Shown here in pieces: positions 1-64,000 of a stretch of 64,000 bases of DNA. Source of the stretch: an uncultured virus (IMG/VR IMGVR_UViG_3300031963_009771) (taxonomy: Duplodnaviria > Heunggongvirae > Uroviricota > Caudoviricetes); the IMG/VR virus record IMGVR_UViG_3300031963_009771, positions 1-64,000 of that record. One strand, 5' to 3'. The translations under genes were made by a program, and so were the position numbers. Position 1 is the stretch's first letter. Each line of letters starts with the position of its first letter. The notes beneath the pieces were generated by a model, which was not told where the DNA came from, did not search any database, and saw only the letters and a program-made list of their open reading frames with translations.

Positions 1-572
1 AATTAGTAGCAGTACCACCTTCAGTATTAATGGCAGGAACATTTGCACAAAATGATAGATTGGGTGCAGAATGGTTCGCACCAGCAGGTTTGAATAGAGG
101 TGGAATTAGTGGAGCTGTGCAAGTAGTAAATAGATTAACGCAATCTGAAAGAGATACATTATACGAAAGTAAAGTAAACCCAATTGCAACATTTCCTGGA
201 CAAGGTATTAGTGCATTCGGACAGAAAACTTTACAAGATAAAGCATCTGCATTAGATAGAATTAATGTAAGAAGATTGTTAATTAACTTAAAGAAGTTTG
301 TAGCATCAACATCAAGATTCTTAGTATTCGAACAAAATACTGCACAAACTAGAAGTAAATTCTTAAACACTGTAAACCCTTATTTAGAGAGTGTTCAACA
401 AAGACAAGGTTTATACGCGTTCAGAGTGGTTATGGATGAAACAAATAATACACCAGATGTAATAGATAGAAACATTTTAGCTGGAGCTATCTTCTTACAA
501 CCTGCAAAGACTGCGGAATTCATTACAATTGATTTCAACATTCTACCGACAGGAGCAACATTTAATGTATAA
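1..572 (+). CDS. Contractile tail sheath protein, C-terminal part (5'-truncated by window)
   Basis: WFAPAGLNRG, VNPIATFPGQG, GQKTLQ, LDRINVRRL, FEQN, NNTPDVIDRN, IFLQPAKTAEFI: typical T4 gp18-like sheath C-terminus. Confidence 0.95.
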   Translation, partial: LVAVPPSVLMAGTFAQNDRLGAEWFAPAGLNRGGISGAVQVVNRLTQSERDTLYESKVNPIATFPGQGISAFGQKTLQDKASALDRINVRRLLINLKKFVASTSRFLVFEQNTAQTRSKFLNTVNPYLESVQQRQGLYAFRVVMDETNNTPDVIDRNILAGAIFLQPAKTAEFITIDFNILPTGATFNV

Positions 573-587
573 TTTGAATAAAAGTAA

Positions 588-595
588 TATTTATA
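588..595 (+). promoter_or_regulatory. Putative late-promoter motif TATTTATA upstream of tail tube gene
   Basis: Same octamer recurs shortly upstream of ORF starts at 3331, 18456, 18828, 42248, 52324, 55892 and 63953. Confidence 0.5.
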
Positions 596-612
596 TAAAA
601 GATTAATATAAC

Positions 613-1104
613 ATGGCAGAAGTATTAGAATTTAACGAGATGTTCTATACGAACTTCGAACCAAAGATGAAGAATCGTTTCATCTTCGAAGTTGACGGTA
701 TCCCTTCATATTTAGTAAAGGCTGGTAACAGACCTACAATTCAATTTGAAAAGGTAACATTAGACCACATCAACATCAAAAGACAGTTAAAAGGTAAAGG
801 TGAGTGGCAAGATTTAGAAATCACTCTTTATGACCCAATTGTTCCATCAGGAGCACAGGCGGTAATGGAGTGGGTAAGAACTTCTCACGAATCTTTGACA
901 GGTAGAGATGGATATGCTGAATTTTACAAAAAAGATGTAGATTTCTATATGTTAGGGCCAGTAGGTGATAAGATTGAACAATGGAAATTAAAAGGAGCAT
1001 TTATATCGCAAGCTAACTTTGGTGAATTAGATTGGGCGAATGCAACTGACCCGGCAATGATTACCGTAACTTTAACTTACGATTACGCAATATTGGAATT
1101 CTAA
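613..1104 (+). CDS. Tail tube protein (T4 gp19-like)
   Basis: Follows sheath; 163 aa; FEPKMKNRF, W-x-D-L-x-ITLYD, W-x-LKGAF, LTYDYA pattern. Confidence 0.92.
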   Translation: MAEVLEFNEMFYTNFEPKMKNRFIFEVDGIPSYLVKAGNRPTIQFEKVTLDHINIKRQLKGKGEWQDLEITLYDPIVPSGAQAVMEWVRTSHESLTGRDGYAEFYKKDVDFYMLGPVGDKIEQWKLKGAFISQANFGELDWANATDPAMITVTLTYDYAILEF

Positions 1105-1124
1105 TTACTCTCAATATACATTTC

Positions 1125-1156
1125 AAAAGGGATACTCAAAAAGTATCCCTTTTTTT
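1125..1156 (+). terminator. Rho-independent terminator after tail tube gene
   Basis: AAAAGGGATACT-caaaa-AGTATCCCTTTT perfect stem followed by T-run. Confidence 0.9.
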
Positions 1157-1203
1157 GTCATAACTGATTGATTTTCAATAAAAAATTTTTAAAAATATTT
1201 TAC

Positions 1204-1250
1204 AAAATGCTTGGAAAATCCAAATATATTTATTATATTTACTATGTAAT
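1204..1250 (+). repeat. 47-nt direct repeat copy 1, containing Bacteroidota-type promoter (TTG-N20-TATATTTA)
   Basis: First 29 nt identical to 1577..1605; 43/47 identical to 1577..1623. Confidence 0.9.
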
Positions 1251-1284
1251 AAGAGATGAGAGATAACCCTAACCCCCTAAAAAT

Positions 1285-1563
1285 ATGAACGACTTCGATT
1301 TCTTCACCGTCAATGCTTCCTCTAACCGAATCACTTCGTTGATGAAGCTACCAAATGTAAAACGTAGTAACATTGAACATAGAGTACACTATGGTAGTGG
1401 TAAGTTCCCTACCCACCTCTATAAGGTAACGCTTGGTTATTATGATGTGATGGAGTTTGGACACTTCGGAGCGAGAGAAAGAGCTAATAAACATATAGAG
1501 GATGTATTGGCTACAAAGCCTGATAATGTTATAATGAGTTTGAAATTTTACTCCAGAGATTAA
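1285..1563 (+). CDS. Hypothetical protein (early-type cassette)
   Basis: 92-aa ORF downstream of promoter repeat. Confidence 0.7.
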   Translation: MNDFDFFTVNASSNRITSLMKLPNVKRSNIEHRVHYGSGKFPTHLYKVTLGYYDVMEFGHFGARERANKHIEDVLATKPDNVIMSLKFYSRD

Positions 1564-1576
1564 AAATAAATATGAG

Positions 1577-1623
1577 AAAATGCTTGGAAAATCCAAATAT
1601 ATTTACTACCTTTATTATGTAAT
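1577..1623 (+). repeat. 47-nt direct repeat copy 2, containing promoter (TTG-N20-TACCTTTA)
   Basis: Matches 1204..1250. Confidence 0.9.
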
Positions 1624-1638
1624 CAAAAGAGATAAGTT

Positions 1639-1929
1639 ATGAAAAATATGATTGATGTAGAATTAACCGAATTGGAACTTAAAGTAATGGAATCTTATGT
1701 TTCAATGTTGTACGCTGAACCGGGTTTTTCCGATGTAGATGCGAAAGATATAAGTGAGGATATAGGAATCTCAACCAAAAGTGTTAGAGGTGCGTTGGGT
1801 TCGTTGGTTAAAAAAGGAATCATTAGTTTAGATGAGAATGATAGTGGTTATGTTATTATTTACTTAAACAATGCTTATTGGTATTTGGTAAATGAGAATT
1901 GGGCTGCTGAAGCTAATATGTATTTGTAA
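1639..1929 (+). CDS. Winged-helix/HTH DNA-binding protein
   Basis: LTELELKVM...DAKDISEDIGISTKSVRGALGSLVKKGII: wHTH pattern. Confidence 0.75.
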   Translation: MKNMIDVELTELELKVMESYVSMLYAEPGFSDVDAKDISEDIGISTKSVRGALGSLVKKGIISLDENDSGYVIIYLNNAYWYLVNENWAAEANMYL

Positions 1930-1958
1930 TAAAATTTAAAACTTAAAATATAAAAGAT

Positions 1959-2225
1959 ATGAACTATTCAGAATTATCAAAATTATCAATTGAAGAATTG
2001 CGTAGTATTAATTCGTTAGTAGTGGATTTAATTAAACAAAAACGAACCATTGCTTCATTAGAGAAAAAAGTGGGGTTGAGAGTTGGTATGAATGTTAGGG
2101 TAAATCACCCTAAGTTGGCTGGTAAGGAGTTATCTATTAATAAGATTAACCGAACCAAAGCCACTTTAAGTGTAAAGAGTGGGGGTGTGTTTATCGTTCC
2201 GATTTCCTTAATTGAAGCGGCATAA
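1959..2225 (+). CDS. Hypothetical protein, possible SH3/KOW-like C-terminus
   Basis: LRVGMNVRV...INKINRTKATL...FIVPISLI. Confidence 0.7.
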   Translation: MNYSELSKLSIEELRSINSLVVDLIKQKRTIASLEKKVGLRVGMNVRVNHPKLAGKELSINKINRTKATLSVKSGGVFIVPISLIEAA

Positions 2226-2250
2226 GGTAGAATTAAAATAGTAAATGTGT

Positions 2251-2283
2251 AAAATAGTAGAGAGTAATCTCTACTATTTTTTA
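2251..2283 (+). terminator. Rho-independent terminator closing the inserted cassette
   Basis: AAAATAGTAGAGA-gtaa-TCTCTACTATTTT 13-bp perfect stem plus T-run. Confidence 0.88.
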
Positions 2284-2330
2284 TTTTTAAAAAACGTTAT
2301 ATATATCTATATACAAAATATAGTTTTATT

Positions 2331-3092
2331 ATGCAAGAACAAAAATACGATTTTCCAACGGAGGTTATATCATTACCATCAGAAGGTAAAGTTTATCCCG
2401 AATCTAATCCTCTATCAAAAGGAACGGTTGAAATTAAGTATATGACTGCTAAAGAAGAAGAAATTTTAGCATCACAAAATTTAATTAAAAAAGGAATAGT
2501 TTTAGATAAATTATTCGAATCAATTATCGTTGATAAGGATATTAATCCAGCTGATATCATAGTTGGTGATAAAAACGCTATTATGCTAGCAACAAGAATC
2601 TTAGCATATGGTCCTTCATATGAAGTTGAGATTTTAAATAGTAGAGACGAAAAGGAAACGGTAAAAATTGATTTATCAAAAGTACAAACAAAGGAAATAG
2701 ATACATCAATATTAAGAAGAGATAATAGATATAATTTCAAAACCCCATCGGGCTATAATTTAGTGATAAAGTTGTTATCACATGGTGATGAGCAAAAAAT
2801 CGATGAGGAAATTAAAGCACTTTCTAAGTTGAATAAAAGTGGAGTAAGTGCCGAATTAACAACTAGATATAGATTCATCATAGTTGAAGTTGATGGAAAA
2901 ACTGATACAAAGAGTATTATAGATTTTATTAATAATAAATTCGTAACAAGAGATACTAGAGCTTTGAGAGAGTTTATAAAAACCTTTCAGCCAGATATAG
3001 TAATGGAATATGAATATGAAGACCCCGAGAGTGGAGAAAAGGAGGTACGCCCGATTCCTATGGGCGTAGGGTTTTTTTACCCTTCCATCTAA
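2331..3092 (+). CDS. Baseplate hub assembly / tail assembly chaperone (T4 gp26-like)
   Basis: LPSEGKVYP, MTAKEEEIL, GDKNAIMLATRILAYG, ends GVGFFYPS; lies between tube and tape measure genes. Confidence 0.8.
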   Translation: MQEQKYDFPTEVISLPSEGKVYPESNPLSKGTVEIKYMTAKEEEILASQNLIKKGIVLDKLFESIIVDKDINPADIIVGDKNAIMLATRILAYGPSYEVEILNSRDEKETVKIDLSKVQTKEIDTSILRRDNRYNFKTPSGYNLVIKLLSHGDEQKIDEEIKALSKLNKSGVSAELTTRYRFIIVEVDGKTDTKSIIDFINNKFVTRDTRALREFIKTFQPDIVMEYEYEDPESGEKEVRPIPMGVGFFYPSI

Positions 3093-3309
3093 TTATTCAG
3101 TAATATTACATTCTCAAATTTTTGATATATGTTATTATGGTAATGGTGGATTAACTCAATCTGAAATCTACAATATGCCAATACATTTGAGAAATTTTTA
3201 TTACAACAAATTGGTAGATGCTAAAAAGAAAGAAAATGAGGCTAATAATAAAGCTGTAAAAAAATCATCAATGCCAAAAACCCCATCTAAAGTGAGAGTT
3301 AATAGATAA
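3070..3309 (+). CDS. Startless +1-frame ORF; probable frameshift extension of the chaperone
   Basis: Open from TAG 3067-3069 to TAA 3307-3309: GFFTLPSNYSVILHSQIFDICYYGNGGLTQSEIYNMPIHLRNFYYNKLVDAKKKENE...; overlaps U7 run at 3072-3078. Confidence 0.7.
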   Translation, partial: GFFTLPSNYSVILHSQIFDICYYGNGGLTQSEIYNMPIHLRNFYYNKLVDAKKKENEANNKAVKKSSMPKTPSKVRVNR

Positions 3310-3324
3310 CTCTCATTTTATTTT
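3293..3324 (+). terminator. Terminator-like hairpin at stop of the frameshift ORF
   Basis: TGAGAGTTA-ataga-TAACTCTCA followed by TTTTATTTT. Confidence 0.65.
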
Positions 3325-3359
3325 ATATGATATTTATAAAAGAGATAAACTATTTTAAA

Positions 3360-3626
3360 ATGAAAATCACAAAAACGGAAGCGAAATTATTCAAAGAAAC
3401 TCATGGTAAGTGGTTAAACGAGAGTAATTTTTTGGCTAAATTCTTTGTAAATAGAGTGAAAAGTGCTTTATTAAATGATAAAGAATTAAAAAAAGCAGTA
3501 GAAGATGCTGATAAGCGTGTAGAAGATGTTAAAGATAGAATAGAAAAGATATCGGGAGGAGATAAAGAATTGGTAAAAAAATCTATACCAACGGATGTAA
3601 GAAAATTTTTAGGATTAGACTATTAA
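3360..3626 (+). CDS. Hypothetical protein (possibly virion-associated)
   Basis: ATG 3360 downstream of TATTTATA at 3331; N-terminal LFKE/WLNE motifs. Confidence 0.7.
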   Translation: MKITKTEAKLFKETHGKWLNESNFLAKFFVNRVKSALLNDKELKKAVEDADKRVEDVKDRIEKISGGDKELVKKSIPTDVRKFLGLDY

Positions 3627-3640
3627 TTATTTTATAATAA

Positions 3641-6058
3641 ATGGCAGAACACGGACATCAAAATAAATCACAACAAGAATATAATGAATTACTTGGAATG
3701 ACTCAATCTCTTTTGGGAAAGATGAGCGATGCCCTGTCAGAATTGGATTCTCAAACCGATAAGAGAAACAAAAAACTTTCAACACAAATATCTCTTACAA
3801 AAGATATAATTAGCGATTTACAAAATGAGAAAGATTTGCAAGCAGCTATCAATCTTTTAACACAGAATGCAAATAATATGTCTTCTCAAAATTTTGGTGT
3901 AAATCAAAAGTTATTAAAAAATTATCAATTACAATTAACTGCTTTACAGGGTATATTACAAAAGCAGCAAGATGCGGCAAAAATATTAGGAAGAGTAAAT
4001 AGTGTTGTAGATGGTGTAAAGGATAAATTTCATGATGTATTTCATGCTATTGATCATGGATTAGGAGATATACCATTTATCGGTGAAAAATTAAAAAATG
4101 CATTTCATCCATTCGCTGAAAAATCACAAAGAATGTTTGGATTAGTTGCCGATAAATTTAAAATGAGTTTTAAACGTTCATTTGAATCTTCATTGGTTAG
4201 TGGAAAAAGTTTCTCACAGGCTACTTTTGGTGGTATAAAAGCAGGATTAGGAGATGCTGGAAAATTGGCAATGAGATTTGCCGGAATGTTAGGGCCTATT
4301 GCAATCGGTATTATTGGCATTGGTGCCGCAATTGGATTGGGATGGCATAGAATGCATGATTTGGAAAAAGCTGCAACCGATTTTAAAACTACAACAGGAT
4401 TAGCTACTGCCGATTTGCATGAACTTGAATACACTATTAAAAATGTTAGTAATAAGTTTGGAGTATTAGGTGTTAGTGCGGAAGATGTTGGTAAAATAAT
4501 GAGTGATTTTACTACTGCAATGGATGGGATGTCAATACCCGCAGAAAGTACTGTTGCGGCATTAGCAGTAATGAGTAAAAACTTTGGTGTGAATGCAAAA
4601 AGTGCTTCAGAAGTAAATAAGGTTTTCCAAAATATGGGAGGATTTTCTGAAGCAGCTGCTACATCATTAACCATGACAGCGGTAGAAATGTCCAATATGG
4701 TTGGAGTTTCTCCTGATCAGGTAATCAAAGATATGGCAGAAAATGCCGGAGAAGCATATCAATATTTTAGAGGTTCACCACAGGAATTAGTAAAAGCAGC
4801 AGTTTATGCAGCTAAAATGGGTGCTTCTATTAAAGATATGACCGCAAGCGCTAATAAACTTTTAGACTTTGAAGAAAGTATATCAAAAGAATTAGAAGCA
4901 TCTGCATTATTAGGAACTAACTTAGATTTTTCAAAAGCTAGAGAGTTGGCATTTACCGGAGATTTGTTAGGAATGCAAAAAGAACTAACAAAAGAATTGG
5001 CAAGTGTTGGAGATATCAGTAAGATGTCTACATATGAGAAACAGGCATTAGTAGATGCTACCGGTCAAGAATTAGATACTTTGATGAATACTCAAAGAAT
5101 TTATAATAAGTTTGGTAGTTTAGATGATGCAAGATTGGCAGCGGCAAATGATTTAATTGCAAGTGGTAAAGATATTGCAGATGTAAGTGAAGCAGATTTA
5201 GAAGCCCAAACTGAAAGATTGGCTAAACAACAAAAGATGCAAGATGCTATGGGATCACTCAAAAATAGTATGAGTGCAATCGGAACGGCATTTACCGATT
5301 TGTTTGCACCAATGGCATCGATGTTTTTAATAGGATTATCACAAGTGGCCAAATTCTTAGCAGGTGTATTAGTTCCAACATTAAATTTTATAGGTTCTTT
5401 AATTAAAACTGTTTTTTCTCCGATAGGATATTTGGTTGGTACCGTAAAGGCATTGGTAGAAGATGGTTTTGGAGGAATGGTTAAAAAATTACAAGAAATG
5501 GGGCCTGTGATGGCTACAATTGTTGGATTAGTTGGTACGTTAGCAGCGATATGGGTTATTAGTATTTTACCCACTGTAATTGCAACCGTATCTAGTTTGG
5601 CTATTGGATTATTAGGAGCATTGTTTGCTGGTATTGCAGCAGTTTGGACATTTGCAGCAGGTTTAATAACATCTGCCATCGCAGCAATTAGTACGATGTC
5701 TGCATTAACATTAGGTATCGGTGCAATTGCAATTATAGGTGGTATTGCGGCTGGAGCAGCTGCAATGAATAGTCAAACCGAAGGAGCTACTACAAAAGCT
5801 GAAAGTGTACAAGATGGTGTTATTTCACCAGGTGGTAATGTAATTTCTACTTCACCGGATGATTTCTTAATAGCAACAAAAAATCCAGGTGCATTAGCAG
5901 ATACGGTGAGTCAAGGTGGAGGGACTTCTATGGAAGGAGTTATTGCTGAATTAAGAGAATTAAAAGCAGCATTTATGGCAAATAGAAATGTGTACATAGA
6001 TGGTCAATTAGTTACATCTAAAATTGCAAGTGTTGCAAGTAAAAATCCAGTAACCTAA
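3641..6058 (+). CDS. Tape measure protein
   Basis: 805 aa, Ala/Gly-rich helical, C-terminal hydrophobic segments, ends NVYIDGQLV; position after chaperone. Confidence 0.88.
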   Translation: MAEHGHQNKSQQEYNELLGMTQSLLGKMSDALSELDSQTDKRNKKLSTQISLTKDIISDLQNEKDLQAAINLLTQNANNMSSQNFGVNQKLLKNYQLQLTALQGILQKQQDAAKILGRVNSVVDGVKDKFHDVFHAIDHGLGDIPFIGEKLKNAFHPFAEKSQRMFGLVADKFKMSFKRSFESSLVSGKSFSQATFGGIKAGLGDAGKLAMRFAGMLGPIAIGIIGIGAAIGLGWHRMHDLEKAATDFKTTTGLATADLHELEYTIKNVSNKFGVLGVSAEDVGKIMSDFTTAMDGMSIPAESTVAALAVMSKNFGVNAKSASEVNKVFQNMGGFSEAAATSLTMTAVEMSNMVGVSPDQVIKDMAENAGEAYQYFRGSPQELVKAAVYAAKMGASIKDMTASANKLLDFEESISKELEASALLGTNLDFSKARELAFTGDLLGMQKELTKELASVGDISKMSTYEKQALVDATGQELDTLMNTQRIYNKFGSLDDARLAAANDLIASGKDIADVSEADLEAQTERLAKQQKMQDAMGSLKNSMSAIGTAFTDLFAPMASMFLIGLSQVAKFLAGVLVPTLNFIGSLIKTVFSPIGYLVGTVKALVEDGFGGMVKKLQEMGPVMATIVGLVGTLAAIWVISILPTVIATVSSLAIGLLGALFAGIAAVWTFAAGLITSAIAAISTMSALTLGIGAIAIIGGIAAGAAAMNSQTEGATTKAESVQDGVISPGGNVISTSPDDFLIATKNPGALADTVSQGGGTSMEGVIAELRELKAAFMANRNVYIDGQLVTSKIASVASKNPVT

Positions 6059-6063
6059 TTAAG

Positions 6064-8070
6064 ATGCCTACAATATTAGAATTATTTAAATCTTCTAAAG
6101 AGAATAAACAAATACCTCAAAATAAGGCAACTTCTTATATTGCTGATAGAGGTCAATTTCTTATTGATAGAGAAAACAAATTAGGAAACTCTATTGAAAA
6201 GAGATTTGATCCTTTAAGAGAAACTGCATTAGAGCAGGAATTGAGTGGATTGAGACCTATGAGGTTAGTTAATTCACCGACATTGTACGGAACTGAAATA
6301 ATAAGAATTACAACTCAAAAAACATCTGATGTTGATGCAATGAAACTTTCTAAAAATCCTAATCAACAAATCAGTTTAGGTAAAATAGGAAAGTTTATAG
6401 AAAAAGGAATTGGGTTTGTAAATAAAACATTAGGAACTCCTCAGAATGTTTTTCCAACTTATGTAATTAATACAAAAGAATTTAAGGAAGGAAGAACTCC
6501 TAATAAAATGATTGATTTAGCAGAAATCAGAAAAGATGCCAGAGGGTCACAATTAGGTAGATTTTTGAAAGATACTGGTGCGGGAACTCCGAATCAATTG
6601 GCTAAACAATCATTCGGAAAAGGAATTAATTTAGCAAAGAGTGCGATAAGAAGTGCATTATTGGGTAGTAGAGTTATTCCCGTAACATCTGGAAGTTTAG
6701 ATAATTTTAATCAAAAATACTTCGAAGATGAGAACGGAGGAACATATTCTGATTCGATGAAGGATTTAACATTAGGAGGTTCTTTACAATCATTCGATAT
6801 ATCAAAAGTTTCACCTGTTTTTGGATTAGATAGAAGTGTAGATGGGGGTCTATTTGGAACACCGCGAAGATTTGCAAATAGAGAAATCGTATATGGATTC
6901 CAATTATCTCAAAATACATCTCACCAAAAAAGAGGAGAGCCTTCACAAAAAGATTTAATTGATAAGTTTAATACACCGGATAGGGGTTATTCATTTGGTA
7001 GAAAAGCTAGTGAATTAAACGATGAAGCAAAAAAGAAAAAGTTTCAAGAAAATGAGATTCTACGATTTATTAAACCTAATTATTTACTAAAAAATAATTG
7101 GAAAAAAGATAGGTACTCGACTGATACTACTAAAAGATCATATCATAATAATACTGAAAAAGTATATGATAATAAATTAGATAACAGAAGAGGTTTATTT
7201 TCAGATAGAGATATTTTAAATCAAACTGGAAGATTAGCTGAATCTGAATTAAAGACAATAAAATATAATGGTAGAACATTAGATGAAGTTGATTTAATAC
7301 CATTAAAATTTCAAAGAGTAAATGATGGTGCATCTGTCTTTTTCAGAGCCACAATGACAGGATTTAACGAACAATTTTCTCCGAGTTGGGAAAATACAAA
7401 AATGTTAGGTTCACCATTTAGTTTTTACAATTATAGCGGAATAGAAAGAAAGGTAAGTTTTAACTTAAAGGCCTATTCAATGTCTCAGGCTGAATTAGTA
7501 ATGATGTGGAGAAGATTGGAATTTTTAGCTCATTGCACATATCCATATCAATACAATGCAGGTATAGTAGAACCTACTTTATTATATTTTACATATGGAA
7601 ATATTTACAACAAAAAAGCCTGTTTTGTTGATAGTTTATCATATTCAATAGAAGATGCAGAAAATCTTTGGGAATTAGGTGGTGGATTATTAAAGACAAA
7701 AGCCGGAACATATAATACTGAATTTGGCAAGAAATTTTACGGTGGTGCTTTAAATGGTGAAGAAAATTCAAAAGAAAATGGTAAAGGTGCAAAGGTTAGT
7801 GAACTTGGATTAGATGTTCAATCTGATGCATCTGGAGTGTATCCAGCTAGGGCGACTCGAATTGAGGGAAATGAGATATATGATAAAAATTTAAAACGTT
7901 CAAATATTGTAAATACTGAAATACAACGAAATCAGGTAAGTAATGGTAATTATAATATGGATAACTATAAATTACCTAAAATTATAAGTATAACCACAAC
8001 ACTTACATTCATAGAAACAAAAGCTACTACTGATTTCAATCTTTATGGATACGGTAAAAAAGTAATGTAA
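6064..8070 (+). CDS. Baseplate/tail-tube initiator-like structural protein
   Basis: FRATMTGFNEQFSPSWE...FYNYSGIERKVSFNLK...SLSYSI tube-initiator-like domain; synteny. Confidence 0.6.
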   Translation: MPTILELFKSSKENKQIPQNKATSYIADRGQFLIDRENKLGNSIEKRFDPLRETALEQELSGLRPMRLVNSPTLYGTEIIRITTQKTSDVDAMKLSKNPNQQISLGKIGKFIEKGIGFVNKTLGTPQNVFPTYVINTKEFKEGRTPNKMIDLAEIRKDARGSQLGRFLKDTGAGTPNQLAKQSFGKGINLAKSAIRSALLGSRVIPVTSGSLDNFNQKYFEDENGGTYSDSMKDLTLGGSLQSFDISKVSPVFGLDRSVDGGLFGTPRRFANREIVYGFQLSQNTSHQKRGEPSQKDLIDKFNTPDRGYSFGRKASELNDEAKKKKFQENEILRFIKPNYLLKNNWKKDRYSTDTTKRSYHNNTEKVYDNKLDNRRGLFSDRDILNQTGRLAESELKTIKYNGRTLDEVDLIPLKFQRVNDGASVFFRATMTGFNEQFSPSWENTKMLGSPFSFYNYSGIERKVSFNLKAYSMSQAELVMMWRRLEFLAHCTYPYQYNAGIVEPTLLYFTYGNIYNKKACFVDSLSYSIEDAENLWELGGGLLKTKAGTYNTEFGKKFYGGALNGEENSKENGKGAKVSELGLDVQSDASGVYPARATRIEGNEIYDKNLKRSNIVNTEIQRNQVSNGNYNMDNYKLPKIISITTTLTFIETKATTDFNLYGYGKKVM

Positions 8071-8348
8071 TGAGATATAACTTAAAAAATATAAAGAGAT
8101 TGGATGATGGTAAAAAGGTGTTAAAGACATCTATACCCAAAACTATTCCCAAAAAGGATGATGATATATACATTATTACACAAGAAACTGATAGATTAGA
8201 TTTATTAGCAAATGAATTTTATAAAGATAGTTCCTTATGGTGGATTATCGCTACCGCTAATAATTTGAATGGTGTAAATATTGGGTTAGAAGCAGGATTG
8301 CAATTAAGAATTCCGAAAAATAAATTTGATATAATAAATCAATACTAA
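8070..8348 (+). CDS. LysM-like baseplate wedge protein (gp53/tail X-like)
   Basis: DRLDLLANEFYKDSSLWWIIATAN...GLQLRIP. Confidence 0.85.
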   Translation: MRYNLKNIKRLDDGKKVLKTSIPKTIPKKDDDIYIITQETDRLDLLANEFYKDSSLWWIIATANNLNGVNIGLEAGLQLRIPKNKFDIINQY

Positions 8349-10447
8349 TGGCGTTTCCTTTTTATAAAAGTATAGATTCATATATAGTAAGTGAGTTAAG
8401 GGCTAGATCATCAGAAAATAATGTTCAGCTATCAAAATTAGTGCCTTGGATTAAAGCAACAACAAGTTTAGAAGGAAGGTATTCAATAGGAACTGATTCG
8501 TATTCAACTTTATTTGATGGTAGTTCAACTGATGCTTATCGTAATACTTCTGAATGGAGATATAGACCTAATCCCATCATAACGGATTTCTCTGTGGATT
8601 TTGCTAGTAGGGGAACGTTGAGGAGATGCACATTAAAAATAAAATGTTTTACACCGGAGCAATTAAGATTGATTCAACAAAATTTTTTAGAACCCGGTAT
8701 AAGTGTGTATGTTCAATGGGGTTGGAATTATTCAGTTAGAACAAATAAAGCAATTGGGCCAACTGATGTAAGTGCGGGTACTGTTCAAAAATACAATAGA
8801 AATGCAGCTGAATTAAATAGTATAAGAGCGGCCAATCAAGGTTGTTATGATAATTTCGTTGGAATAATCGGTGGAGGAGAATCAACTATATCTGGATTAG
8901 AATTTGATGTTGATGTAAAGATGGTTTCGTTAGGAGAAATTTTAATGGGAAAAAGTGGAGAAACTGTAACACCGACAACAACTGCCGAACCTATAAAACC
9001 ATTAAGCCATCCGGATGGTAAAGCATCATTAGAACAAAGTAGAAATAGAAAATTAAATTGGGTGTATTGTTACGATCAATTACCTGATGAATTAAGAAAT
9101 AATAATACTCTTAAAATAGAAGATACATTTAAGTATGATTCTGATTTTATAAATTATAATGAAAGTTTAGTTACTGAAGCAAAGGAGGAAACTAGTGAAG
9201 GATGGTTTAGTGGTAATTTGACATTTAAGGGAAAATCTTTTGAAGCAGCTGATGCTGATAATCCAATCAATGGGGGTAAATTTATGAGTTTTGATGCATT
9301 TATTAAATTGATGAATGCAGCTAGAATTAAGTTAAGTTCGGCTAATGTTGATTTCTCAATAGACATTTCAAACACTTATATTGGTGGATTTTCTAGAATT
9401 TTTTCTACCGATGAAAGAATTTTTATTCCTAATTCGACTTGTTACAATTATTTGGACGATATTATTTTATTAAATCCATCCGGTGCTCCATCCGGAACTG
9501 CATTGGATACATCAGTAAATGGTAGATCATTTCCAAAGACCGGTGCTACTACGGTGACATTCGAAGGTCAATCGGTAACTTTGCCAGCCGGTAAACATGG
9601 TTGGATTGGGGATGTTTATATCGAAAATGAAATGGCAATGGAGGCATTAAAGGATCAAACCACTCCAATAAAAGAAGTTTTAGATGGTGTTTTAAAAAAA
9701 ATGGAAGAAGCAGTAGAAGGGCTTTGGTCGTTTCAAATACTAGAAGATAATTCAGGTACAACAAAATTAAGAATTGCTGATGCAAATTTAAGAAATGTAA
9801 GAAGTGGAAATGGTGGATCAAATGTTGAAGTATTTGATATGTTTGGGACAAATAGTTTCTTTTTAAATGCGAGTTTTAATTTAGACATTCCGAAAGAAAT
9901 GGCTAGTAAAGTGTATATGGAAAAATCAGTTGATAACGTTCAATCAACCAATGAATTGACTGGAATATTTTCATCTAAAAAAGATGTTGTATTAGGAAAA
10001 TTGAATAAAGAAGCATATGATTCTACCGTAAAAACTCCGGAGGAAGAAGACCCTAAACAAAAATGGATTGAATTCCGAAGAAATATAAAATTATTAGTAA
10101 ACCCCAAAATAATTTCAGTTGCAGATATAGAAGATGGTAATATGGATGAATGGGCGATATGTGGTAGTTTCTTAAATAAAAGAAAATTTAACGACATAAG
10201 AAAAGCAGATTTGGGATATACCGGAGGGGGTGAAGTTTATAATGGAAGAACTTTACCAGTAGGATTTGATTTTAGTGTATTAGGTATGAGTGGTTTCCAA
10301 GTCGGTCATCTATTTAGTGTAAAGGGGTTACCTCCACAATATGGTATTGGAAGAGGAGCATTTCAGGTAGAAGAAATAACCCACAAAATTGATGGTAAGC
10401 AATGGGTTACGGATGTTAAGAGTCATTTTAGACCTTTTTATAAGTAA
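8348..10447 (+). CDS. Baseplate hub-like protein
   Basis: Follows LysM-like gene; FLEPGISVYVQWGW; C-terminal LGMSGFQVG...FQVEEITHKIDGKQWVT. Confidence 0.65.
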   Translation: MAFPFYKSIDSYIVSELRARSSENNVQLSKLVPWIKATTSLEGRYSIGTDSYSTLFDGSSTDAYRNTSEWRYRPNPIITDFSVDFASRGTLRRCTLKIKCFTPEQLRLIQQNFLEPGISVYVQWGWNYSVRTNKAIGPTDVSAGTVQKYNRNAAELNSIRAANQGCYDNFVGIIGGGESTISGLEFDVDVKMVSLGEILMGKSGETVTPTTTAEPIKPLSHPDGKASLEQSRNRKLNWVYCYDQLPDELRNNNTLKIEDTFKYDSDFINYNESLVTEAKEETSEGWFSGNLTFKGKSFEAADADNPINGGKFMSFDAFIKLMNAARIKLSSANVDFSIDISNTYIGGFSRIFSTDERIFIPNSTCYNYLDDIILLNPSGAPSGTALDTSVNGRSFPKTGATTVTFEGQSVTLPAGKHGWIGDVYIENEMAMEALKDQTTPIKEVLDGVLKKMEEAVEGLWSFQILEDNSGTTKLRIADANLRNVRSGNGGSNVEVFDMFGTNSFFLNASFNLDIPKEMASKVYMEKSVDNVQSTNELTGIFSSKKDVVLGKLNKEAYDSTVKTPEEEDPKQKWIEFRRNIKLLVNPKIISVADIEDGNMDEWAICGSFLNKRKFNDIRKADLGYTGGGEVYNGRTLPVGFDFSVLGMSGFQVGHLFSVKGLPPQYGIGRGAFQVEEITHKIDGKQWVTDVKSHFRPFYK

Positions 10448-10450
10448 ATT

Positions 10451-10831
10451 ATGATTGATAATTATAAAAAATTAAAAACAATACCTATTAAGAATAGAAC
10501 ACCTAAAGCATATTTCCCTAATCCAAATAATAGAGATTATGAAATAGGTTTTATTAGAAGGTATTTTACTCAAATGAGAGCTACACCCGGTGCACCTATA
10601 TTTGAAATAAGTGAGGATACATATGCTGATTATTCAGATACTCCTTATTATGTTGGTGTAAAAATAAATTGGAAAATTACCGGTGATTTAGAAGATACAT
10701 ATACTGAAAATGGTGAATATATCCCATCGGTTCATACTGTAAATTCATTATCAATTATAGAAGGAGAAAAAATAATACCAGAATTGAATTTATATTTGGT
10801 AAATACAAAACAATTTCATAGATTAGTATAG
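10451..10831 (+). CDS. Hypothetical protein (baseplate region)
   Basis: 126-aa ORF with P-x-x-x-DY-x-x-GFIRRYF motif. Confidence 0.7.
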   Translation: MIDNYKKLKTIPIKNRTPKAYFPNPNNRDYEIGFIRRYFTQMRATPGAPIFEISEDTYADYSDTPYYVGVKINWKITGDLEDTYTENGEYIPSVHTVNSLSIIEGEKIIPELNLYLVNTKQFHRLV

Positions 10832-10854
10832 TTATAAATAAACAACAAAGTTAT

Positions 10855-11637
10855 ATGGCAAATTTTAAACATCTATCGGATTTAGAAATCCAACAAATGA
10901 CCTTCGATTGGAGGTATAGAGGTTTCACCACTTTAGATTTATTAACTGAAGAAGAGTGTGATGAAATCAACGATGAATTAGAAAGATTAAGACAGGAAAG
11001 AAAAGGAACACTAACACCAGAAGGAAAAGATTGGGGTGAGTGGGATCCATTTGCATATCCACATAAGATTTCTGAAAAATTAGAAAAATTATTTGTTCAT
11101 CCAAAGATTATCGAGGCGTGTGAATTCTTAATGGAAGGTGAGATAGTTGGTATGCAAACTTGGGCATACTTTAAACCACCGGGACAATTGGGTAGAGATA
11201 TGCACCAAAATGCATTCTATACAGGATGTGGACACAACGAAATTATCAATACTGCATTGGCTTTAGATAATCATGACGCGGGGAATGGGGCAGTATGGAA
11301 TTACGAAGGTTCTCATAGATTACCAACCTTACCAATTGAAGTTGATGAGGAGAGAACAAAAACTAACCCATCATTTTGGAGAAACGAAAGAGGTAAACCG
11401 TGTGTAATGCCGGAGGGACATGATTTTCGTAAAGTAGAAGGAGTTCTTAAAAAGGGACAAGTTGTATTATTACATTCTCATTGTGTGCATGGTTCAGAAG
11501 CGAATGACTCAAAGAGATTCAGAAGAAACTTTTTAGGTGGTTACTTAAAAAAAGGAGCATACTTCAATCAGGGTTCACATATGAAAAGAGAGCCAATCGA
11601 ATTGAAACCTTTGCAAGAAAAGTATTGGAATTCTTAA
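10855..11637 (+). CDS. Phytanoyl-CoA dioxygenase (PhyH)-family Fe(II)/2OG oxygenase
   Basis: FKPPG, HQN, ALALD, NGAVWNYEGSH, GQVVLLHSHCVHGSEANDS. Confidence 0.85.
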   Translation: MANFKHLSDLEIQQMTFDWRYRGFTTLDLLTEEECDEINDELERLRQERKGTLTPEGKDWGEWDPFAYPHKISEKLEKLFVHPKIIEACEFLMEGEIVGMQTWAYFKPPGQLGRDMHQNAFYTGCGHNEIINTALALDNHDAGNGAVWNYEGSHRLPTLPIEVDEERTKTNPSFWRNERGKPCVMPEGHDFRKVEGVLKKGQVVLLHSHCVHGSEANDSKRFRRNFLGGYLKKGAYFNQGSHMKREPIELKPLQEKYWNS

Positions 11638-11655
11638 AAATTATTCGTATATTTG
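11625..11655 (+). promoter_or_regulatory. Bacteroidota-type promoter
   Basis: TTG(11625)-N20-TATATTTG(11648-55). Confidence 0.75.
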
Positions 11656-11661
11656 TTTCCT

Positions 11662-12903
11662 ATGGTAAAATTCGTAGAGAACAAACAAAGCGGTAAAGAA
11701 TTTCTAAAAGAATACACTTCTAAAAAAAGTGTAATATTTCCCTTATTCCAAAATAGAAAAGAGCACCCCATAGTGAATAAACTATTGGGTGCTTTTGTTT
11801 TTATCGGTGATGATTGTTATGTTTTAACGAATGGACATAATGATGTGGTAGATGCACCATTAGGAGCATTGACTTCGGGCGATGCACCTAAATTTATATT
11901 TGATAGTAAATGGTTTCTACATCAGTTAAACCTACCAAACTCACATAGTGTAGATGTATTGTATCATCTTAAAGAATTCAAAACATTTGAGTATGATATG
12001 ATATATAATTCTTTTACAAAGGGGTATCGGAATAGAGATGATTTAAGTTTTATACCAATCAGCACACTCATTAAATATGTAACTGATTTTGTAAAAGAAA
12101 ACATTAAGTATGCGGATACAAAGGGGGTTGGGGGTTATGAGTTTTACAATCATTTAGTCCTACCTGAATTCCAAAAGATAGAGGGGAATGGAATACCAAC
12201 TACATTTGGATATGAATACTCCCTCTACAACAACTTTACAACCACAGGGCGACCTTCAAATACTTTCGGAGGGGTAAACTACTCCGCACTAAATAAATCG
12301 GATGGCAGTAGAGATTATATCGTTTCTAAAAGGGGTGAATTAGTTCAATACGATTTCGATGGATACCACGTCCGTCTGATAGCAAATTTAGTAGGAGAAT
12401 CTATACCCGAAGATTCCGCACATGAATGGTTGGGCAAACAATATTTTGGGAAAACCGTATTAAGTGATGAGGATTACCTTAATAGTAAGAAACTTACTTT
12501 CCAACAATTATATGGTGGGATAGATGTAGAAAATTTAGAAATACCATTCTTCCAAAAGACGGATGTATTCATTAAGGAGATGTATAAGAGGTTTTTGATT
12601 AATGGTTATTTGGAAACAAAGGTTGGAAAAAGAATTCCTTTCCAAAGAATTGATAACCATAATCCGCAAAAGGTATTTAACTATTATTTGCAATCGCTGG
12701 AAACCGAAACAAATGCATTTTTAATTAAAAAGATTAATAAATTACTTAAATACAAAGAAACCAAATTGGTTTTATATACCTATGATTCGTTTTTATTCGA
12801 TGTTGATGATGGGGAAACAGCTATTTTAGATGAAATAAAAGCAATTTTGGAAACCATTGCTCCGATTGAAGTGTTAAAAAGTAAGACTTATGGAAATATT
12901 TAA
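11662..12903 (+). CDS. Short family A DNA polymerase-like protein
   Basis: TTTGRPS, motif A YDFDGYHVRL, motif B SKKLTFQQLYG, NYYLQSLE, motif C YTYDSFLFD; start placed at ATG 11662 after promoter. Confidence 0.8.
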   Translation: MVKFVENKQSGKEFLKEYTSKKSVIFPLFQNRKEHPIVNKLLGAFVFIGDDCYVLTNGHNDVVDAPLGALTSGDAPKFIFDSKWFLHQLNLPNSHSVDVLYHLKEFKTFEYDMIYNSFTKGYRNRDDLSFIPISTLIKYVTDFVKENIKYADTKGVGGYEFYNHLVLPEFQKIEGNGIPTTFGYEYSLYNNFTTTGRPSNTFGGVNYSALNKSDGSRDYIVSKRGELVQYDFDGYHVRLIANLVGESIPEDSAHEWLGKQYFGKTVLSDEDYLNSKKLTFQQLYGGIDVENLEIPFFQKTDVFIKEMYKRFLINGYLETKVGKRIPFQRIDNHNPQKVFNYYLQSLETETNAFLIKKINKLLKYKETKLVLYTYDSFLFDVDDGETAILDEIKAILETIAPIEVLKSKTYGNI

Positions 12904-12939
12904 TACTTATATGTGAGAAAAAGTATTAATTATTTTTAA

Positions 12940-13335
12940 ATGAAAACACAGTTACTATGCACATTTGCGGAGACGGATAGTTTACAAGATATACTTCAAA
13001 AAGTTAGAGAAAACTATAAAATTGTTTACAACTATATCTACATCCTGCAAAATAAAACTTCGTTAGAAGAGTTATATATAACTTATAATATAGATGTTGA
13101 TTTTAGGCCGCCGGTTCAATTAGAAAATACGATTTTAGTTCATCGTAAAAAACAATCAAACACACTATATACTATTAACGCTTTAAACCAACTTATTAAA
13201 GAAGAAAATGGTGGAGTGTTAGATACAAATTTTTCATTAGATTGGGATAAATTTAAAAACTCAATCATTCTAACCGGAGCGACTGGTATTAGAAAGATAC
13301 CGACAAGAATATTCCAAAAGATTGAATTCAATTAA
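12940..13335 (+). CDS. Hypothetical protein
   Basis: 131 aa; LLCTF, HRKKQSNTLYTINALN. Confidence 0.75.
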   Translation: MKTQLLCTFAETDSLQDILQKVRENYKIVYNYIYILQNKTSLEELYITYNIDVDFRPPVQLENTILVHRKKQSNTLYTINALNQLIKEENGGVLDTNFSLDWDKFKNSIILTGATGIRKIPTRIFQKIEFN

Positions 13336-13343
13336 TAGAAAAA

Positions 13344-16300
13344 ATGATTGATGTTAATAAAATAATAGATGAAATTTTATTAGAGCATTCTCAAAAATAC
13401 CCTATACCTTCGTTGAAAGAAAAGGTGCAGGTTGAGAATCTAATAGAGTGTTGTTACAAGTTAGGATATGGACGATATGCGGGAATCATATCTGAAATTT
13501 TTATTAATGAAGCCGAACCCCCAAAAAAGCCGCAGAGTGATGGTGAAGGTGAATCAAAAGATTTTCCTGGTAAGTTTCATTTAGGGGGTGGTTACTATTC
13601 ATCCAAAGAAGGTGGGGAAGTAGAATTTAAAAACGATAACGGTAATTTAAGACCCGTAACTCCAGAAGAAAAAGCAGAGTTTGAAAAAAAATTAGGTGGA
13701 GGAGATGAAAAAGAGCCAACTGATTCTAAACAACCAACCGAACAACCACCTGCAGAAAAAAGTCCGGAAGAAAAAGAAAAAGAAGATGCAATTAAAAGTG
13801 AACCCGAAAAGGTTTTAAACAATCCTGATGCATCGGCGAGAGATAGAGCGAGAGCAGGTTCATCAAAGAGAAAAAGGGATATATTAAAAGCAAAGCAAAA
13901 GGATGATCCTGAATTTCAAGCCGAATTAAAAAAGAAGGTTACTGAAAAAAATGAGGAGATTGCAAAAGAATTGACATCTCAAAAGGATAGTGATGGGAAT
14001 ATGTTGGATGCTGAAACAACTGAAAACGGTTCTCTACTTATCGGAGTTGAGCATGGTGAGGGGAATGAAAGCACAAAGAATACAATAGAAAAGATTAAAT
14101 CCTTACCAAAAGATGCAAAAGTAATGTTTGTTGGTGAAGGTGGAGTTGGTTTAGGTGATGATGGTAAAATTGATTTTGTTGGAGAGCAGGCTGAATTAAG
14201 AGACGCGTGTTTAGAACATTTTGATAATGCCAAAGAAGAGAGTTGGGATGAAAATGGTGATGTAAGGAATTCCGATTCACCTATTTTTGATGATATAGCC
14301 AAATCATTTGATGGTAATAAAGAAAAGGCAATGGCATCGGTTTGGACAAATATGGTTGGACAGGGAGATGATTTGGATGCCGATGATTACCTTACTGATG
14401 AAACGAAAGAATGGATTAAGGGAGAAGCGAGAAAAGGTGGAAGTAAAGAGTTTGATGGTGATGTAGATTGGAATAACCTTACATTAGAACAAAAAGAAGA
14501 CCTATATCAACTTAATTATAGAGATGATCAGAACTATGGTGAAACTGATTTATCCAAAGGTCAAAAGGCATTTAATGATTATAGACAAAAGGAGTTAGAT
14601 AGAAAAATAAAAGAAGGGGAAGAAAAAGGATACACTGTAATTGCTACGATGGGTAATTCTCACGTTGGAATGTGGAGAGAAAGAAATAAGAAAAAAGATG
14701 AAACTTTTAAACCCCAATCCTTACGAAATTTACAAAAAGAATTACCCGATGCTGATAAAGAAGTATTCAGTAAAGAATCTGATTTAGATAAAATACCTGC
14801 CGATAAGAGAGAAGAAATTTCTATGAAGATTGATGAGTTGGCGGATAAAGCGAATAAGGGTGAAGATTTTAACCTTTGCCAGGTAACAGTTCCTGGTACA
14901 AACTTATATTGTGATGATAATCAAGGAATTCCGAGAGAAGAGATGCCACAATTCAAAGGCAAACCCTTACCTGGAACTCCCGCTGAAGAACTTCCGAAAG
15001 ATAGTAAAGGTGAAGTAGATACCGAACCTCTTTTCAAAAAAATGTTAAAGGAGAAGGGTATTAAAACCGTTGAAACCGAATTACCTTCCGATAAATTAAA
15101 AGCAACTCAAAGTGAATTAGTTGGTAGTAAAGTAGCAGGAATGACGAAGGCGTTAGAAGAAGACCCTCAAAATCCTGGTATTACTGCACCAATTTATGTA
15201 AGTAGAGATGGATTCGTAATCGATGGACACCATAGATGGGCAGCCGTTACATCTGCGGCTATTAAAGCTGGGAAACCTGCCAATATGAAGGTGATTGTAG
15301 TGGATATGGATATAAAAGATGCCATCCCAATGTGTAACCAATTTGCGGAAGAGCAGGGTATAGCAGCAAAGAAAGCAGATGCTAATGATGGTGAGCAACC
15401 AAAACCAAAAGAACCAAACAAAAAAGAAGGTGGAGTAATTTATCCAATTGGGGGGAACTATTATTCAGATACTCCTAATGGGCCTGCACAATATGTTAAA
15501 TCAGAAAGTGTAGTAAGAGAAGTATTTGAAAACCAAAACGAAAAGTTTATAGGTCTATTGTTCGAAGAAACTGTTACAAAGCAATTACCTGGTGGGGATG
15601 AAATTAGAGTAACACCAATTGATGTTGAGGATCAACCTGAGGCAACTCAAAAAGCGGATGCGGAAGATGTGACAACAGAAGCTCCCGAATCATTTAAAGC
15701 CGCATTAAGTTCAACCGCTGGAAAAAAGGGTGAAGAATTTATTGCTAAGAAGAAAAAAGATTTGAGTAAATTGGTTACACAAATGCTTACTGATGGTAAA
15801 TTAAATTTAATTGGTGAGGATGGGAAACCTATTTCAATTGAAGAAGATGTCTTACAGTCATTAGTAGAAAAGGTTTTTAATGGTGAAGATTTATCAGATG
15901 GTGAAAAAGAAACATTTAATCAAGTCTTTAAATTTGTTACTACTGTATCTGGTGACGTTAAAATATATGTTGCTAACAAAATAGCTGGTAGGCATCCACA
16001 ACAAGGATATAAGAGTATTGAATTAAAGAAAAAGAATGTAGCTATGGGTGAAGCCGTTAGGGCATTCGCTTTAAAAAATGGATTGAATGTAGGTAGATCT
16101 TCCGAAGGAGCTATTGGTAAAAAGGTATTGAATCCAAAGAAAATGGCGAGTTCGGTAAATCCTGATGAGCCGGAAATGATGGTTGAAATTTCAACAACAA
16201 AAAATGGAGTCAATATTGGTGGAAAGGAATTCAAAAGATTTAAAGAAATTGATGAAGAAAGCCTTACACAACAATTAGTTAAGCAAGGATTCACTCAACA

Positions 16301-17567
16301 GGAAGCTGCTAAAAAGGCCCGTTTATTGGCGTTACAAACAATGGCCTATAATCAGAAATTAGGTGATTTGGCCAAAATAGGTGAAGAGTCCGGAGGTAAA
16401 ATACCTATGGCAAATTTCGGAGATGTAACAAATCCAGAAGGCCGTAAACAAACCGCCAATAATATAATAGATGGTGCAATCAAACGCTTTACAACTGAAT
16501 TGGAAGAGTATGGAAAAATGTTTGGTAAAGAAAATCTTCCAGATACACCTGAAAATAAAAAAGTATTTGATACTCTAAATAAATTAAAAGAATTAAATAC
16601 TAATAGTGATTTAGAAAACGATGAAACCGCGAGAGAGGAGTATAAGAAATTATTGAATCAACTATTAGTAGATATGGGAAATTCAAGAGATTTCAAAGAT
16701 GCGGTAGCAGATTTTGCGGAAATTAAAGCAGGATTACAATTCTTATCAGAAGGTAAGCAAGTTTATTTCCCTGCATCAGAAAATTTTCAAACTGCTGATA
16801 TAATTGTAATGCCAGATGAATTTAATGTGAAGCCAAAAGATGGGCAAACTATGGAAGAGGCTATTGCAGAGAACTTACAATTCTATGCCGTTACCGTTAC
16901 ATTCGTTGGAGGATTGAGTGTTAAGTATAAAGGTGGTGGTGGTTCTGCTAATTATTCAAAAATTTTGCAGACAGTTTATAAGAATCCTGAAACACAAGAA
17001 AAATTATTAGGTATTCAATCTATATATTCATTAGCGTATCCAAAGGATAAAAAGGGGCAATTGAACATTAAAAAAGAAGATATAGCTGCGGCTGAAAAAA
17101 GTCTTAATGATACGATTGATTGGGCGATAAAAAATAACATAATTACGCAGGAAGAGGCTGATAAGATAAGATTAATTGGGCAAAAACAGGCGAAAAACAC
17201 TTTAAGTGGAGCATTGAAAAATGTTGCAATGTGTGAGGGGGCTGATAGAGAAGCATTTGAGCAAGCAGTTATATTACATCATACTATGTTACATTTGACC
17301 GCGGTAATTAATAATAGAGATATGTTGTATACCCGATTCAGTAATTTCAATGAAGAGGTATCACAAAATAAGGAAGGTGTTGTTACTAAAGTTAGAGATG
17401 ATATAGCCGATGGCGTTAGTAAACCTTGTTTTATGAATCCACATCATAATCCTGGATTTGACACATCTGACCCCGATGAAAATGATTGTGTAACTGCTGC
17501 ACCAACTAACCAAAATCCATCTCATATTGAATCTGAGCCTCCAAAGAATTTATTATTATTAAAGTAA
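13344..17567 (+). CDS. Large multidomain protein with ParB/Srx-like domain and possible C-terminal nuclease-like domain
   Basis: 1407 aa; LKATQSE...PIYVSRDGFVIDGHHRWAA; C-terminal FAEIKAG...NFQTADII...LSVK. Confidence 0.7.
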   Translation: MIDVNKIIDEILLEHSQKYPIPSLKEKVQVENLIECCYKLGYGRYAGIISEIFINEAEPPKKPQSDGEGESKDFPGKFHLGGGYYSSKEGGEVEFKNDNGNLRPVTPEEKAEFEKKLGGGDEKEPTDSKQPTEQPPAEKSPEEKEKEDAIKSEPEKVLNNPDASARDRARAGSSKRKRDILKAKQKDDPEFQAELKKKVTEKNEEIAKELTSQKDSDGNMLDAETTENGSLLIGVEHGEGNESTKNTIEKIKSLPKDAKVMFVGEGGVGLGDDGKIDFVGEQAELRDACLEHFDNAKEESWDENGDVRNSDSPIFDDIAKSFDGNKEKAMASVWTNMVGQGDDLDADDYLTDETKEWIKGEARKGGSKEFDGDVDWNNLTLEQKEDLYQLNYRDDQNYGETDLSKGQKAFNDYRQKELDRKIKEGEEKGYTVIATMGNSHVGMWRERNKKKDETFKPQSLRNLQKELPDADKEVFSKESDLDKIPADKREEISMKIDELADKANKGEDFNLCQVTVPGTNLYCDDNQGIPREEMPQFKGKPLPGTPAEELPKDSKGEVDTEPLFKKMLKEKGIKTVETELPSDKLKATQSELVGSKVAGMTKALEEDPQNPGITAPIYVSRDGFVIDGHHRWAAVTSAAIKAGKPANMKVIVVDMDIKDAIPMCNQFAEEQGIAAKKADANDGEQPKPKEPNKKEGGVIYPIGGNYYSDTPNGPAQYVKSESVVREVFENQNEKFIGLLFEETVTKQLPGGDEIRVTPIDVEDQPEATQKADAEDVTTEAPESFKAALSSTAGKKGEEFIAKKKKDLSKLVTQMLTDGKLNLIGEDGKPISIEEDVLQSLVEKVFNGEDLSDGEKETFNQVFKFVTTVSGDVKIYVANKIAGRHPQQGYKSIELKKKNVAMGEAVRAFALKNGLNVGRSSEGAIGKKVLNPKKMASSVNPDEPEMMVEISTTKNGVNIGGKEFKRFKEIDEESLTQQLVKQGFTQQEAAKKARLLALQTMAYNQKLGDLAKIGEESGGKIPMANFGDVTNPEGRKQTANNIIDGAIKRFTTELEEYGKMFGKENLPDTPENKKVFDTLNKLKELNTNSDLENDETAREEYKKLLNQLLVDMGNSRDFKDAVADFAEIKAGLQFLSEGKQVYFPASENFQTADIIVMPDEFNVKPKDGQTMEEAIAENLQFYAVTVTFVGGLSVKYKGGGGSANYSKILQTVYKNPETQEKLLGIQSIYSLAYPKDKKGQLNIKKEDIAAAEKSLNDTIDWAIKNNIITQEEADKIRLIGQKQAKNTLSGALKNVAMCEGADREAFEQAVILHHTMLHLTAVINNRDMLYTRFSNFNEEVSQNKEGVVTKVRDDIADGVSKPCFMNPHHNPGFDTSDPDENDCVTAAPTNQNPSHIESEPPKNLLLLK

Positions 17568-17572
17568 ATAAT

Positions 17573-17603
17573 TTGGATAATTGAGTATTTTTTCGTATAT
17601 TTG
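17573..17603 (+). promoter_or_regulatory. Bacteroidota-type promoter
   Basis: TTG-N20-TATATTTG. Confidence 0.75.
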
Positions 17604-17620
17604 TGAAAACAATATATACA

Positions 17621-17974
17621 ATGACAGAAATCCACGAAGAAACCGCAAGAGAGTATTGCGAAAGAGTTTATCCCGAAACGATGGCAGAGTTTGCAAAGAT
17701 TCAAGCGGAAATGTATGAAACCTTTTGTAAGAAGCAAAGAAACTATGGACCTGGTAACATTTCGGTAGGAACACCTTTGGAAACAAAAGATGATATAAAA
17801 CTTTCACTTACAGGTCTTTGGTTTAGAATCAACGATAAAGTTCAAAGATTAAAACAATTAGTAGTATTGGGACAACCAGATGAGGTTGGAGAATCTATAC
17901 AAGATACATACGAAGACCTTTCAGTATATGGTGTAATCGCTCAATTAGTTCAAAGAGGTAAATGGGCGAAGTAA
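17621..17974 (+). CDS. Nucleotide-modification-associated domain 1 (DUF1599/Nmad1-like) protein
   Basis: KKQRNYGPGNI, GLWFRINDKVQRL, ESIQDTYEDLSVYGVI. Confidence 0.75.
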   Translation: MTEIHEETAREYCERVYPETMAEFAKIQAEMYETFCKKQRNYGPGNISVGTPLETKDDIKLSLTGLWFRINDKVQRLKQLVVLGQPDEVGESIQDTYEDLSVYGVIAQLVQRGKWAK

Positions 17975-18417
17975 TGAATTGGGATGAGTATTTCATTAAT
18001 ATAGCTGAGCAAGTAAAGCTCAAATCAAAAGACCAGCGAACACAAATTGGTGTGGTTATTGTTGGTAAGAATAATGAAATAGTATCAACCGGTTACAATT
18101 CATTTCCACGAGGTATAGATGATAATGTTGCAGAAAGACAGGAAAGACCTGAAAAGTATTTTTGGTTTGAACACGCTGAAAGAAATGCAATTTACAACGC
18201 AGCCCGAATAGGAGTATCAACTTTAGGAACTACAATGTATATGACGTGTGGTATTAGTTGTGCAGATTGTGCGAGGGCGATTATCAATAGTGGTGTTTCT
18301 AAAATAGTGTTGAGAAGGGGTAGAGGAGCTACAAATGAGAAGTGGCAGGATTCCGCAAAAAGAAGTGAGCAGATGTTTAAAGAGGCGGGAATAGTGGTAG
18401 AATATTTTGACTTGTAA
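17974..18417 (+). CDS. dCMP deaminase
   Basis: WDEYF, SKD, TGYN, HAERNAI, CADCARAII. Confidence 0.92.
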   Translation: MNWDEYFINIAEQVKLKSKDQRTQIGVVIVGKNNEIVSTGYNSFPRGIDDNVAERQERPEKYFWFEHAERNAIYNAARIGVSTLGTTMYMTCGISCADCARAIINSGVSKIVLRRGRGATNEKWQDSAKRSEQMFKEAGIVVEYFDL

Positions 18418-18487
18418 AATTAAAAAATAAATTATCGTTTTAATATATTTGTATATATTTATATGCGAATCTCCTTATCTCCATCTT

Positions 18488-18769
18488 ATGACACGCCTGT
18501 TACGCCAAATTATCAATTGGTTATTCCCTTTTAAAGAAGGTGAATTTCCTGCAACTCCAAAAGGTTTTAATGCCGCTAAAAAGTGGGCTCAATCTCAACC
18601 ACATACCTATTCTGAAAACCTAACCCTTTGGGAAGAACTTTATGAAAATCATATGGATGGTTATTGGGTATTAGCTAAAATCAACGAACAAAAGAGATTA
18701 GCTGACAAGTATAAAGAGGTAAAGGTGAGGAGAAAGGAAACTAAAAAATATTCCGTAAAAAAATCCTAA
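18488..18769 (+). CDS. Hypothetical protein
   Basis: ORF downstream of TATTTATA at 18456. Confidence 0.6.
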   Translation: MTRLLRQIINWLFPFKEGEFPATPKGFNAAKKWAQSQPHTYSENLTLWEELYENHMDGYWVLAKINEQKRLADKYKEVKVRRKETKKYSVKKS

Positions 18770-18774
18770 AACAT

Positions 18775-18805
18775 TTGGAACTTAGAAAGATATTTCATAT
18801 ATTTG
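18775..18805 (+). promoter_or_regulatory. Bacteroidota-type promoter upstream of SSB
   Basis: TTG-N20-TATATTTG; a TATTTATA motif also at 18828. Confidence 0.75.
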
Positions 18806-18883
18806 TTCTAAGTTTTTGATTTCCGAATATTTATATTCGTAAAACACATAAACTTAAATTTTAAACTTTAAAAACTATAAATT

Positions 18884-19765
18884 ATGTCAACGAACATTGA
18901 TGCAATCAGAGCTCGCCTTAACAAATTGCAAGGCACTCAAAAGACCGCCGACAGTCTATGGAAACCCTCAGTCGGAAAACACCAATTACGTTTAGTACCT
19001 TACAAATTCAACAAGGAAATTCCTTTTATTGAATTGTATTTTCACTACAACATTAACAACAAATCCTATCTTTCACCTGCTTCATTCGGAAGACCTGACC
19101 CAATCGTAGAGTTTGCAGACAAACTTAAAAGGATGGGTGGTAAAGAAGATTATCGAGAAGCTAAAAAGATGGAGCCAAAATTGAGAACTTTTGTACCCGT
19201 AATCGTAAGAGGATTGGAGCATGAAGGAGTTAAGTTTTGGGGATTCGGTAAAACCGTTTATCAAGAATTATTAGGTTATTTTGCAGACCCTGATTATGGT
19301 GATTTATCTCATCCATTAAATGGTAGAGATATCGTAGTAGATTATACTGCACCAGAAGGTGGGGCATCGTATCCAACAACAACTATTAGAGTAAAACCTA
19401 ACTCTACTAAATTGCACGATGAAGATCCTAAAATTAGAGAGTTGTTGGAAAATCAAAAAGATATAACATCTATTTATTCTGAATTATCTTATGATGAGTT
19501 AAAGAAAATTTTAGAGAATTGGTTAAGTGGAAACACAACTGATGATACTGAAACATCTGCAACTCAGGAAACGGTTGTAGCTAAATCTGAACAATCAGTT
19601 GCTGATTCGTTTGATTTTGATTCTAAACCTCATCAATTAGATGATGTTGTAGAAGCACCAAAGGCACAACCTAAAACATCTGAATTACCGTGGGATGATG
19701 AAAAACCGGCGGTAGCTAAAACTACTCAACAAGTAGCAGATGCATTCGAAGATTTATTCAAATAA
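18884..19765 (+). CDS. Single-stranded DNA-binding protein (gp32-like)
   Basis: WKP, FHY, FGKTVYQEL, YGD...GRD; acidic C-terminal tail ending FEDLFK; upstream of recombinase. Confidence 0.8.
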   Translation: MSTNIDAIRARLNKLQGTQKTADSLWKPSVGKHQLRLVPYKFNKEIPFIELYFHYNINNKSYLSPASFGRPDPIVEFADKLKRMGGKEDYREAKKMEPKLRTFVPVIVRGLEHEGVKFWGFGKTVYQELLGYFADPDYGDLSHPLNGRDIVVDYTAPEGGASYPTTTIRVKPNSTKLHDEDPKIRELLENQKDITSIYSELSYDELKKILENWLSGNTTDDTETSATQETVVAKSEQSVADSFDFDSKPHQLDDVVEAPKAQPKTSELPWDDEKPAVAKTTQQVADAFEDLFK

Positions 19766-19773
19766 TATAGATT

Positions 19774-20892
19774 ATGGCAAAAACAGATTTAGCAGACATT
19801 TTGGTTGATAGTCTGAACAAAAAACAAAAAGACCAAAAAATCGCCTTTTTCTTAGATGATGATTCCGAAGGAGCTCCAACCAATGTAAATGGTTGGATAT
19901 CCACCGGAGCTGCTATGTTAGATGTTGCTATTTCTAACCGACCATATGGTGGTATTCCAGTTGGAAGAATTACCGAACTAACGGGATTGGAGCAGAGTGG
20001 TAAATCATTACTCTCTGCCCATCTTTTAGCGGAAACTCAAAAGCAAGGTGGTATTGCAGTATTGATTGATACTGAAACTGCGGTGAGTAGAGAATTCTTT
20101 GATGCAATCGGAGTAGATGTATCCAAATTGTTATATGTTTCAGTAGATACAGTTGAAGATATATTTGAAACAATTGAAACTATTATTGAGAAGGTTAGAG
20201 AAAAAGATGCACAAAAATTGGTTACAATTGTTGTGGATTCAGTAGCGGCGGCATCAACTAAAAAAGAGATGGAATCGGATTATGATAAAGATGGTTACGC
20301 AACTGATAAGGCAATTATCATTTCCAAAGCGATGAGAAAGATTACTAATACAATTGGTAGACAGAAAATCGCAGTCATCTTCACAAACCAATTAAGACAG
20401 AAGTTAGGAGTAATGTTCGGTGACCCCTGGACAACGAGTGGTGGTAAGGCTTTGGCATTCCACGCATCGGTTCGTTTAAGATTGAAGAACGTTGGTCAGA
20501 TTAAAATGAAAGTTGGTGGTAATGATAAAGTGGTAGGTATATCGGTGAGAGCACAAGTTGTTAAAAACCGATTAGGGCCACCATTGCGTTCCGCTGATTT
20601 CGATATCTTCTTCGATAGAGGTATTGATAACTATGGTAGTTGGCTGACAGTAATGAAGGAAAACAAATTAGTTAAACAAGGTGGTGCTTGGTATGAATAT
20701 ACTGATACCGATACCGGTGAAATAATCAAATTTCAATCAAAAGATTTCATTAAGATGATGATGGATAATGTTGAATTGAGAGAACAAATTTACAAGAAAA
20801 TTTGCGAACTAACAATTCTTCAATATAAGAAAGATACTTATGATATCGATAATATGGAAGTTGATGGTGCATTGCCGAATGAAGTAGAATAA
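19774..20892 (+). CDS. recA: RecA/UvsX recombinase
   Basis: ISTG, GRITELTGLEQSGKS, IDTE, VVDSVAA, FTNQLR, GGKALAFHASVRL, KNR. Confidence 0.95.
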   Translation: MAKTDLADILVDSLNKKQKDQKIAFFLDDDSEGAPTNVNGWISTGAAMLDVAISNRPYGGIPVGRITELTGLEQSGKSLLSAHLLAETQKQGGIAVLIDTETAVSREFFDAIGVDVSKLLYVSVDTVEDIFETIETIIEKVREKDAQKLVTIVVDSVAAASTKKEMESDYDKDGYATDKAIIISKAMRKITNTIGRQKIAVIFTNQLRQKLGVMFGDPWTTSGGKALAFHASVRLRLKNVGQIKMKVGGNDKVVGISVRAQVVKNRLGPPLRSADFDIFFDRGIDNYGSWLTVMKENKLVKQGGAWYEYTDTDTGEIIKFQSKDFIKMMMDNVELREQIYKKICELTILQYKKDTYDIDNMEVDGALPNEVE

Positions 20893-21602
20893 TGAATAAC
20901 TTATGGGTATTTGGTGATTCATATTCAACATATAATAGGGAGAGGGGTTCAACTCCTCTCTCTATCTATAATAGAGTAGCTAATCACTTAACATTAGAAC
21001 AAAAAAATCATTCTATTTCTGGATTAAGTAATCCAGATATTTTTACAAATCTATTAAGATTTTTGAGTGAATATAAAAAAGGTGATTATATAATTTTTCA
21101 ATTATCTTTTTTAGATAGATTTTCATATATCGATGTTAGGCAAAGCAAAGAATTAAATCTGCATGAATTGAGTTTATATTCAGTTTCAGATAATTTTTTT
21201 CTTCATCCACAATACTACCATAATGGATTACAAAATGAATTAACCGAAAGGCAAATTCAATCATTCAATGTATTTGCTGAAAATATACAATTAAACTTAT
21301 TTGATTTTTATTACAAATTCTTTACTCAACTAAACCATATTGTAAATTTTTTAAATAATAATGAAATAAATTTTAAAATTGTTATATTAGAAAATTTGAA
21401 TATGGATTATAATGGGGAATCAATAAGTTTGCATTCGTTATTAAATGAAACTAATTTATCAAAGTATATTTTAAATTTTGATGAATCGGATACGCTGAAA
21501 ACAAGTAAATTCTATTTTGAAATTGGTGAGTATGAATACCATCATTTTACGCGTGATGTAATAGATAGAATCGCTGAACAAATCAAAAACAATTTTAGAT
21601 GA
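20892..21602 (+). CDS. SGNH-hydrolase-like protein
   Basis: WVFGDSYS, NHSISGLSN, IFQLSFLDR, C-terminal HHFT. Confidence 0.6.
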   Translation: MNNLWVFGDSYSTYNRERGSTPLSIYNRVANHLTLEQKNHSISGLSNPDIFTNLLRFLSEYKKGDYIIFQLSFLDRFSYIDVRQSKELNLHELSLYSVSDNFFLHPQYYHNGLQNELTERQIQSFNVFAENIQLNLFDFYYKFFTQLNHIVNFLNNNEINFKIVILENLNMDYNGESISLHSLLNETNLSKYILNFDESDTLKTSKFYFEIGEYEYHHFTRDVIDRIAEQIKNNFR

Positions 21603-22633
21603 ACGAAAAATATAAAAGTTTATTAAATGAAATAAGTAACGAGCATACTATAATTAGAACCCGAAATTCAAAAGTTTTATTTGTAGATGGCCTTAATACT
21701 TTTTTTCGTTGTTGGAGCACCAACCCCACAATGAATGAAGATGGTGAGCATGTAGGTGGTGTAGTTGGGTTTCTAAAATCATTAGGTATGGTAATTCGTA
21801 ATGAAAATCCAACGAGAGTGGTTGTTATATTTGATGGCAAAGGTGGTTCACAAAAAAGAAGACAAACTTTTTCTAATTACAAAGCGGATAGAAAAGTAAA
21901 ATTCAGAGTAAACCGTCAGTATGATGATTTGATGACGGAAGAAGATGAACAAATTAGTTTGAAACGACAGATTAGTTGGTTAGGTAATATATTAAGCATT
22001 TTACCTGTAACAACTATGGTTTATGATAATATCGAAGCAGATGATGTTATTGGTTATTTATCGAAGCAGGTTTTAACCGAAGAAGAAAAAGGATTGATAC
22101 TTTCATCTGATAAAGATTTTTTACAACTAGTTTCCGATAATATAAATGTTTGGAATCCACTTAAAAAAGAAAGGATTACAAAAGAAAGATTGGTTGAATT
22201 ATATGGTATTCATCCTGAAAACTTTATTTGGTATAGGGTTTTAGATGGCGATAAATCAGATAATATAGATGGAGTAAAGGGGTGTGGATTAAAAACATTA
22301 CAAAAAAGATTACCTCTTTTCGAAGGTGAAAAGAGAGTGACAATAGAAGAACTATTAAGCGCAGCGGAAGCTGAAAAAGATAAATACAAAGTTTTTCAAA
22401 CAATTATAGATAGCAAAAGCATTATTGAAAGAAACTTTGATTTAATGCAATTAGATAATCCGGATATAAGTGGGACAACTAAATTAAAAATTGTAGAACG
22501 ATTTAGAGAAGACGTTGAGCCATTAGATAAAATGAAATTTATCGGGATGGGTATGAAATATAAGATACTTCAAAATTGGACAGATGTTAATGATTGGTTG
22601 AGAACATCATTTGGAAATCTTATATTAAAATAA
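21599..22633 (+). CDS. 5'-3' exonuclease / flap endonuclease (T4 RNase H-like)
   Basis: VDGLN, FDG, YKADR, EADD, SSDKDFLQL, GDKSDNIDGVKGCG. Confidence 0.92.
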   Translation: MNEKYKSLLNEISNEHTIIRTRNSKVLFVDGLNTFFRCWSTNPTMNEDGEHVGGVVGFLKSLGMVIRNENPTRVVVIFDGKGGSQKRRQTFSNYKADRKVKFRVNRQYDDLMTEEDEQISLKRQISWLGNILSILPVTTMVYDNIEADDVIGYLSKQVLTEEEKGLILSSDKDFLQLVSDNINVWNPLKKERITKERLVELYGIHPENFIWYRVLDGDKSDNIDGVKGCGLKTLQKRLPLFEGEKRVTIEELLSAAEAEKDKYKVFQTIIDSKSIIERNFDLMQLDNPDISGTTKLKIVERFREDVEPLDKMKFIGMGMKYKILQNWTDVNDWLRTSFGNLILK

Positions 22634-22634
22634 T

Positions 22635-22665
22635 TTGGAAATTTAAAATTTAAACTCTATATTTG
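22635..22665 (+). promoter_or_regulatory. Bacteroidota-type promoter, 4 nt before helicase ATG
   Basis: TTG-N20-TATATTTG. Confidence 0.75.
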
Positions 22666-22669
22666 TTCT

Positions 22670-24031
22670 ATGAGTGAAGCTGTAGATAATCTATCAAAAT
22701 ATGGTCAAAGTTACCAAACAAAGGTTGTAGCTAATTTAGTTGTTGATAGAACTTTTTTAGAACAAGTATCCGATATATTAGAAACAAAATATTTTGAAGC
22801 AGATACGAATAAATGGATTGTTGATTTAACAAAGAAGTATTTTCACAAATACAAAAACATTCCAACTACCGATTTCTTTAAAACCGAAGTTCAAAAAATA
22901 TCCGATAATACATTACAACAAAATGTAGTTGGGCAATTAAAGGCAGTGTATCAAAACACACAACATTCTGATAAAGAATGGGTAAAAACTGAATTTGTAA
23001 CATTTTGTAAAAACCAAAACTTTAAAAATGTAATCCTAAATTCAGTTGAATTATTAAAAACCGGTCAATTTGAAAAGATTGAAAAAATGGTTAGGGATGC
23101 CGTTAAAGTTGGGCAGACTGCTGATTTGGGATTGGATTATAAAGAAGAACTTGAAGCTCGTTTTGAAGAAGTAAATAGGAGAACCGTTGCTACAAATTGG
23201 GATGTTATTGATGAATTGACCGATGGAGGATTGGGGCCAGGTGAATTAGGAGTTATTGTAGCACCTTCCGGTGTTGGTAAGACTTGGGTATTATCACATA
23301 TAGGAGCGGAAGCGGTAAGACAAGGTAAAAATGTATTACATTACACTTTGGAACTTACACAAAATTATGTTGGGCAGAGATATGATACTATTTTCACATC
23401 TATACCATCAGCTGATTTAAAAGAACATAAAGATGAAATCAGAGAAAAGGTAGATAAACTAAAAGGAGGATTGATTATTAAATACTATCCACCAAAAGGT
23501 ATTACCGCCAATACAATTGCTGCGCACGTTGATATGGTTAGGCAAACAAAGTTTCAACCAGATTTAATTATTATAGATTATGCAGATTTATTGGTATCAA
23601 CTAATTCAAAAAATAATTCTGATTACGCTGAGCAGGGGGGGATTTATATTGATTTAAGAGCTTTAAGTGGTGAGTATCAAATACCAATTTGGACTGCATC
23701 GCAAACAAATAGAAGTGCAATTGATTCCGAAGTAATTCAGGCAGATAAGATTGCAGATTCATACGCAAAGGTAATGAATGCCGATTTAATTATATCAGTT
23801 AGTAGAAAGGATACCGATAAACTAAATGATACGGCTCGTTTTCACATTATGAAAAACCGATTTGGGCAAGATGGTATGACATTTCCTGCAAAGATGAACA
23901 CTAATAAAGGTATTATAGAAGTATATGCAAATAATTCTCCAAATGGAATCATCGCTAGTAAAGAAGCTAAGAATGGAGAACTTTTACAAAAACAACTACT
24001 GCATAAAAAATATGTAGATAATATGGGGTAA
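22670..24031 (+). CDS. Replicative DNA helicase (DnaB/gp41-like)
   Basis: GELGVIVAPSGVGKT, TLEL, IIDYAD, TASQTNR, KNRFG. Confidence 0.93.
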   Translation: MSEAVDNLSKYGQSYQTKVVANLVVDRTFLEQVSDILETKYFEADTNKWIVDLTKKYFHKYKNIPTTDFFKTEVQKISDNTLQQNVVGQLKAVYQNTQHSDKEWVKTEFVTFCKNQNFKNVILNSVELLKTGQFEKIEKMVRDAVKVGQTADLGLDYKEELEARFEEVNRRTVATNWDVIDELTDGGLGPGELGVIVAPSGVGKTWVLSHIGAEAVRQGKNVLHYTLELTQNYVGQRYDTIFTSIPSADLKEHKDEIREKVDKLKGGLIIKYYPPKGITANTIAAHVDMVRQTKFQPDLIIIDYADLLVSTNSKNNSDYAEQGGIYIDLRALSGEYQIPIWTASQTNRSAIDSEVIQADKIADSYAKVMNADLIISVSRKDTDKLNDTARFHIMKNRFGQDGMTFPAKMNTNKGIIEVYANNSPNGIIASKEAKNGELLQKQLLHKKYVDNMG

Positions 24032-24034
24032 GTT

Positions 24035-25195
24035 ATGAAATTACTATTAGGAGATTGTTTAGATAAACTAAAAGAATTAGAAGATAACTCTATTGATTCA
24101 ATTGTTACAGACCCACCATACGGACTTTCCTTTATGGGAAAGAAATGGGATTACGATGTTCCCTCACAGGCTATATGGGAAGAGTGTATGAGGGTATTAA
24201 AGCCAGGCGGACACTTATTATCATTCGCAGGTAGTAGAACTTATCACAGAATGGCAGTAAGGATTGAAGATGCAGGGTTTGAGATTAGAGACCAGATTAT
24301 GTGGATATATGGTAGTGGGTTTCCAAAATCACATAACATCGGTAAAGCAGTAGATGCATTAGAAAAGACCGGCAAATCAAATCCAAAGGCCTTACGTGAA
24401 GCAAGAATGGGTAACGATTATAAACCAACCGGTCAAATTGATTATAAAAAAGGTAGAATGTTTAGTTCAGATATAGAGAATGATACTACACAACAAATTA
24501 TAAATAACGAATGGGAGGGATGGGGAACTGCATTAAAACCCGCACACGAACCAATAGTAATGGCAAGAAAACCTTTCAAGGGTAACGTAGCAGGTAATGT
24601 ATTAGAATGGGGTGTCGGTGGTGTAAACATAGATGATAGTAGAATTGATTTTGTAAGTGAAGCTGATAAAGCAGAGAGCATTAACAAAAACCAACACGCT
24701 GATTTCGGTAGCACAATGGGTTCAAACCAAATCTATGGCGATTACTCAATGTTAAAACCACAAAACTATAATCCAACTGGTAGATTTCCTGCTAATGTAA
24801 TCTTTGATGAAGAAGCAGGTAAGATATTAGATGAACAATATGAAGCCGCATCACGCTTCTTTTATTGCCCGAAAGCATCAAAGGGTGATAGAAATGAAGG
24901 AGGTGATAATACACACCCAACCGTAAAACCAACTGATTTAATGTTATACCTAATCCGTTTAGTAACACCAAATGGTGGAACAACTCTTGACCCGTTTATG
25001 GGTAGTGGTTCAACTGGTAAAGCGGCAGTAAGAGGTGGATTTGACTTCATTGGCATTGAAAGAGAAAAAGAATATTTTCAAATTGCAGAGACTAGAATAG
25101 ATTACGAAATCGGCAATCCATACAAAGAAGAAAAAGGTAAAAAAGTAGAAGTAACCCCTAAATTAAAAGAAACGGTAAATAAATTTTTTGGATAA
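24035..25195 (+). CDS. DNA amino-methyltransferase (N6A/N4C, beta class)
   Basis: VTDPPY, GFPKS, HPTVKP, LDPFMGSGSTG; C-terminal NKFF. Confidence 0.92.
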   Translation: MKLLLGDCLDKLKELEDNSIDSIVTDPPYGLSFMGKKWDYDVPSQAIWEECMRVLKPGGHLLSFAGSRTYHRMAVRIEDAGFEIRDQIMWIYGSGFPKSHNIGKAVDALEKTGKSNPKALREARMGNDYKPTGQIDYKKGRMFSSDIENDTTQQIINNEWEGWGTALKPAHEPIVMARKPFKGNVAGNVLEWGVGGVNIDDSRIDFVSEADKAESINKNQHADFGSTMGSNQIYGDYSMLKPQNYNPTGRFPANVIFDEEAGKILDEQYEAASRFFYCPKASKGDRNEGGDNTHPTVKPTDLMLYLIRLVTPNGGTTLDPFMGSGSTGKAAVRGGFDFIGIEREKEYFQIAETRIDYEIGNPYKEEKGKKVEVTPKLKETVNKFFG

Positions 25196-25208
25196 TAACA
25201 AACGTAAT

Positions 25209-25493
25209 ATGGAAAATAAAATTGGATTAGTTGATGAAATATGTGCTGGAATGGCTATATTAGATTATTTTGATAATGCTATATTAGGATATGATGTTGA
25301 TTCTAAAAAAATTATATATGATTATAAATCAATGGTAGATATTCTTATAAAAGACCACCAACTTTCCGAAGAATTGGCAGTTGAATACCTTTCATACAAT
25401 GTAATAGGATTAAAAATTACAAATGACGATGGGGAAGACATATCACCGATTATTATAAGCAAATTTGAAGATGAGTTAAATGATAAACTATAA
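25209..25493 (+). CDS. Hypothetical protein
   Basis: FDNAILG...YDY...AVEYLSYNV. Confidence 0.7.
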   Translation: MENKIGLVDEICAGMAILDYFDNAILGYDVDSKKIIYDYKSMVDILIKDHQLSEELAVEYLSYNVIGLKITNDDGEDISPIIISKFEDELNDKL

Positions 25494-26538
25494 TACTTTT
25501 GCTAAGTTTATAGAATGGGATGAGTTAGATTTAGAGTATGAAAGAATAACTCAAAATATAAAAGAAATAGATGATGTTCAATCAGCATTAGATATAATTT
25601 TTAAGTATCATCGAAAAAAAGGATTTCCTCACTACCATTCAACCACCGATAATATGATTGGTGATATGAAATCTTTAAGTGAGTTTGATGAATCAACTTT
25701 ATTTAAAGATGGTTATATTGACCAAACAATGCATTGTTTAGGATTGGCATGGAGTTATTTTCCCCATTGGATAGATGTTCAATGTGGTAATAGTAAAATG
25801 AAACCAATTGATTATTGGAATGATGATAGTAAGTTCAAAGAAATTATTAGAAAGACTTGGAATTGGCATCTTAAACATAGTGATGGTAAATTTACCCTAA
25901 ATCGTTTAAGACAAAATTTCAAAATATATGGTGGCAACCAAACTGTCAGTAATTTCAGACCTTCGGCTGCTAAATGGATATATAATAACTATGGTGGGGA
26001 GACCGTGTGGGATATGAGTTGTGGATGGGGAGGTAGATTAATTGGATTCCTAACGAGTAATTGTAAAACGTATATAGGAACTGATCCTAGCGGTAAAACT
26101 TATGAGGGATTAGGTAAATTAAATAAAGACCTAAATTTTTATGGTAAAAATGTTATACTCCACCAATTAGGTTCGGAAGTATTCGTACCAGAAAAAGATT
26201 CATTAGATTTGTGTTTTACTTCACCACCTTATTTCGATACTGAAAAATATAGTGATGAGGAAACCCAATCATATAAAAAATACCCTACACCACATTTATG
26301 GGTGGATGGATTTTTAAAACAAACTATGGCAAATTGTCATATTGGCTTAAAAAGTGGGGGTAAAATGTTATTAAATATAGCAAATACTCCTAAACATAAA
26401 GATATAGAAAGTGAAACGATTAGAGTAGCGGAAGAAGAAGGATTTGTATTAGAAAAAACAATAAAACTTGCATTATCCAGTATTGCTGGGAAGGGTATAA
26501 AATACGAACCTATCTTTATTTTTAACAAAAAAAACTAA
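25480..26538 (+). CDS. SAM-dependent DNA methyltransferase-like protein (SPPY type)
   Basis: NFRPSAAK, DMSCGWGGRL, YIGTDP, FTSPPYFDTEKY, EPIF. Confidence 0.8.
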   Translation: MINYNTFAKFIEWDELDLEYERITQNIKEIDDVQSALDIIFKYHRKKGFPHYHSTTDNMIGDMKSLSEFDESTLFKDGYIDQTMHCLGLAWSYFPHWIDVQCGNSKMKPIDYWNDDSKFKEIIRKTWNWHLKHSDGKFTLNRLRQNFKIYGGNQTVSNFRPSAAKWIYNNYGGETVWDMSCGWGGRLIGFLTSNCKTYIGTDPSGKTYEGLGKLNKDLNFYGKNVILHQLGSEVFVPEKDSLDLCFTSPPYFDTEKYSDEETQSYKKYPTPHLWVDGFLKQTMANCHIGLKSGGKMLLNIANTPKHKDIESETIRVAEEEGFVLEKTIKLALSSIAGKGIKYEPIFIFNKKN

Positions 26539-26634
26539 AGAAATATTAATGAAAAAATTTTCTAAAGAACCTAAAATTTTTTACGGTATATATCCTATTT
26601 ATTCTTACCTTAATAACAAAACAAAGTTTTAAAG

Positions 26635-27648
26635 ATGAGCAAATTATTTACCGAAAGAATTCCATTTAAACCATTTGAATATCCAGAATACTATACCGAA
26701 GGTTGGTTGAAGCAAATGCAGGCTTTTTGGTTACATACCGAAATCCCTATGCAGATGGATGTGAAGGATTGGAATGAAAATTTAACAAAAGAAGAAAAAC
26801 ATTTAGTTGGTAACATCCTTTTAGGATTTGCTCAAACCGAATGTGCCGTATCCGATTATTGGACAGGCATGGTTACCAAATGGTTTCCAAAGCATGAGAT
26901 TAGACAAATGGCAATGGCGTTTGGTTCGCAAGAAACAATACATTCAGTAGCATATTCATATCTTAATGAAACATTAGGATTAGATGATTTCGAAGGTTTC
27001 CTACACGATGAAGCGATGAAGGAAAGATTTGAACTATTGACTAATACAACTGCTGATTGGACACCGGAAGATTTAAAAACTAATCCAAAAGCAAGAATTG
27101 AAGTTGCTCGTTCATTGGCCATCTTTTCGGCATTTGCAGAAGGTGTGGCATTATATTCTTCATTCGCAGTTCTTTATAGTTTCCAAATGAGAAACTTACT
27201 AAAAGGAATTGGACAACAAATGAAGTGGAGTGTTAGAGATGAATCACTGCATTCGAAGATGGGTTGTCAATTATTCAGACACATGTGTAGTGAGTATCCT
27301 GAATTGTTAGAAGAAGCAAAAGTTGATATCTACAAAGCAGCAGAAATAATTAGAGATTTAGAACACAAATTTATTGATAAGATTTTTGAAATGGGTGATT
27401 TAGAAAACCTTAAAGCAGATGACCTAAAAGAATTCATTACAAAAAGAATTAATGAAAAATTAGGAGAGTTAGGATATAACCCAATTAAAGGTGGCGATGG
27501 CTATTTTGAATACACCGAAAAAAAGGCATCTCAATTAGATTGGTTCTACCATTTAACAGGAGGTGTGACACATACTGATTTCTTTGCTATCAGACCTACT
27601 GATTATAGTAAAGCAGGTGAAGGTGAAAATTGGGATGATATATTTTAA
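26635..27648 (+). CDS. nrdB: Ribonucleotide reductase class Ia beta subunit
   Basis: FKPFEYP, ETIHSVAYS, EGVALYSSF, VRDESLH. Confidence 0.95.
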   Translation: MSKLFTERIPFKPFEYPEYYTEGWLKQMQAFWLHTEIPMQMDVKDWNENLTKEEKHLVGNILLGFAQTECAVSDYWTGMVTKWFPKHEIRQMAMAFGSQETIHSVAYSYLNETLGLDDFEGFLHDEAMKERFELLTNTTADWTPEDLKTNPKARIEVARSLAIFSAFAEGVALYSSFAVLYSFQMRNLLKGIGQQMKWSVRDESLHSKMGCQLFRHMCSEYPELLEEAKVDIYKAAEIIRDLEHKFIDKIFEMGDLENLKADDLKEFITKRINEKLGELGYNPIKGGDGYFEYTEKKASQLDWFYHLTGGVTHTDFFAIRPTDYSKAGEGENWDDIF

Positions 27649-27668
27649 AAAAATTAAGAATTAAATTT

Positions 27669-29450
27669 ATGAAGAATTACGGCGAAGAACTCGGTTGGGA
27701 GGTAGATGTTGATTTTCCATCTTGGGGAAATAATGAGATTTATGTAAAGACTATATCTAAAACATATTTGCAGGCAGGAGAAAAACCAAAAGATGCATAT
27801 TGGAGAGTTGCTACTGCGGTAGCCAAAAGATTAGAGAAACCACAATTGGCAACAAAATTTTTTGATTACATTTGGAAAGGATGGTTGTGTTTAGCTACAC
27901 CAGTACTATCAAATACTGGTACTGATAGAGGATTGCCTATTTCATGTTTTGGTATTGATGTGGGTGATAGTATCTATGAGATTGGTTCAAAGAATTTAGA
28001 GTTGATGTTGTTGGCAAAGCATGGTGGTGGTGTTGGTATTGGAATCAATATGATACGACCTGCGGGTTCTAAAATCACCGGTAATGGAACATCCGATGGT
28101 ATTGTACCATTTGCAAAAATATACGATTCTACCATCTTAGCAACTAATCAAGGAGCGGTTCGTAGAGGTGCGGCATCGGTGAACATAAAAATCGAACATA
28201 AAGATTTTGATGATTTTTTAGAGATTAGAGAACCAAAGGGTGATGTAAACCGTCAATCACTTAACTTACACCAATGTGTAGTAGTGAGTGATAAGTTTAT
28301 GAAAAAATTAGAAGAAGGAGATCCGGAAGCAAGAAGAAAATGGGGTAAATTACTTCAGAAAAGAAAAGCAACTGGAGAACCTTACATTATGTACAAAGGA
28401 AATGTGAACAAAGCAAATCCTGAAATGTACAAAAAGAATGGTTTAAAAGTTCACATGACTAACATTTGTTCAGAGATTGTATTACATACCGATGAGCAAC
28501 ATTCATTCGTTTGTTGTTTGAGTTCCTTAAACTTAGCAAAGTACGATGAATGGAAAGATACTGATTTAGTTTATACATCTACTATCTTCTTAGATGGTGT
28601 ATTGGAGGAGTTCTTACAAAGAGCTAAGAATATGAAAGGTTTTGAAAATTCAGTTCGTTCAGCAGAAAGAGGCAGAGCCTTAGGATTAGGTGTATTAGGG
28701 TGGCATACTTACCTACAACAAAAGGGAATACCATTTGAAGGATTACAAGCCCAATTTGAAACTCGTAAGATTTTCTCACAAATGAAAATAGAAAGTGAGA
28801 GTGCAAGTAGAGATTTGGCAGCAGAATATGGAGAACCTCTTTGGTGTAGAGAGAGTGGATTCCGTAATACACATTTAAGAGCAGTAGCACCGACTGTATC
28901 AAACTCAAAATTAAGTGGTAATGTAAGTAGTGGTATTGAGCCGTGGGCAGCAAATGTATTCACCGAACAAACTTCAAAAGGAACATTTATTAGAAAAAAT
29001 CCTGAATTGGAAAGAGTGCTTCGTAAGATTGGTAAAAACAATAAAGAAGTATGGGATCAAATTCTTGCAGATGGAGGTTCGGTACAAGGATTGGATTTTT
29101 TAGATGATTGGTGTTTTTCAGGTGATAAATTAGTTGAGTGTAAAGAAGTATCAATTGATGAAAGGGCACATCGATGTAGTTCAGTAAAAGATGTATTCAA
29201 AACATTTAAAGAAATTAATCAATTGGATTTAGTAAGACAAGCAGGTGTGAGACAACAATACATCGACCAAGCAGTTTCTCTAAATTTAGCATTTCCTGCA
29301 ACCGCAGAACCAAAATGGGTTAATCAAGTTCATTTGGAAGCATGGAAACAAGGTGTTAAAACACTTTACTATATGAGAACCGAATCGGTATTAAGAGGTG
29401 ATATAGCGGCAAAGGCAATGGATCCAGAGTGTGTAAGTTGTGAAGGTTAA
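27669..29450 (+). CDS. nrdA: Ribonucleotide reductase class Ia alpha subunit
   Basis: ATPVLSN, PISCF, RRGA, TNICSEI, VCCLSSLN, APTVSNS, KTLYY, C-terminal CVSCEG. Confidence 0.95.
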   Translation: MKNYGEELGWEVDVDFPSWGNNEIYVKTISKTYLQAGEKPKDAYWRVATAVAKRLEKPQLATKFFDYIWKGWLCLATPVLSNTGTDRGLPISCFGIDVGDSIYEIGSKNLELMLLAKHGGGVGIGINMIRPAGSKITGNGTSDGIVPFAKIYDSTILATNQGAVRRGAASVNIKIEHKDFDDFLEIREPKGDVNRQSLNLHQCVVVSDKFMKKLEEGDPEARRKWGKLLQKRKATGEPYIMYKGNVNKANPEMYKKNGLKVHMTNICSEIVLHTDEQHSFVCCLSSLNLAKYDEWKDTDLVYTSTIFLDGVLEEFLQRAKNMKGFENSVRSAERGRALGLGVLGWHTYLQQKGIPFEGLQAQFETRKIFSQMKIESESASRDLAAEYGEPLWCRESGFRNTHLRAVAPTVSNSKLSGNVSSGIEPWAANVFTEQTSKGTFIRKNPELERVLRKIGKNNKEVWDQILADGGSVQGLDFLDDWCFSGDKLVECKEVSIDERAHRCSSVKDVFKTFKEINQLDLVRQAGVRQQYIDQAVSLNLAFPATAEPKWVNQVHLEAWKQGVKTLYYMRTESVLRGDIAAKAMDPECVSCEG

Positions 29451-29469
29451 TAAATTAAAATAAAATAAT

Positions 29470-29730
29470 ATGATTAGTGTAAAAAAATTTAGTGCAAGTT
29501 GGTGTGGGCCATGCAAAGCCTTAAAGCCAGTTTTTGAAGAAGTGAAAAGTGGTTATTCTAATGTAAAGTTCGAAGATATAGATGTTGATGAAAACTTTGA
29601 ATTAGCAGCTCAATACGGAGTTCGTTCAGTTCCGACTGTTGTTATTGAAAAAAATGGTGTGGAAGTAAGTAGATTTAGTGGAGTTCAATCAAAATTAGCA
29701 TATACTAATGCAATTAATGAAAATCTCTAA
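29470..29730 (+). CDS. Thioredoxin
   Basis: WCGPC active site, VRSVPT. Confidence 0.95.
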   Translation: MISVKKFSASWCGPCKALKPVFEEVKSGYSNVKFEDIDVDENFELAAQYGVRSVPTVVIEKNGVEVSRFSGVQSKLAYTNAINENL

Positions 29731-29735
29731 TTCAG

Positions 29736-29766
29736 TTGGAGATTTCAAAAATTATTATTATATTTG
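29736..29766 (+). promoter_or_regulatory. Bacteroidota-type promoter upstream of PolB
   Basis: TTG-N20-TATATTTG. Confidence 0.75.
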
Positions 29767-29782
29767 CTAATTAAAAGTTACG

Positions 29783-32323
29783 ATGTATCAAAATATATAC
29801 TACCAAAGAAATACAAATACTATCCATATATGGGATGATGTAAAGGGATACTTTACAATGCCATATCAACGTTACGCTTTTAAACCTGCGGTAAACGGTG
29901 AATGGACATCCATATATGGAGATAAATTAACAAAGGTTTTTAAATACGAAAAAGAAGATTCATCTTTATTTGAATCTGATGTTCCTGAAATAACCAGAGT
30001 ATTGGTAGATTTATATACCAATTCAGATTTACCCTCCGAAGGGCATAAAGTTCTTACTTTTGATATTGAGGTTGAAATGAATTCTGGTCTACCTGATACT
30101 GAAAAGGCAGAAAACGAAATTACATCAATCGCTGTTCATGATTCAGTTGAAGATTTTTATTATGTATTAGTATTAGACAAGAATCGAACAATACAACCAT
30201 CCAAATCCGGAAATAGATTAGTGGCTCCATTCGATACTGAAAAGGAGATGCTGAATAAATTTTTAGATATATACGAATCTATTTCCCCAACAATTATAAC
30301 CGGATGGAATATAGATTTCTTTGACGTTCCCTATCTATTTAATCGTCTGAAAAACCTTTTGGGTGAAAGACAAGCAAAAAGATTATCTCCGATTAGAGAG
30401 GTATTCTATTCACCTTATAGAAAAAAATGGTTTATTGGTGGAGTATCGGCATTAGATTATTTAGTTCTATATAAAGAATACAATTATACTGAATTAGACA
30501 ACTACCGATTAGATACGGTCGCAAAGATTGAATTAGGTAGAGGTAAGGTTGAATACACCGGAAACTTGGATGAGTTATTTGAAAAAGATAAAGAAAAGTT
30601 TATCGAATATAACTTGGAAGATGTTAGGTTGATTGTAGATATGGATAAGAAGCTACAATTTATCGATTTGTGTAGAGGTATTGCACACGCCGGACACGTT
30701 GCCTATGAAGATGTTTTTTTCACTTCACGACCATTAGAGGGAGCACTCTTATGTTTCTTACGCCAAAGAGGATTAGTAGCACCTAATAAAATGAAGAAAG
30801 AGGATTCAGATAGAATGATTGATTCTATGAGAGAAACCGGTGGAATCGATGAGAGTGCAAAAGATGAAAAGTTTATTGGTGCGTATGTGAAAGACCCTAT
30901 CGTTGGTAAATACGATTGGGTATATGACTTGGATTTAACATCTCTTTATCCATCTATTATTATGACCTTAAATATATCACCCGAAACCAAAATGGGTAAG
31001 GTTGATAATTGGGATATACAAAGATACTTAAAGGGATTGGATGATTCTTATTCAATACAAGGAAAGCAAATTACAAAAGAAAAGTTCAAAGAGTTTCTCA
31101 ACGATAGTGGATACTCTATTGCTTCAAATGGTGTAATTTATAGGAATGATAAAATCGGTTGTATTCCTGCAATATTGGATGAATGGTTTCAAAAGAGGGT
31201 TGAATTCCGAAAGCTAGAAAAGCAATTTGGAGAAGCGGGTGATAAAGAAAAATATGCATTTTATAAGAAAAGACAATTGGTTCAAAAAATTCTTCTTAAC
31301 TCACTTTATGGTGTATTAGGATTACCTTCATTTCGTTTTTACGATATTGATAATGCGGAAGCGGTTACGATTACTGGTCAAACGGTAATTAAATCCACCG
31401 CCGATATGACTAATATAAAATACAATAAAGAGTTAGGAACAAAGGAAGCAGATTACAACATTTATATTGATACTGATTCAGTATTCTTTTCCGCAGTTCC
31501 ATTATTAGACCATAGGCATCCTAATTGGAAACAAATGGAAGATAGTGAAGTTGCTAAATTAGTAGATGGTATCGCTGGAGAAACACAGGATTATCTCAAT
31601 AATTTTTATGATATATTATCTGAAAAATTAATAAATGTTCCAAAAGATAAACATCGTTTTCAGATTAAAAAAGAATTCGTTGCTAGGGCCGGATTATGGA
31701 TTGCAAAGAAAAGATATGCACAATGGATTATTGCAGAAAATGGAGTTCCGGTAGATAGATTAGATGTAAAAGGTTTAGATGTAGTTCGTTCATCGTTTCC
31801 TCAATCATTCAAAGATTTTATGAGGCAAACCCTTATTGATATATTAAAGGGTGAAACAAAGGAAACTATGGATGAAAAGATTATTAATTTCAAAGGTTCA
31901 CTTCCATTAGTTAAACCATATAACATTGCTAAAAGTAGTTCGGTAAAAGAACTTTCAAAATATACTCCCGCAAAAGGCGCGATGTTCCAATTCCTTAAAG
32001 GAACTCCTGCGCATGTTAAAGCTGCTTGGACTTATAATCAATTGTTGAAGCACTTTAATTGTGGGTTTAAATACTCACCTATGAAGAATGGTGATAAAAT
32101 GAAATGGGTATATCTTAAACAAAACCCATTAGGATTAGAAACAATAGCTTTTAAGGGAGCAGATGATCCGGAAGAGGTAGAATCTTTCATCAAAAATTAC
32201 ATTGATTATGATAAGATTTTTGAGCATGAAATGCAGAATAAATTAGAAGATTTTTATAAAGCATTAGGATGGGGGCATTTACAGTTAAAAATTACAAAAT
32301 CTGATAAATTTTTCTCATTTTAA
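29783..32323 (+). CDS. Family B DNA polymerase (gp43-like)
   Basis: Exo FDIE, GWNIDFFD, YNLED; pol DLTSLYPSI, KILLNSLYG, YIDTDS, KKRY; no intein or intron seen. Confidence 0.96.
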   Translation: MYQNIYYQRNTNTIHIWDDVKGYFTMPYQRYAFKPAVNGEWTSIYGDKLTKVFKYEKEDSSLFESDVPEITRVLVDLYTNSDLPSEGHKVLTFDIEVEMNSGLPDTEKAENEITSIAVHDSVEDFYYVLVLDKNRTIQPSKSGNRLVAPFDTEKEMLNKFLDIYESISPTIITGWNIDFFDVPYLFNRLKNLLGERQAKRLSPIREVFYSPYRKKWFIGGVSALDYLVLYKEYNYTELDNYRLDTVAKIELGRGKVEYTGNLDELFEKDKEKFIEYNLEDVRLIVDMDKKLQFIDLCRGIAHAGHVAYEDVFFTSRPLEGALLCFLRQRGLVAPNKMKKEDSDRMIDSMRETGGIDESAKDEKFIGAYVKDPIVGKYDWVYDLDLTSLYPSIIMTLNISPETKMGKVDNWDIQRYLKGLDDSYSIQGKQITKEKFKEFLNDSGYSIASNGVIYRNDKIGCIPAILDEWFQKRVEFRKLEKQFGEAGDKEKYAFYKKRQLVQKILLNSLYGVLGLPSFRFYDIDNAEAVTITGQTVIKSTADMTNIKYNKELGTKEADYNIYIDTDSVFFSAVPLLDHRHPNWKQMEDSEVAKLVDGIAGETQDYLNNFYDILSEKLINVPKDKHRFQIKKEFVARAGLWIAKKRYAQWIIAENGVPVDRLDVKGLDVVRSSFPQSFKDFMRQTLIDILKGETKETMDEKIINFKGSLPLVKPYNIAKSSSVKELSKYTPAKGAMFQFLKGTPAHVKAAWTYNQLLKHFNCGFKYSPMKNGDKMKWVYLKQNPLGLETIAFKGADDPEEVESFIKNYIDYDKIFEHEMQNKLEDFYKALGWGHLQLKITKSDKFFSF

Positions 32324-32324
32324 T

Positions 32325-32355
32325 TTGGAAAATCGAAATAAAACACATATATTTA
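32325..32355 (+). promoter_or_regulatory. Bacteroidota-type promoter (variant)
   Basis: TTG-N20-TATATTTA. Confidence 0.65.
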
Positions 32356-32388
32356 CAACAATAAAAAATAAAAATTAAAACAATCGTT

Positions 32389-33105
32389 ATGGACAAAAAT
32401 CGTTTAAGCCGTTTTATCTCAAAGTATAATTTGGCAGGATTAGTTGAATCAGTTTCTTGGAAAGCAGAAAACAAAACATTAACAACCCGTTTTATCTCCG
32501 ATGATAAGACTGTATTAGGTTCAGTTAGTGTGGTAGATTTCGATTTCGAAGATTCTACTGTCGGTGTTTACAATACAAACACATTAAAAAGTTTATTAGG
32601 TGTATTAGGAAATGATGTAAACATCACTTTGAAAAAAGTTGATGAAAAGCCGATTTCATTATCTCTAACATCAGATGCTACAACCGTTCAATACCAATTA
32701 GCGGATTTAGCAGTTATTCCAAATGTACCGGATTTAAAACAATTACCAGAGTTCGGTATCAGTATTGATATGGATGGTAATTTTATTGAGAAGTTTATCA
32801 AAGCAAAATCAGCGTTGAGTGACATCGATAATTTTACTGTATTGACGGAAAAAGGTAAATTGAAAATTGTTATTGGTTATTCTAACATCAACACTAATAG
32901 AGTTGAGTTGGTAGTTAATGATAGTTTCGATGGAGAAGTAAAACCAATTTCATTCTCCGCAAAGTATTTCAAAGAGATTCTTTCTGCTAACAAAGAGGCT
33001 AACAAAGCAACATTAAAAGTATCGAAAGAAGGATTAGCAAATGTGGATTTCTCTGTTGATGGATTCACTTCATCATATTTCCTAGTAGAAGTTCAATTAT
33101 CATAA
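32389..33105 (+). CDS. Sliding clamp (gp45-like)
   Basis: 238 aa, beta-rich, between polymerase and clamp loader; VSKEGLA. Confidence 0.75.
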   Translation: MDKNRLSRFISKYNLAGLVESVSWKAENKTLTTRFISDDKTVLGSVSVVDFDFEDSTVGVYNTNTLKSLLGVLGNDVNITLKKVDEKPISLSLTSDATTVQYQLADLAVIPNVPDLKQLPEFGISIDMDGNFIEKFIKAKSALSDIDNFTVLTEKGKLKIVIGYSNINTNRVELVVNDSFDGEVKPISFSAKYFKEILSANKEANKATLKVSKEGLANVDFSVDGFTSSYFLVEVQLS

Positions 33106-33123
33106 TTTTAAACAATTCAAAGT

Positions 33124-34068
33124 ATGAGTTTTTTCGAACAACAAGAAGAACAAGTTCACTCACTTTGGGTTGAGAAATATAGACCTACAAAGTTAGATGA
33201 TTATGTAGGTAATGAAAATCTCAAAGCAAAAGTAAAGGGGTATATCGAAAGTGGTGATATACCTCACTTACTTTTCTTCGGTAAAGCGGGGACAGGTAAG
33301 ACAACACTCGCTAAACTAATCGTAAAAAATATCGAATCCGATGTAATGATTATCAACGCATCTGATGAGAACAATGTTGATACGGTTCGTAATAAAGTGA
33401 AAAACTTTGCAAGTGGAGTTGGATTCAAGCCATATAAGATTATTATATTGGATGAGTTTGATTATATGACACCTAATGCACAGGCGTTGTTAAGAAACTT
33501 AATGGAAACATTTAGTAAGCATTGTAGATTCATTTTGACGTGTAATTACATAGAGAAAATCATTCTTCCAATTCAAAGTAGATGTCAATCATTTCAAATT
33601 GTACCCCCAACAAAGAAAGATGTAGCGGTTCAAATTGCTAAAATTCTAAAAGAAGAGGATATACAATTTAATCCGGCTGATTTAGTTCCTATTGTAGATG
33701 GATATTATCCTGATATCAGAAAAATTATTAATACCTGTCAATTAGCTTGTGTTAATGGTGTTTTGAAAACTGATAGTGCTACAATAGTTGATTCTGATTT
33801 TCGTATCAAATTAGTAGAAATACTAAAATCAAAAGATGAAGTTAGGAATAAGTTTATGGTAATAAGACAATTAGTAGCTGATAATCGTATTTCAGATTTT
33901 ACTGATGTTTATTCGTTTCTATATGATAAGTTGGATGATTACGCAAAAGGAAATACTGCAAATGTTATTATTGCATTAGCGGAAGGAACATCAAAAGATG
34001 CATTAGTAGTTGATAAGGAGATTACATTTATGGCAACTATTATTTCAGTAATACAATTAGTTAAATAG
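33124..34068 (+). CDS. Clamp loader large subunit (gp44/RFC-like AAA+)
   Basis: WVEKYRP, GKAGTGKTT, INASDE, LDEFD, QSRC. Confidence 0.93.
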   Translation: MSFFEQQEEQVHSLWVEKYRPTKLDDYVGNENLKAKVKGYIESGDIPHLLFFGKAGTGKTTLAKLIVKNIESDVMIINASDENNVDTVRNKVKNFASGVGFKPYKIIILDEFDYMTPNAQALLRNLMETFSKHCRFILTCNYIEKIILPIQSRCQSFQIVPPTKKDVAVQIAKILKEEDIQFNPADLVPIVDGYYPDIRKIINTCQLACVNGVLKTDSATIVDSDFRIKLVEILKSKDEVRNKFMVIRQLVADNRISDFTDVYSFLYDKLDDYAKGNTANVIIALAEGTSKDALVVDKEITFMATIISVIQLVK

Positions 34069-34340
34069 TGAATGATTTTTTAGTTTATTTATTTGTTGTA
34101 TTTTCTCAATTAGCGTTAGCCGTATTTAAAGTTTTAGAAATAAAATGGGTAGTTGAAAATGATATAACAAAATCAGTTTTATTATTTAATATACAAACTG
34201 CCTTTTGGATTGCATCAACCGCGTATTCAGTAGATAGTTTTTTAAAGGGTGATTGGGTTACAATTATCCTATTTCTTTTATCTGGCTCTATTGGTAAGAT
34301 AATAATCCTCAAATACTTTAAGAAAAAAGAAAAGTTTTAA
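34068..34340 (+). CDS. Small membrane protein
   Basis: 90 aa with about three hydrophobic segments; GTG start. Confidence 0.6.
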   Translation: MNDFLVYLFVVFSQLALAVFKVLEIKWVVENDITKSVLLFNIQTAFWIASTAYSVDSFLKGDWVTIILFLLSGSIGKIIILKYFKKKEKF

Positions 34341-35800
34341 TGTGCGGAATAATAGGAGGTAATTGGTTTACATCAATAAAGCAAACCAAAGACCATTTAC
34401 AAAAAATAATTCATAGAGGTAGAGATGCTTCTATTGTAGATGTAATTGATGACATCTATGTAGGGCATAACCGCCTTTCAATACAAGACCTTTCCTCAAC
34501 TGCGAATCAACCAATGTGGAATGAAGATAAGACGGTTTGTATTGTATATAATGGGGAACTTTGGGATAGCGTTGAAACTAAAGAATTGAAGTCATCTCTA
34601 AAAACAAAGTTCAAAACTAAATCTGATACTGAAATAATTTTAAACGCATATTGTGAATTTGGAACTAAATCATTTGAGTTATTAGATGGTATGTTTTCAT
34701 TTGCAATAGTTGATACTAAAATAGATAAGGTATTTGTAGTTAGAGATTATGTAGGTGAACTTCCACTTTGGTATGGGATTGATAACGATGGTAAGTTAGT
34801 ATTTTGTTCCGAAAAGAAAGGCCTTCCACTTACTGATTTATATGATACACAAGTAAAGGCAATTTATCCTGGTACTTATTTAGAATATAATTACAAAACA
34901 TTAGAACATTCAGCCCAAACTTATTACAAACTTCCAACTGAAATAATAAATGATGATAGAGAAACTATTGTCAATAACATTAGAAAAATGTTAGAAGAAG
35001 CCGTAAAAGTAAAGATGGTTTCAGATGTTCCCATTTGCACAATTCTAAGCGGTGGTATTGATTCAGTAATTACAACTTATATACTTTCGCGTATTAAGCC
35101 TGACATTGAGGCATTTGTAGTTTCAATGGGAGATGGTGATACAAAGAACGATGATATAAAATATGCACGAATTGCTGCAAAAGAATTCGGTGTTAAGTTG
35201 CATGAAATTATATTGACTGAAAAAGATGTAGAAGATGCAATTGAAGAAACACTTTATGTGATTGAACAAAGTAGATGGCAAAATGTTGGTTCAGCGATTG
35301 CACAAATAGCCCTATCCAAAAAAATAAATGAGTTAGGATTTAAAGTTGTGTTTAGTGGAGACCTTTCAGATGAGATATGGGGAAGTTATGGACATATTCA
35401 GGCGTTTCATTGGAGACCGGAAGATTACGATAAGGCAAGAAGAAAGTTAGTAGAAGATGTTCATAAAACAAACTTTCTAACAACGAACCAATCTATTATG
35501 TGGGGTGGAACCGTAGAGGTTAGAACTCCTTATAGTTGGAGACCGTTTGTAGAATATACACTAAACATTCCACCCCTTTATCAAAAAGAAGGTGGACATA
35601 TGAAACCCTTATTAAGAGCAGCATTTAAGGGAGAGATTTCAGATGAACTTCTTTATAGACCTAAGGTTTACTTTGCAAAAGGCTGTAGAACCGGTGATAT
35701 GATGGAACTTCGTAAAGATACTTTGAAATCTCAATTAAAATCCTTATATTCGTATAAGAATGATATACTACTTAATAAATTTTTCTCAATAAATGGTTAG
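34340..35800 (+). CDS. Asparagine synthetase B-like glutamine-dependent amidotransferase
   Basis: N-terminal MCGI (Ntn Cys), HRGRD, GHNRLSIQD, NGELW, SDTE, LSGGIDS, SGDLSDE, EVRTPY, KPLLRAAF; C-terminal NKFF. Confidence 0.9.
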   Translation: MCGIIGGNWFTSIKQTKDHLQKIIHRGRDASIVDVIDDIYVGHNRLSIQDLSSTANQPMWNEDKTVCIVYNGELWDSVETKELKSSLKTKFKTKSDTEIILNAYCEFGTKSFELLDGMFSFAIVDTKIDKVFVVRDYVGELPLWYGIDNDGKLVFCSEKKGLPLTDLYDTQVKAIYPGTYLEYNYKTLEHSAQTYYKLPTEIINDDRETIVNNIRKMLEEAVKVKMVSDVPICTILSGGIDSVITTYILSRIKPDIEAFVVSMGDGDTKNDDIKYARIAAKEFGVKLHEIILTEKDVEDAIEETLYVIEQSRWQNVGSAIAQIALSKKINELGFKVVFSGDLSDEIWGSYGHIQAFHWRPEDYDKARRKLVEDVHKTNFLTTNQSIMWGGTVEVRTPYSWRPFVEYTLNIPPLYQKEGGHMKPLLRAAFKGEISDELLYRPKVYFAKGCRTGDMMELRKDTLKSQLKSLYSYKNDILLNKFFSING

Positions 35801-36374
35801 AATACTTAATATACAAAATGAGGGTGATGAAATGGATGCAGCCATCAGAGAAGCAATGGAAATAATTGATTTATATCCAAAAGTATTTCCCCATTTGGCT
35901 GGACAAGGATTTAAGTTGAAAAAATACTTTAATAAACCTAATGGTGGTGTAGTATTGCAAGATGGCGTAGTTATAACCTTTGAGAAAAGCAAGGGTAATT
36001 CTAAGATTGCAAGAAAGACATTTGCTAGAAAGAAAAAAGGTGATATGATTATTCACCAAATAGCATCAAAAGAAAGAAATGGTTCTGCTCAAAAAGTATT
36101 TAATCAGTTTGTAGAGTATTGTAAATCAAAGCAATGTGAAAACATTATTCTATCAGTTAGAACTGCAAACGAAACAGCTAGAAAATTTTACGAAAGAAAT
36201 GGGTTTGAATTAGTAGATGAAAATAGTGAAATGTGGCATGGTAAAAAAGAAGGATTTATTTCTGGCTCAATTTATAAGTTGAGATTACCGGCTCATAAAA
36301 ATATAGAAACCATCATTGATAATAAAAAATATAACTTTATAAGAAATGTATTTAGATTATTTCGACAAATTTAA
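35793..36374 (+). CDS. GNAT-family acyltransferase
   Basis: IHQIAS...RNGSAQ, LSVRTANETARKFYERNGF. Confidence 0.85.
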   Translation: MVRILNIQNEGDEMDAAIREAMEIIDLYPKVFPHLAGQGFKLKKYFNKPNGGVVLQDGVVITFEKSKGNSKIARKTFARKKKGDMIIHQIASKERNGSAQKVFNQFVEYCKSKQCENIILSVRTANETARKFYERNGFELVDENSEMWHGKKEGFISGSIYKLRLPAHKNIETIIDNKKYNFIRNVFRLFRQI

Positions 36375-37575
36375 GGGAATGACTCCTTACTTACACATAG
36401 GTAAAGAGGAGTGGACGTATATAAAAAATACATTCGATATTAATGATGTTAAGGAAACATTGGCCGACATTCTTATGGAATACCCAATACCTTACGCACA
36501 AATTTCTGATGCAGAAGTATTAGATGCGTATAAGAAATTAAAAGGTACATGGTGGGCTGACATTCTTAAAGAAGGAGAATGGTTTCCACGAAAAGCATCA
36601 GAAAGCAGATACCCAATAACATTTAGAGGTAAACAACAATACTTCAGTAGAAATAATGTTGGTAATGAATCCTCTAATTTTTTCCAACAGGCAAATCGTT
36701 GGAGTGTAGACGGTACCGTTTCACCTGGCCCAAAAAGAACTTGGGAAACAAGAGAGTTTATGGTTTCACTTATGGGTGGATTATATACTCTTAAATTTGA
36801 TGAGATAGATAGAAACTCTTTGAGAACTTGTTTAGGTTTAAGAAAATACATTTGTGCACAATTTAAACCTAATGTGGCAAAGGCATTATACGATTATCTT
36901 AAAGTAGAGAATGTATTAGATTTTTCAGCAGGATGGGGAGACCGTTTAGCGGGATTCTATGCAAGTGAAACCGGAAAGCATTATGTAGGCGTAGACCCTA
37001 GAAAAGAAAATCACCCGATATATCGTCAGCAAGCAGATTGGTATGAAAAACACCGAACATTTTTTGAAATAGAAAAGAAAGCAGATTTTCATTGCTCACC
37101 TGCCGAAGATTTAGATTTTTCACAATATACCGACCATTTTGATATAGTATTTACATCACCTCCTTACTTTAATGTTGAGAGGTATTCTTATGATGATACT
37201 CAAAGTTGGGTAAGATATAAATCTATTGATGCATGGAATGAACAATTTTTACATAAAGTAATTCATAACTTATGGCCAACTATTCGTAAAGGAGGTTATT
37301 TGGCAGTGAACATTGCAGATGTTTATGCTAAATCAAATGATAGAGAAAAGGGTTATGTTGAAATTACAAACCCAATGAATGATTATATCCAAACATTAGG
37401 TGCGGAATACGAAGGATGTTTGGGCATGGAGATGGCAAAGAGACCTGGTTCAGCAGGAGCGGGGGCAATTATTGAAGGTGATGAAGACCGTTATACCGAA
37501 GAGGCATTAGAAAAAGCAAAGGAAGCGGAAGGTAAAAGATTTTGTGAACCTATTTGGATATGGAGAAAACTATAA
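36346..37575 (+). CDS. SAM-dependent DNA methyltransferase-like protein, paralog 1
   Basis: QFKPNVAK, LDFSAGWGDRL, YVGVDP, FTSPPYFN, EPIWIW. Confidence 0.82.
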   Translation: MYLDYFDKFKGMTPYLHIGKEEWTYIKNTFDINDVKETLADILMEYPIPYAQISDAEVLDAYKKLKGTWWADILKEGEWFPRKASESRYPITFRGKQQYFSRNNVGNESSNFFQQANRWSVDGTVSPGPKRTWETREFMVSLMGGLYTLKFDEIDRNSLRTCLGLRKYICAQFKPNVAKALYDYLKVENVLDFSAGWGDRLAGFYASETGKHYVGVDPRKENHPIYRQQADWYEKHRTFFEIEKKADFHCSPAEDLDFSQYTDHFDIVFTSPPYFNVERYSYDDTQSWVRYKSIDAWNEQFLHKVIHNLWPTIRKGGYLAVNIADVYAKSNDREKGYVEITNPMNDYIQTLGAEYEGCLGMEMAKRPGSAGAGAIIEGDEDRYTEEALEKAKEAEGKRFCEPIWIWRKL

Positions 37576-38783
37576 AAGAATACTTTAGTAAGTTTTATGA
37601 TATGAAACCATACCTCACTATTGATGAGGAGGAGTGGGCATATATTTTAAAAACTTATGATAAAGAAGAAATTATAGAAACCCTATCAGAAGTCTGTCAT
37701 ACATATCCATTACCTATACCGGTTTATACTAATGAAGAGGTATTAGAAGATTACAAAAAATTAAAAGGAACTTGGTGGCCTGATATATTGATTGAAGGTA
37801 ATTGGTTTCCTCGTAATGGTAGAGAGAGTAAATACCCACTTACATTTGATGGTAAGTTTATGTATTTCAAAAAGTATACCGTTGGTAATAAAGCATCCAA
37901 TAAATTCCACGTAGAGAACCGATATAAAGTTGATTGGGTAAGAGGCCCATCCGGTTGGAGAACGTGGCAGACAGTTGAAGGAATAAAGACCATTGTAAGA
38001 GCATTCTTTACATTAGATAAGGTTTTAACTGATGTAAGCATTAATACCTTAAAGATGGCGATGAATTTGAGAAAATATGTAGCATCTCAATTCAAACCAA
38101 ATGTTGCAAAAGCACTTTACGATTATTTTAAATCCGAATACATTTTAGATTTTTCGGCAGGATGGGGTGATAGATTTGCAGGATTTTATGCGGGTGATAA
38201 TACTAAACATTATGTTGGTATAGACCCGAACTTAAATAATCATCAACACTATCTTTTGCAAGAAGAATACTATAAGTTTAATCAAACATTTTTTGAGAGT
38301 GAAAAAAGAGCTACATTTATTCCACAACCGGCGGAAGATGTAGATTATTCGGAATATGAAAATTATTTTGATACAATTTTTACTTCACCACCTTACTTCA
38401 ATACTGAAAGGTATTCAGATCACGATACTCAATCTTATTTGAGATATAAAAAAATAGATGATTGGAATACTAATTTTTTACATAAGGCATTAGAGAAAAT
38501 GATTCCGACTTTGAAGAAGGGTGGAATCTTAGCCGTAAACATTTCAGATGTGTTTTCTGCACCTGATGGTGGGTATGTAGATATAACCAACGCTATGAAT
38601 GATTTCCTCCATTCTAGGGGGTTAAAATATAGAGGGTGTATTGGCATGGAAATGACGAAAAGACCCAACAGCGGAGGTGCTGGAACTGCCGTAAGTGATT
38701 ATTATTCAGATGATTCAAAGAAGCAAGCGGAAGAAGGAAAAAATCAAGCATTTGGAGAACCAATATGGATATGGGAAAAATAG
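37560..38783 (+). CDS. SAM-dependent DNA methyltransferase-like protein, paralog 2
   Basis: Colinear with preceding gene: QFKPNVAK, LDFSAGWGDRF, FTSPPYFN, EPIWIW. Confidence 0.82.
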   Translation: MEKTIKEYFSKFYDMKPYLTIDEEEWAYILKTYDKEEIIETLSEVCHTYPLPIPVYTNEEVLEDYKKLKGTWWPDILIEGNWFPRNGRESKYPLTFDGKFMYFKKYTVGNKASNKFHVENRYKVDWVRGPSGWRTWQTVEGIKTIVRAFFTLDKVLTDVSINTLKMAMNLRKYVASQFKPNVAKALYDYFKSEYILDFSAGWGDRFAGFYAGDNTKHYVGIDPNLNNHQHYLLQEEYYKFNQTFFESEKRATFIPQPAEDVDYSEYENYFDTIFTSPPYFNTERYSDHDTQSYLRYKKIDDWNTNFLHKALEKMIPTLKKGGILAVNISDVFSAPDGGYVDITNAMNDFLHSRGLKYRGCIGMEMTKRPNSGGAGTAVSDYYSDDSKKQAEEGKNQAFGEPIWIWEK

Positions 38784-39667
38784 ATAAAGTTATATTATGG
38801 GGTTGTTCTATCAGTTATGGATTAAATGCTGATAAGGATAAAATCTATGGGCAAAGAATTGCTGATTGGTTAGGAGTTCCACTAATTAACCTATCAATTA
38901 GTGGTGCAGGTAATATAGTAGGGAGTAATACTCTAATGAATAAACCAATAGAATTTTATAAGAATAGTTTGGTATTATTTCAGACTACATATTTCGAAAG
39001 ACAAATAGATAAAGACCTTATTCCTAATCCTTTTTATGGTAATAGATTTTTTAAAGAAGTAAACTCTAATAGCTTTAGGGTTGATGATTTTAGAGAAGAG
39101 TATGGGGAAAAGGAAGAGATTTTAAGAATAGATGATTGGGTAGGTTATTGGACTGAATACGAAAATTTCTACAATAGAAAGTATTGGCATTACAAAAAAG
39201 ATTTTGACCACACAAAATGGGTTGATTATCTAAAAGAGTTATTTAAACAAAACAGTTATTCGATTTATTTAGTTCACAAATGGTTTGAAAAAAATGAGAT
39301 AGAACACTTATTCTTTGATATACCAATTCCTATTATGGGATATAAACTAAATTACAAAGATTATTATGTAGGGAATTCTACATTTTTCGCTAAATCGATG
39401 GTAAGATTTTTGACAGAGGAAAGTGAAATTAAAAATTGCTTTTATAACACTTTTAAAGATGAAAACTTTTTCTTCATCGATGAGATAGATGAAAAAAATA
39501 AAATAACTGATGTTCTAATTGAACCATTATATAGTGGTAATGATACAACTATATGGAAAGAATGGTTAATGCCGGATAGACCTTATGGAACTCCCGATCC
39601 GTGTCATCCTAATGAAAATGGACACGAAAAAATATTTGAAGTATTAAAAAGAAACATTAAAAAATAA
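38765..39667 (+). CDS. SGNH-hydrolase-like protein
   Basis: LWGCSIS, NLSISGAGN, FQTTYFER, HPNENGH. Confidence 0.65.
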   Translation: MDMGKIDKVILWGCSISYGLNADKDKIYGQRIADWLGVPLINLSISGAGNIVGSNTLMNKPIEFYKNSLVLFQTTYFERQIDKDLIPNPFYGNRFFKEVNSNSFRVDDFREEYGEKEEILRIDDWVGYWTEYENFYNRKYWHYKKDFDHTKWVDYLKELFKQNSYSIYLVHKWFEKNEIEHLFFDIPIPIMGYKLNYKDYYVGNSTFFAKSMVRFLTEESEIKNCFYNTFKDENFFFIDEIDEKNKITDVLIEPLYSGNDTTIWKEWLMPDRPYGTPDPCHPNENGHEKIFEVLKRNIKK

Positions 39668-39678
39668 AAACAAAAACT

Positions 39679-39993
39679 ATGGCACAAATTTTAGGAAACC
39701 AACAATTACCACCTCAGCCAAAAATAGATTGGTCACAGGCACAGGATTTTAATTGTTCAAATTGTGGAGGTGAGTATTTTATCTCCGCAGCTATTATTAA
39801 GAAATTTTCAAAATTGGTAACCGGGACAACAAAAGATGCGGTATTACCATTTGATATATTGATATGCGGAAGTTGTGGAAAGCCCGTTGATGAGTTGATA
39901 CCCGCAGAACTTAGAAAACCAAAACAAGAAAAGCAAGAAGTTAAGACACCTCCTCCACAAGAACCTCAAAGTAATTTAACATTAGAATTGTAG
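39679..39993 (+). CDS. Zinc-ribbon protein
   Basis: CSNCG...CGSCG. Confidence 0.7.
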   Translation: MAQILGNQQLPPQPKIDWSQAQDFNCSNCGGEYFISAAIIKKFSKLVTGTTKDAVLPFDILICGSCGKPVDELIPAELRKPKQEKQEVKTPPPQEPQSNLTLEL

Positions 39994-39999
39994 TAGAGT

Positions 40000-40572
40000 A
40001 TGAAAGTATTATTTGTTTGTGCATTAAAAGAAGAATCAGATGGATATGATACTTTGTTTGATTATCCGATTATTCATACTGGCGTTGGAAAGATAAACGC
40101 TGGATATAAAACGGCTATGGGCATATTGGAACACAAACCTGATTTAGTTTGTAATTTTGGTAGCTGTGGGAGTTTTAGTATGGATAAGGGTATGTTATTA
40201 AAGGTTAAAGATGTATATAATGGTGATATGGATGCAGAACCATTAGTTCCCTATTCTATCACCCCTTTCGACCAGGATGGGGATTATTTAGAGATTGAAA
40301 ATGAAGGAGTTAGCTGCTTCACATCCGAAACCTTTATTACGAAGGAAAAGGTTAAAAACTTTCCCCCTAAAAAGTTGGAATTGTTAAATAAATGTAGTAT
40401 ATTTGAAATGGAATTATACTCAATTACGAGAGTTTGCAAAGAGTTCAAAATACCGATAGTTTCTTACAAATGGGTAAGTGATGATGGTGGGATGGATGAT
40501 TGGGAAAAAAACTGCAGAATTGGGTATTCTCAATTTAAATTAGAATTTTATAACAAATATATTGCTGGATAA
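40000..40572 (+). CDS. MTA/SAH nucleosidase-like protein (PNP/UDP family)
   Basis: ALKEE, TGVGKINA, NFGSCG, FEMELY, KWVSD. Confidence 0.85.
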   Translation: MKVLFVCALKEESDGYDTLFDYPIIHTGVGKINAGYKTAMGILEHKPDLVCNFGSCGSFSMDKGMLLKVKDVYNGDMDAEPLVPYSITPFDQDGDYLEIENEGVSCFTSETFITKEKVKNFPPKKLELLNKCSIFEMELYSITRVCKEFKIPIVSYKWVSDDGGMDDWEKNCRIGYSQFKLEFYNKYIAG

Positions 40573-41030
40573 TGGCTAAAACGCTTTTCGACCATCTTAA
40601 CGCTATAACAAAAGACCAAGATCCTAATTACTTCGATAAATTATCCGAAGAAGATTTAAAGACTTGGAGTAATTATATGATTCATAGATTTCTTTCTATG
40701 AACTATGATTTTGTAGAAACCATTGCCCAATTTCAACCATTAACTCAAACAATGGAGCCTAAACTTTACTATCTTTTTATGATAGGAGTTTTACCGAAAG
40801 GAAAGCAATACCTTCGTTATATTAAGGGAAAGAGTGAGGAATCTGCTAATGAAAAATTAGTAGAATTGATTATGGTAGAATACAATTGTTCAAAAAATAC
40901 AGCAATTGATTACTACAACATTCTCACTCATATCAAAGAAGGTGATGAATACTTCACTTACTTAAAAACAAAGTATGGAGAAGTAGAAAAAGAAAAAAAA
41001 TCTACAAAAACTAAAACCAAAAAGAAATAA
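40572..41030 (+). CDS. Clamp loader small subunit (gp62-like)
   Basis: LFDHLNAIT, YMIHRFLSM, LPKGKQYLRYIK. Confidence 0.75.
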   Translation: MAKTLFDHLNAITKDQDPNYFDKLSEEDLKTWSNYMIHRFLSMNYDFVETIAQFQPLTQTMEPKLYYLFMIGVLPKGKQYLRYIKGKSEESANEKLVELIMVEYNCSKNTAIDYYNILTHIKEGDEYFTYLKTKYGEVEKEKKSTKTKTKKK

Positions 41031-41890
41031 TGGCAAGAGTATCTTTTTCTCAATATTCAATGTGGACATCTTGCCCTCAACAATATAAGCTATCTTATAT
41101 TGATGGGCTATCTATTTCAAATGCTAACATACATTTGATTTTCGGAACAGCAATGCATGAAACCTTACAAAAGTTTTTAGATGTAATGTATAATGCAACT
41201 AAATCATCGGCGTTGGCAATGGATTTGGATATGTTGTTGAAAGATAGATTAGTTGAAAACTTTAATAAAGAAAAAGAAAAGTTAGGAGAGAATGAATTTC
41301 CTTGCACAAAAGAAGAGTTAGAAGAATTCTTCGGTGATGGTAGAAAGATACTACAATACTTTAAAAGTAAATTAGTATTGTTCTTTTCTAAAAAGGGATA
41401 TGAATTGGTGGCAATAGAATTACCACTTAATATGCCTATTAAAGAGAATGTGCACTTTATTGGATTTGTCGATATTATTATCAGAGAAATTGCTACAAAG
41501 AAAATTACCATCATAGATTTTAAAACATCAACTGCCGGTTGGAATAAATACCAAAAGGCAGACCCGATTAAGAACGCACAAATCTTATTATACAAAAAGT
41601 TTTACGCTGAAAAGTATAAGATAGATGAGGATAAGGTTAATGTAGAATTTCATATCCTTAAAAGAAAAGTTAAGGAAGATGCTGATTATCCAATTCCTCG
41701 TATTTCAAAGCACGTTCCTGCGAGTGGTAAACCTTCTATCAATAAAGCATGGAAAGGGTTTATGGATTTCGTAGAGAGTGTATTTGATGAAGAGGGAAAA
41801 TATAAAGATGTAGATTATCCAACTAACAAAGGGAAGCAGTGTGATTGGTGTGAGTTTAAGGAGAGAAAAATTTGTTCATTGTGGAGTTAA
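41030..41890 (+). CDS. PD-(D/E)XK nuclease, Cas4/AddB-like with Cys cluster
   Basis: SFSQ...CP, FGTAMH, GFVD, IIDFKTS, QILLY, CDWCEF...C. Confidence 0.85.
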   Translation: MARVSFSQYSMWTSCPQQYKLSYIDGLSISNANIHLIFGTAMHETLQKFLDVMYNATKSSALAMDLDMLLKDRLVENFNKEKEKLGENEFPCTKEELEEFFGDGRKILQYFKSKLVLFFSKKGYELVAIELPLNMPIKENVHFIGFVDIIIREIATKKITIIDFKTSTAGWNKYQKADPIKNAQILLYKKFYAEKYKIDEDKVNVEFHILKRKVKEDADYPIPRISKHVPASGKPSINKAWKGFMDFVESVFDEEGKYKDVDYPTNKGKQCDWCEFKERKICSLWS

Positions 41891-42219
41891 TTAAAGGAAT
41901 ACTATGGGGAATAATTGGCCAAATTACATCTTTTTTACAACTACAAGGTAGTATAAAATTTGGATGGTTTCAAAAATACCCATTATTGATTATAATAAGT
42001 GCAATGCCAGGAATGTGGTTCTATCTAAAATCGGTAAACCATTTAGTAAACGCATTTGATGGAGCATTATGGCCCTCCCGTCTAATTGGATTTGGAGTGG
42101 GTATAATAGTATTCGTATCTCTTAGCATACTAATTTTTAGAGAACCTATTACCGTAAAAACATTCATTTGCTTAATTTTGGCTTCCGCCATATTAGGGAT
42201 ACAAGTTTTTTGGAAATAA
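41881..42219 (+). CDS. Small multi-pass membrane protein
   Basis: About four hydrophobic segments, WPSRLIGF; start codon uncertain. Confidence 0.6.
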   Translation: MELIKGILWGIIGQITSFLQLQGSIKFGWFQKYPLLIIISAMPGMWFYLKSVNHLVNAFDGALWPSRLIGFGVGIIVFVSLSILIFREPITVKTFICLILASAILGIQVFWK

Positions 42220-42273
42220 TTATCTTTTTGGAAAAAAAATATATATATATTTATATATACAAAAGATAATAAT

Positions 42274-42465
42274 ATGGATGTTAAACTAACGAGTGTAAAG
42301 ATTCTTAAAGATCTTTATTCGCAATTCAAAAGGGTTACAATTGATGACAAAATGAGTTTACAAAAATTAGTAAATCGTTCTCTCACAATGTATGTAGAAG
42401 ACCCAAACTTTAAAAACAAAATTGATTCATTTTCAGAATTACAAATTTCTGGTTCACAGTTTTAA
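42274..42465 (+). CDS. Small ribbon-helix-helix-like protein
   Basis: LTSVKI...LY..FK...SLQKLVNRSL..Y; TATTTATA at 42248. Confidence 0.55.
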   Translation: MDVKLTSVKILKDLYSQFKRVTIDDKMSLQKLVNRSLTMYVEDPNFKNKIDSFSELQISGSQF

Positions 42466-42468
42466 TTT

Positions 42469-43854
42469 ATGAATAATAAAAAAACAATTCTTCTTCTATC
42501 AGATGATTTAAGAATGCATAGTGGTATAGCTACTATGTCAAAAGAAATAGTTTTAGGTTCCGTAAGCAAATACAATTGGATTCAGGTTGCAGCAGCCGTT
42601 CAACATCCCGAAGTTGGGAAAATAATTGATGTATCCGATGATGTAAAAAAGCATAGTGGTGTTGAAGATGCTAGTGTAATACTTTATCCTAATAGTGGAT
42701 ATGGTAATGCGGATTTAATTAGAAACCTATTATCTAAACACAAAATAGATGCTATCCTACATTTTACCGACCCTCGTTATTGGATTTGGTTGTATGATAT
42801 GGAGCATGAAATTCGACAAACTTGTCCAATTTTCTTCTACCATATTTGGGATGATTTGCCAGATCCACACTACAATAGAGATTACTATGAAAGTTGTGAT
42901 TGGTTGGGTTGTATCTCTAAGCAAACTTATGGCATTGTTAAAAGAACCGGTGCATTACAAAATGGGAAAACTTGGAAGCCGTTGGAAGATTGGCAAGTAA
43001 GTTATGTTCCACATGGTGTATCAAAATTGTATAAACCATTAGAAGATAGTAGTGATGAGTTGAAACAAAAACTATTTGCAGGTAATGATTACGAATTCGT
43101 AGTTTATTGGTCAAATAGAAACATTCGTAGAAAACAACCATCAGATGTTATTTGGGCATTCCAAAAGTTTTTAGATAAATTACCGGAGGAAAAGAGAAAG
43201 AAGGTGATGTTATTGATGCATACACAGCCGGTCGATGAAAATGGAACTGATTTAGTTGCCGTTGCAAAAAGATTAGCACCTGATGCAGAAATTAAATTTT
43301 CAACGAATAGATTATCTACCGAACAAATAAATCAATTACTAAATCTTTGTGATGTATCGGTGAACATTGCCGGTAATGAAGGATTTGGCCTAACGACTTG
43401 TGAAGGTATAATGGCAGGTGTTCCATCTATCTTATTAGTGACAGGTGGTTTGCAAGACCAATGTGGATTTAAATTGGATGGAAAGTTATTAACCGCAGAA
43501 GATTATGTTAAGATTGGTTCTTTGCATGATTGGAGAGAATGGGAAGATAAAGTAGAGCATGGAGAATGGGTTAAGCCATTGTGGGCAAGGGCTCAAAATA
43601 TGAACGGTTCAGTTCCAACTCCTTACATCATAGATGATAAAATAGATGTATATGAATTAGCAGATGCATTTAAGTATTGGTATGACATTCCGAAAGAAAA
43701 AAGGAAAGAAATGGGATTAAAAGGTAGAGAGTTCATCCTTTCAGAAAACGGATTCTATTCACAAAGAATGGCGGATGAAATGGTTAAAGGGATGGAAAGG
43801 GCCTTTGAAAATTGGAAACCAAAAGAAAGATTTGAATTATATAAAATAAAATAA
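42469..43854 (+). CDS. Glycosyltransferase (GT-B, family 4-like)
   Basis: SDDLRMHSG, PHG, NRNIRRK, NEGFGL, TGGLQDQ. Confidence 0.85.
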   Translation: MNNKKTILLLSDDLRMHSGIATMSKEIVLGSVSKYNWIQVAAAVQHPEVGKIIDVSDDVKKHSGVEDASVILYPNSGYGNADLIRNLLSKHKIDAILHFTDPRYWIWLYDMEHEIRQTCPIFFYHIWDDLPDPHYNRDYYESCDWLGCISKQTYGIVKRTGALQNGKTWKPLEDWQVSYVPHGVSKLYKPLEDSSDELKQKLFAGNDYEFVVYWSNRNIRRKQPSDVIWAFQKFLDKLPEEKRKKVMLLMHTQPVDENGTDLVAVAKRLAPDAEIKFSTNRLSTEQINQLLNLCDVSVNIAGNEGFGLTTCEGIMAGVPSILLVTGGLQDQCGFKLDGKLLTAEDYVKIGSLHDWREWEDKVEHGEWVKPLWARAQNMNGSVPTPYIIDDKIDVYELADAFKYWYDIPKEKRKEMGLKGREFILSENGFYSQRMADEMVKGMERAFENWKPKERFELYKIK

Positions 43855-43861
43855 GTTACGA

Positions 43862-45097
43862 ATGGCTAAACCATTTTTATTATATCAAGCTCCAATAGCG
43901 ACTAGGAGTGGATATGGAGATCATGCAAGAGATTTACTCAAATCATTTAGAGATTTAGATTATTATGACATTAAGATTGTTTCAACGAGATGGGGAGCAA
44001 CCCCTATGGATCAACTTAATCCAAACGATGAATTTCATAAATGGATACTAGATAATATTGTTGGTGAAATAAATATACAACCTGATGTATATGTTCAGAT
44101 GACAGTTCCAAATGAATTTCAACAAGTAGGAAAATTTAATATAGGGGTTACCGCTGGAATTGAAACGACTGTAATACCGAAGGATTGGGTTGATGGGTGT
44201 AACCGAATGGATTTGGTTATTACAACTTCACAGCATTCTAAATCAGGTATAGCTGGGACACAATGGACAGAAAGGGATAAAACCACTCAACAGGTAATAA
44301 CCGAACATAGAGTTTCAAAGCCGGTAGAAGTTTTATTTGAAGGAACTGATTACAAAGAGTTAGATGGTTTGGATAAATTAGATTCTATTAAAGAAAACTT
44401 TTGTTTCTTATTCGTAGGCCATTGGTTACAAGGAAATCTTTATCATGATAGAAAAGATGTAGGCGGAATGATTCAAACATTTCTTTCTGCATTTAGTAGA
44501 ACGAAGGGTGAGAAACCTGCCCTAATACTCAAAACCTCATCAGCGGGATTTTCAATTAGAGATAGAGAAGAAATTCTCCGAAAAGTTGAAGAGGTAGCAT
44601 CTCAGGTTAAGAGTGATGTTTCAATTTATCTTATACATGGTGATTTAACACCTGATGATATGTGGAAGTTATATAATCATCCAAAAGTAAAAGCGACTAT
44701 CTCATTTACACATGGTGAAGGATTTGGAAGACCTCTATTAGAATTTAGTATGACAGGAAAACCAGTAATAAGTAGTGGTTGGAGTGGTCAATTAGATTTT
44801 CTAAATGATAAACAATCAGTATTATTAGATGGTGAATTAAAAAATGTAGACCCATCAGCTTCAAATCAATTTTTATTACCTGAATCACAATGGTTTTATG
44901 TAAATTATAGTAATGCGGCTTTCAAATTAATTGATGTGTTTAATAATTATGATAAATACCTCTCCGAATCTAAAAAATTAGGTAGGGATAATATAAATAA
45001 GTTTTCACATAATAAAATGACAGAGGCCCTAAAAGGTATTTGTGATAGACATATAAAGGTTGCAAAGCATGTTGATTTAATACTACCAGAATTCTAA
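43862..45097 (+). CDS. Glycosyltransferase (GT-B, family 4-like)
   Basis: SGYG, RKD, HGEGFGRPLLEF, WSGQLDF. Confidence 0.85.
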   Translation: MAKPFLLYQAPIATRSGYGDHARDLLKSFRDLDYYDIKIVSTRWGATPMDQLNPNDEFHKWILDNIVGEINIQPDVYVQMTVPNEFQQVGKFNIGVTAGIETTVIPKDWVDGCNRMDLVITTSQHSKSGIAGTQWTERDKTTQQVITEHRVSKPVEVLFEGTDYKELDGLDKLDSIKENFCFLFVGHWLQGNLYHDRKDVGGMIQTFLSAFSRTKGEKPALILKTSSAGFSIRDREEILRKVEEVASQVKSDVSIYLIHGDLTPDDMWKLYNHPKVKATISFTHGEGFGRPLLEFSMTGKPVISSGWSGQLDFLNDKQSVLLDGELKNVDPSASNQFLLPESQWFYVNYSNAAFKLIDVFNNYDKYLSESKKLGRDNINKFSHNKMTEALKGICDRHIKVAKHVDLILPEF

Positions 45098-45100
45098 AAA

Positions 45101-45790
45101 ATGGCAGAATCTAGGATATATCTACCTCTATGGGGAAAATTGTTTAAGACAAGTAGAAAGGTTTCGACAACTATTATGAAACCTGGTAATTTTTACAAAA
45201 TACAAGTTTATAAATATGCGGACCCATCTCAAACAAAAGTTTTGGCAGGATTAGATACTACTTACATTTTTTTAATAGGAAAATTTAGAGGTAAAGATGA
45301 AAAAGGTATGATTCATTACTATTTTCCTGCACTAAAATTAAAGCATGTAAATCCTCGTAATTTCTTTTATGCATTAGAAGCGGCTACTGATTCAATTAGT
45401 GAACAAAAAATTGATGAAGCAGAAGAGTTTAGATTTCTTTTAAGACAATTTCCATTAGATGGTAAACCTCTATTTACAATCTTAAAAAAGAAACCTTTAA
45501 TATACGATGGTAATTATAGAGAATACAAAATGGCTTCAATAAGATCAGTTGAAGAAGTTGAATTAACTAAGTCTTATATAAAATCAAAAATGATTAGAGG
45601 TTATACTAATAAAGAGAAAATTGATGAGGAGAAGAAATTAGAAAAACCTAAACAAACTCCACAGGAGTTAAAAAAGGAAGAGAAGGTCGAAAAGATAATA
45701 AAACAAAAAGAAATTAATTTAGAACCACCGCCTGAGAGTATTGCGGAAAAAATAGAAGTAATTAATCAGACATCACAACCAAACACATAG
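45101..45790 (+). CDS. Hypothetical protein
   Basis: 229-aa ORF; PGNFY, YREY; charged C-terminal tail. Confidence 0.65.
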   Translation: MAESRIYLPLWGKLFKTSRKVSTTIMKPGNFYKIQVYKYADPSQTKVLAGLDTTYIFLIGKFRGKDEKGMIHYYFPALKLKHVNPRNFFYALEAATDSISEQKIDEAEEFRFLLRQFPLDGKPLFTILKKKPLIYDGNYREYKMASIRSVEEVELTKSYIKSKMIRGYTNKEKIDEEKKLEKPKQTPQELKKEEKVEKIIKQKEINLEPPPESIAEKIEVINQTSQPNT

Positions 45791-45792
45791 TT

Positions 45793-46251
45793 ATGACATC
45801 TAAAGAATTTGTCCTTTGGTTAAAAGGATTTACCGAAGGAGTGCATGAATTTAATGTTACTCCGAAACAATGGGATTTATTAAAAGATAAATTGAAAGAA
45901 GTAAGTGATGAACCGAAAATAGGAACTCCAATTGGAGAAGGTGGATGGGGAACGCCCAATACAACACCTGTATGGCAACATCCACATTATGTAGACCCAT
46001 ACCACCCATATAGGATAACGTGTCAACCGGATACAAATGGTACAACACTAACATCATCTGGTAGTGGTGGAACTATTGTAGCTACGCCTGGATATGGTTC
46101 TATTACATACTCTAATCCACCATTTGGATTTGGAAGTACATCAACTGCATATGGTTATCCGAGTGGTAGTGCTTGGAGTTATACAAATTCAACAAATAAT
46201 AAGCCGGTTCAATCGGAAGAACATTCTGAAAAACACCACAACGAAGATTAA
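45793..46251 (+). CDS. Hypothetical protein with G/S/T/P/Y-rich low-complexity C-terminus
   Basis: MTSKEFVLWLKGF N-terminal domain. Confidence 0.65.
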   Translation: MTSKEFVLWLKGFTEGVHEFNVTPKQWDLLKDKLKEVSDEPKIGTPIGEGGWGTPNTTPVWQHPHYVDPYHPYRITCQPDTNGTTLTSSGSGGTIVATPGYGSITYSNPPFGFGSTSTAYGYPSGSAWSYTNSTNNKPVQSEEHSEKHHNED

Positions 46252-46253
46252 GT

Positions 46254-46877
46254 ATGAAAATAAGTTACGCTATAACTGTTTGTAATGAGTTAAAAGAACT
46301 CACCTCATTAATTAACTTTCTCCTCGTGCGTATAGATAGCGAGGATGAGGTTGTTATTCAATATGATAGTGAATCAGTTACAAAAGAAGTTGTGGATTAT
46401 CTCAATATAATTAGTGATATACAAAAACAAATTAAGATTATATCATTTCCTCTTAATAAAGATTTTGCATCCTTTAAAAATAATCTAAAAGAACATTGTG
46501 AAGGAAAATACATTTTTCAAATTGATGCAGATGAAGAACCATCGGAAATTTTATTAGAGAGATTAAAACAAATTCTGACTATAAATGAAGTTGATATAAT
46601 TTTTGTTCCAAGAGTGAATACCGTAGAAGGATTAACTCAATCACATATTCAAAAATGGGGTTGGAAAGTTGATGATAAAGGTTGGGTAAATTGGCCTGAT
46701 TATCAAACTCGTATTTACAAAAATACCGAAGAAGTTCAATGGCATGGAAAAGTGCATGAAAGAATAACCGGATACACAACTTTTACAAATTTCCCATCAG
46801 ATGAAAATTACTCACTATATCATCACAAGGAAATAGAAAGACAAGAAAAACAAAACGATTTTTACGATAAAATTTAA
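46254..46877 (+). CDS. Glycosyltransferase family 2-like
   Basis: ISYAITVCNE, FQIDADE, WPDYQTR, VHE. Confidence 0.85.
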   Translation: MKISYAITVCNELKELTSLINFLLVRIDSEDEVVIQYDSESVTKEVVDYLNIISDIQKQIKIISFPLNKDFASFKNNLKEHCEGKYIFQIDADEEPSEILLERLKQILTINEVDIIFVPRVNTVEGLTQSHIQKWGWKVDDKGWVNWPDYQTRIYKNTEEVQWHGKVHERITGYTTFTNFPSDENYSLYHHKEIERQEKQNDFYDKI

Positions 46878-46881
46878 TAAT

Positions 46882-47565
46882 ATGAAAAAAGAAATTCTAA
46901 TTGTAGTCCCATCTAGAAGTGGTGATAGCAAAAGATTCCCTAATGTAGATAGGTTTATAGAAAATTGGAAGGAAAATACCGAAGGGTTTAGTGATTTATG
47001 TATAGCATTAGATGATGATGATTCACATCAGTATCCAATTAGAGACGGTGTTATATACGAAATTAATCCACGTATTAGAATGATTCCAACACTTAATCAA
47101 ATTGCTTTGAAATATGCCAACCAGTATAAATGTATAGCATTTTTTGGAGATGACCATATTATTAAAACAAAATGGGAATCAAAATTTTTACAATTTTTTG
47201 AAGAAAATAATAATATAGGAATAGCTTACGGTAATGATTTGTTACAAGGAGCTAAACTACCTACCGCAGTTTGCCTAACATCTAACATAATTAATCAATT
47301 AGGATTTATGGTGCCGAATTTTCTGATTCATATGTATGCAGATAATTTCTGGTTAGATTTGGGTAATAGTTGCCAAATTATAAAATATTTTGATGATGTT
47401 GTATTTGAACATATTCATCCTGATAATGGTAAAGCGGAAAGAGATTCACAGTATGTTGATGCGGCTTCGGTGGCATATATTGACCAACAAAAATATATGG
47501 ATTATAGAAGAGGATTTGATTTCTTAAATGATGTAAATAAAATTAAAGATTTAATTGAAGAATAA
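46882..47565 (+). CDS. GT-A fold glycosyltransferase-like
   Basis: VVPSR, FFGDD, HMYADN, EHIHP. Confidence 0.7.
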   Translation: MKKEILIVVPSRSGDSKRFPNVDRFIENWKENTEGFSDLCIALDDDDSHQYPIRDGVIYEINPRIRMIPTLNQIALKYANQYKCIAFFGDDHIIKTKWESKFLQFFEENNNIGIAYGNDLLQGAKLPTAVCLTSNIINQLGFMVPNFLIHMYADNFWLDLGNSCQIIKYFDDVVFEHIHPDNGKAERDSQYVDAASVAYIDQQKYMDYRRGFDFLNDVNKIKDLIEE

Positions 47566-48200
47566 TGGGATACTCGCAACACAATGAAGATGAATTAATC
47601 TTATCACACTTAAAGGAATTTAATTTAGAAAGAGGCGGAACGTTTTTAGATGTTGGTGCAAATGATGGTGTAACATATTCAAATTCAAGATTATTTATTC
47701 AGAATTACGAGTGGGAAGCGGTGTTGATAGAGCCTACTACCGATTGTGTTAATAAATTAAATGAATTGTATAAAGAAAATGATAAAGTAACTATATTCGA
47801 TTATGCAATAGATTTAGAAGAGGGTGAGAAGGAAATTTATTTAGGTTCTCTGCATAATGAAGGTGTTAATCAAATTTCTACATTAAACCATATTGATAAA
47901 AATTATTGGGAAACGAATAGAGGTGTTCGTTATAATAGTGAAATAATTAAAACTACTACTCTTTCAAACATTCTTAAAAAAGTAAAATATAAGGATTTTG
48001 ATATAGCAAGTATAGATGTTGAAGGGAATGATTTAATAGTTTTGAATCAGATGATAGATGAAAATATATTCCCAAAGTTTATCATATTTGAATATAATGG
48101 TAATACCCCTATTTTACAAAACGCTATAAATTCACTAAATCAAAAATATGATATAATATTTGATAACCTGATAAATGTAATTTTTAAATTAAATTTATGA
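47565..48200 (+). CDS. FkbM-family methyltransferase
   Basis: YSQ, FLDVGANDG..SNS, LIEP, SIDVEG. Confidence 0.88.
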   Translation: MGYSQHNEDELILSHLKEFNLERGGTFLDVGANDGVTYSNSRLFIQNYEWEAVLIEPTTDCVNKLNELYKENDKVTIFDYAIDLEEGEKEIYLGSLHNEGVNQISTLNHIDKNYWETNRGVRYNSEIIKTTTLSNILKKVKYKDFDIASIDVEGNDLIVLNQMIDENIFPKFIIFEYNGNTPILQNAINSLNQKYDIIFDNLINVIFKLNL

Positions 48201-49069
48201 AAGTTTTATTGAGTTGTTTAAATGTAAATGGATTAGGGGGAAGTGAATTATATCATTATGAATTAGCCAGAGAATTAAATCTATTAGGAATCGATGTAAC
48301 CCTTTTTACTTTAAGAGACATTGATAGGGGTGATTTAGTAAGAAGAAAATTAGAGGAGAATAATGTTAAACAATGCGACTTACATAATATAGATGTAAAT
48401 CAAAATTACGATTTAATAGTAGCAAGCCAGCCAGAGGTAAACCAATTTATATTAAAATACTTTAATAATAATATACCGAAAATAAGCATTATACATTCGG
48501 AAATAAGAAGTGAAACTCCTATTTTGAATAAAGGAATAAATCACTATATCGCTATAAGAGAGCCAATTAAAAAATCATTAATAGATAATTATAAAATTAA
48601 TCCAACTGATATATCACTAATTTATAATCCCATAGATAGAGATAGGTTTAATGATAAAGATAAATCAAAGTATAGTAAGAAAACAGGAATATTTGTTGGA
48701 GAAGTTTTAGATAATATAAGATTTAAAGCAGTCTCCCATTTAGTAAAAAACTGTATAGATAAAGATTGGGATTTATATTTGATGAGCGAAAGCAAATATA
48801 ATTTTAACCACCCCAACATCAAATACATAGATAAAAGATGGGATACTGAAAACGTAGTAAAAAATATGGATTTTACTGCGGGAATTCTTTTAGGGAGAAC
48901 AACATTAGAAGGTTGGTGTTGTGGAGTAAATGGGTATATGTATATTATTAATCAAAATGGTGACATTGTTTCAATTGATATAAATAAACCTGAAAACATA
49001 GAAGAACTATGTGATTCAAAAAATGTAGCAAAACAGCACATTGAATTATACAATAAAATAATACGATGA
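48197..49069 (+). CDS. Glycosyltransferase (GT-B)-like
   Basis: GLGGSELY, IYNPID, GRTTLEG. Confidence 0.7.
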   Translation: MKVLLSCLNVNGLGGSELYHYELARELNLLGIDVTLFTLRDIDRGDLVRRKLEENNVKQCDLHNIDVNQNYDLIVASQPEVNQFILKYFNNNIPKISIIHSEIRSETPILNKGINHYIAIREPIKKSLIDNYKINPTDISLIYNPIDRDRFNDKDKSKYSKKTGIFVGEVLDNIRFKAVSHLVKNCIDKDWDLYLMSESKYNFNHPNIKYIDKRWDTENVVKNMDFTAGILLGRTTLEGWCCGVNGYMYIINQNGDIVSIDINKPENIEELCDSKNVAKQHIELYNKIIR

Positions 49070-49941
49070 AAATATTAATAACTGGACATTTAGGATTTGT
49101 AGGAAGGTCTTTTTTAAAATACTTTGGTGATAAAAATGAAATTATAGGAGTAGATTTAAAAGAAGGAAATGATTGTAGAGATTATTTTAAACAATCTTCT
49201 GAGGTCTTTGATTTAATCATACATTTGGCTGCAATTGTAGGTGGAAGAGAAACAATTGAAAAAGAACCATTATCAGTTGCTACCGATTTATCAATTGATT
49301 CGGAATTTTTCAATTGGGTGATTAAAACAAAACAAAAGAGAGTTGTATATTTTAGTAGTAGCGCGGCATATCCAACATATTTGCAACATCCAGATTCTAA
49401 ATATAGATTAAAAGAAAGCGATATTAATTTAGATGATATAAGATTACCTGATTACACTTATGGTTGGTCTAAATTAACAGGTGAATACTTGGCAAAATTC
49501 GTTAAAGAAAGTGGAACTAAAGTTTATGTATTCAGACCATTTAGTGGATATGGCGAGGATCAAGATTTAACATATCCATTCCCCTCATTTATTGATAGAA
49601 TTAAAAGAAAGGTTGATGAATTTGAAATATGGGGTGATGGAACGCAAGTAAGAGATTTTATTCATATGGATGATATAGTGGAGGCAGTTATGACAGTTGT
49701 TGATAATGATGTTGAATTAGATGCCTTAAATTTAGGGTGTGGTATTGCAACTCCTTTTAATGAATTGGCAAAAACGATGTTTCAAATAAGTGGCCATACT
49801 CCATCAAAAGGAATAAAGCATTTATTAGAAAAACCGATTGGAGTATCTTATAGAGTTTGTGACCCAACATTATTTAATTCAATCTACAAACCAAAATATA
49901 CTTTGGAAGAAAGAATTGAAATAATACTAAATAAAAAGTAA
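49066..49941 (+). CDS. NAD-dependent nucleotide-sugar epimerase/dehydratase
   Basis: ITGHLGFVG, HLAA, SSSAAY, YGWSK, WGDGTQVRDFIH. Confidence 0.92.
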   Translation: MKILITGHLGFVGRSFLKYFGDKNEIIGVDLKEGNDCRDYFKQSSEVFDLIIHLAAIVGGRETIEKEPLSVATDLSIDSEFFNWVIKTKQKRVVYFSSSAAYPTYLQHPDSKYRLKESDINLDDIRLPDYTYGWSKLTGEYLAKFVKESGTKVYVFRPFSGYGEDQDLTYPFPSFIDRIKRKVDEFEIWGDGTQVRDFIHMDDIVEAVMTVVDNDVELDALNLGCGIATPFNELAKTMFQISGHTPSKGIKHLLEKPIGVSYRVCDPTLFNSIYKPKYTLEERIEIILNKK

Positions 49942-49943
49942 TT

Positions 49944-51104
49944 ATGAACATTTCTACATTAGTAGGGTTAAAAAATAATTTGGATTATTCTCAAAAATTC
50001 TACAAAAGGTTTAGAGAAATATATCCTAATGAAGAATTATGTTTTGTAAGTTATGGTTCTAACGATGGGACACATGAATGGTTGGATTCCCTAAACGATG
50101 TTAATCTAAAATACTTTTATTCAGATGATAAAAAAACATTTTCGGATACATTTAATAAGTGTGCCGAAATCGCTACAAAAGAATTCATAGTATTTTGTCA
50201 TAATGATATAGTGATGTTAGGGGGTTGGTTAGAAAATATAGAAAAACACCTTAACAAATCTACCGCAGTTTCATACACAACAATTGAACCTCCTATATTT
50301 GCGGGACATGATAGACCAGGTAAAATTATTAAAGATTTTGGGTTAGAGTTTGATGAGGTTGATTATGTAGGTTTAGAAAAATTTGTAAAAGAAACTCAAT
50401 CTCAATACAAAGATAAAACATCAAACGGTTCTGCATTTTTTATAGCCCAACATAGAGGTATATATCTTTCAATAGGTGGTATGGATAATTTATATTCACC
50501 GATGTTTTGTGAAGATGATGATATATTATATCGATTAGAATTATTAGGTATTAAAACTATTGTAAGTTTAGATAGTATTGTATATCATTTTGTTTCAAAG
50601 ACATCAAGATTTTCGGAAGAACATAAGAACAATACAAAGATTATAGAAAATAAATCTATACTTAATAAAGTTAGAAAATGGGGAAGATTGAGTTTAGATA
50701 AGAAATCTCACACATACGATGTTGGGTTAATTATATCAAATTGTAATGCTGAATTATTGAAAAGTGTTGAACCTTTCGTTTCTAATTTATATGTTGATTG
50801 TGATTTTATTAATGTGATAGGAGAGCAGCAAATAGATACAAAAATAAACTTATCCAAAAAAATTAAATCAATTAATTGTGTAAGAGAAAATGATATAATG
50901 ATACTGGTTAAAGATGTCACTAAATTCAATAATGATGATTTTTCTCTTTTAGCTAATATATCTTCATTTATTTCTAATGAGCAAGTGCGAGTTGGGAGCA
51001 CATTCGATTTTCAAAATTTTACATTTAATGTAAAGAATAAAAATACTTACGAACACAAATTAGTAAGTACAAAATCTGATTATTATTTAGACAAATGTAT
51101 TTAA
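49944..51104 (+). CDS. Glycosyltransferase family 2-like
   Basis: GSNDGT, HND, GGMD, EDDD, VYHFVSKTSR. Confidence 0.82.
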   Translation: MNISTLVGLKNNLDYSQKFYKRFREIYPNEELCFVSYGSNDGTHEWLDSLNDVNLKYFYSDDKKTFSDTFNKCAEIATKEFIVFCHNDIVMLGGWLENIEKHLNKSTAVSYTTIEPPIFAGHDRPGKIIKDFGLEFDEVDYVGLEKFVKETQSQYKDKTSNGSAFFIAQHRGIYLSIGGMDNLYSPMFCEDDDILYRLELLGIKTIVSLDSIVYHFVSKTSRFSEEHKNNTKIIENKSILNKVRKWGRLSLDKKSHTYDVGLIISNCNAELLKSVEPFVSNLYVDCDFINVIGEQQIDTKINLSKKIKSINCVRENDIMILVKDVTKFNNDDFSLLANISSFISNEQVRVGSTFDFQNFTFNVKNKNTYEHKLVSTKSDYYLDKCI

Positions 51105-51526
51105 TTTCTTTAAGAGGTAATATATTCGGTGTAGAAGAAAAAAAGGAAAATAAACCTTTTCAGATACAAGAAGTAATTAGAATGGGATTACATTGTTGGG
51201 TAGATGTTTGGTGGCATAATAATGAATTCTATTTAGGAACTAATGAACCCTACTATCCAATAAAGCCAACATTTTTGAATATGTTTGCTCTTTGGTGCAA
51301 TGCGAAAAACTTTGAAACTCTTATTAAATTAAAAGAACAACGAGCTCCACATTATTTTTATTATACCGGTGAGCCTACACTTACAAATACCGAACATTTT
51401 ATTACCGATACTCTTTTTGACGTAGGATTAGAGGATACTCTATTATTGACGGAAGATTATGATTCAATAAATCTACCTTTAAAAGGTATTATATCCGAAA
51501 ACATAGGTTCGTTTCAGATAAGTTAA
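51095..51526 (+). CDS. Phosphodiesterase (GDPD/PLC-like)-related protein, possibly degenerate
   Basis: ISLRGN, EN, VDVW, LWCNAKN: resembles H-R-G-N/H-x-K family but lacks the His residues. Confidence 0.45.
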   Translation: MYLISLRGNIFGVEEKKENKPFQIQEVIRMGLHCWVDVWWHNNEFYLGTNEPYYPIKPTFLNMFALWCNAKNFETLIKLKEQRAPHYFYYTGEPTLTNTEHFITDTLFDVGLEDTLLLTEDYDSINLPLKGIISENIGSFQIS

Positions 51527-51551
51527 AAAAGATAATCATATATTTATGTAT

Positions 51552-52304
51552 ATGAGTTGGTCTACCAAATACAAAAATAGTATTGATTGTGATAATCCAA
51601 AAGGATTTTCTCAAAAAGCACATTGTGCAGGTAGAGAAAAAAATGAAGATTTGGTATCAAATACAAAAAATAAAGTGATAAATTGGCTTGAAAAAACAAA
51701 GCATTTCGTAAAAAATAATTGGGAAGAATTTAAAAGTGCTACCGATAGGGAAAAGAAAGAAACAATAGTTGCTCTACATATATTCCAACGAATGATTATG
51801 GGAGAGGAAGTATCGGAAGCAGAAAAAAGATTTTTAAAATCACAATCTAAAGATGTTGTGAAAATACTATTTTTAGTTTCATTTAAGTTTGTTCCATCTC
51901 CAATTCCAATAACTCCTATAACAATTTATTTGGGTAAGAAAGTTGGTATTAATATATTACCATCATCACATTCACTTACGACAAATGAAGACCTTAGAAA
52001 ATGGTTTGGTAAAGGTAAGTGGGGTGGTAAAGGTGGCGGAGGCTGGGATAGATATAATAGTAAAGGAGAGAGAATAGGAAAATGTGGTGCAGGAGAAGAA
52101 GGAGAAGCCTATGCTGCATGTTTAAGTTCTGCAGCAGCAGATAAATTAGGTAAAAAAGGTAGAGCTAATTTTGTTAATAGAAAGAGAGCCGCGCAAAAAG
52201 CCGGAGGAGATGCTAAAAAAGGCGGTGAAAAGACAGATGGTGATAAGCCAATAAGAGTAAGATGGGATAAAAGTGGTAAAAAAGATTTCAACCCTCCCGC
52301 ATAG
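51552..52304 (+). CDS. Mosaic hypothetical protein (probable virion-associated)
   Basis: Modules WSTKYKNSIDC..PKGFSQKAHC / hydrophobic middle / EDLRKWF...C, separated by NE linkers. Confidence 0.7.
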   Translation: MSWSTKYKNSIDCDNPKGFSQKAHCAGREKNEDLVSNTKNKVINWLEKTKHFVKNNWEEFKSATDREKKETIVALHIFQRMIMGEEVSEAEKRFLKSQSKDVVKILFLVSFKFVPSPIPITPITIYLGKKVGINILPSSHSLTTNEDLRKWFGKGKWGGKGGGGWDRYNSKGERIGKCGAGEEGEAYAACLSSAAADKLGKKGRANFVNRKRAAQKAGGDAKKGGEKTDGDKPIRVRWDKSGKKDFNPPA

Positions 52305-52337
52305 TTCTAATATAAAAAAGATATATTTATATACAAT

Positions 52338-53258
52338 ATGAATATGAAAGAAAATATTACTTTATTTTTGGAAAAGAATGTTCCCACTAACCCCTCAAAG
52401 TGGCAATACTATGTATCACAGGCAAAGAAGAAATTCGATGTTTACCCATCTGCGTATGCTAATGGTTGGGCTGCCAAACAATACAAAGCGGCCGGAGGAG
52501 GTTGGAAAACCGAAGGAGAAGAACCTCAGCATGTTGCGCAAGGTTTACCACAAACAAAAGAATTAAAGGGGAAGTTGATTGGTGAAAAGCTGATGACCTA
52601 CTTTAATGAAATTGGGTTAAAACACGCTCTTTATCAAAACGAAAATGGAGATATAAAGGTAATAGGATTAAATAAGGAGCAGGTAAAAGAGGCGATAAAT
52701 AAAGTAGTAGAGGGATATAAAAATCTAAAGGAATCAGAGCAAGGTGATAAAATACAAAACCTTAATAATAGAATAAAAGCATTACAAAGTAAACTTTCAG
52801 CTACAAAATCACCTGAACAAAAAAAATTATTTCAAGACCGATTAAAAAATGCATTACAAACCCTTTCAAATTACAAAAAAGGGTATGGTATTAAAGCACC
52901 GCATACTGAAGGATTGCCAGGAGGTATAGGAACAGGATTATCTTTACCTAATGGATATATTAATGGAGCACCTTCGGAAGATGATGTGAATAAGATGAAG
53001 GATAAGTTAGGTAGAAATGAAGCAAATGATAAAGAGGGTTCTATACTTGATACTTTAAAAAATATAGTAGATTCCCATTCGGCAGCAAAAGTAAAAGACC
53101 AAAAAACCGGACAAACAATGTTGGTGGATGTTCAAACCGCTAATGCAATTCTACATATTTACAATGGATTATCTAATGTGAATAAGGAGAATATGTTAAA
53201 AATGGGATTAAAGAAAATGGCAGAAGTGTCATATAAAATATTAAGCAAATATAAGTAG
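52338..53258 (+). CDS. Mosaic hypothetical protein (probable virion-associated)
   Basis: KFDVYPSAYANGWAAKQYK module plus further modules after xxE linkers; TATTTATA at 52324. Confidence 0.7.
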   Translation: MNMKENITLFLEKNVPTNPSKWQYYVSQAKKKFDVYPSAYANGWAAKQYKAAGGGWKTEGEEPQHVAQGLPQTKELKGKLIGEKLMTYFNEIGLKHALYQNENGDIKVIGLNKEQVKEAINKVVEGYKNLKESEQGDKIQNLNNRIKALQSKLSATKSPEQKKLFQDRLKNALQTLSNYKKGYGIKAPHTEGLPGGIGTGLSLPNGYINGAPSEDDVNKMKDKLGRNEANDKEGSILDTLKNIVDSHSAAKVKDQKTGQTMLVDVQTANAILHIYNGLSNVNKENMLKMGLKKMAEVSYKILSKYK

Positions 53259-53262
53259 TATT

Positions 53263-54354
53263 ATGAATATGAATCTTAAAGAATTGATGAAAGGTATGGG
53301 TGTTCAGCCAGGACAGGTTGTTTCTAACCCTTATGCAAGAGCATTTCAACCACAAGTTGAGACCGTTGTAAAAGAGGAGGAAGATCACGAAGTTTCAATG
53401 GCTCAAAGTTCATTGGATACTATCATTAAGATGGCAACTGAATTAAAAGCCAAAATGGGTGAAAACGAAAAGGATATACCTGCTTGGATTCAAGACCATA
53501 TTACTAATGCAGAAAACTTCATTTCACAGGCATCATCAAACTATCATGAATATGGAACAAACGAAATTAAGTTTGATGAAATTAGAGTTTTATCTAAAGA
53601 AGAATTTTTAAAAGAAGGTAAATTTAAAAAAGATGATTTAGTTTACAATAAAAGAACTAAAACAGTTGGTATTGTAAGATTGGGAGATGATAAGTATGGT
53701 GAGGTAAAAACTGATGCGGATGGTAATGTTAATGTTGATGAATTGGAAAAATACAATCCGATTAAACACAAACATCAGCAAAACGCAAAAGTTGCACCAT
53801 CTACTGAAAAAGAAGTAAATAGTAGAGGATTGTTTAACCCATTTAAATCAGAATCACTAAAAGAATTTCAAACCGGGTTTTCTGATAAAAAAGTTGATGG
53901 CAAAGTTATTGCAGATAGAATGAGAAAACATTCTGAAACGAAAGGTTTTGCGGATAAAGTTGAAAAATTAAAAGCCGTTTCTCCACAAGATTTGGATAAG
54001 ATGTTACCTGATTATGTACCAGGTAGTGTAATCAATAAACTATTTAAAGAATCAGTAGGGCGAAGATTAACTGATATAGTTCATTCAATTGTAGAAACAC
54101 CCGTAATAGGTAAACCAATTCATTCTAGAGTAGAGGAAGCAAAAAAATATGACATCGGTTCTGGATATATGGGAAACGGTTTAACAATATGGAATAGAGC
54201 GGAAGAAGAACATGGTGATTACAAAATTATTGCACATATTTCCCCACAAGGTTCATTAACAATTAGAGATAAAGAATTACCTTCCGATTTAAAGAAGACG
54301 TTTCAAATTTGGGCTGATTCAATGAAAAAGGGCAATATGGGCCCAAAATATTAA
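53263..54354 (+). CDS. Mosaic hypothetical protein (probable virion-associated)
   Basis: DHEVSMA...PAWIQDHIT module; VKEE, LKEG, ESLKE, VEEA linkers. Confidence 0.7.
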   Translation: MNMNLKELMKGMGVQPGQVVSNPYARAFQPQVETVVKEEEDHEVSMAQSSLDTIIKMATELKAKMGENEKDIPAWIQDHITNAENFISQASSNYHEYGTNEIKFDEIRVLSKEEFLKEGKFKKDDLVYNKRTKTVGIVRLGDDKYGEVKTDADGNVNVDELEKYNPIKHKHQQNAKVAPSTEKEVNSRGLFNPFKSESLKEFQTGFSDKKVDGKVIADRMRKHSETKGFADKVEKLKAVSPQDLDKMLPDYVPGSVINKLFKESVGRRLTDIVHSIVETPVIGKPIHSRVEEAKKYDIGSGYMGNGLTIWNRAEEEHGDYKIIAHISPQGSLTIRDKELPSDLKKTFQIWADSMKKGNMGPKY

Positions 54355-54360
54355 TCGATT

Positions 54361-54672
54361 ATGGAAAACGTATATTCAGTATTAATCACAGCAATTACCG
54401 TATTAGGGGGGACATCTGCTTGGAGATACTATGAAAAAAGAGCTGAAAAAAAAGATAAAGATGAAGATTTTATTAAGCACGATTGCAGAGATAGAATTTC
54501 AAAATTAGAAGCACTTTTAGCAGAATCTTCAAAGGAGAAAGAACAACTTCGTCAAATGATTTTAGATTTAACATCAAAAGTTGCAGAGCTTAAAGTGACA
54601 GTTGATTTTTTAAGAGTTGAAAATGAGGAGTTGAGTAAAAAGGCTAGAACCAAAAAAGTGATTAATGGCTAA
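54361..54672 (+). CDS. Membrane-anchored coiled-coil protein (holin/spanin-like?)
   Basis: N-terminal TM segment followed by heptad coiled coil. Confidence 0.5.
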   Translation: MENVYSVLITAITVLGGTSAWRYYEKRAEKKDKDEDFIKHDCRDRISKLEALLAESSKEKEQLRQMILDLTSKVAELKVTVDFLRVENEELSKKARTKKVING

Positions 54673-55196
54673 TGATAGCAAGAAGTTTATTTGTAGAAGA
54701 CAAAAAGTTAAGAGTATTTGATTTTGATGATACCCTCGTCAAAACATCTTCCTATATCTATATCACACATAAAGATGGTAAGAAATCTAAATTAACACCT
54801 GGACAATACGCAGTATATAAAGAAAAGCCGGGAGATGAGTTTGATTTTAGAGATTTCGAAAAAGTAAAAAATCCAATTAAAATTAAAGCCTATTTTGAAT
54901 TATTAAGAAGAATGGTAAGAGATTCTTCAAGAGCGGTTTATATCCTTACTGCTCGTGCGGCCTATAAACCCGTATATGATTTTATTAAGGATAGTGGTAT
55001 TAAGGATGTGTTTGTAGTAGCATTAGGTGATAATAATCCTGAAACAAAAGCGGATTGGATTGAAAGGGAAATAAAAAATCACGGATATGATAATGTTTAT
55101 TTCGTAGATGATTCTTCTAAAAATGTTGATGCAGTAAGAAGAAGATTAAACAAGTATCCCAATATTAGAAAAAAGATTCAATTGGTTCAAGGATGA
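54672..55196 (+). CDS. HAD-superfamily phosphatase
   Basis: FDFDDTL, ILTAR, K, FVDDS..N. Confidence 0.85.
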   Translation: MIARSLFVEDKKLRVFDFDDTLVKTSSYIYITHKDGKKSKLTPGQYAVYKEKPGDEFDFRDFEKVKNPIKIKAYFELLRRMVRDSSRAVYILTARAAYKPVYDFIKDSGIKDVFVVALGDNNPETKADWIEREIKNHGYDNVYFVDDSSKNVDAVRRRLNKYPNIRKKIQLVQG

Positions 55197-55891
55197 TAAA
55201 AGAAATAGAAGAGAATGGCTGTTATTTCGGTCATTTATCTGAAATAAATCCATCTTTATTAAATAAGTTGGAAAAACTAAACCCACTCCTAAATAGAGAA
55301 TTTTATACAAGAGTAACTCATTCTTATTTTGGGAACTCTTCCGATAAAATAGAAAGTACTACCGTCTCAACATTCAAAGAGGCCGAAATAATTAAAAACG
55401 ATTGGTTAAAAAGAAAATACAAAGATAGAGTTTGGCAAATATTCTATACATTTAATAATGAGAATAATGAAGGTTCAAAAATTTTATCCGAGTTGATACC
55501 TGATATAAGAGAATTATTTTCTGAAATTATAACATATTGTTATGGTGAGGAAACTTTGGATAGAATTTGGGAAATCAATAGAAATCTAATAAATGTAACA
55601 AATTTTACCAAAGATTGTTACATAGATAATCACGCAGATGGTGGGAATCCTAATATGGTTTGTAATATTCTTATATATTTAAATAAAGATTGGGTAGATG
55701 GAGATGGATGTGAATTAGTGATAGGTAATAAATTCAAACAACAACCTAAATGGGGTAATTTTGCGGTTTTAGATTTTGTTAAACATAATCCTTCTCATTC
55801 GGTGACACCTTATTTATCGGAAAATAATAACAGATTTGCAGTGCTTACAGGAGTATTAACCAAAGAAAATAACTTTATTTACAATAGTTAA
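55193..55891 (+). CDS. 2OG-Fe(II) oxygenase
   Basis: HAD, LIYLNKDW..GDG.EL, HSV, R. Confidence 0.8.
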   Translation: MIKEIEENGCYFGHLSEINPSLLNKLEKLNPLLNREFYTRVTHSYFGNSSDKIESTTVSTFKEAEIIKNDWLKRKYKDRVWQIFYTFNNENNEGSKILSELIPDIRELFSEIITYCYGEETLDRIWEINRNLINVTNFTKDCYIDNHADGGNPNMVCNILIYLNKDWVDGDGCELVIGNKFKQQPKWGNFAVLDFVKHNPSHSVTPYLSENNNRFAVLTGVLTKENNFIYNS

Positions 55892-55921
55892 TATTTATAT
55901 ATAAATCTAAAATAACAAAAA

Positions 55922-56179
55922 ATGACTATTTCAGAATTCAAAATAGAAAATCACAAAAGCATTACAGCAGAAATCGCAGAATCAATGCAATTATTTGATG
56001 GAACTTATGCTAACGAAGGTGATAAATTAATAGATGCGATGTTGGTAAATGAAGATGGAGCAGAATCTCTAATTCATATGACACCGAATCAAATAGATAG
56101 TTTTATTATTGTGGAAGATGAAGAATACGATATATTCTTACCTCTATCAGAGCAAAAATTTAAAGTAAAATTAAAATAA
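55922..56179 (+). CDS. Small acidic protein, paralog A
   Basis: MTISEFKIEN...IDA...QKFKVKLK; similar to next ORF. Confidence 0.7.
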   Translation: MTISEFKIENHKSITAEIAESMQLFDGTYANEGDKLIDAMLVNEDGAESLIHMTPNQIDSFIIVEDEEYDIFLPLSEQKFKVKLK

Positions 56180-56180
56180 G

Positions 56181-56456
56181 ATGAAAGTATCTGAATGGAA
56201 ATTAGAAAATGCGGTGACAATTGATGATGAAAACATAGTATTTTTATCTGAAATTGAATTAGTAACCAAAAACCCATTAGTTAAAGGGGCAAAGTTTATT
56301 GATGCAATTTTTGATGATAAATATGCCCCATTAGATGGTGCTACTATATATTTTATGGATACTGAATTGGGATTATTTGAAATCACCGAAGATCCAGAAT
56401 GGGATGATTCATTGGAAGTAGCCATTCAAAATTTTAAAGTAAAACTTAAAAATTAA
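56181..56456 (+). CDS. Small acidic protein, paralog B
   Basis: MKVSEWKLEN...IDA...QNFKVKLK. Confidence 0.7.
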   Translation: MKVSEWKLENAVTIDDENIVFLSEIELVTKNPLVKGAKFIDAIFDDKYAPLDGATIYFMDTELGLFEITEDPEWDDSLEVAIQNFKVKLKN

Positions 56457-56460
56457 TCAA

Positions 56461-58464
56461 ATGCCAGCAGTATCGAAAGCACAACAAAGATTTATGGGTA
56501 TGGTTCACGCTACTCAAAAAGGTGATATGGAAGCACCATCGAAAGAAGTGGAAAAGGTAGCGGATACTATGAAAAAAGTTGATGCGAAAGATTTTGCATC
56601 CACAAAGCATAAAGGATTGCCAACACACGTTAAAGAAAGATTAAAAGAAATCATAAGAGGTGTATTGAGAGCGGAAGGTGCATTTGGCTCAGTAATAGGT
56701 GGACCAGAAGATGGTAGAAACCTAACTGAAATGTCACCTAATGATACACATTTTAAAGGTATAATGGCAATGTATGATAAAGGTGGTTCATTTGCTAAGA
56801 AAAAAGTAGGAGCAGCCGTATCTAAAAACCCAAATGCAAGTAGAAATCAAATTATAGATGATTTAAAGGATTTAGATTATCATGAAATTTTAGACGCAGA
56901 AGCTCAGTTAGGATTAGATGAAACCATAATGGAAGAATTTAAACATGTTATTCATGTGGATACTCCAACTCAGGTAGTATCTAAACCAATTGCGGCACAA
57001 ATTATGGCATTGGCTAAAAAAGGTGTTCGTTCAAATGAAATTGGATTAGAAATGGGATTTGTTGGAAACCAAAAAGCAGCAACCGATGCATTCCAAAAAG
57101 TTAAAAATCAGATATACTTTGCATTAGATAAAAGAAATGAATCGGTAAACGAAGGTAAACTTGGAGATACTTGGAGAAAAAATAATAAAAAAGGATTCGT
57201 TCTTAAAGTAGGTAATATAGAACTTAAATCAGCAGGGCCTTCAAACTCACATGATATACTTGTAGACCGTATGCCGTGGGGAACTTTTATGATGGATTAT
57301 GAAGCCGGTGGGGATGATTGGTGGGTAAAACCATTAAGAGGAAAAGATTTTTGGGTAGATTCAATTGATGATTTAGTAAAAAAAATAAAAGGTGATTCAC
57401 GAATTAAAGAATCAGTAAACGAGGCATTTAATGTAAGAGATTTACCAACTTGGCTATTTGATGACCCAGTTGATTTTGAAGATTGGTACGAAGATGGAAT
57501 GAAACTAGATAAAGGTAAAGGTAAACTTGCTCCATTTAGTAGTTCCGATGAGAAAAAACTATTTCAGTTAGTTGGAATATGGCAGGATTCTGAAGGTGAT
57601 TATCAATTCGGAAGAGGAGATTACGGAACTGGTAAAACTACTGGTGCCCGTTCTGCTTCTTATACCGCACAAGATGATATTAAAAAGTTCTTAACTCAAA
57701 AGGGAAAAGTTGTTGATGAATCATTAAGTGAAGCAAAATATCCAACCGATTTAAAAGTAGGTTCGGTAATTATGGGGCAAGGATTTACTAGATTAAAAGG
57801 TATTGATGGTGGTAAATACTATAAGATTGTTGCTATGGATGATACTACAGCAACATTAGTTCCATCGGATAAAAGTGGTAATGTAAAAGGTTCATCAAAA
57901 GTTAGACATAAATTGGATTCAATTGAAGGTGGTATCAAAACTGCCAAAAGAGGTGATGAAAATGGAATTGTCGTAATCAAAGAATCAGTAAACGAAGGAT
58001 GGGCATCCGGCCCTTATGTTGGTCTTGAAATGACACCAACAGGGCCTAAACTAGTTAAGACATTTAGTTCGGGTAGTCAAGCATACGCATGGGTAATGAA
58101 AGCTGGCGGTGGACATAGTATAATGACTAAAAAACAATGGAATTTGGAGGAATCAATAACTGAAGGTAAACTTGGAGATGATTGTGGATGTAACGAAAAT
58201 CACGATTGTGGATGCGGTGGAGTACATGAGCATAAACATATACATGAAGATTTATCAGCAGATGCAAATGGTATAGCAGGTTTAACTGCTTCAAGAGCAA
58301 GTGCAGTTAAGGGCTTTTTAGAGAAAAATAATATAGATTCAAACAAACTATATCTATTTTTGAAAAAGGGTAATTTAAAAGATAGAATGGATTTTGTAAC
58401 GGCATTAGTTGGAAAACCAGGTAATCCTATTCAAAAAAAGGTAATATCGCAATTTAGTAAGTAA
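56461..58464 (+). CDS. Modular protein with DUF3008-like N-terminus and ESVNE-delimited modules (putative virion cargo polyprotein)
   Basis: MPAVSKAQQRFMGMV...FASTKHKGLP; ESVNE x3, ESLSE, ESITE linkers. Confidence 0.75.
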   Translation: MPAVSKAQQRFMGMVHATQKGDMEAPSKEVEKVADTMKKVDAKDFASTKHKGLPTHVKERLKEIIRGVLRAEGAFGSVIGGPEDGRNLTEMSPNDTHFKGIMAMYDKGGSFAKKKVGAAVSKNPNASRNQIIDDLKDLDYHEILDAEAQLGLDETIMEEFKHVIHVDTPTQVVSKPIAAQIMALAKKGVRSNEIGLEMGFVGNQKAATDAFQKVKNQIYFALDKRNESVNEGKLGDTWRKNNKKGFVLKVGNIELKSAGPSNSHDILVDRMPWGTFMMDYEAGGDDWWVKPLRGKDFWVDSIDDLVKKIKGDSRIKESVNEAFNVRDLPTWLFDDPVDFEDWYEDGMKLDKGKGKLAPFSSSDEKKLFQLVGIWQDSEGDYQFGRGDYGTGKTTGARSASYTAQDDIKKFLTQKGKVVDESLSEAKYPTDLKVGSVIMGQGFTRLKGIDGGKYYKIVAMDDTTATLVPSDKSGNVKGSSKVRHKLDSIEGGIKTAKRGDENGIVVIKESVNEGWASGPYVGLEMTPTGPKLVKTFSSGSQAYAWVMKAGGGHSIMTKKQWNLEESITEGKLGDDCGCNENHDCGCGGVHEHKHIHEDLSADANGIAGLTASRASAVKGFLEKNNIDSNKLYLFLKKGNLKDRMDFVTALVGKPGNPIQKKVISQFSK

Positions 58465-58465
58465 G

Positions 58466-58759
58466 ATGAAACTAAAAGAATTATTAAAAGTAAAAAACAT
58501 TTCAGAAGCTAAATTAAATGAAGCATCTGAAATTGAATTTAAAGAATTGGATTCTACTAAACAAAAGCAAGTTCAACAATTTGTAAAGTTTTTTGGTGGT
58601 AAGATTAATACAATTTGGGATGGTATTCATGGTAACATCGTTGATATCAAAATGTCAGAGAAAAATTGGAGAATGGATACACAAGATTTAAAAGATTTAA
58701 TTTCTTTAAAAATTAGATGGATAGAATTTGATAATCAAACAGTCTCAATAGGATTCTAA
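58466..58759 (+). CDS. Hypothetical protein with MKLKELL..ISE..LNE leader
   Basis: 97-aa ORF. Confidence 0.7.
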   Translation: MKLKELLKVKNISEAKLNEASEIEFKELDSTKQKQVQQFVKFFGGKINTIWDGIHGNIVDIKMSEKNWRMDTQDLKDLISLKIRWIEFDNQTVSIGF

Positions 58760-58773
58760 ACAATAGAAATAAA

Positions 58774-59472
58774 ATGAAATTAAAAAATATATTAACAGAA
58801 TCAGCTACATTTAACAAAAAAGTAAAAAGTGATTTAGATTCTTATTTAAAGGATTTTAAAGCGGGCACTCCAACTCATCAATGGGCTGTTAAAGAGATAC
58901 TAAAAGCTGCTTTAACTGATGCTAATTTTCATAGTGAAGTTAAAAAAGTAGATTCAATGTTCCCTAAAGCAAAATATGAGGGAGATTCGAAGAGTGAAAC
59001 ATCATACCAAAATGCAGTAGAGAGGAAGGGTATGGAAATTGCAAATAAAGCAAAATGGGACGGATATGAAATTATAGATGCTATATCGTTTTATACATCA
59101 ATGACAATTGGTCATCCACTTGGTCAAAAAGTATCTTCCTTAAAAGAAAATGTATTTACTAAAAATAAAGTTGAATCTAAATTGACACTTAAGGGTGCAA
59201 TGAGCGAAGCAAAATCTGATTATGAAGTATATCACAAATCATATACATCAGCTATTGAAGCTGCGAGAGCTTATGCTGAAAAAAAGGGATTTGAAATTAA
59301 TAATGATGATGCGTTTTCAAAAATAGGTGTTGGGCCAAAGAAACCATCAGAAGGAAAAACAAATAGATTTTCTATTGAATTGCTGAGAGGCGGAAAAGAA
59401 CAAAGAAAACAACTGCATATTCAGGTTTATGGTATGAAAAATGGATATGAATTAAATGCTTATATAGGATAA
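58774..59472 (+). CDS. Two-module hypothetical protein with MKLKNILTE leader
   Basis: Second module YHKSY...LHIQVYGM..YELNAY after AMSE linker. Confidence 0.7.
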   Translation: MKLKNILTESATFNKKVKSDLDSYLKDFKAGTPTHQWAVKEILKAALTDANFHSEVKKVDSMFPKAKYEGDSKSETSYQNAVERKGMEIANKAKWDGYEIIDAISFYTSMTIGHPLGQKVSSLKENVFTKNKVESKLTLKGAMSEAKSDYEVYHKSYTSAIEAARAYAEKKGFEINNDDAFSKIGVGPKKPSEGKTNRFSIELLRGGKEQRKQLHIQVYGMKNGYELNAYIG

Positions 59473-59482
59473 ATTAAGTTAA

Positions 59483-60220
59483 TTGAAAAGGTTATATTCA
59501 TTTGGTTGCTCATTTACTTCATTAGATTGGAAGAATTGGTGTGTATCTCAATATGGATACCCACCAAATAAATTATATACAGAATTACTCGCAGATGAAT
59601 TAGGGCTAGAACTCATAGATTCATCATATTCAGCGAGAGGCAATAACTCAATTTTATTAGATTTTGCATCAACTTCATTTGAGGATGATTCGCTTGTTAT
59701 TTTACAATTGACAGGGTTCAATAGATTAGAATTCCTATCATTTGATAAAAATATACAAAAGAATCAAACTTGGTGTTATGATGATTATTTAAAAGGGCCT
59801 ATTACTACTGCATCAATTAAATTTGGTGAAGGTGGTGATGGGTTTTTAAGTTTAGAAGATAGTAGAATGTATTTTAATTTTGTCACTCAATTTGAAAAGA
59901 TTTTTTTAGTAAATGATTTATTTAATGCTAATAAATTAATAAACAAAAAGCAAAACGAAAGTAAAGGTTGTAAATTTTTATTACTTACAATTGAAAATAT
60001 ATTTAATCCTATATTTAATGTAGATAGTGAATTTTTTATCCGAAGAAAAGATTTAATTGATAGTATATCCTATAATGGATTTTACGAAGATAATAAAGAA
60101 TACATTTGGAAAAATTGGGCTGAAGAAAAGGGTATAGACAACCAACAAATGTTAAATGATTATCATTTGACAGAAGAAGGTAATAAGAGAGTTTTTGATA
60201 AGTTAATAAGGTTATGTTAG
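59483..60220 (+). CDS. SGNH-hydrolase-like protein
   Basis: FGCSFT, ARGNN, LQLTGFNR, HLTEEGN; TTG start. Confidence 0.62.
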   Translation: MKRLYSFGCSFTSLDWKNWCVSQYGYPPNKLYTELLADELGLELIDSSYSARGNNSILLDFASTSFEDDSLVILQLTGFNRLEFLSFDKNIQKNQTWCYDDYLKGPITTASIKFGEGGDGFLSLEDSRMYFNFVTQFEKIFLVNDLFNANKLINKKQNESKGCKFLLLTIENIFNPIFNVDSEFFIRRKDLIDSISYNGFYEDNKEYIWKNWAEEKGIDNQQMLNDYHLTEEGNKRVFDKLIRLC

Positions 60221-60246
60221 TTTGTATTAATAAATGTTTTTAACAA

Positions 60247-60369
60247 ATGGCAAAATCAGTAGGTTCGGCAAACAAAGTATCTTTCGGAAAGAAAACATCC
60301 GGTAAGGCAAAAAAAGGTTACGGTCCAAAAGAACAAAAACCAAAAAAATATCGCGGACAAGGGCGATAA
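60247..60369 (+). CDS. 40-aa basic peptide ending KKYRGQGR (not in ORF track)
   Basis: MAKSVGSANKVSFGKKTSGKAKKGYGPKEQKPKKYRGQGR; fills gap before SpeD-like gene. Confidence 0.7.
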   Translation: MAKSVGSANKVSFGKKTSGKAKKGYGPKEQKPKKYRGQGR

Positions 60370-60381
60370 GGAGGAACAAAA

Positions 60382-60780
60382 ATGTTTAAACCCAATCACC
60401 TACACCTTTTAGTAAAAGGTTATTTAAAATCACCTCCTCAAACGGAAAAAGTTTTGAATATATGGTTTACTCAATTGGTAAGTAATGTAGGAATGAAAGT
60501 AGTAGCAGGCCCTACTTCCGTTTATGTAAATGAGCCTGGCAACGAAGGAATTACTGGAACCGTAACATTAGCAACATCACACGCTAGTATTCATGTTTGG
60601 GATAGGGATACCCCACCAATGTTTCAGTTTGATTTATATAGTTGTTCGAATTTTAAACCAAAAGATGTATTAAACCATATTGATGATTGGTTTGGATTAC
60701 ATTCAGCTTATTATCAATTCATAGATAGAAATGGTGATAAATTTTTTGAATTAGAAAGCGGAGTTTGGAAAAAAAGATAA
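60382..60780 (+). CDS. speD: S-adenosylmethionine decarboxylase (pyruvoyl, class 1b)-like proenzyme
   Basis: HL, GITGTVTLATSHASIHVW, FDLYSC; cleavage site T-S rather than E-S. Confidence 0.8.
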   Translation: MFKPNHLHLLVKGYLKSPPQTEKVLNIWFTQLVSNVGMKVVAGPTSVYVNEPGNEGITGTVTLATSHASIHVWDRDTPPMFQFDLYSCSNFKPKDVLNHIDDWFGLHSAYYQFIDRNGDKFFELESGVWKKR

Positions 60781-60897
60781 AGGGGGCGGGGGGTTACTCT
60801 CCCCCTTTCCCTTGTCCTTCGGAAGATAAAATTTTTTGATAGTTTTTCACACTTTTTTTCACCCACCACATATATATAATTAAACAAATAATTAGTT

Positions 60898-61551
60898 ATG
60901 GGTGAAAATGAAAATGAGGAAAGTAGGCCCGTAGAAAAGGTTTACATATTTAATAAGAACTATCAGGAGTATTACAATAAAAAGGCCAAAGAAGAGGCGG
61001 AAAAGAATTACCGACCTCCGGCACAAAGTGGCATCCTAAGAAAGGGTAAGTTAGCCCGCCCACTTCTACAATCCGAAATTGAAGATATGCAAAAGTTGGC
61101 ACAATCCGCAAAACATTGTGCAAGATTATTAGGAGTATCATACCCTACATACAAAAAATACGCAAAGATGTATGGGGTATTTGAGAATTGTAAAAACGAA
61201 GCGGGAGTTGGAATACATAAATTAAACAAAGGTAGAAGGTCTCATGCATTAGAAAACATCCTCGAAGGAAACAATCCATCATATCCAAATTGGAAATTAA
61301 AGAAAAGATTATTGGAAACGGGTTATATGCCGCAAGTTTGTGCCAATTGTGGATACGATGAACCCCGTATAACCGATGGTAAAGTTCCACTTCTTTTGGA
61401 TTATATGGATGGAAATCGAAAAAATCACAAATGGGATAATCTTCGAATGTTATGTTACAATTGTTGGTTTCAAATAAATGGAGACCTATTTGGAAAGGCG
61501 ATGAGGAACGTAAAAAAAGATGCGTGGGATTATCAATACATACACAAATAA
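60898..61551 (+). CDS. HTH plus HNH-like zinc-binding protein (probably degenerate nuclease)
   Basis: CARLLGVSYPTYKKYAK; CANCG...LLLDYMDGNRKN...NLRMLCYNCW. Confidence 0.7.
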   Translation: MGENENEESRPVEKVYIFNKNYQEYYNKKAKEEAEKNYRPPAQSGILRKGKLARPLLQSEIEDMQKLAQSAKHCARLLGVSYPTYKKYAKMYGVFENCKNEAGVGIHKLNKGRRSHALENILEGNNPSYPNWKLKKRLLETGYMPQVCANCGYDEPRITDGKVPLLLDYMDGNRKNHKWDNLRMLCYNCWFQINGDLFGKAMRNVKKDAWDYQYIHK

Positions 61552-61554
61552 GAT

Positions 61555-62364
61555 ATGAGTTATTACGGTTACGAAAGGGTTTATATCAATGGTTGTTCTC
61601 ATTCACAAGGTGGGGGGTTAGAAGGGCCTGAATTAAGGGATGATTCGGTATTCCCTTTATACAAAGAAAAGTATGGAGTGGAGAAGTGGGATGATAGAAC
61701 CCGTTTGAATTTTGGACACCACTTATCTGAATTGATTGGGATTCCACACCTCAATGAAGCGGAGAGTGGTGGTGGAACTGAAAGGGTGGTACGAATGGCG
61801 TATAATTGGTTATTAGATAATTGGGAAATTAGGGATAAGGTAATTCTTATATTAGAAAATCCTGATCCATCCCGTTTTGAAGTTTATTATAGACCGGTTG
61901 GGGAATACTTTATACTCAATACAAATATAAATGCGGAGGAGGGTAGTGGCGAATTCGTATCATCTACTCGCAAATACTATGGTAGCGAAACTTCTAATGA
62001 GGATAAAATGATAGAACCTATTTTTATGAAGTGGTTTAACAATCATGCAAATATAAGGGAAAATTGGAAAAGAATTGAAAGGGATTTTGTGGGGTTGTAT
62101 TCGTTTTGTAAGTGGAATGGTATAAAAATTTTTGTAATGACGGGTAATAGTGTTACATTTAAGGAATGTTTTGATAAAGAGGATATAATTAAATTTGGTA
62201 ATGATGAAAAAAATTACGACATTTGTAGTTGGGCGATTGATAACCGAAAAACTATATCCGATGAATTAGATGGTAAATCCGCAGATAGACATCCAGGTTA
62301 TTTTGGACACAAAGAATATGCAGAATTATTAAAAGTGTTTTTAGATAAAAGATTAAATAAATAA
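61555..62364 (+). CDS. SGNH-hydrolase-like protein
   Basis: NGCSHSQG, NEAESGGG, DRHPGYFGH. Confidence 0.65.
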   Translation: MSYYGYERVYINGCSHSQGGGLEGPELRDDSVFPLYKEKYGVEKWDDRTRLNFGHHLSELIGIPHLNEAESGGGTERVVRMAYNWLLDNWEIRDKVILILENPDPSRFEVYYRPVGEYFILNTNINAEEGSGEFVSSTRKYYGSETSNEDKMIEPIFMKWFNNHANIRENWKRIERDFVGLYSFCKWNGIKIFVMTGNSVTFKECFDKEDIIKFGNDEKNYDICSWAIDNRKTISDELDGKSADRHPGYFGHKEYAELLKVFLDKRLNK

Positions 62365-62367
62365 TAT

Positions 62368-62520
62368 ATGGAACAGGGATTAAGTTTTATAGCAGTCATT
62401 GCCTTATGTATGATAGGGTTATGGTTGGATTCTCCTCAATGGTTTGGGGTGGCATTTGTTAGCGGTGTAACCTATTTGTTATTGAGAGGTAAGAAAAAAG
62501 GTTGGAATTGGAAACGATAA
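62368..62520 (+). CDS. 50-aa membrane peptide (not in ORF track)
   Basis: MEQGLSFIAVIALCMIGLWLDSPQWFGVAFVSGVTYLLLRGKKKGWNWKR. Confidence 0.55.
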   Translation: MEQGLSFIAVIALCMIGLWLDSPQWFGVAFVSGVTYLLLRGKKKGWNWKR

Positions 62521-62531
62521 AATTAAAAATT

Positions 62532-62687
62532 ATGAAAAAATTATTAGAAAAAATCAGAACCCTATTGGGTATTAAAACAAAGGCCGAAAAGGAGAAAGAA
62601 AAGAGAAAGGCTGAATTAGAAGCAGAATTCCAAAAGAAATTAGAGGAATTAAGAAAAAGAGACCCATTCATTTATCATAACAGATAA
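62532..62687 (+). CDS. Small basic helical protein ending RDPFIY
   Basis: 51-aa ORF from ATG 62532. Confidence 0.55.
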   Translation: MKKLLEKIRTLLGIKTKAEKEKEKRKAELEAEFQKKLEELRKRDPFIYHNR

Positions 62688-62688
62688 T

Positions 62689-62719
62689 TTGGTGGTCTCA
62701 AAAATAATTCGTATATTTG
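62689..62719 (+). promoter_or_regulatory. Bacteroidota-type promoter
   Basis: TTG-N20-TATATTTG. Confidence 0.75.
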
Positions 62720-62743
62720 AGGAAACAATTTAAAAACAAAATT

Positions 62744-62965
62744 ATGGCAAAGTTTTTCGAAGTACAGGTTACAGTTCACCACGAAGTTGATGGTGGCAAA
62801 GGTGGAACAAAGATTAAGAAAGTAAAAGAAAATTATTTAGTAGATGCGATGACAGTTACTGAAGCGGAAGCAAGAGTAGTAAAACAATTTGAAGATTCAG
62901 GTGTTCAATTGGATTACGAAGTAACTGGTGCAAGGGAATCAAAAATTATTCAAGTAATTGATTAA
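62744..62965 (+). CDS. DUF4494-like protein
   Basis: FFEV...KKVKENYLVDAMTVTEAEARV. Confidence 0.7.
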   Translation: MAKFFEVQVTVHHEVDGGKGGTKIKKVKENYLVDAMTVTEAEARVVKQFEDSGVQLDYEVTGARESKIIQVID

Positions 62966-63216
62966 TGGAAACTGAAATCAAAGAACAAAAGGAACTAATT
63001 CTTAAAAGAGTTCCACCTGGTGATAGATGGGTATTCGCTAATGCTAATTCAAATAGTATAGTGTATCCATCTCTTACTGATGGTTTAGAAGCTTGGTTTC
63101 AGGCTAATGGTCACACTCAATTCTATATCGATGCACGAAAGGGAGCTGTGGAAATTGTTCAACAAAAGGAAGTAGAAAAACCTATTACGAAGTATTCTTT
63201 ATATGGAGAAGACTAA
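62965..63216 (+). CDS. Hypothetical protein
   Basis: RVPPGDRW...SLTDGLEAWF. Confidence 0.7.
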   Translation: METEIKEQKELILKRVPPGDRWVFANANSNSIVYPSLTDGLEAWFQANGHTQFYIDARKGAVEIVQQKEVEKPITKYSLYGED

Positions 63217-63658
63217 AACATTAGTAATTTGTAGTGGGTATTTTAATCCGATTCATAAGGGACATATAGAATACTTAAAAAGAAGTAAGGAGTTAGGTGA
63301 TTTTCTTTATGTAATTGTGAATAACGATTACCAAAGAGAAATGAAAGGTAGTAGACCTTTTATGGAAGCCGATGAAAGAAAACTAATTGTAGAATCTTTG
63401 GGATTTGTTGATAGAGCTATGGTGGCGATTGATGAAGAAAAAACCGTCAATCGTAGTATCAAATGGATTATGATGAATATTGGAAAAGAATTTAATCGTT
63501 ATATATTTGCTAATGGAGGTGATCAAAATCGAAACACAGTTGGTGAAACCAAATTGTGTGAAGAGTTGGGAATAGAATTGGCAGATGGATTGGGTGATAA
63601 AATTCAATCTTCATCAAAACTTATAAAAGATTCAGATGAGTTTTATAATAGGAAATAA
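63203..63658 (+). CDS. Cytidylyltransferase-like (HIGH superfamily; RfaE/TagD-type)
   Basis: SGYFNPIHKGH, VNND, FANGGD, KIQSSS. Confidence 0.88.
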   Translation: MEKTKTLVICSGYFNPIHKGHIEYLKRSKELGDFLYVIVNNDYQREMKGSRPFMEADERKLIVESLGFVDRAMVAIDEEKTVNRSIKWIMMNIGKEFNRYIFANGGDQNRNTVGETKLCEELGIELADGLGDKIQSSSKLIKDSDEFYNRK

Positions 63659-63950
63659 ATGTGTAGATTGTTTAGATACCAGTTGTGTAAGCGTTTGCCC
63701 GATTGATTGTATTCATGGGCCCATTTATACAGACCGAATGGGGTGGGAAGTATCTCAAATGAATGATGAAGATAAGAAGGGAAAACAACTATATATTAAT
63801 CCTGCGGAGTGTATAAATTGTGGAGCGTGTGTACCCGAATGCCCGGTTGATGCGATTTATTCCGATGAAAAGGAGGCGATTTCATTAGGAGACGAGGTAT
63901 CGGTCCACAAAAACTATGAATTCTTTGGACAGTTTTATCAAAAAAAATAA
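63636..63950 (+). CDS. Dicluster ferredoxin (FdxA-like)
   Basis: CVDC...CVSVCPIDCI and CINCGACVPECPVDAI. Confidence 0.9.
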   Translation: MSFIIGNKCVDCLDTSCVSVCPIDCIHGPIYTDRMGWEVSQMNDEDKKGKQLYINPAECINCGACVPECPVDAIYSDEKEAISLGDEVSVHKNYEFFGQFYQKK

Positions 63951-64000
63951 TATATTTATATTTACAATTATAACTTAAAAACACAATTATGACAACGTTT

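Follow-up and report, generated by a model that had tools for sequence, protein, structure and literature searches.

A phage gene cassette in which an AsnB-like amidotransferase and a GNAT acetyltransferase alternate with a PLP enzyme beside a methyltransferase-like gene, and its proposed role in DNA hypermodification

In the thymidine hypermodification described for phages M6, ViI and PaMx11, an amino-acid handle on the base is finished by interchangeable enzymes, either a fold-type II PLP decarboxylase or a GNAT (PMC8989533). M6 gp52 decarboxylates amino-acid:base conjugates in DNA and requires a free alpha-amine, while PaMx11 gp48 is the precedent for GNAT tailoring on phage DNA (PMC8989533). 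A different route is described for the CmoA/CmoX/CmoY proteins of Synechococcus phage S-B43: a methyltransferase homolog uses a SAM cofactor to add a carboxylate handle, an Arg of CmoX binding the carboxymethyl group, and the asparagine-synthetase homolog CmoY turns the handle into an amide, which is the AsnB precedent on phage DNA (PMC12783734). Mom of phage Mu is described as acting alone with Gly-tRNA (PMC13219725).

The DNA analyzed here (the window) is a 64,000-nt sequence from an uncultured Caudoviricetes virus (IMG/VR record IMGVR_UViG_3300031963_009771; record 38% complete), and the source virus of the cassette is a large freshwater phage. On one side of the cassette, at 33124, lies the gene for an AAA+ clamp-loader large subunit, and on the other, at 40572, that for Phage_clamp_A (Pfam). 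Its features, with one related gene upstream, are as follows.

25480..26538, + strand: third MT1-family member (GWGGR...SPPY), 9 kb upstream
34068..34340, + strand: 90-aa hydrophobic ORF bordering the exchangeable slot on its upstream side
34332..36345, + strand: exchangeable segment, holding one gene for a 255-aa PLP enzyme in close relatives
34340..35800, + strand: AsnB-like enzyme, 486 aa, N-terminal Cys glutaminase and ATP-dependent amide synthetase; core
35793..36374, + strand: GNAT acetyltransferase; core
36346..37575, + strand: MT1, 409 aa, SPPY, class I SAM-binding, amino-methyltransferase-like; constant gene of the slot
37554..38783, + strand: MT2, 409 aa, SPPY, paralog in tandem with MT1, sharing 52-53% identity; accessory
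38765..39667, + strand: 300-aa protein with motifs GCSISYG, GAGN and DPCHP and no Pfam match; outside the core
39679..39993, + strand: 104-aa CxxC-CxxC protein, assigned to the replication block rather than the cassette
40000..40572, + strand: MTA/SAH nucleosidase-like protein; accessory

The initial annotation had read the AsnB-like, GNAT, MT1, MT2 and nucleosidase genes as one operon of overlapping or abutting genes between the clamp-loader subunits. The ORFs it named are real, on the + strand and correctly placed, and from 33124 to 41030 seven of the nine gene junctions overlap, the other two being gaps of 6 and 11 bases; its gene list had missed the 300-aa and 104-aa ORFs within the interval and the 90-aa ORF immediately before it. 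The five-gene unit did not hold up, since of 30 close relatives only 9 have a second methylase copy (MT2) and 6 have the nucleosidase, and in the complete genome G001 a nucleosidase homolog lies ~67 kb from the cassette. The conserved unit is the AsnB-like enzyme and the GNAT beside one SPPY “methyltransferase,” MT1; MT2 and the nucleosidase are accessory. Linkage in related genomes, named at the outset as a test of the reading, was borne out: GNAT lies directly 3′ of AsnB in all 30 distinct close homologs having at least 5 kb downstream, AsnB lies directly 5′ in 49 of 51 distinct GNAT homologs, and the pair occurs within several different gene orders. The AsnB-GNAT linkage exceeds chance, and 52 of 56 AsnB loci carry a methylase-family gene no more than 7.5 kb away.

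In close relatives (six contigs of the window's lineage), a single PLP gene exactly replaces AsnB and GNAT beside MT1. With blastn, homology stopped at 34331/34332 and restarted at 36344/36346 in all three PLP-type loci tested, 36346 being the MT1 start, and continued unbroken through 34332-36345 in the control, L034. The same alternation recurs in a thioredoxin-HD slot (L471 and L482 vs. L093, L096 and L100) and a thioredoxin slot (L464 vs. L027). The window lacks the gp52-type PLP decarboxylase that occupies the corresponding slot in other relatives. Among 56 distinct AsnB loci, 31 have the window-type GNAT, 22 a PLP enzyme, 3 neither and none both; none of the 55 distinct loci with a stand-alone PLP enzyme has AsnB or GNAT; and genome-wide, the PLP gene is in 0 of 3 complete GNAT-type records and GNAT in 0 of 4 PLP-type records, all counts being drawn from related phages, so that the exclusion rests on a few independent events. 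The 22 loci with both AsnB and PLP belong to other lineages and speak against a plain choice between the two enzymes for a single carboxylate, which would leave them unexplained. They add a thymidylate-synthase-fold protein, or a 2-hydroxyacid dehydrogenase with an Asp-beta-hydroxylase-like protein, and in L145 the thymidylate-synthase-fold protein is fused to an AsnB of the same or a sister clade. The cassette slot is also a hotspot that takes unrelated cargo.

The PLP enzyme of these relatives aligns end to end with M6 gp52 (24%, E 9e-15). Among cultured phages, its best matches (42%) form part of ParB-methylase proteins from the Erythrobacter phages R6L and ZS04, in which methylase motifs I and IV flank the PLP domain. 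Pseudanabaena phage Pam4 yields a full-length match to the PLP-methylase fusion, and in Mae-JY30 and mycobacteriophage AlanGrant the PLP and methylase genes are adjacent; a methylase-family gene is also present in 22 of 24 wide PLP loci. Two features are common to MT1 and the ParB-fused methylases: an Arg eight residues past the motif-I Asp, and E-x-Y past PPY. This Arg was found in 247 of 247 family sequences read by a pattern with W-G, and in none of eight ordinary beta-class methylases from the same loci. The fused methylases are no more than distantly related to MT1 (hhalign 80%, E 1.3e-5, 63 columns) and gave no match in tblastn with MT1 as query.

MT1 itself has an N-terminal extension of ~170 aa, followed by motif I (DFSAGWGDR) and motif IV (SPPY), and an invariant Arg lies near its SAM site. 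In its class I SAM fold, motif I and (S/D/N)PPY motif IV it resembles the N4-C/N6-A DNA methyltransferases, and its Atlas clusters carry PF01555; the family is common, with matches in 3382 protein clusters and at least 599 viral stretches. Enzymes transferring 3-amino-3-carboxypropyl (acp) to tRNA or rRNA include TYW2/Taw2, Tsr3 and TapT, of which TYW2 has a class I methyltransferase fold. No specific tie between these RNA enzymes and MT1, in sequence or structure, was found: TYW2 (3a27; Z 13.2, rmsd 4.1, 196 aligned) ranked 29 among tied methyltransferases in a fold search whose top hit (Z 15.3) was an O-methyltransferase, and acp transferases did not stand out in it. Genomes carry up to three or four MT1-family members, and the one at 25480..26538 may be a handle-installing or an ordinary methylating copy.

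The AsnB-like enzyme begins with MCG, has synthetase motifs SGGIDS and SGDLSDE, and contains Pfam domains GATase_6/7 and Asn_synthase. It belongs to the broad AsnB family (TIGR01536, 288 bits, cut-off 267) and scores below the asnB equivalog PRK09431 (289 vs. cut-off 499) and the NAGGN model (181 vs. cut-off 570). In a quick tree, the phage clade is distinct from E. coli AsnB (SH-aLRT 99 and 100), and the window protein also falls outside the CmoY-type clade. Asparagine synthetase B proper is an improbable identity, given the failed equivalog cut-off and the separate clade. The best match among solved structures is E. coli AsnB (E 1e-87), and the best cultured match is TurkishDelight gp124 (30%), flanked by a C5-methylase and a CmoA homolog; no homolog above 35% occurs among 80 listed GTDB loci. 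SGDLSDE had been taken as a sign of a different substrate. It is invariant in 59 of 59 close homologs, and sister members of the same clade have GEGSDE, GEGADE, GDVSDE or GELSDE instead, so it is a lineage mark only.

The GNAT matches Pfam Acetyltransf_1 weakly (E 6e-6), and its AlphaFold model (pLDDT 88) has a GNAT fold with 474 PDB matches at E ≤ 0.001; those listed are GNAT acetyltransferases, with protein and polyamine acetyltransferases at the top. An analogy with Mu Mom had been drawn, and the GNAT does share with Mom the fold and a phage DNA-modification setting. It is unlike Mom in being nearly always 3′ of AsnB rather than acting alone, and the Mom profile PF25680 matched neither the window GNAT nor any of five related records. 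Identity with Mom was rejected, the same profile having detected a true Mom in another locus (L145:1539-2339, E 7e-53).

Compared with the described systems, the cassette resembles the M6 pathway in that its relatives use a gp52 homolog. It differs from M6 and ViI in that the constant gene encodes a SAM-binding methylase-like protein, an AsnB-type amidotransferase participates, and no ADDT amino-acid:DNA transferase was detected (aGPT-Pplase2, 0 of 5 and 0 of 2 related records; control M6, E 2e-48); thymidylate synthase and dUTPase of G001 are ordinary. As with CmoX/CmoY, an asparagine-synthetase homolog adjoins the transferase. Unlike in S-B43, however, the motif is SPPY rather than SPPC, and searches of related records gave no match to CmoA (TIGR00740, 0 of 8 records, 5 of them complete; controls S-B43 and TurkishDelight matched) or C5-methylase (PF00145, 0 of 4; control matches in 9 of 14). 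The AsnB-like enzyme has a glutaminase domain, whereas S-B43 CmoY is a synthetase-only protein of 271 aa; it groups apart from those CmoY-type enzymes that do bear a glutaminase, and a GNAT accompanies it. In three complete relatives, none of the known handle-makers (CmoA, C5-methylase, ADDT, Mom) was found, and positive controls matched.

What the data directly support are the gene families, their folds and linkage, the exactness of the swap, the homology of the PLP enzyme and its fusions to methylases. The cassette probably has some role on DNA bases, in keeping with the original proposal of base modification, rather than amino-acid metabolism, with amidation of a carboxylate. The exchange of AsnB and GNAT for a putative amino-acid decarboxylase suggests that MT1 may equip DNA bases with an amino-acid side chain, to be completed by the other enzymes. 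We propose, at about even confidence, that MT1 places the acp arm of SAM on a base, to be followed by amidation and acetylation, or by decarboxylation. This choice is favored because acp would supply both amine and carboxylate from one cofactor, and methyl neither. MT1, which has the build of an N4/N6 amino-methyltransferase, would move acp instead of methyl onto an exocyclic amine of A or C, releasing MTA. The AsnB-like enzyme would then adenylate the side-chain carboxylate and amidate it with glutamine-derived ammonia, and the GNAT would acetylate the alpha-amine still free; the resulting adduct would be neutral, at +142.07 Da (calculated). In PLP-type relatives the acp handle would be decarboxylated to aminopropyl (+57.06 Da). 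The side chain of wybutosine in RNA is likewise capped at both carboxyl and amine, by TYW4. Overall, this would be a post-replicative, probably sequence-specific hypermodification, likely serving restriction escape. GATC observed/expected is 0.14 in the window and 0.03 in G001; such palindromes are still strongly avoided, and therefore protection is not blanket.

MT1 may instead be an ordinary methylase of a DNA-modification island, with AsnB and GNAT (or PLP) tailoring a base whose handle comes from another, unrecognized enzyme or is made at the nucleotide level. That MT1 lacks a tailoring neighbor in 16 of 40 wide loci speaks for this and counts against acp transfer. Also in its favor, there are several family members per genome, the cassette often lies 3′ of ribonucleotide reductase, thioredoxin and an HD hydrolase, a sister lineage fuses a thymidylate-synthase fold to AsnB, and of the 167 G001 ORFs scanned the majority fall in no Pfam family. 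We nevertheless consider it unlikely, given that small cultured phages have the PLP domain nested within a methylase domain of related type, and given the failure to find ADDT, CmoA or Mom in the complete relatives searched, the ordinary nucleotide enzymes of G001 and the distance of its HD gene from the cassette. Still less probable is a scheme in line with the chemistry first put forward, with MT1 as an N4/N6 carboxymethyl transferase fed by host carboxy-SAM, AsnB making a Mom-like carbamoylmethyl base and GNAT having a separate target. The CmoX/CmoY precedent, which includes an uncharacterized cluster of glutaminase-bearing ligases, and the Arg that holds carboxymethyl in CmoX (PMC12783734), together with the invariant Arg near the SAM site of MT1, make it attractive, as does the setting of TurkishDelight gp124. 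But CmoA was found in none of the eight related records searched, the window AsnB is outside the CmoY-type clade, carboxymethyl offers no amine to GNAT or the replacing PLP enzyme, and the search reported along with CmoX/CmoY turned up no N4/N6 carboxymethyl transferase with CmoA (PMC12783734).

A role away from DNA, as auxiliary metabolism (asparagine, a small amide solute that is N-acetylated, or a sugar or protein being amidated and acetylated) with an incidental position in the replication block, is improbable, though less so than carboxymethyl transfer. It would fit the TIGR01536 membership, the closeness to the E. coli AsnB structure, the GNAT's protein and polyamine acetyltransferase matches, the many glycosyltransferases in the window from 42469 on and the many metabolic genes in G001. 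Against it are the scores below both the equivalog and NAGGN cut-offs, the separate clade and the lack of close homologs in the listed GTDB loci; moreover, the pair moves with a methylase, not with glycosyltransferases, is swapped for the homolog of a DNA-acting enzyme, and has clade or sister AsnB members fused to a thymidylate-synthase fold.

To our knowledge, aminocarboxypropyl transfer from SAM is known only for RNA and proteins. Returning to acp transfer by MT1, its extension to the ParB-fused sister family (R6L, Pam4, AlanGrant), with a mix-and-match kit of PLP decarboxylase, AsnB and GNAT, dehydrogenase and beta-hydroxylase that would yield several undescribed bases, is a tentative suggestion, a little short of an even chance. 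If true, many phage genes filed as DNA methylases would instead install a bifunctional amino-acid handle. This would add to the known routes to hypermodified DNA (hydroxymethyl-pyrimidine, deazaguanine, Mom and carboxymethyl chemistry), and plain SAM could then serve for tagging DNA with an amine or a carboxylate. The minimal form, with two domains, occurs in cultured phages, and the masses predicted above are specific.

The nucleosidase-like protein passes PNP_UDP_1 (36.9 vs. cut-off 25.1; E 3.5e-9), falls below the cut-off in seven of seven NCBIfam nucleosidase models, and has motifs ALKEE, GVGKINA, EME and SDD; it would remove MTA or SAH alike. The 300-aa protein, whose motifs we take to be SGNH-hydrolase-like, is present in PLP-type relatives too, and the 104-aa CxxC-CxxC protein lies 3′ of the clamp-loader large subunit in most relatives.

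The genes between window positions 34340 and 40572 include a genuine, conserved module that probably serves as a tailoring unit for DNA hypermodification. All the genes named in the initial annotation are present, in the order described and overlapping, and the interval also contains two more ORFs, of 300 and 104 aa:

34340-35800, AsnB-family glutamine amidotransferase (AsnB)
35793-36374, acetyltransferase (GNAT)
36346-37575, SPPY methylase-like, SAM-binding protein (MT1)
37554-38783, tandem paralog of MT1 (MT2)
38765-39667, 300-aa ORF with SGNH-hydrolase-like motifs
39679-39993, 104-aa ORF
40000-40572, MTA/SAH nucleosidase-like protein

The window covers the leading 64 kb of a 73-kb viral record that is ~38% complete (related records are 209-289 kb long), and it carries T4-like tail, recombination and replication genes. 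Each of 14 DNA runs, labeled freshwater, riverine, lake, wastewater, estuary or aquatic, contains nearly the whole stretch and is a possible source of it. In three RNA runs, contig coverage was patchy (depth 2-4; 18, 9, and 7 of 30 bins), a pattern that establishes neither transcription nor operon structure. At 37170-38406, a contig of run X11 lacks 1235 bases, roughly the length of a methylase copy; with a short side of just 23 letters and a depth of 2.6, it may derive from another organism.

Linkage counts from both the AsnB and the GNAT side identify AsnB-GNAT-MT1 as the core of the cassette. The AsnB scan returned 41 viral loci (75-100% identity) in which GNAT always follows AsnB, and the pair occurs in at least three gene orders. 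After identical copies were merged and later scans added, 30 close AsnB homologs with at least 5 kb downstream were counted: GNAT is the next gene in all 30, and an MT1-class gene lies within 6 kb in 28, immediately 3' of GNAT in 22. Conversely, AsnB is immediately upstream of 49 of the 51 distinct GNATs. Two MT1-class genes were found in 9 of the 30, and the nucleosidase and 300-aa ORF in 6. These counts rule out the five-gene operon first proposed, any need for twin methylases, and core status for the nucleosidase. Conservation of AsnB often exceeds that of the replisome (in relatives L007 and L015, 88-90% for AsnB vs. 56-59% for PolB), as would be expected for an exchanged module.

GNAT had no match in cultured phages; its resemblance to the N-terminal part of hydroxylase fusions was a hint at best (0.1% in hhalign with a single sequence; 4.8%, E 0.008 with seven) and was dropped. 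A different lineage has a nucleosidase homolog (27-35%) just 5' of the PLP gene and a family methylase of 505-543 aa (L470, L472, L484, L486, L496, L497, and 8 more loci), so a nucleosidase has become a neighbor of this family twice.

The AsnB-GNAT pair behaves as an exchangeable slot. An MT1-centered scan recovered close relatives (clamp loader 88-92%, MT1 84-92%) that share the window's gene order, and in these a single 255-aa PLP gene replaces AsnB and GNAT. DNA homology to the window stops at 34331-34332 and restarts at 36344-36346, the start of MT1, in all three PLP-type loci tested, and is continuous through the slot in a control without the swap (L034). The alternation recurs in two other gene orders, and the slot is empty in some relatives (L230, L235). 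The best 80 of 170 PLP matches represent 55 distinct loci, none with AsnB or GNAT; among these, a methylase-family gene is present in 22 of the 24 that extend 3 kb in each direction. Whole-record searches are consistent with this exclusion. A PLP gene was found elsewhere in none of five MT1-only records, but these are only 27-42% complete and the gene may lie beyond them. Because the phages counted are related, the swap counts represent a few events rather than dozens. Near sister cassettes lie an ABC-ATPase-GNAT fusion (L137:1016-2188) and a true Mom homolog (L145:1539-2339): the slot gathers several DNA-modifying systems.

The tailoring enzymes differ in what they require: an alpha-amino acid for a PLP decarboxylase, a carboxylate for AsnB, an amine for GNAT. 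If each of them works on what a SAM-binding enzyme makes, the 3-amino-3-carboxypropyl (acp) arm of SAM would fit. The MT1-type enzyme would place this arm on a base, supplying both amine and carboxylate, and the handle would then be tailored by AsnB and GNAT or, instead, by the PLP decarboxylase. A methyl group would be unsuitable as a handle, and a carboxymethyl group would offer no amine. In TYW2, a class I fold performs acp transfer. We regard acp transfer as the leading predicted chemistry, with the chances for and against it about evenly balanced.

Known alternative handle-makers were sought directly. Mom, CmoA/CmoX and ADDT were not found in the complete relatives searched (L007 was not among the records covered), although positive controls were detected, nor were any among 167 of the 291 ORFs of the complete relative G001 scanned with Pfam (those other than short, very long or locus border-crossing ORFs and clear homologs of known genes). 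Membership in the Mom, CmoA/CmoX or ADDT systems was rejected, none of these enzymes having been found in the related records searched. CmoX and CmoY provide a precedent in which a methylase homolog installs a handle and an AsnB homolog then turns it into an amide; the same study searched for an N4/N6 version accompanied by CmoA and found none (PMC12783734). M6 gp52 decarboxylates amino-acid:base conjugates in DNA via the free alpha-amine, and in PaMx11 a GNAT acetylates a base-linked amine (PMC8989533). The PLP enzyme and M6 gp52 align over their full lengths (24%, E 9e-15). The cassette would work like both the M6 and CmoXY systems but belongs to neither.

Several results count against acp. 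The fold searches place MT1 in the general class I fold only and do not favor acp transferases. MT1 has no tailoring neighbor in 16 of 40 wide loci. AsnB and a PLP enzyme co-occur in 22 loci, and there the PLP enzyme must use a different adduct or catalyze a different reaction. Restriction-type palindromes are avoided in the window (observed/expected: GATC 0.14, GTAC 0.24, CTAG 0.25, GCGC 0.26, CATG 0.29), which is compatible at most with a motif-limited mark.

Among cultured phages, the PLP enzyme has its top matches (42%) in R6L and ZS04, two Erythrobacter phages whose 812-aa proteins are built in the order ParB, methylase motif I, PLP domain, methylase motif IV:

L538:2326-4764 (ZS04), ParB-methylase with the PLP domain between motifs I and IV; also R6L gp1 and Pam4_70

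The Pam4 match spans 97% of its length, and in Mae-JY30 and AlanGrant the PLP and methylase parts are neighboring genes. The ParB-fused methylases are remotely related to MT1 (hhalign 80%, 63 columns) and share with it an Arg eight residues past the Asp of motif I, as well as E-x-Y following PPY. This Arg occurs in 247 of 247 family sequences read with W-G (three more rows are pattern mis-hits) vs. none of eight beta-class methylases of the same loci. CPPY methylases with an Erythrobacter-type DPFAGxxxR motif are also encoded within AsnB-GNAT genomes (L065:13157-14491 in G001; L115:5085-6008) and provide an alternative candidate for installing the handle. The ZS04/R6L/Pam4 fusion represents the proposed chemistry in minimal form in cultured phages, where it could be tested.

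When 1.84 billion representatives were searched by profile, the AsnB sequences formed a separate top group above generic AsnBs. In a quick tree (79 rows, two outgroup rows filling only 19% of columns), two other phage types joined the window type (SH-aLRT 99), and E. coli AsnB fell in a separate clade (SH-aLRT 100). A fourth type was sister to glutaminase-bearing enzymes encoded between CmoX and CmoA homologs (SH-aLRT 95); S-B43 CmoY, on a long branch, was unplaced. The SGDLSDE motif, initially read as a marker of a different substrate, was rejected as such. No homolog above 35% identity appeared among the 80 GTDB loci listed, and scanning with an alignment of another sub-clade (A5) gave no viral loci. 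Across 56 distinct AsnB loci, GNAT occurs in 31, a PLP enzyme in 22, both in none and neither in 3; a methylase-family gene lies within 7.5 kb in 52. Other AsnB types pair the PLP enzyme with a thymidylate-synthase-fold protein, or with a 2-hydroxyacid dehydrogenase and an Asp-beta-hydroxylase-like protein; AsnB is fused to the former in L145 and to the dehydrogenase in P0295:

L120:5155-9336 and L145:6335-8467 (first two fused in L145), thymidylate-synthase-fold protein (RSNR...GYAD), AsnB, PLP enzyme
L091:2953-7172, L118, L142, and L238, PLP enzyme, 2-hydroxyacid dehydrogenase, AsnB, 366-451 aa protein with terminal Asp-beta-hydroxylase domain

The L120/L145 AsnB is sister to CmoY-type enzymes, and this cassette is possibly a separate pyrimidine modification. 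Mycobacteriophage LilMcDreamy has a protein similar to the hydroxylase-ending one in its ParB cluster (L215:2656-3759). The PLP profile used for locus counts overlooked divergent PLP genes (L267:6408, L269:2932), so the single MT1 locus scored as hydroxylase only is hydroxylase plus PLP. Bacterial clusters of CmoX, glutaminase-bearing AsnB and CmoA (L297-L305, L307; Nonomuraea, Streptosporangium, Streptomyces, a Gemmataceae bin) resemble phage TurkishDelight gp123-125; gp124 may correspond to A0A7T0Q3R0 of PMC12783734.

Neither the cassette nor an acp modification of phage DNA was described in the literature searched, whose scope stopped short of subscription journals and bioRxiv supplements; the 2013 Iyer DNA-modification survey may already record a methylase-PLP link. 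The list in PMC7824862 names methylases, Mom and a GNAT-ABC system and does not include the AsnB-GNAT-MT1 cassette.

Elsewhere the window encodes further proteins of note:

10855-11637 and 55193-55891, two 2-oxoglutarate oxygenases
17603-18417, sub-threshold hit to Nucleotide-modification-associated domain 1 (DUF1599) that overlaps a dCMP deaminase
24035-25195, ordinary beta-class DPPY methylase adjoining the third MT1-family member at 25480
42469-51104, glycosyltransferase block with FkbM methyltransferase and epimerase, not co-travelling with the AsnB cassette
60382-60780, AdoMet-decarboxylase homolog

The last could be a source of decarboxylated SAM, but phage homologs reportedly use ornithine or arginine instead. 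Three more proteins (20892-21602, 59483-60220, and 61555-62364) have the GxS...HP motifs of the 300-aa ORF and, judged by these motifs, form with it a multi-copy family without a Pfam match.
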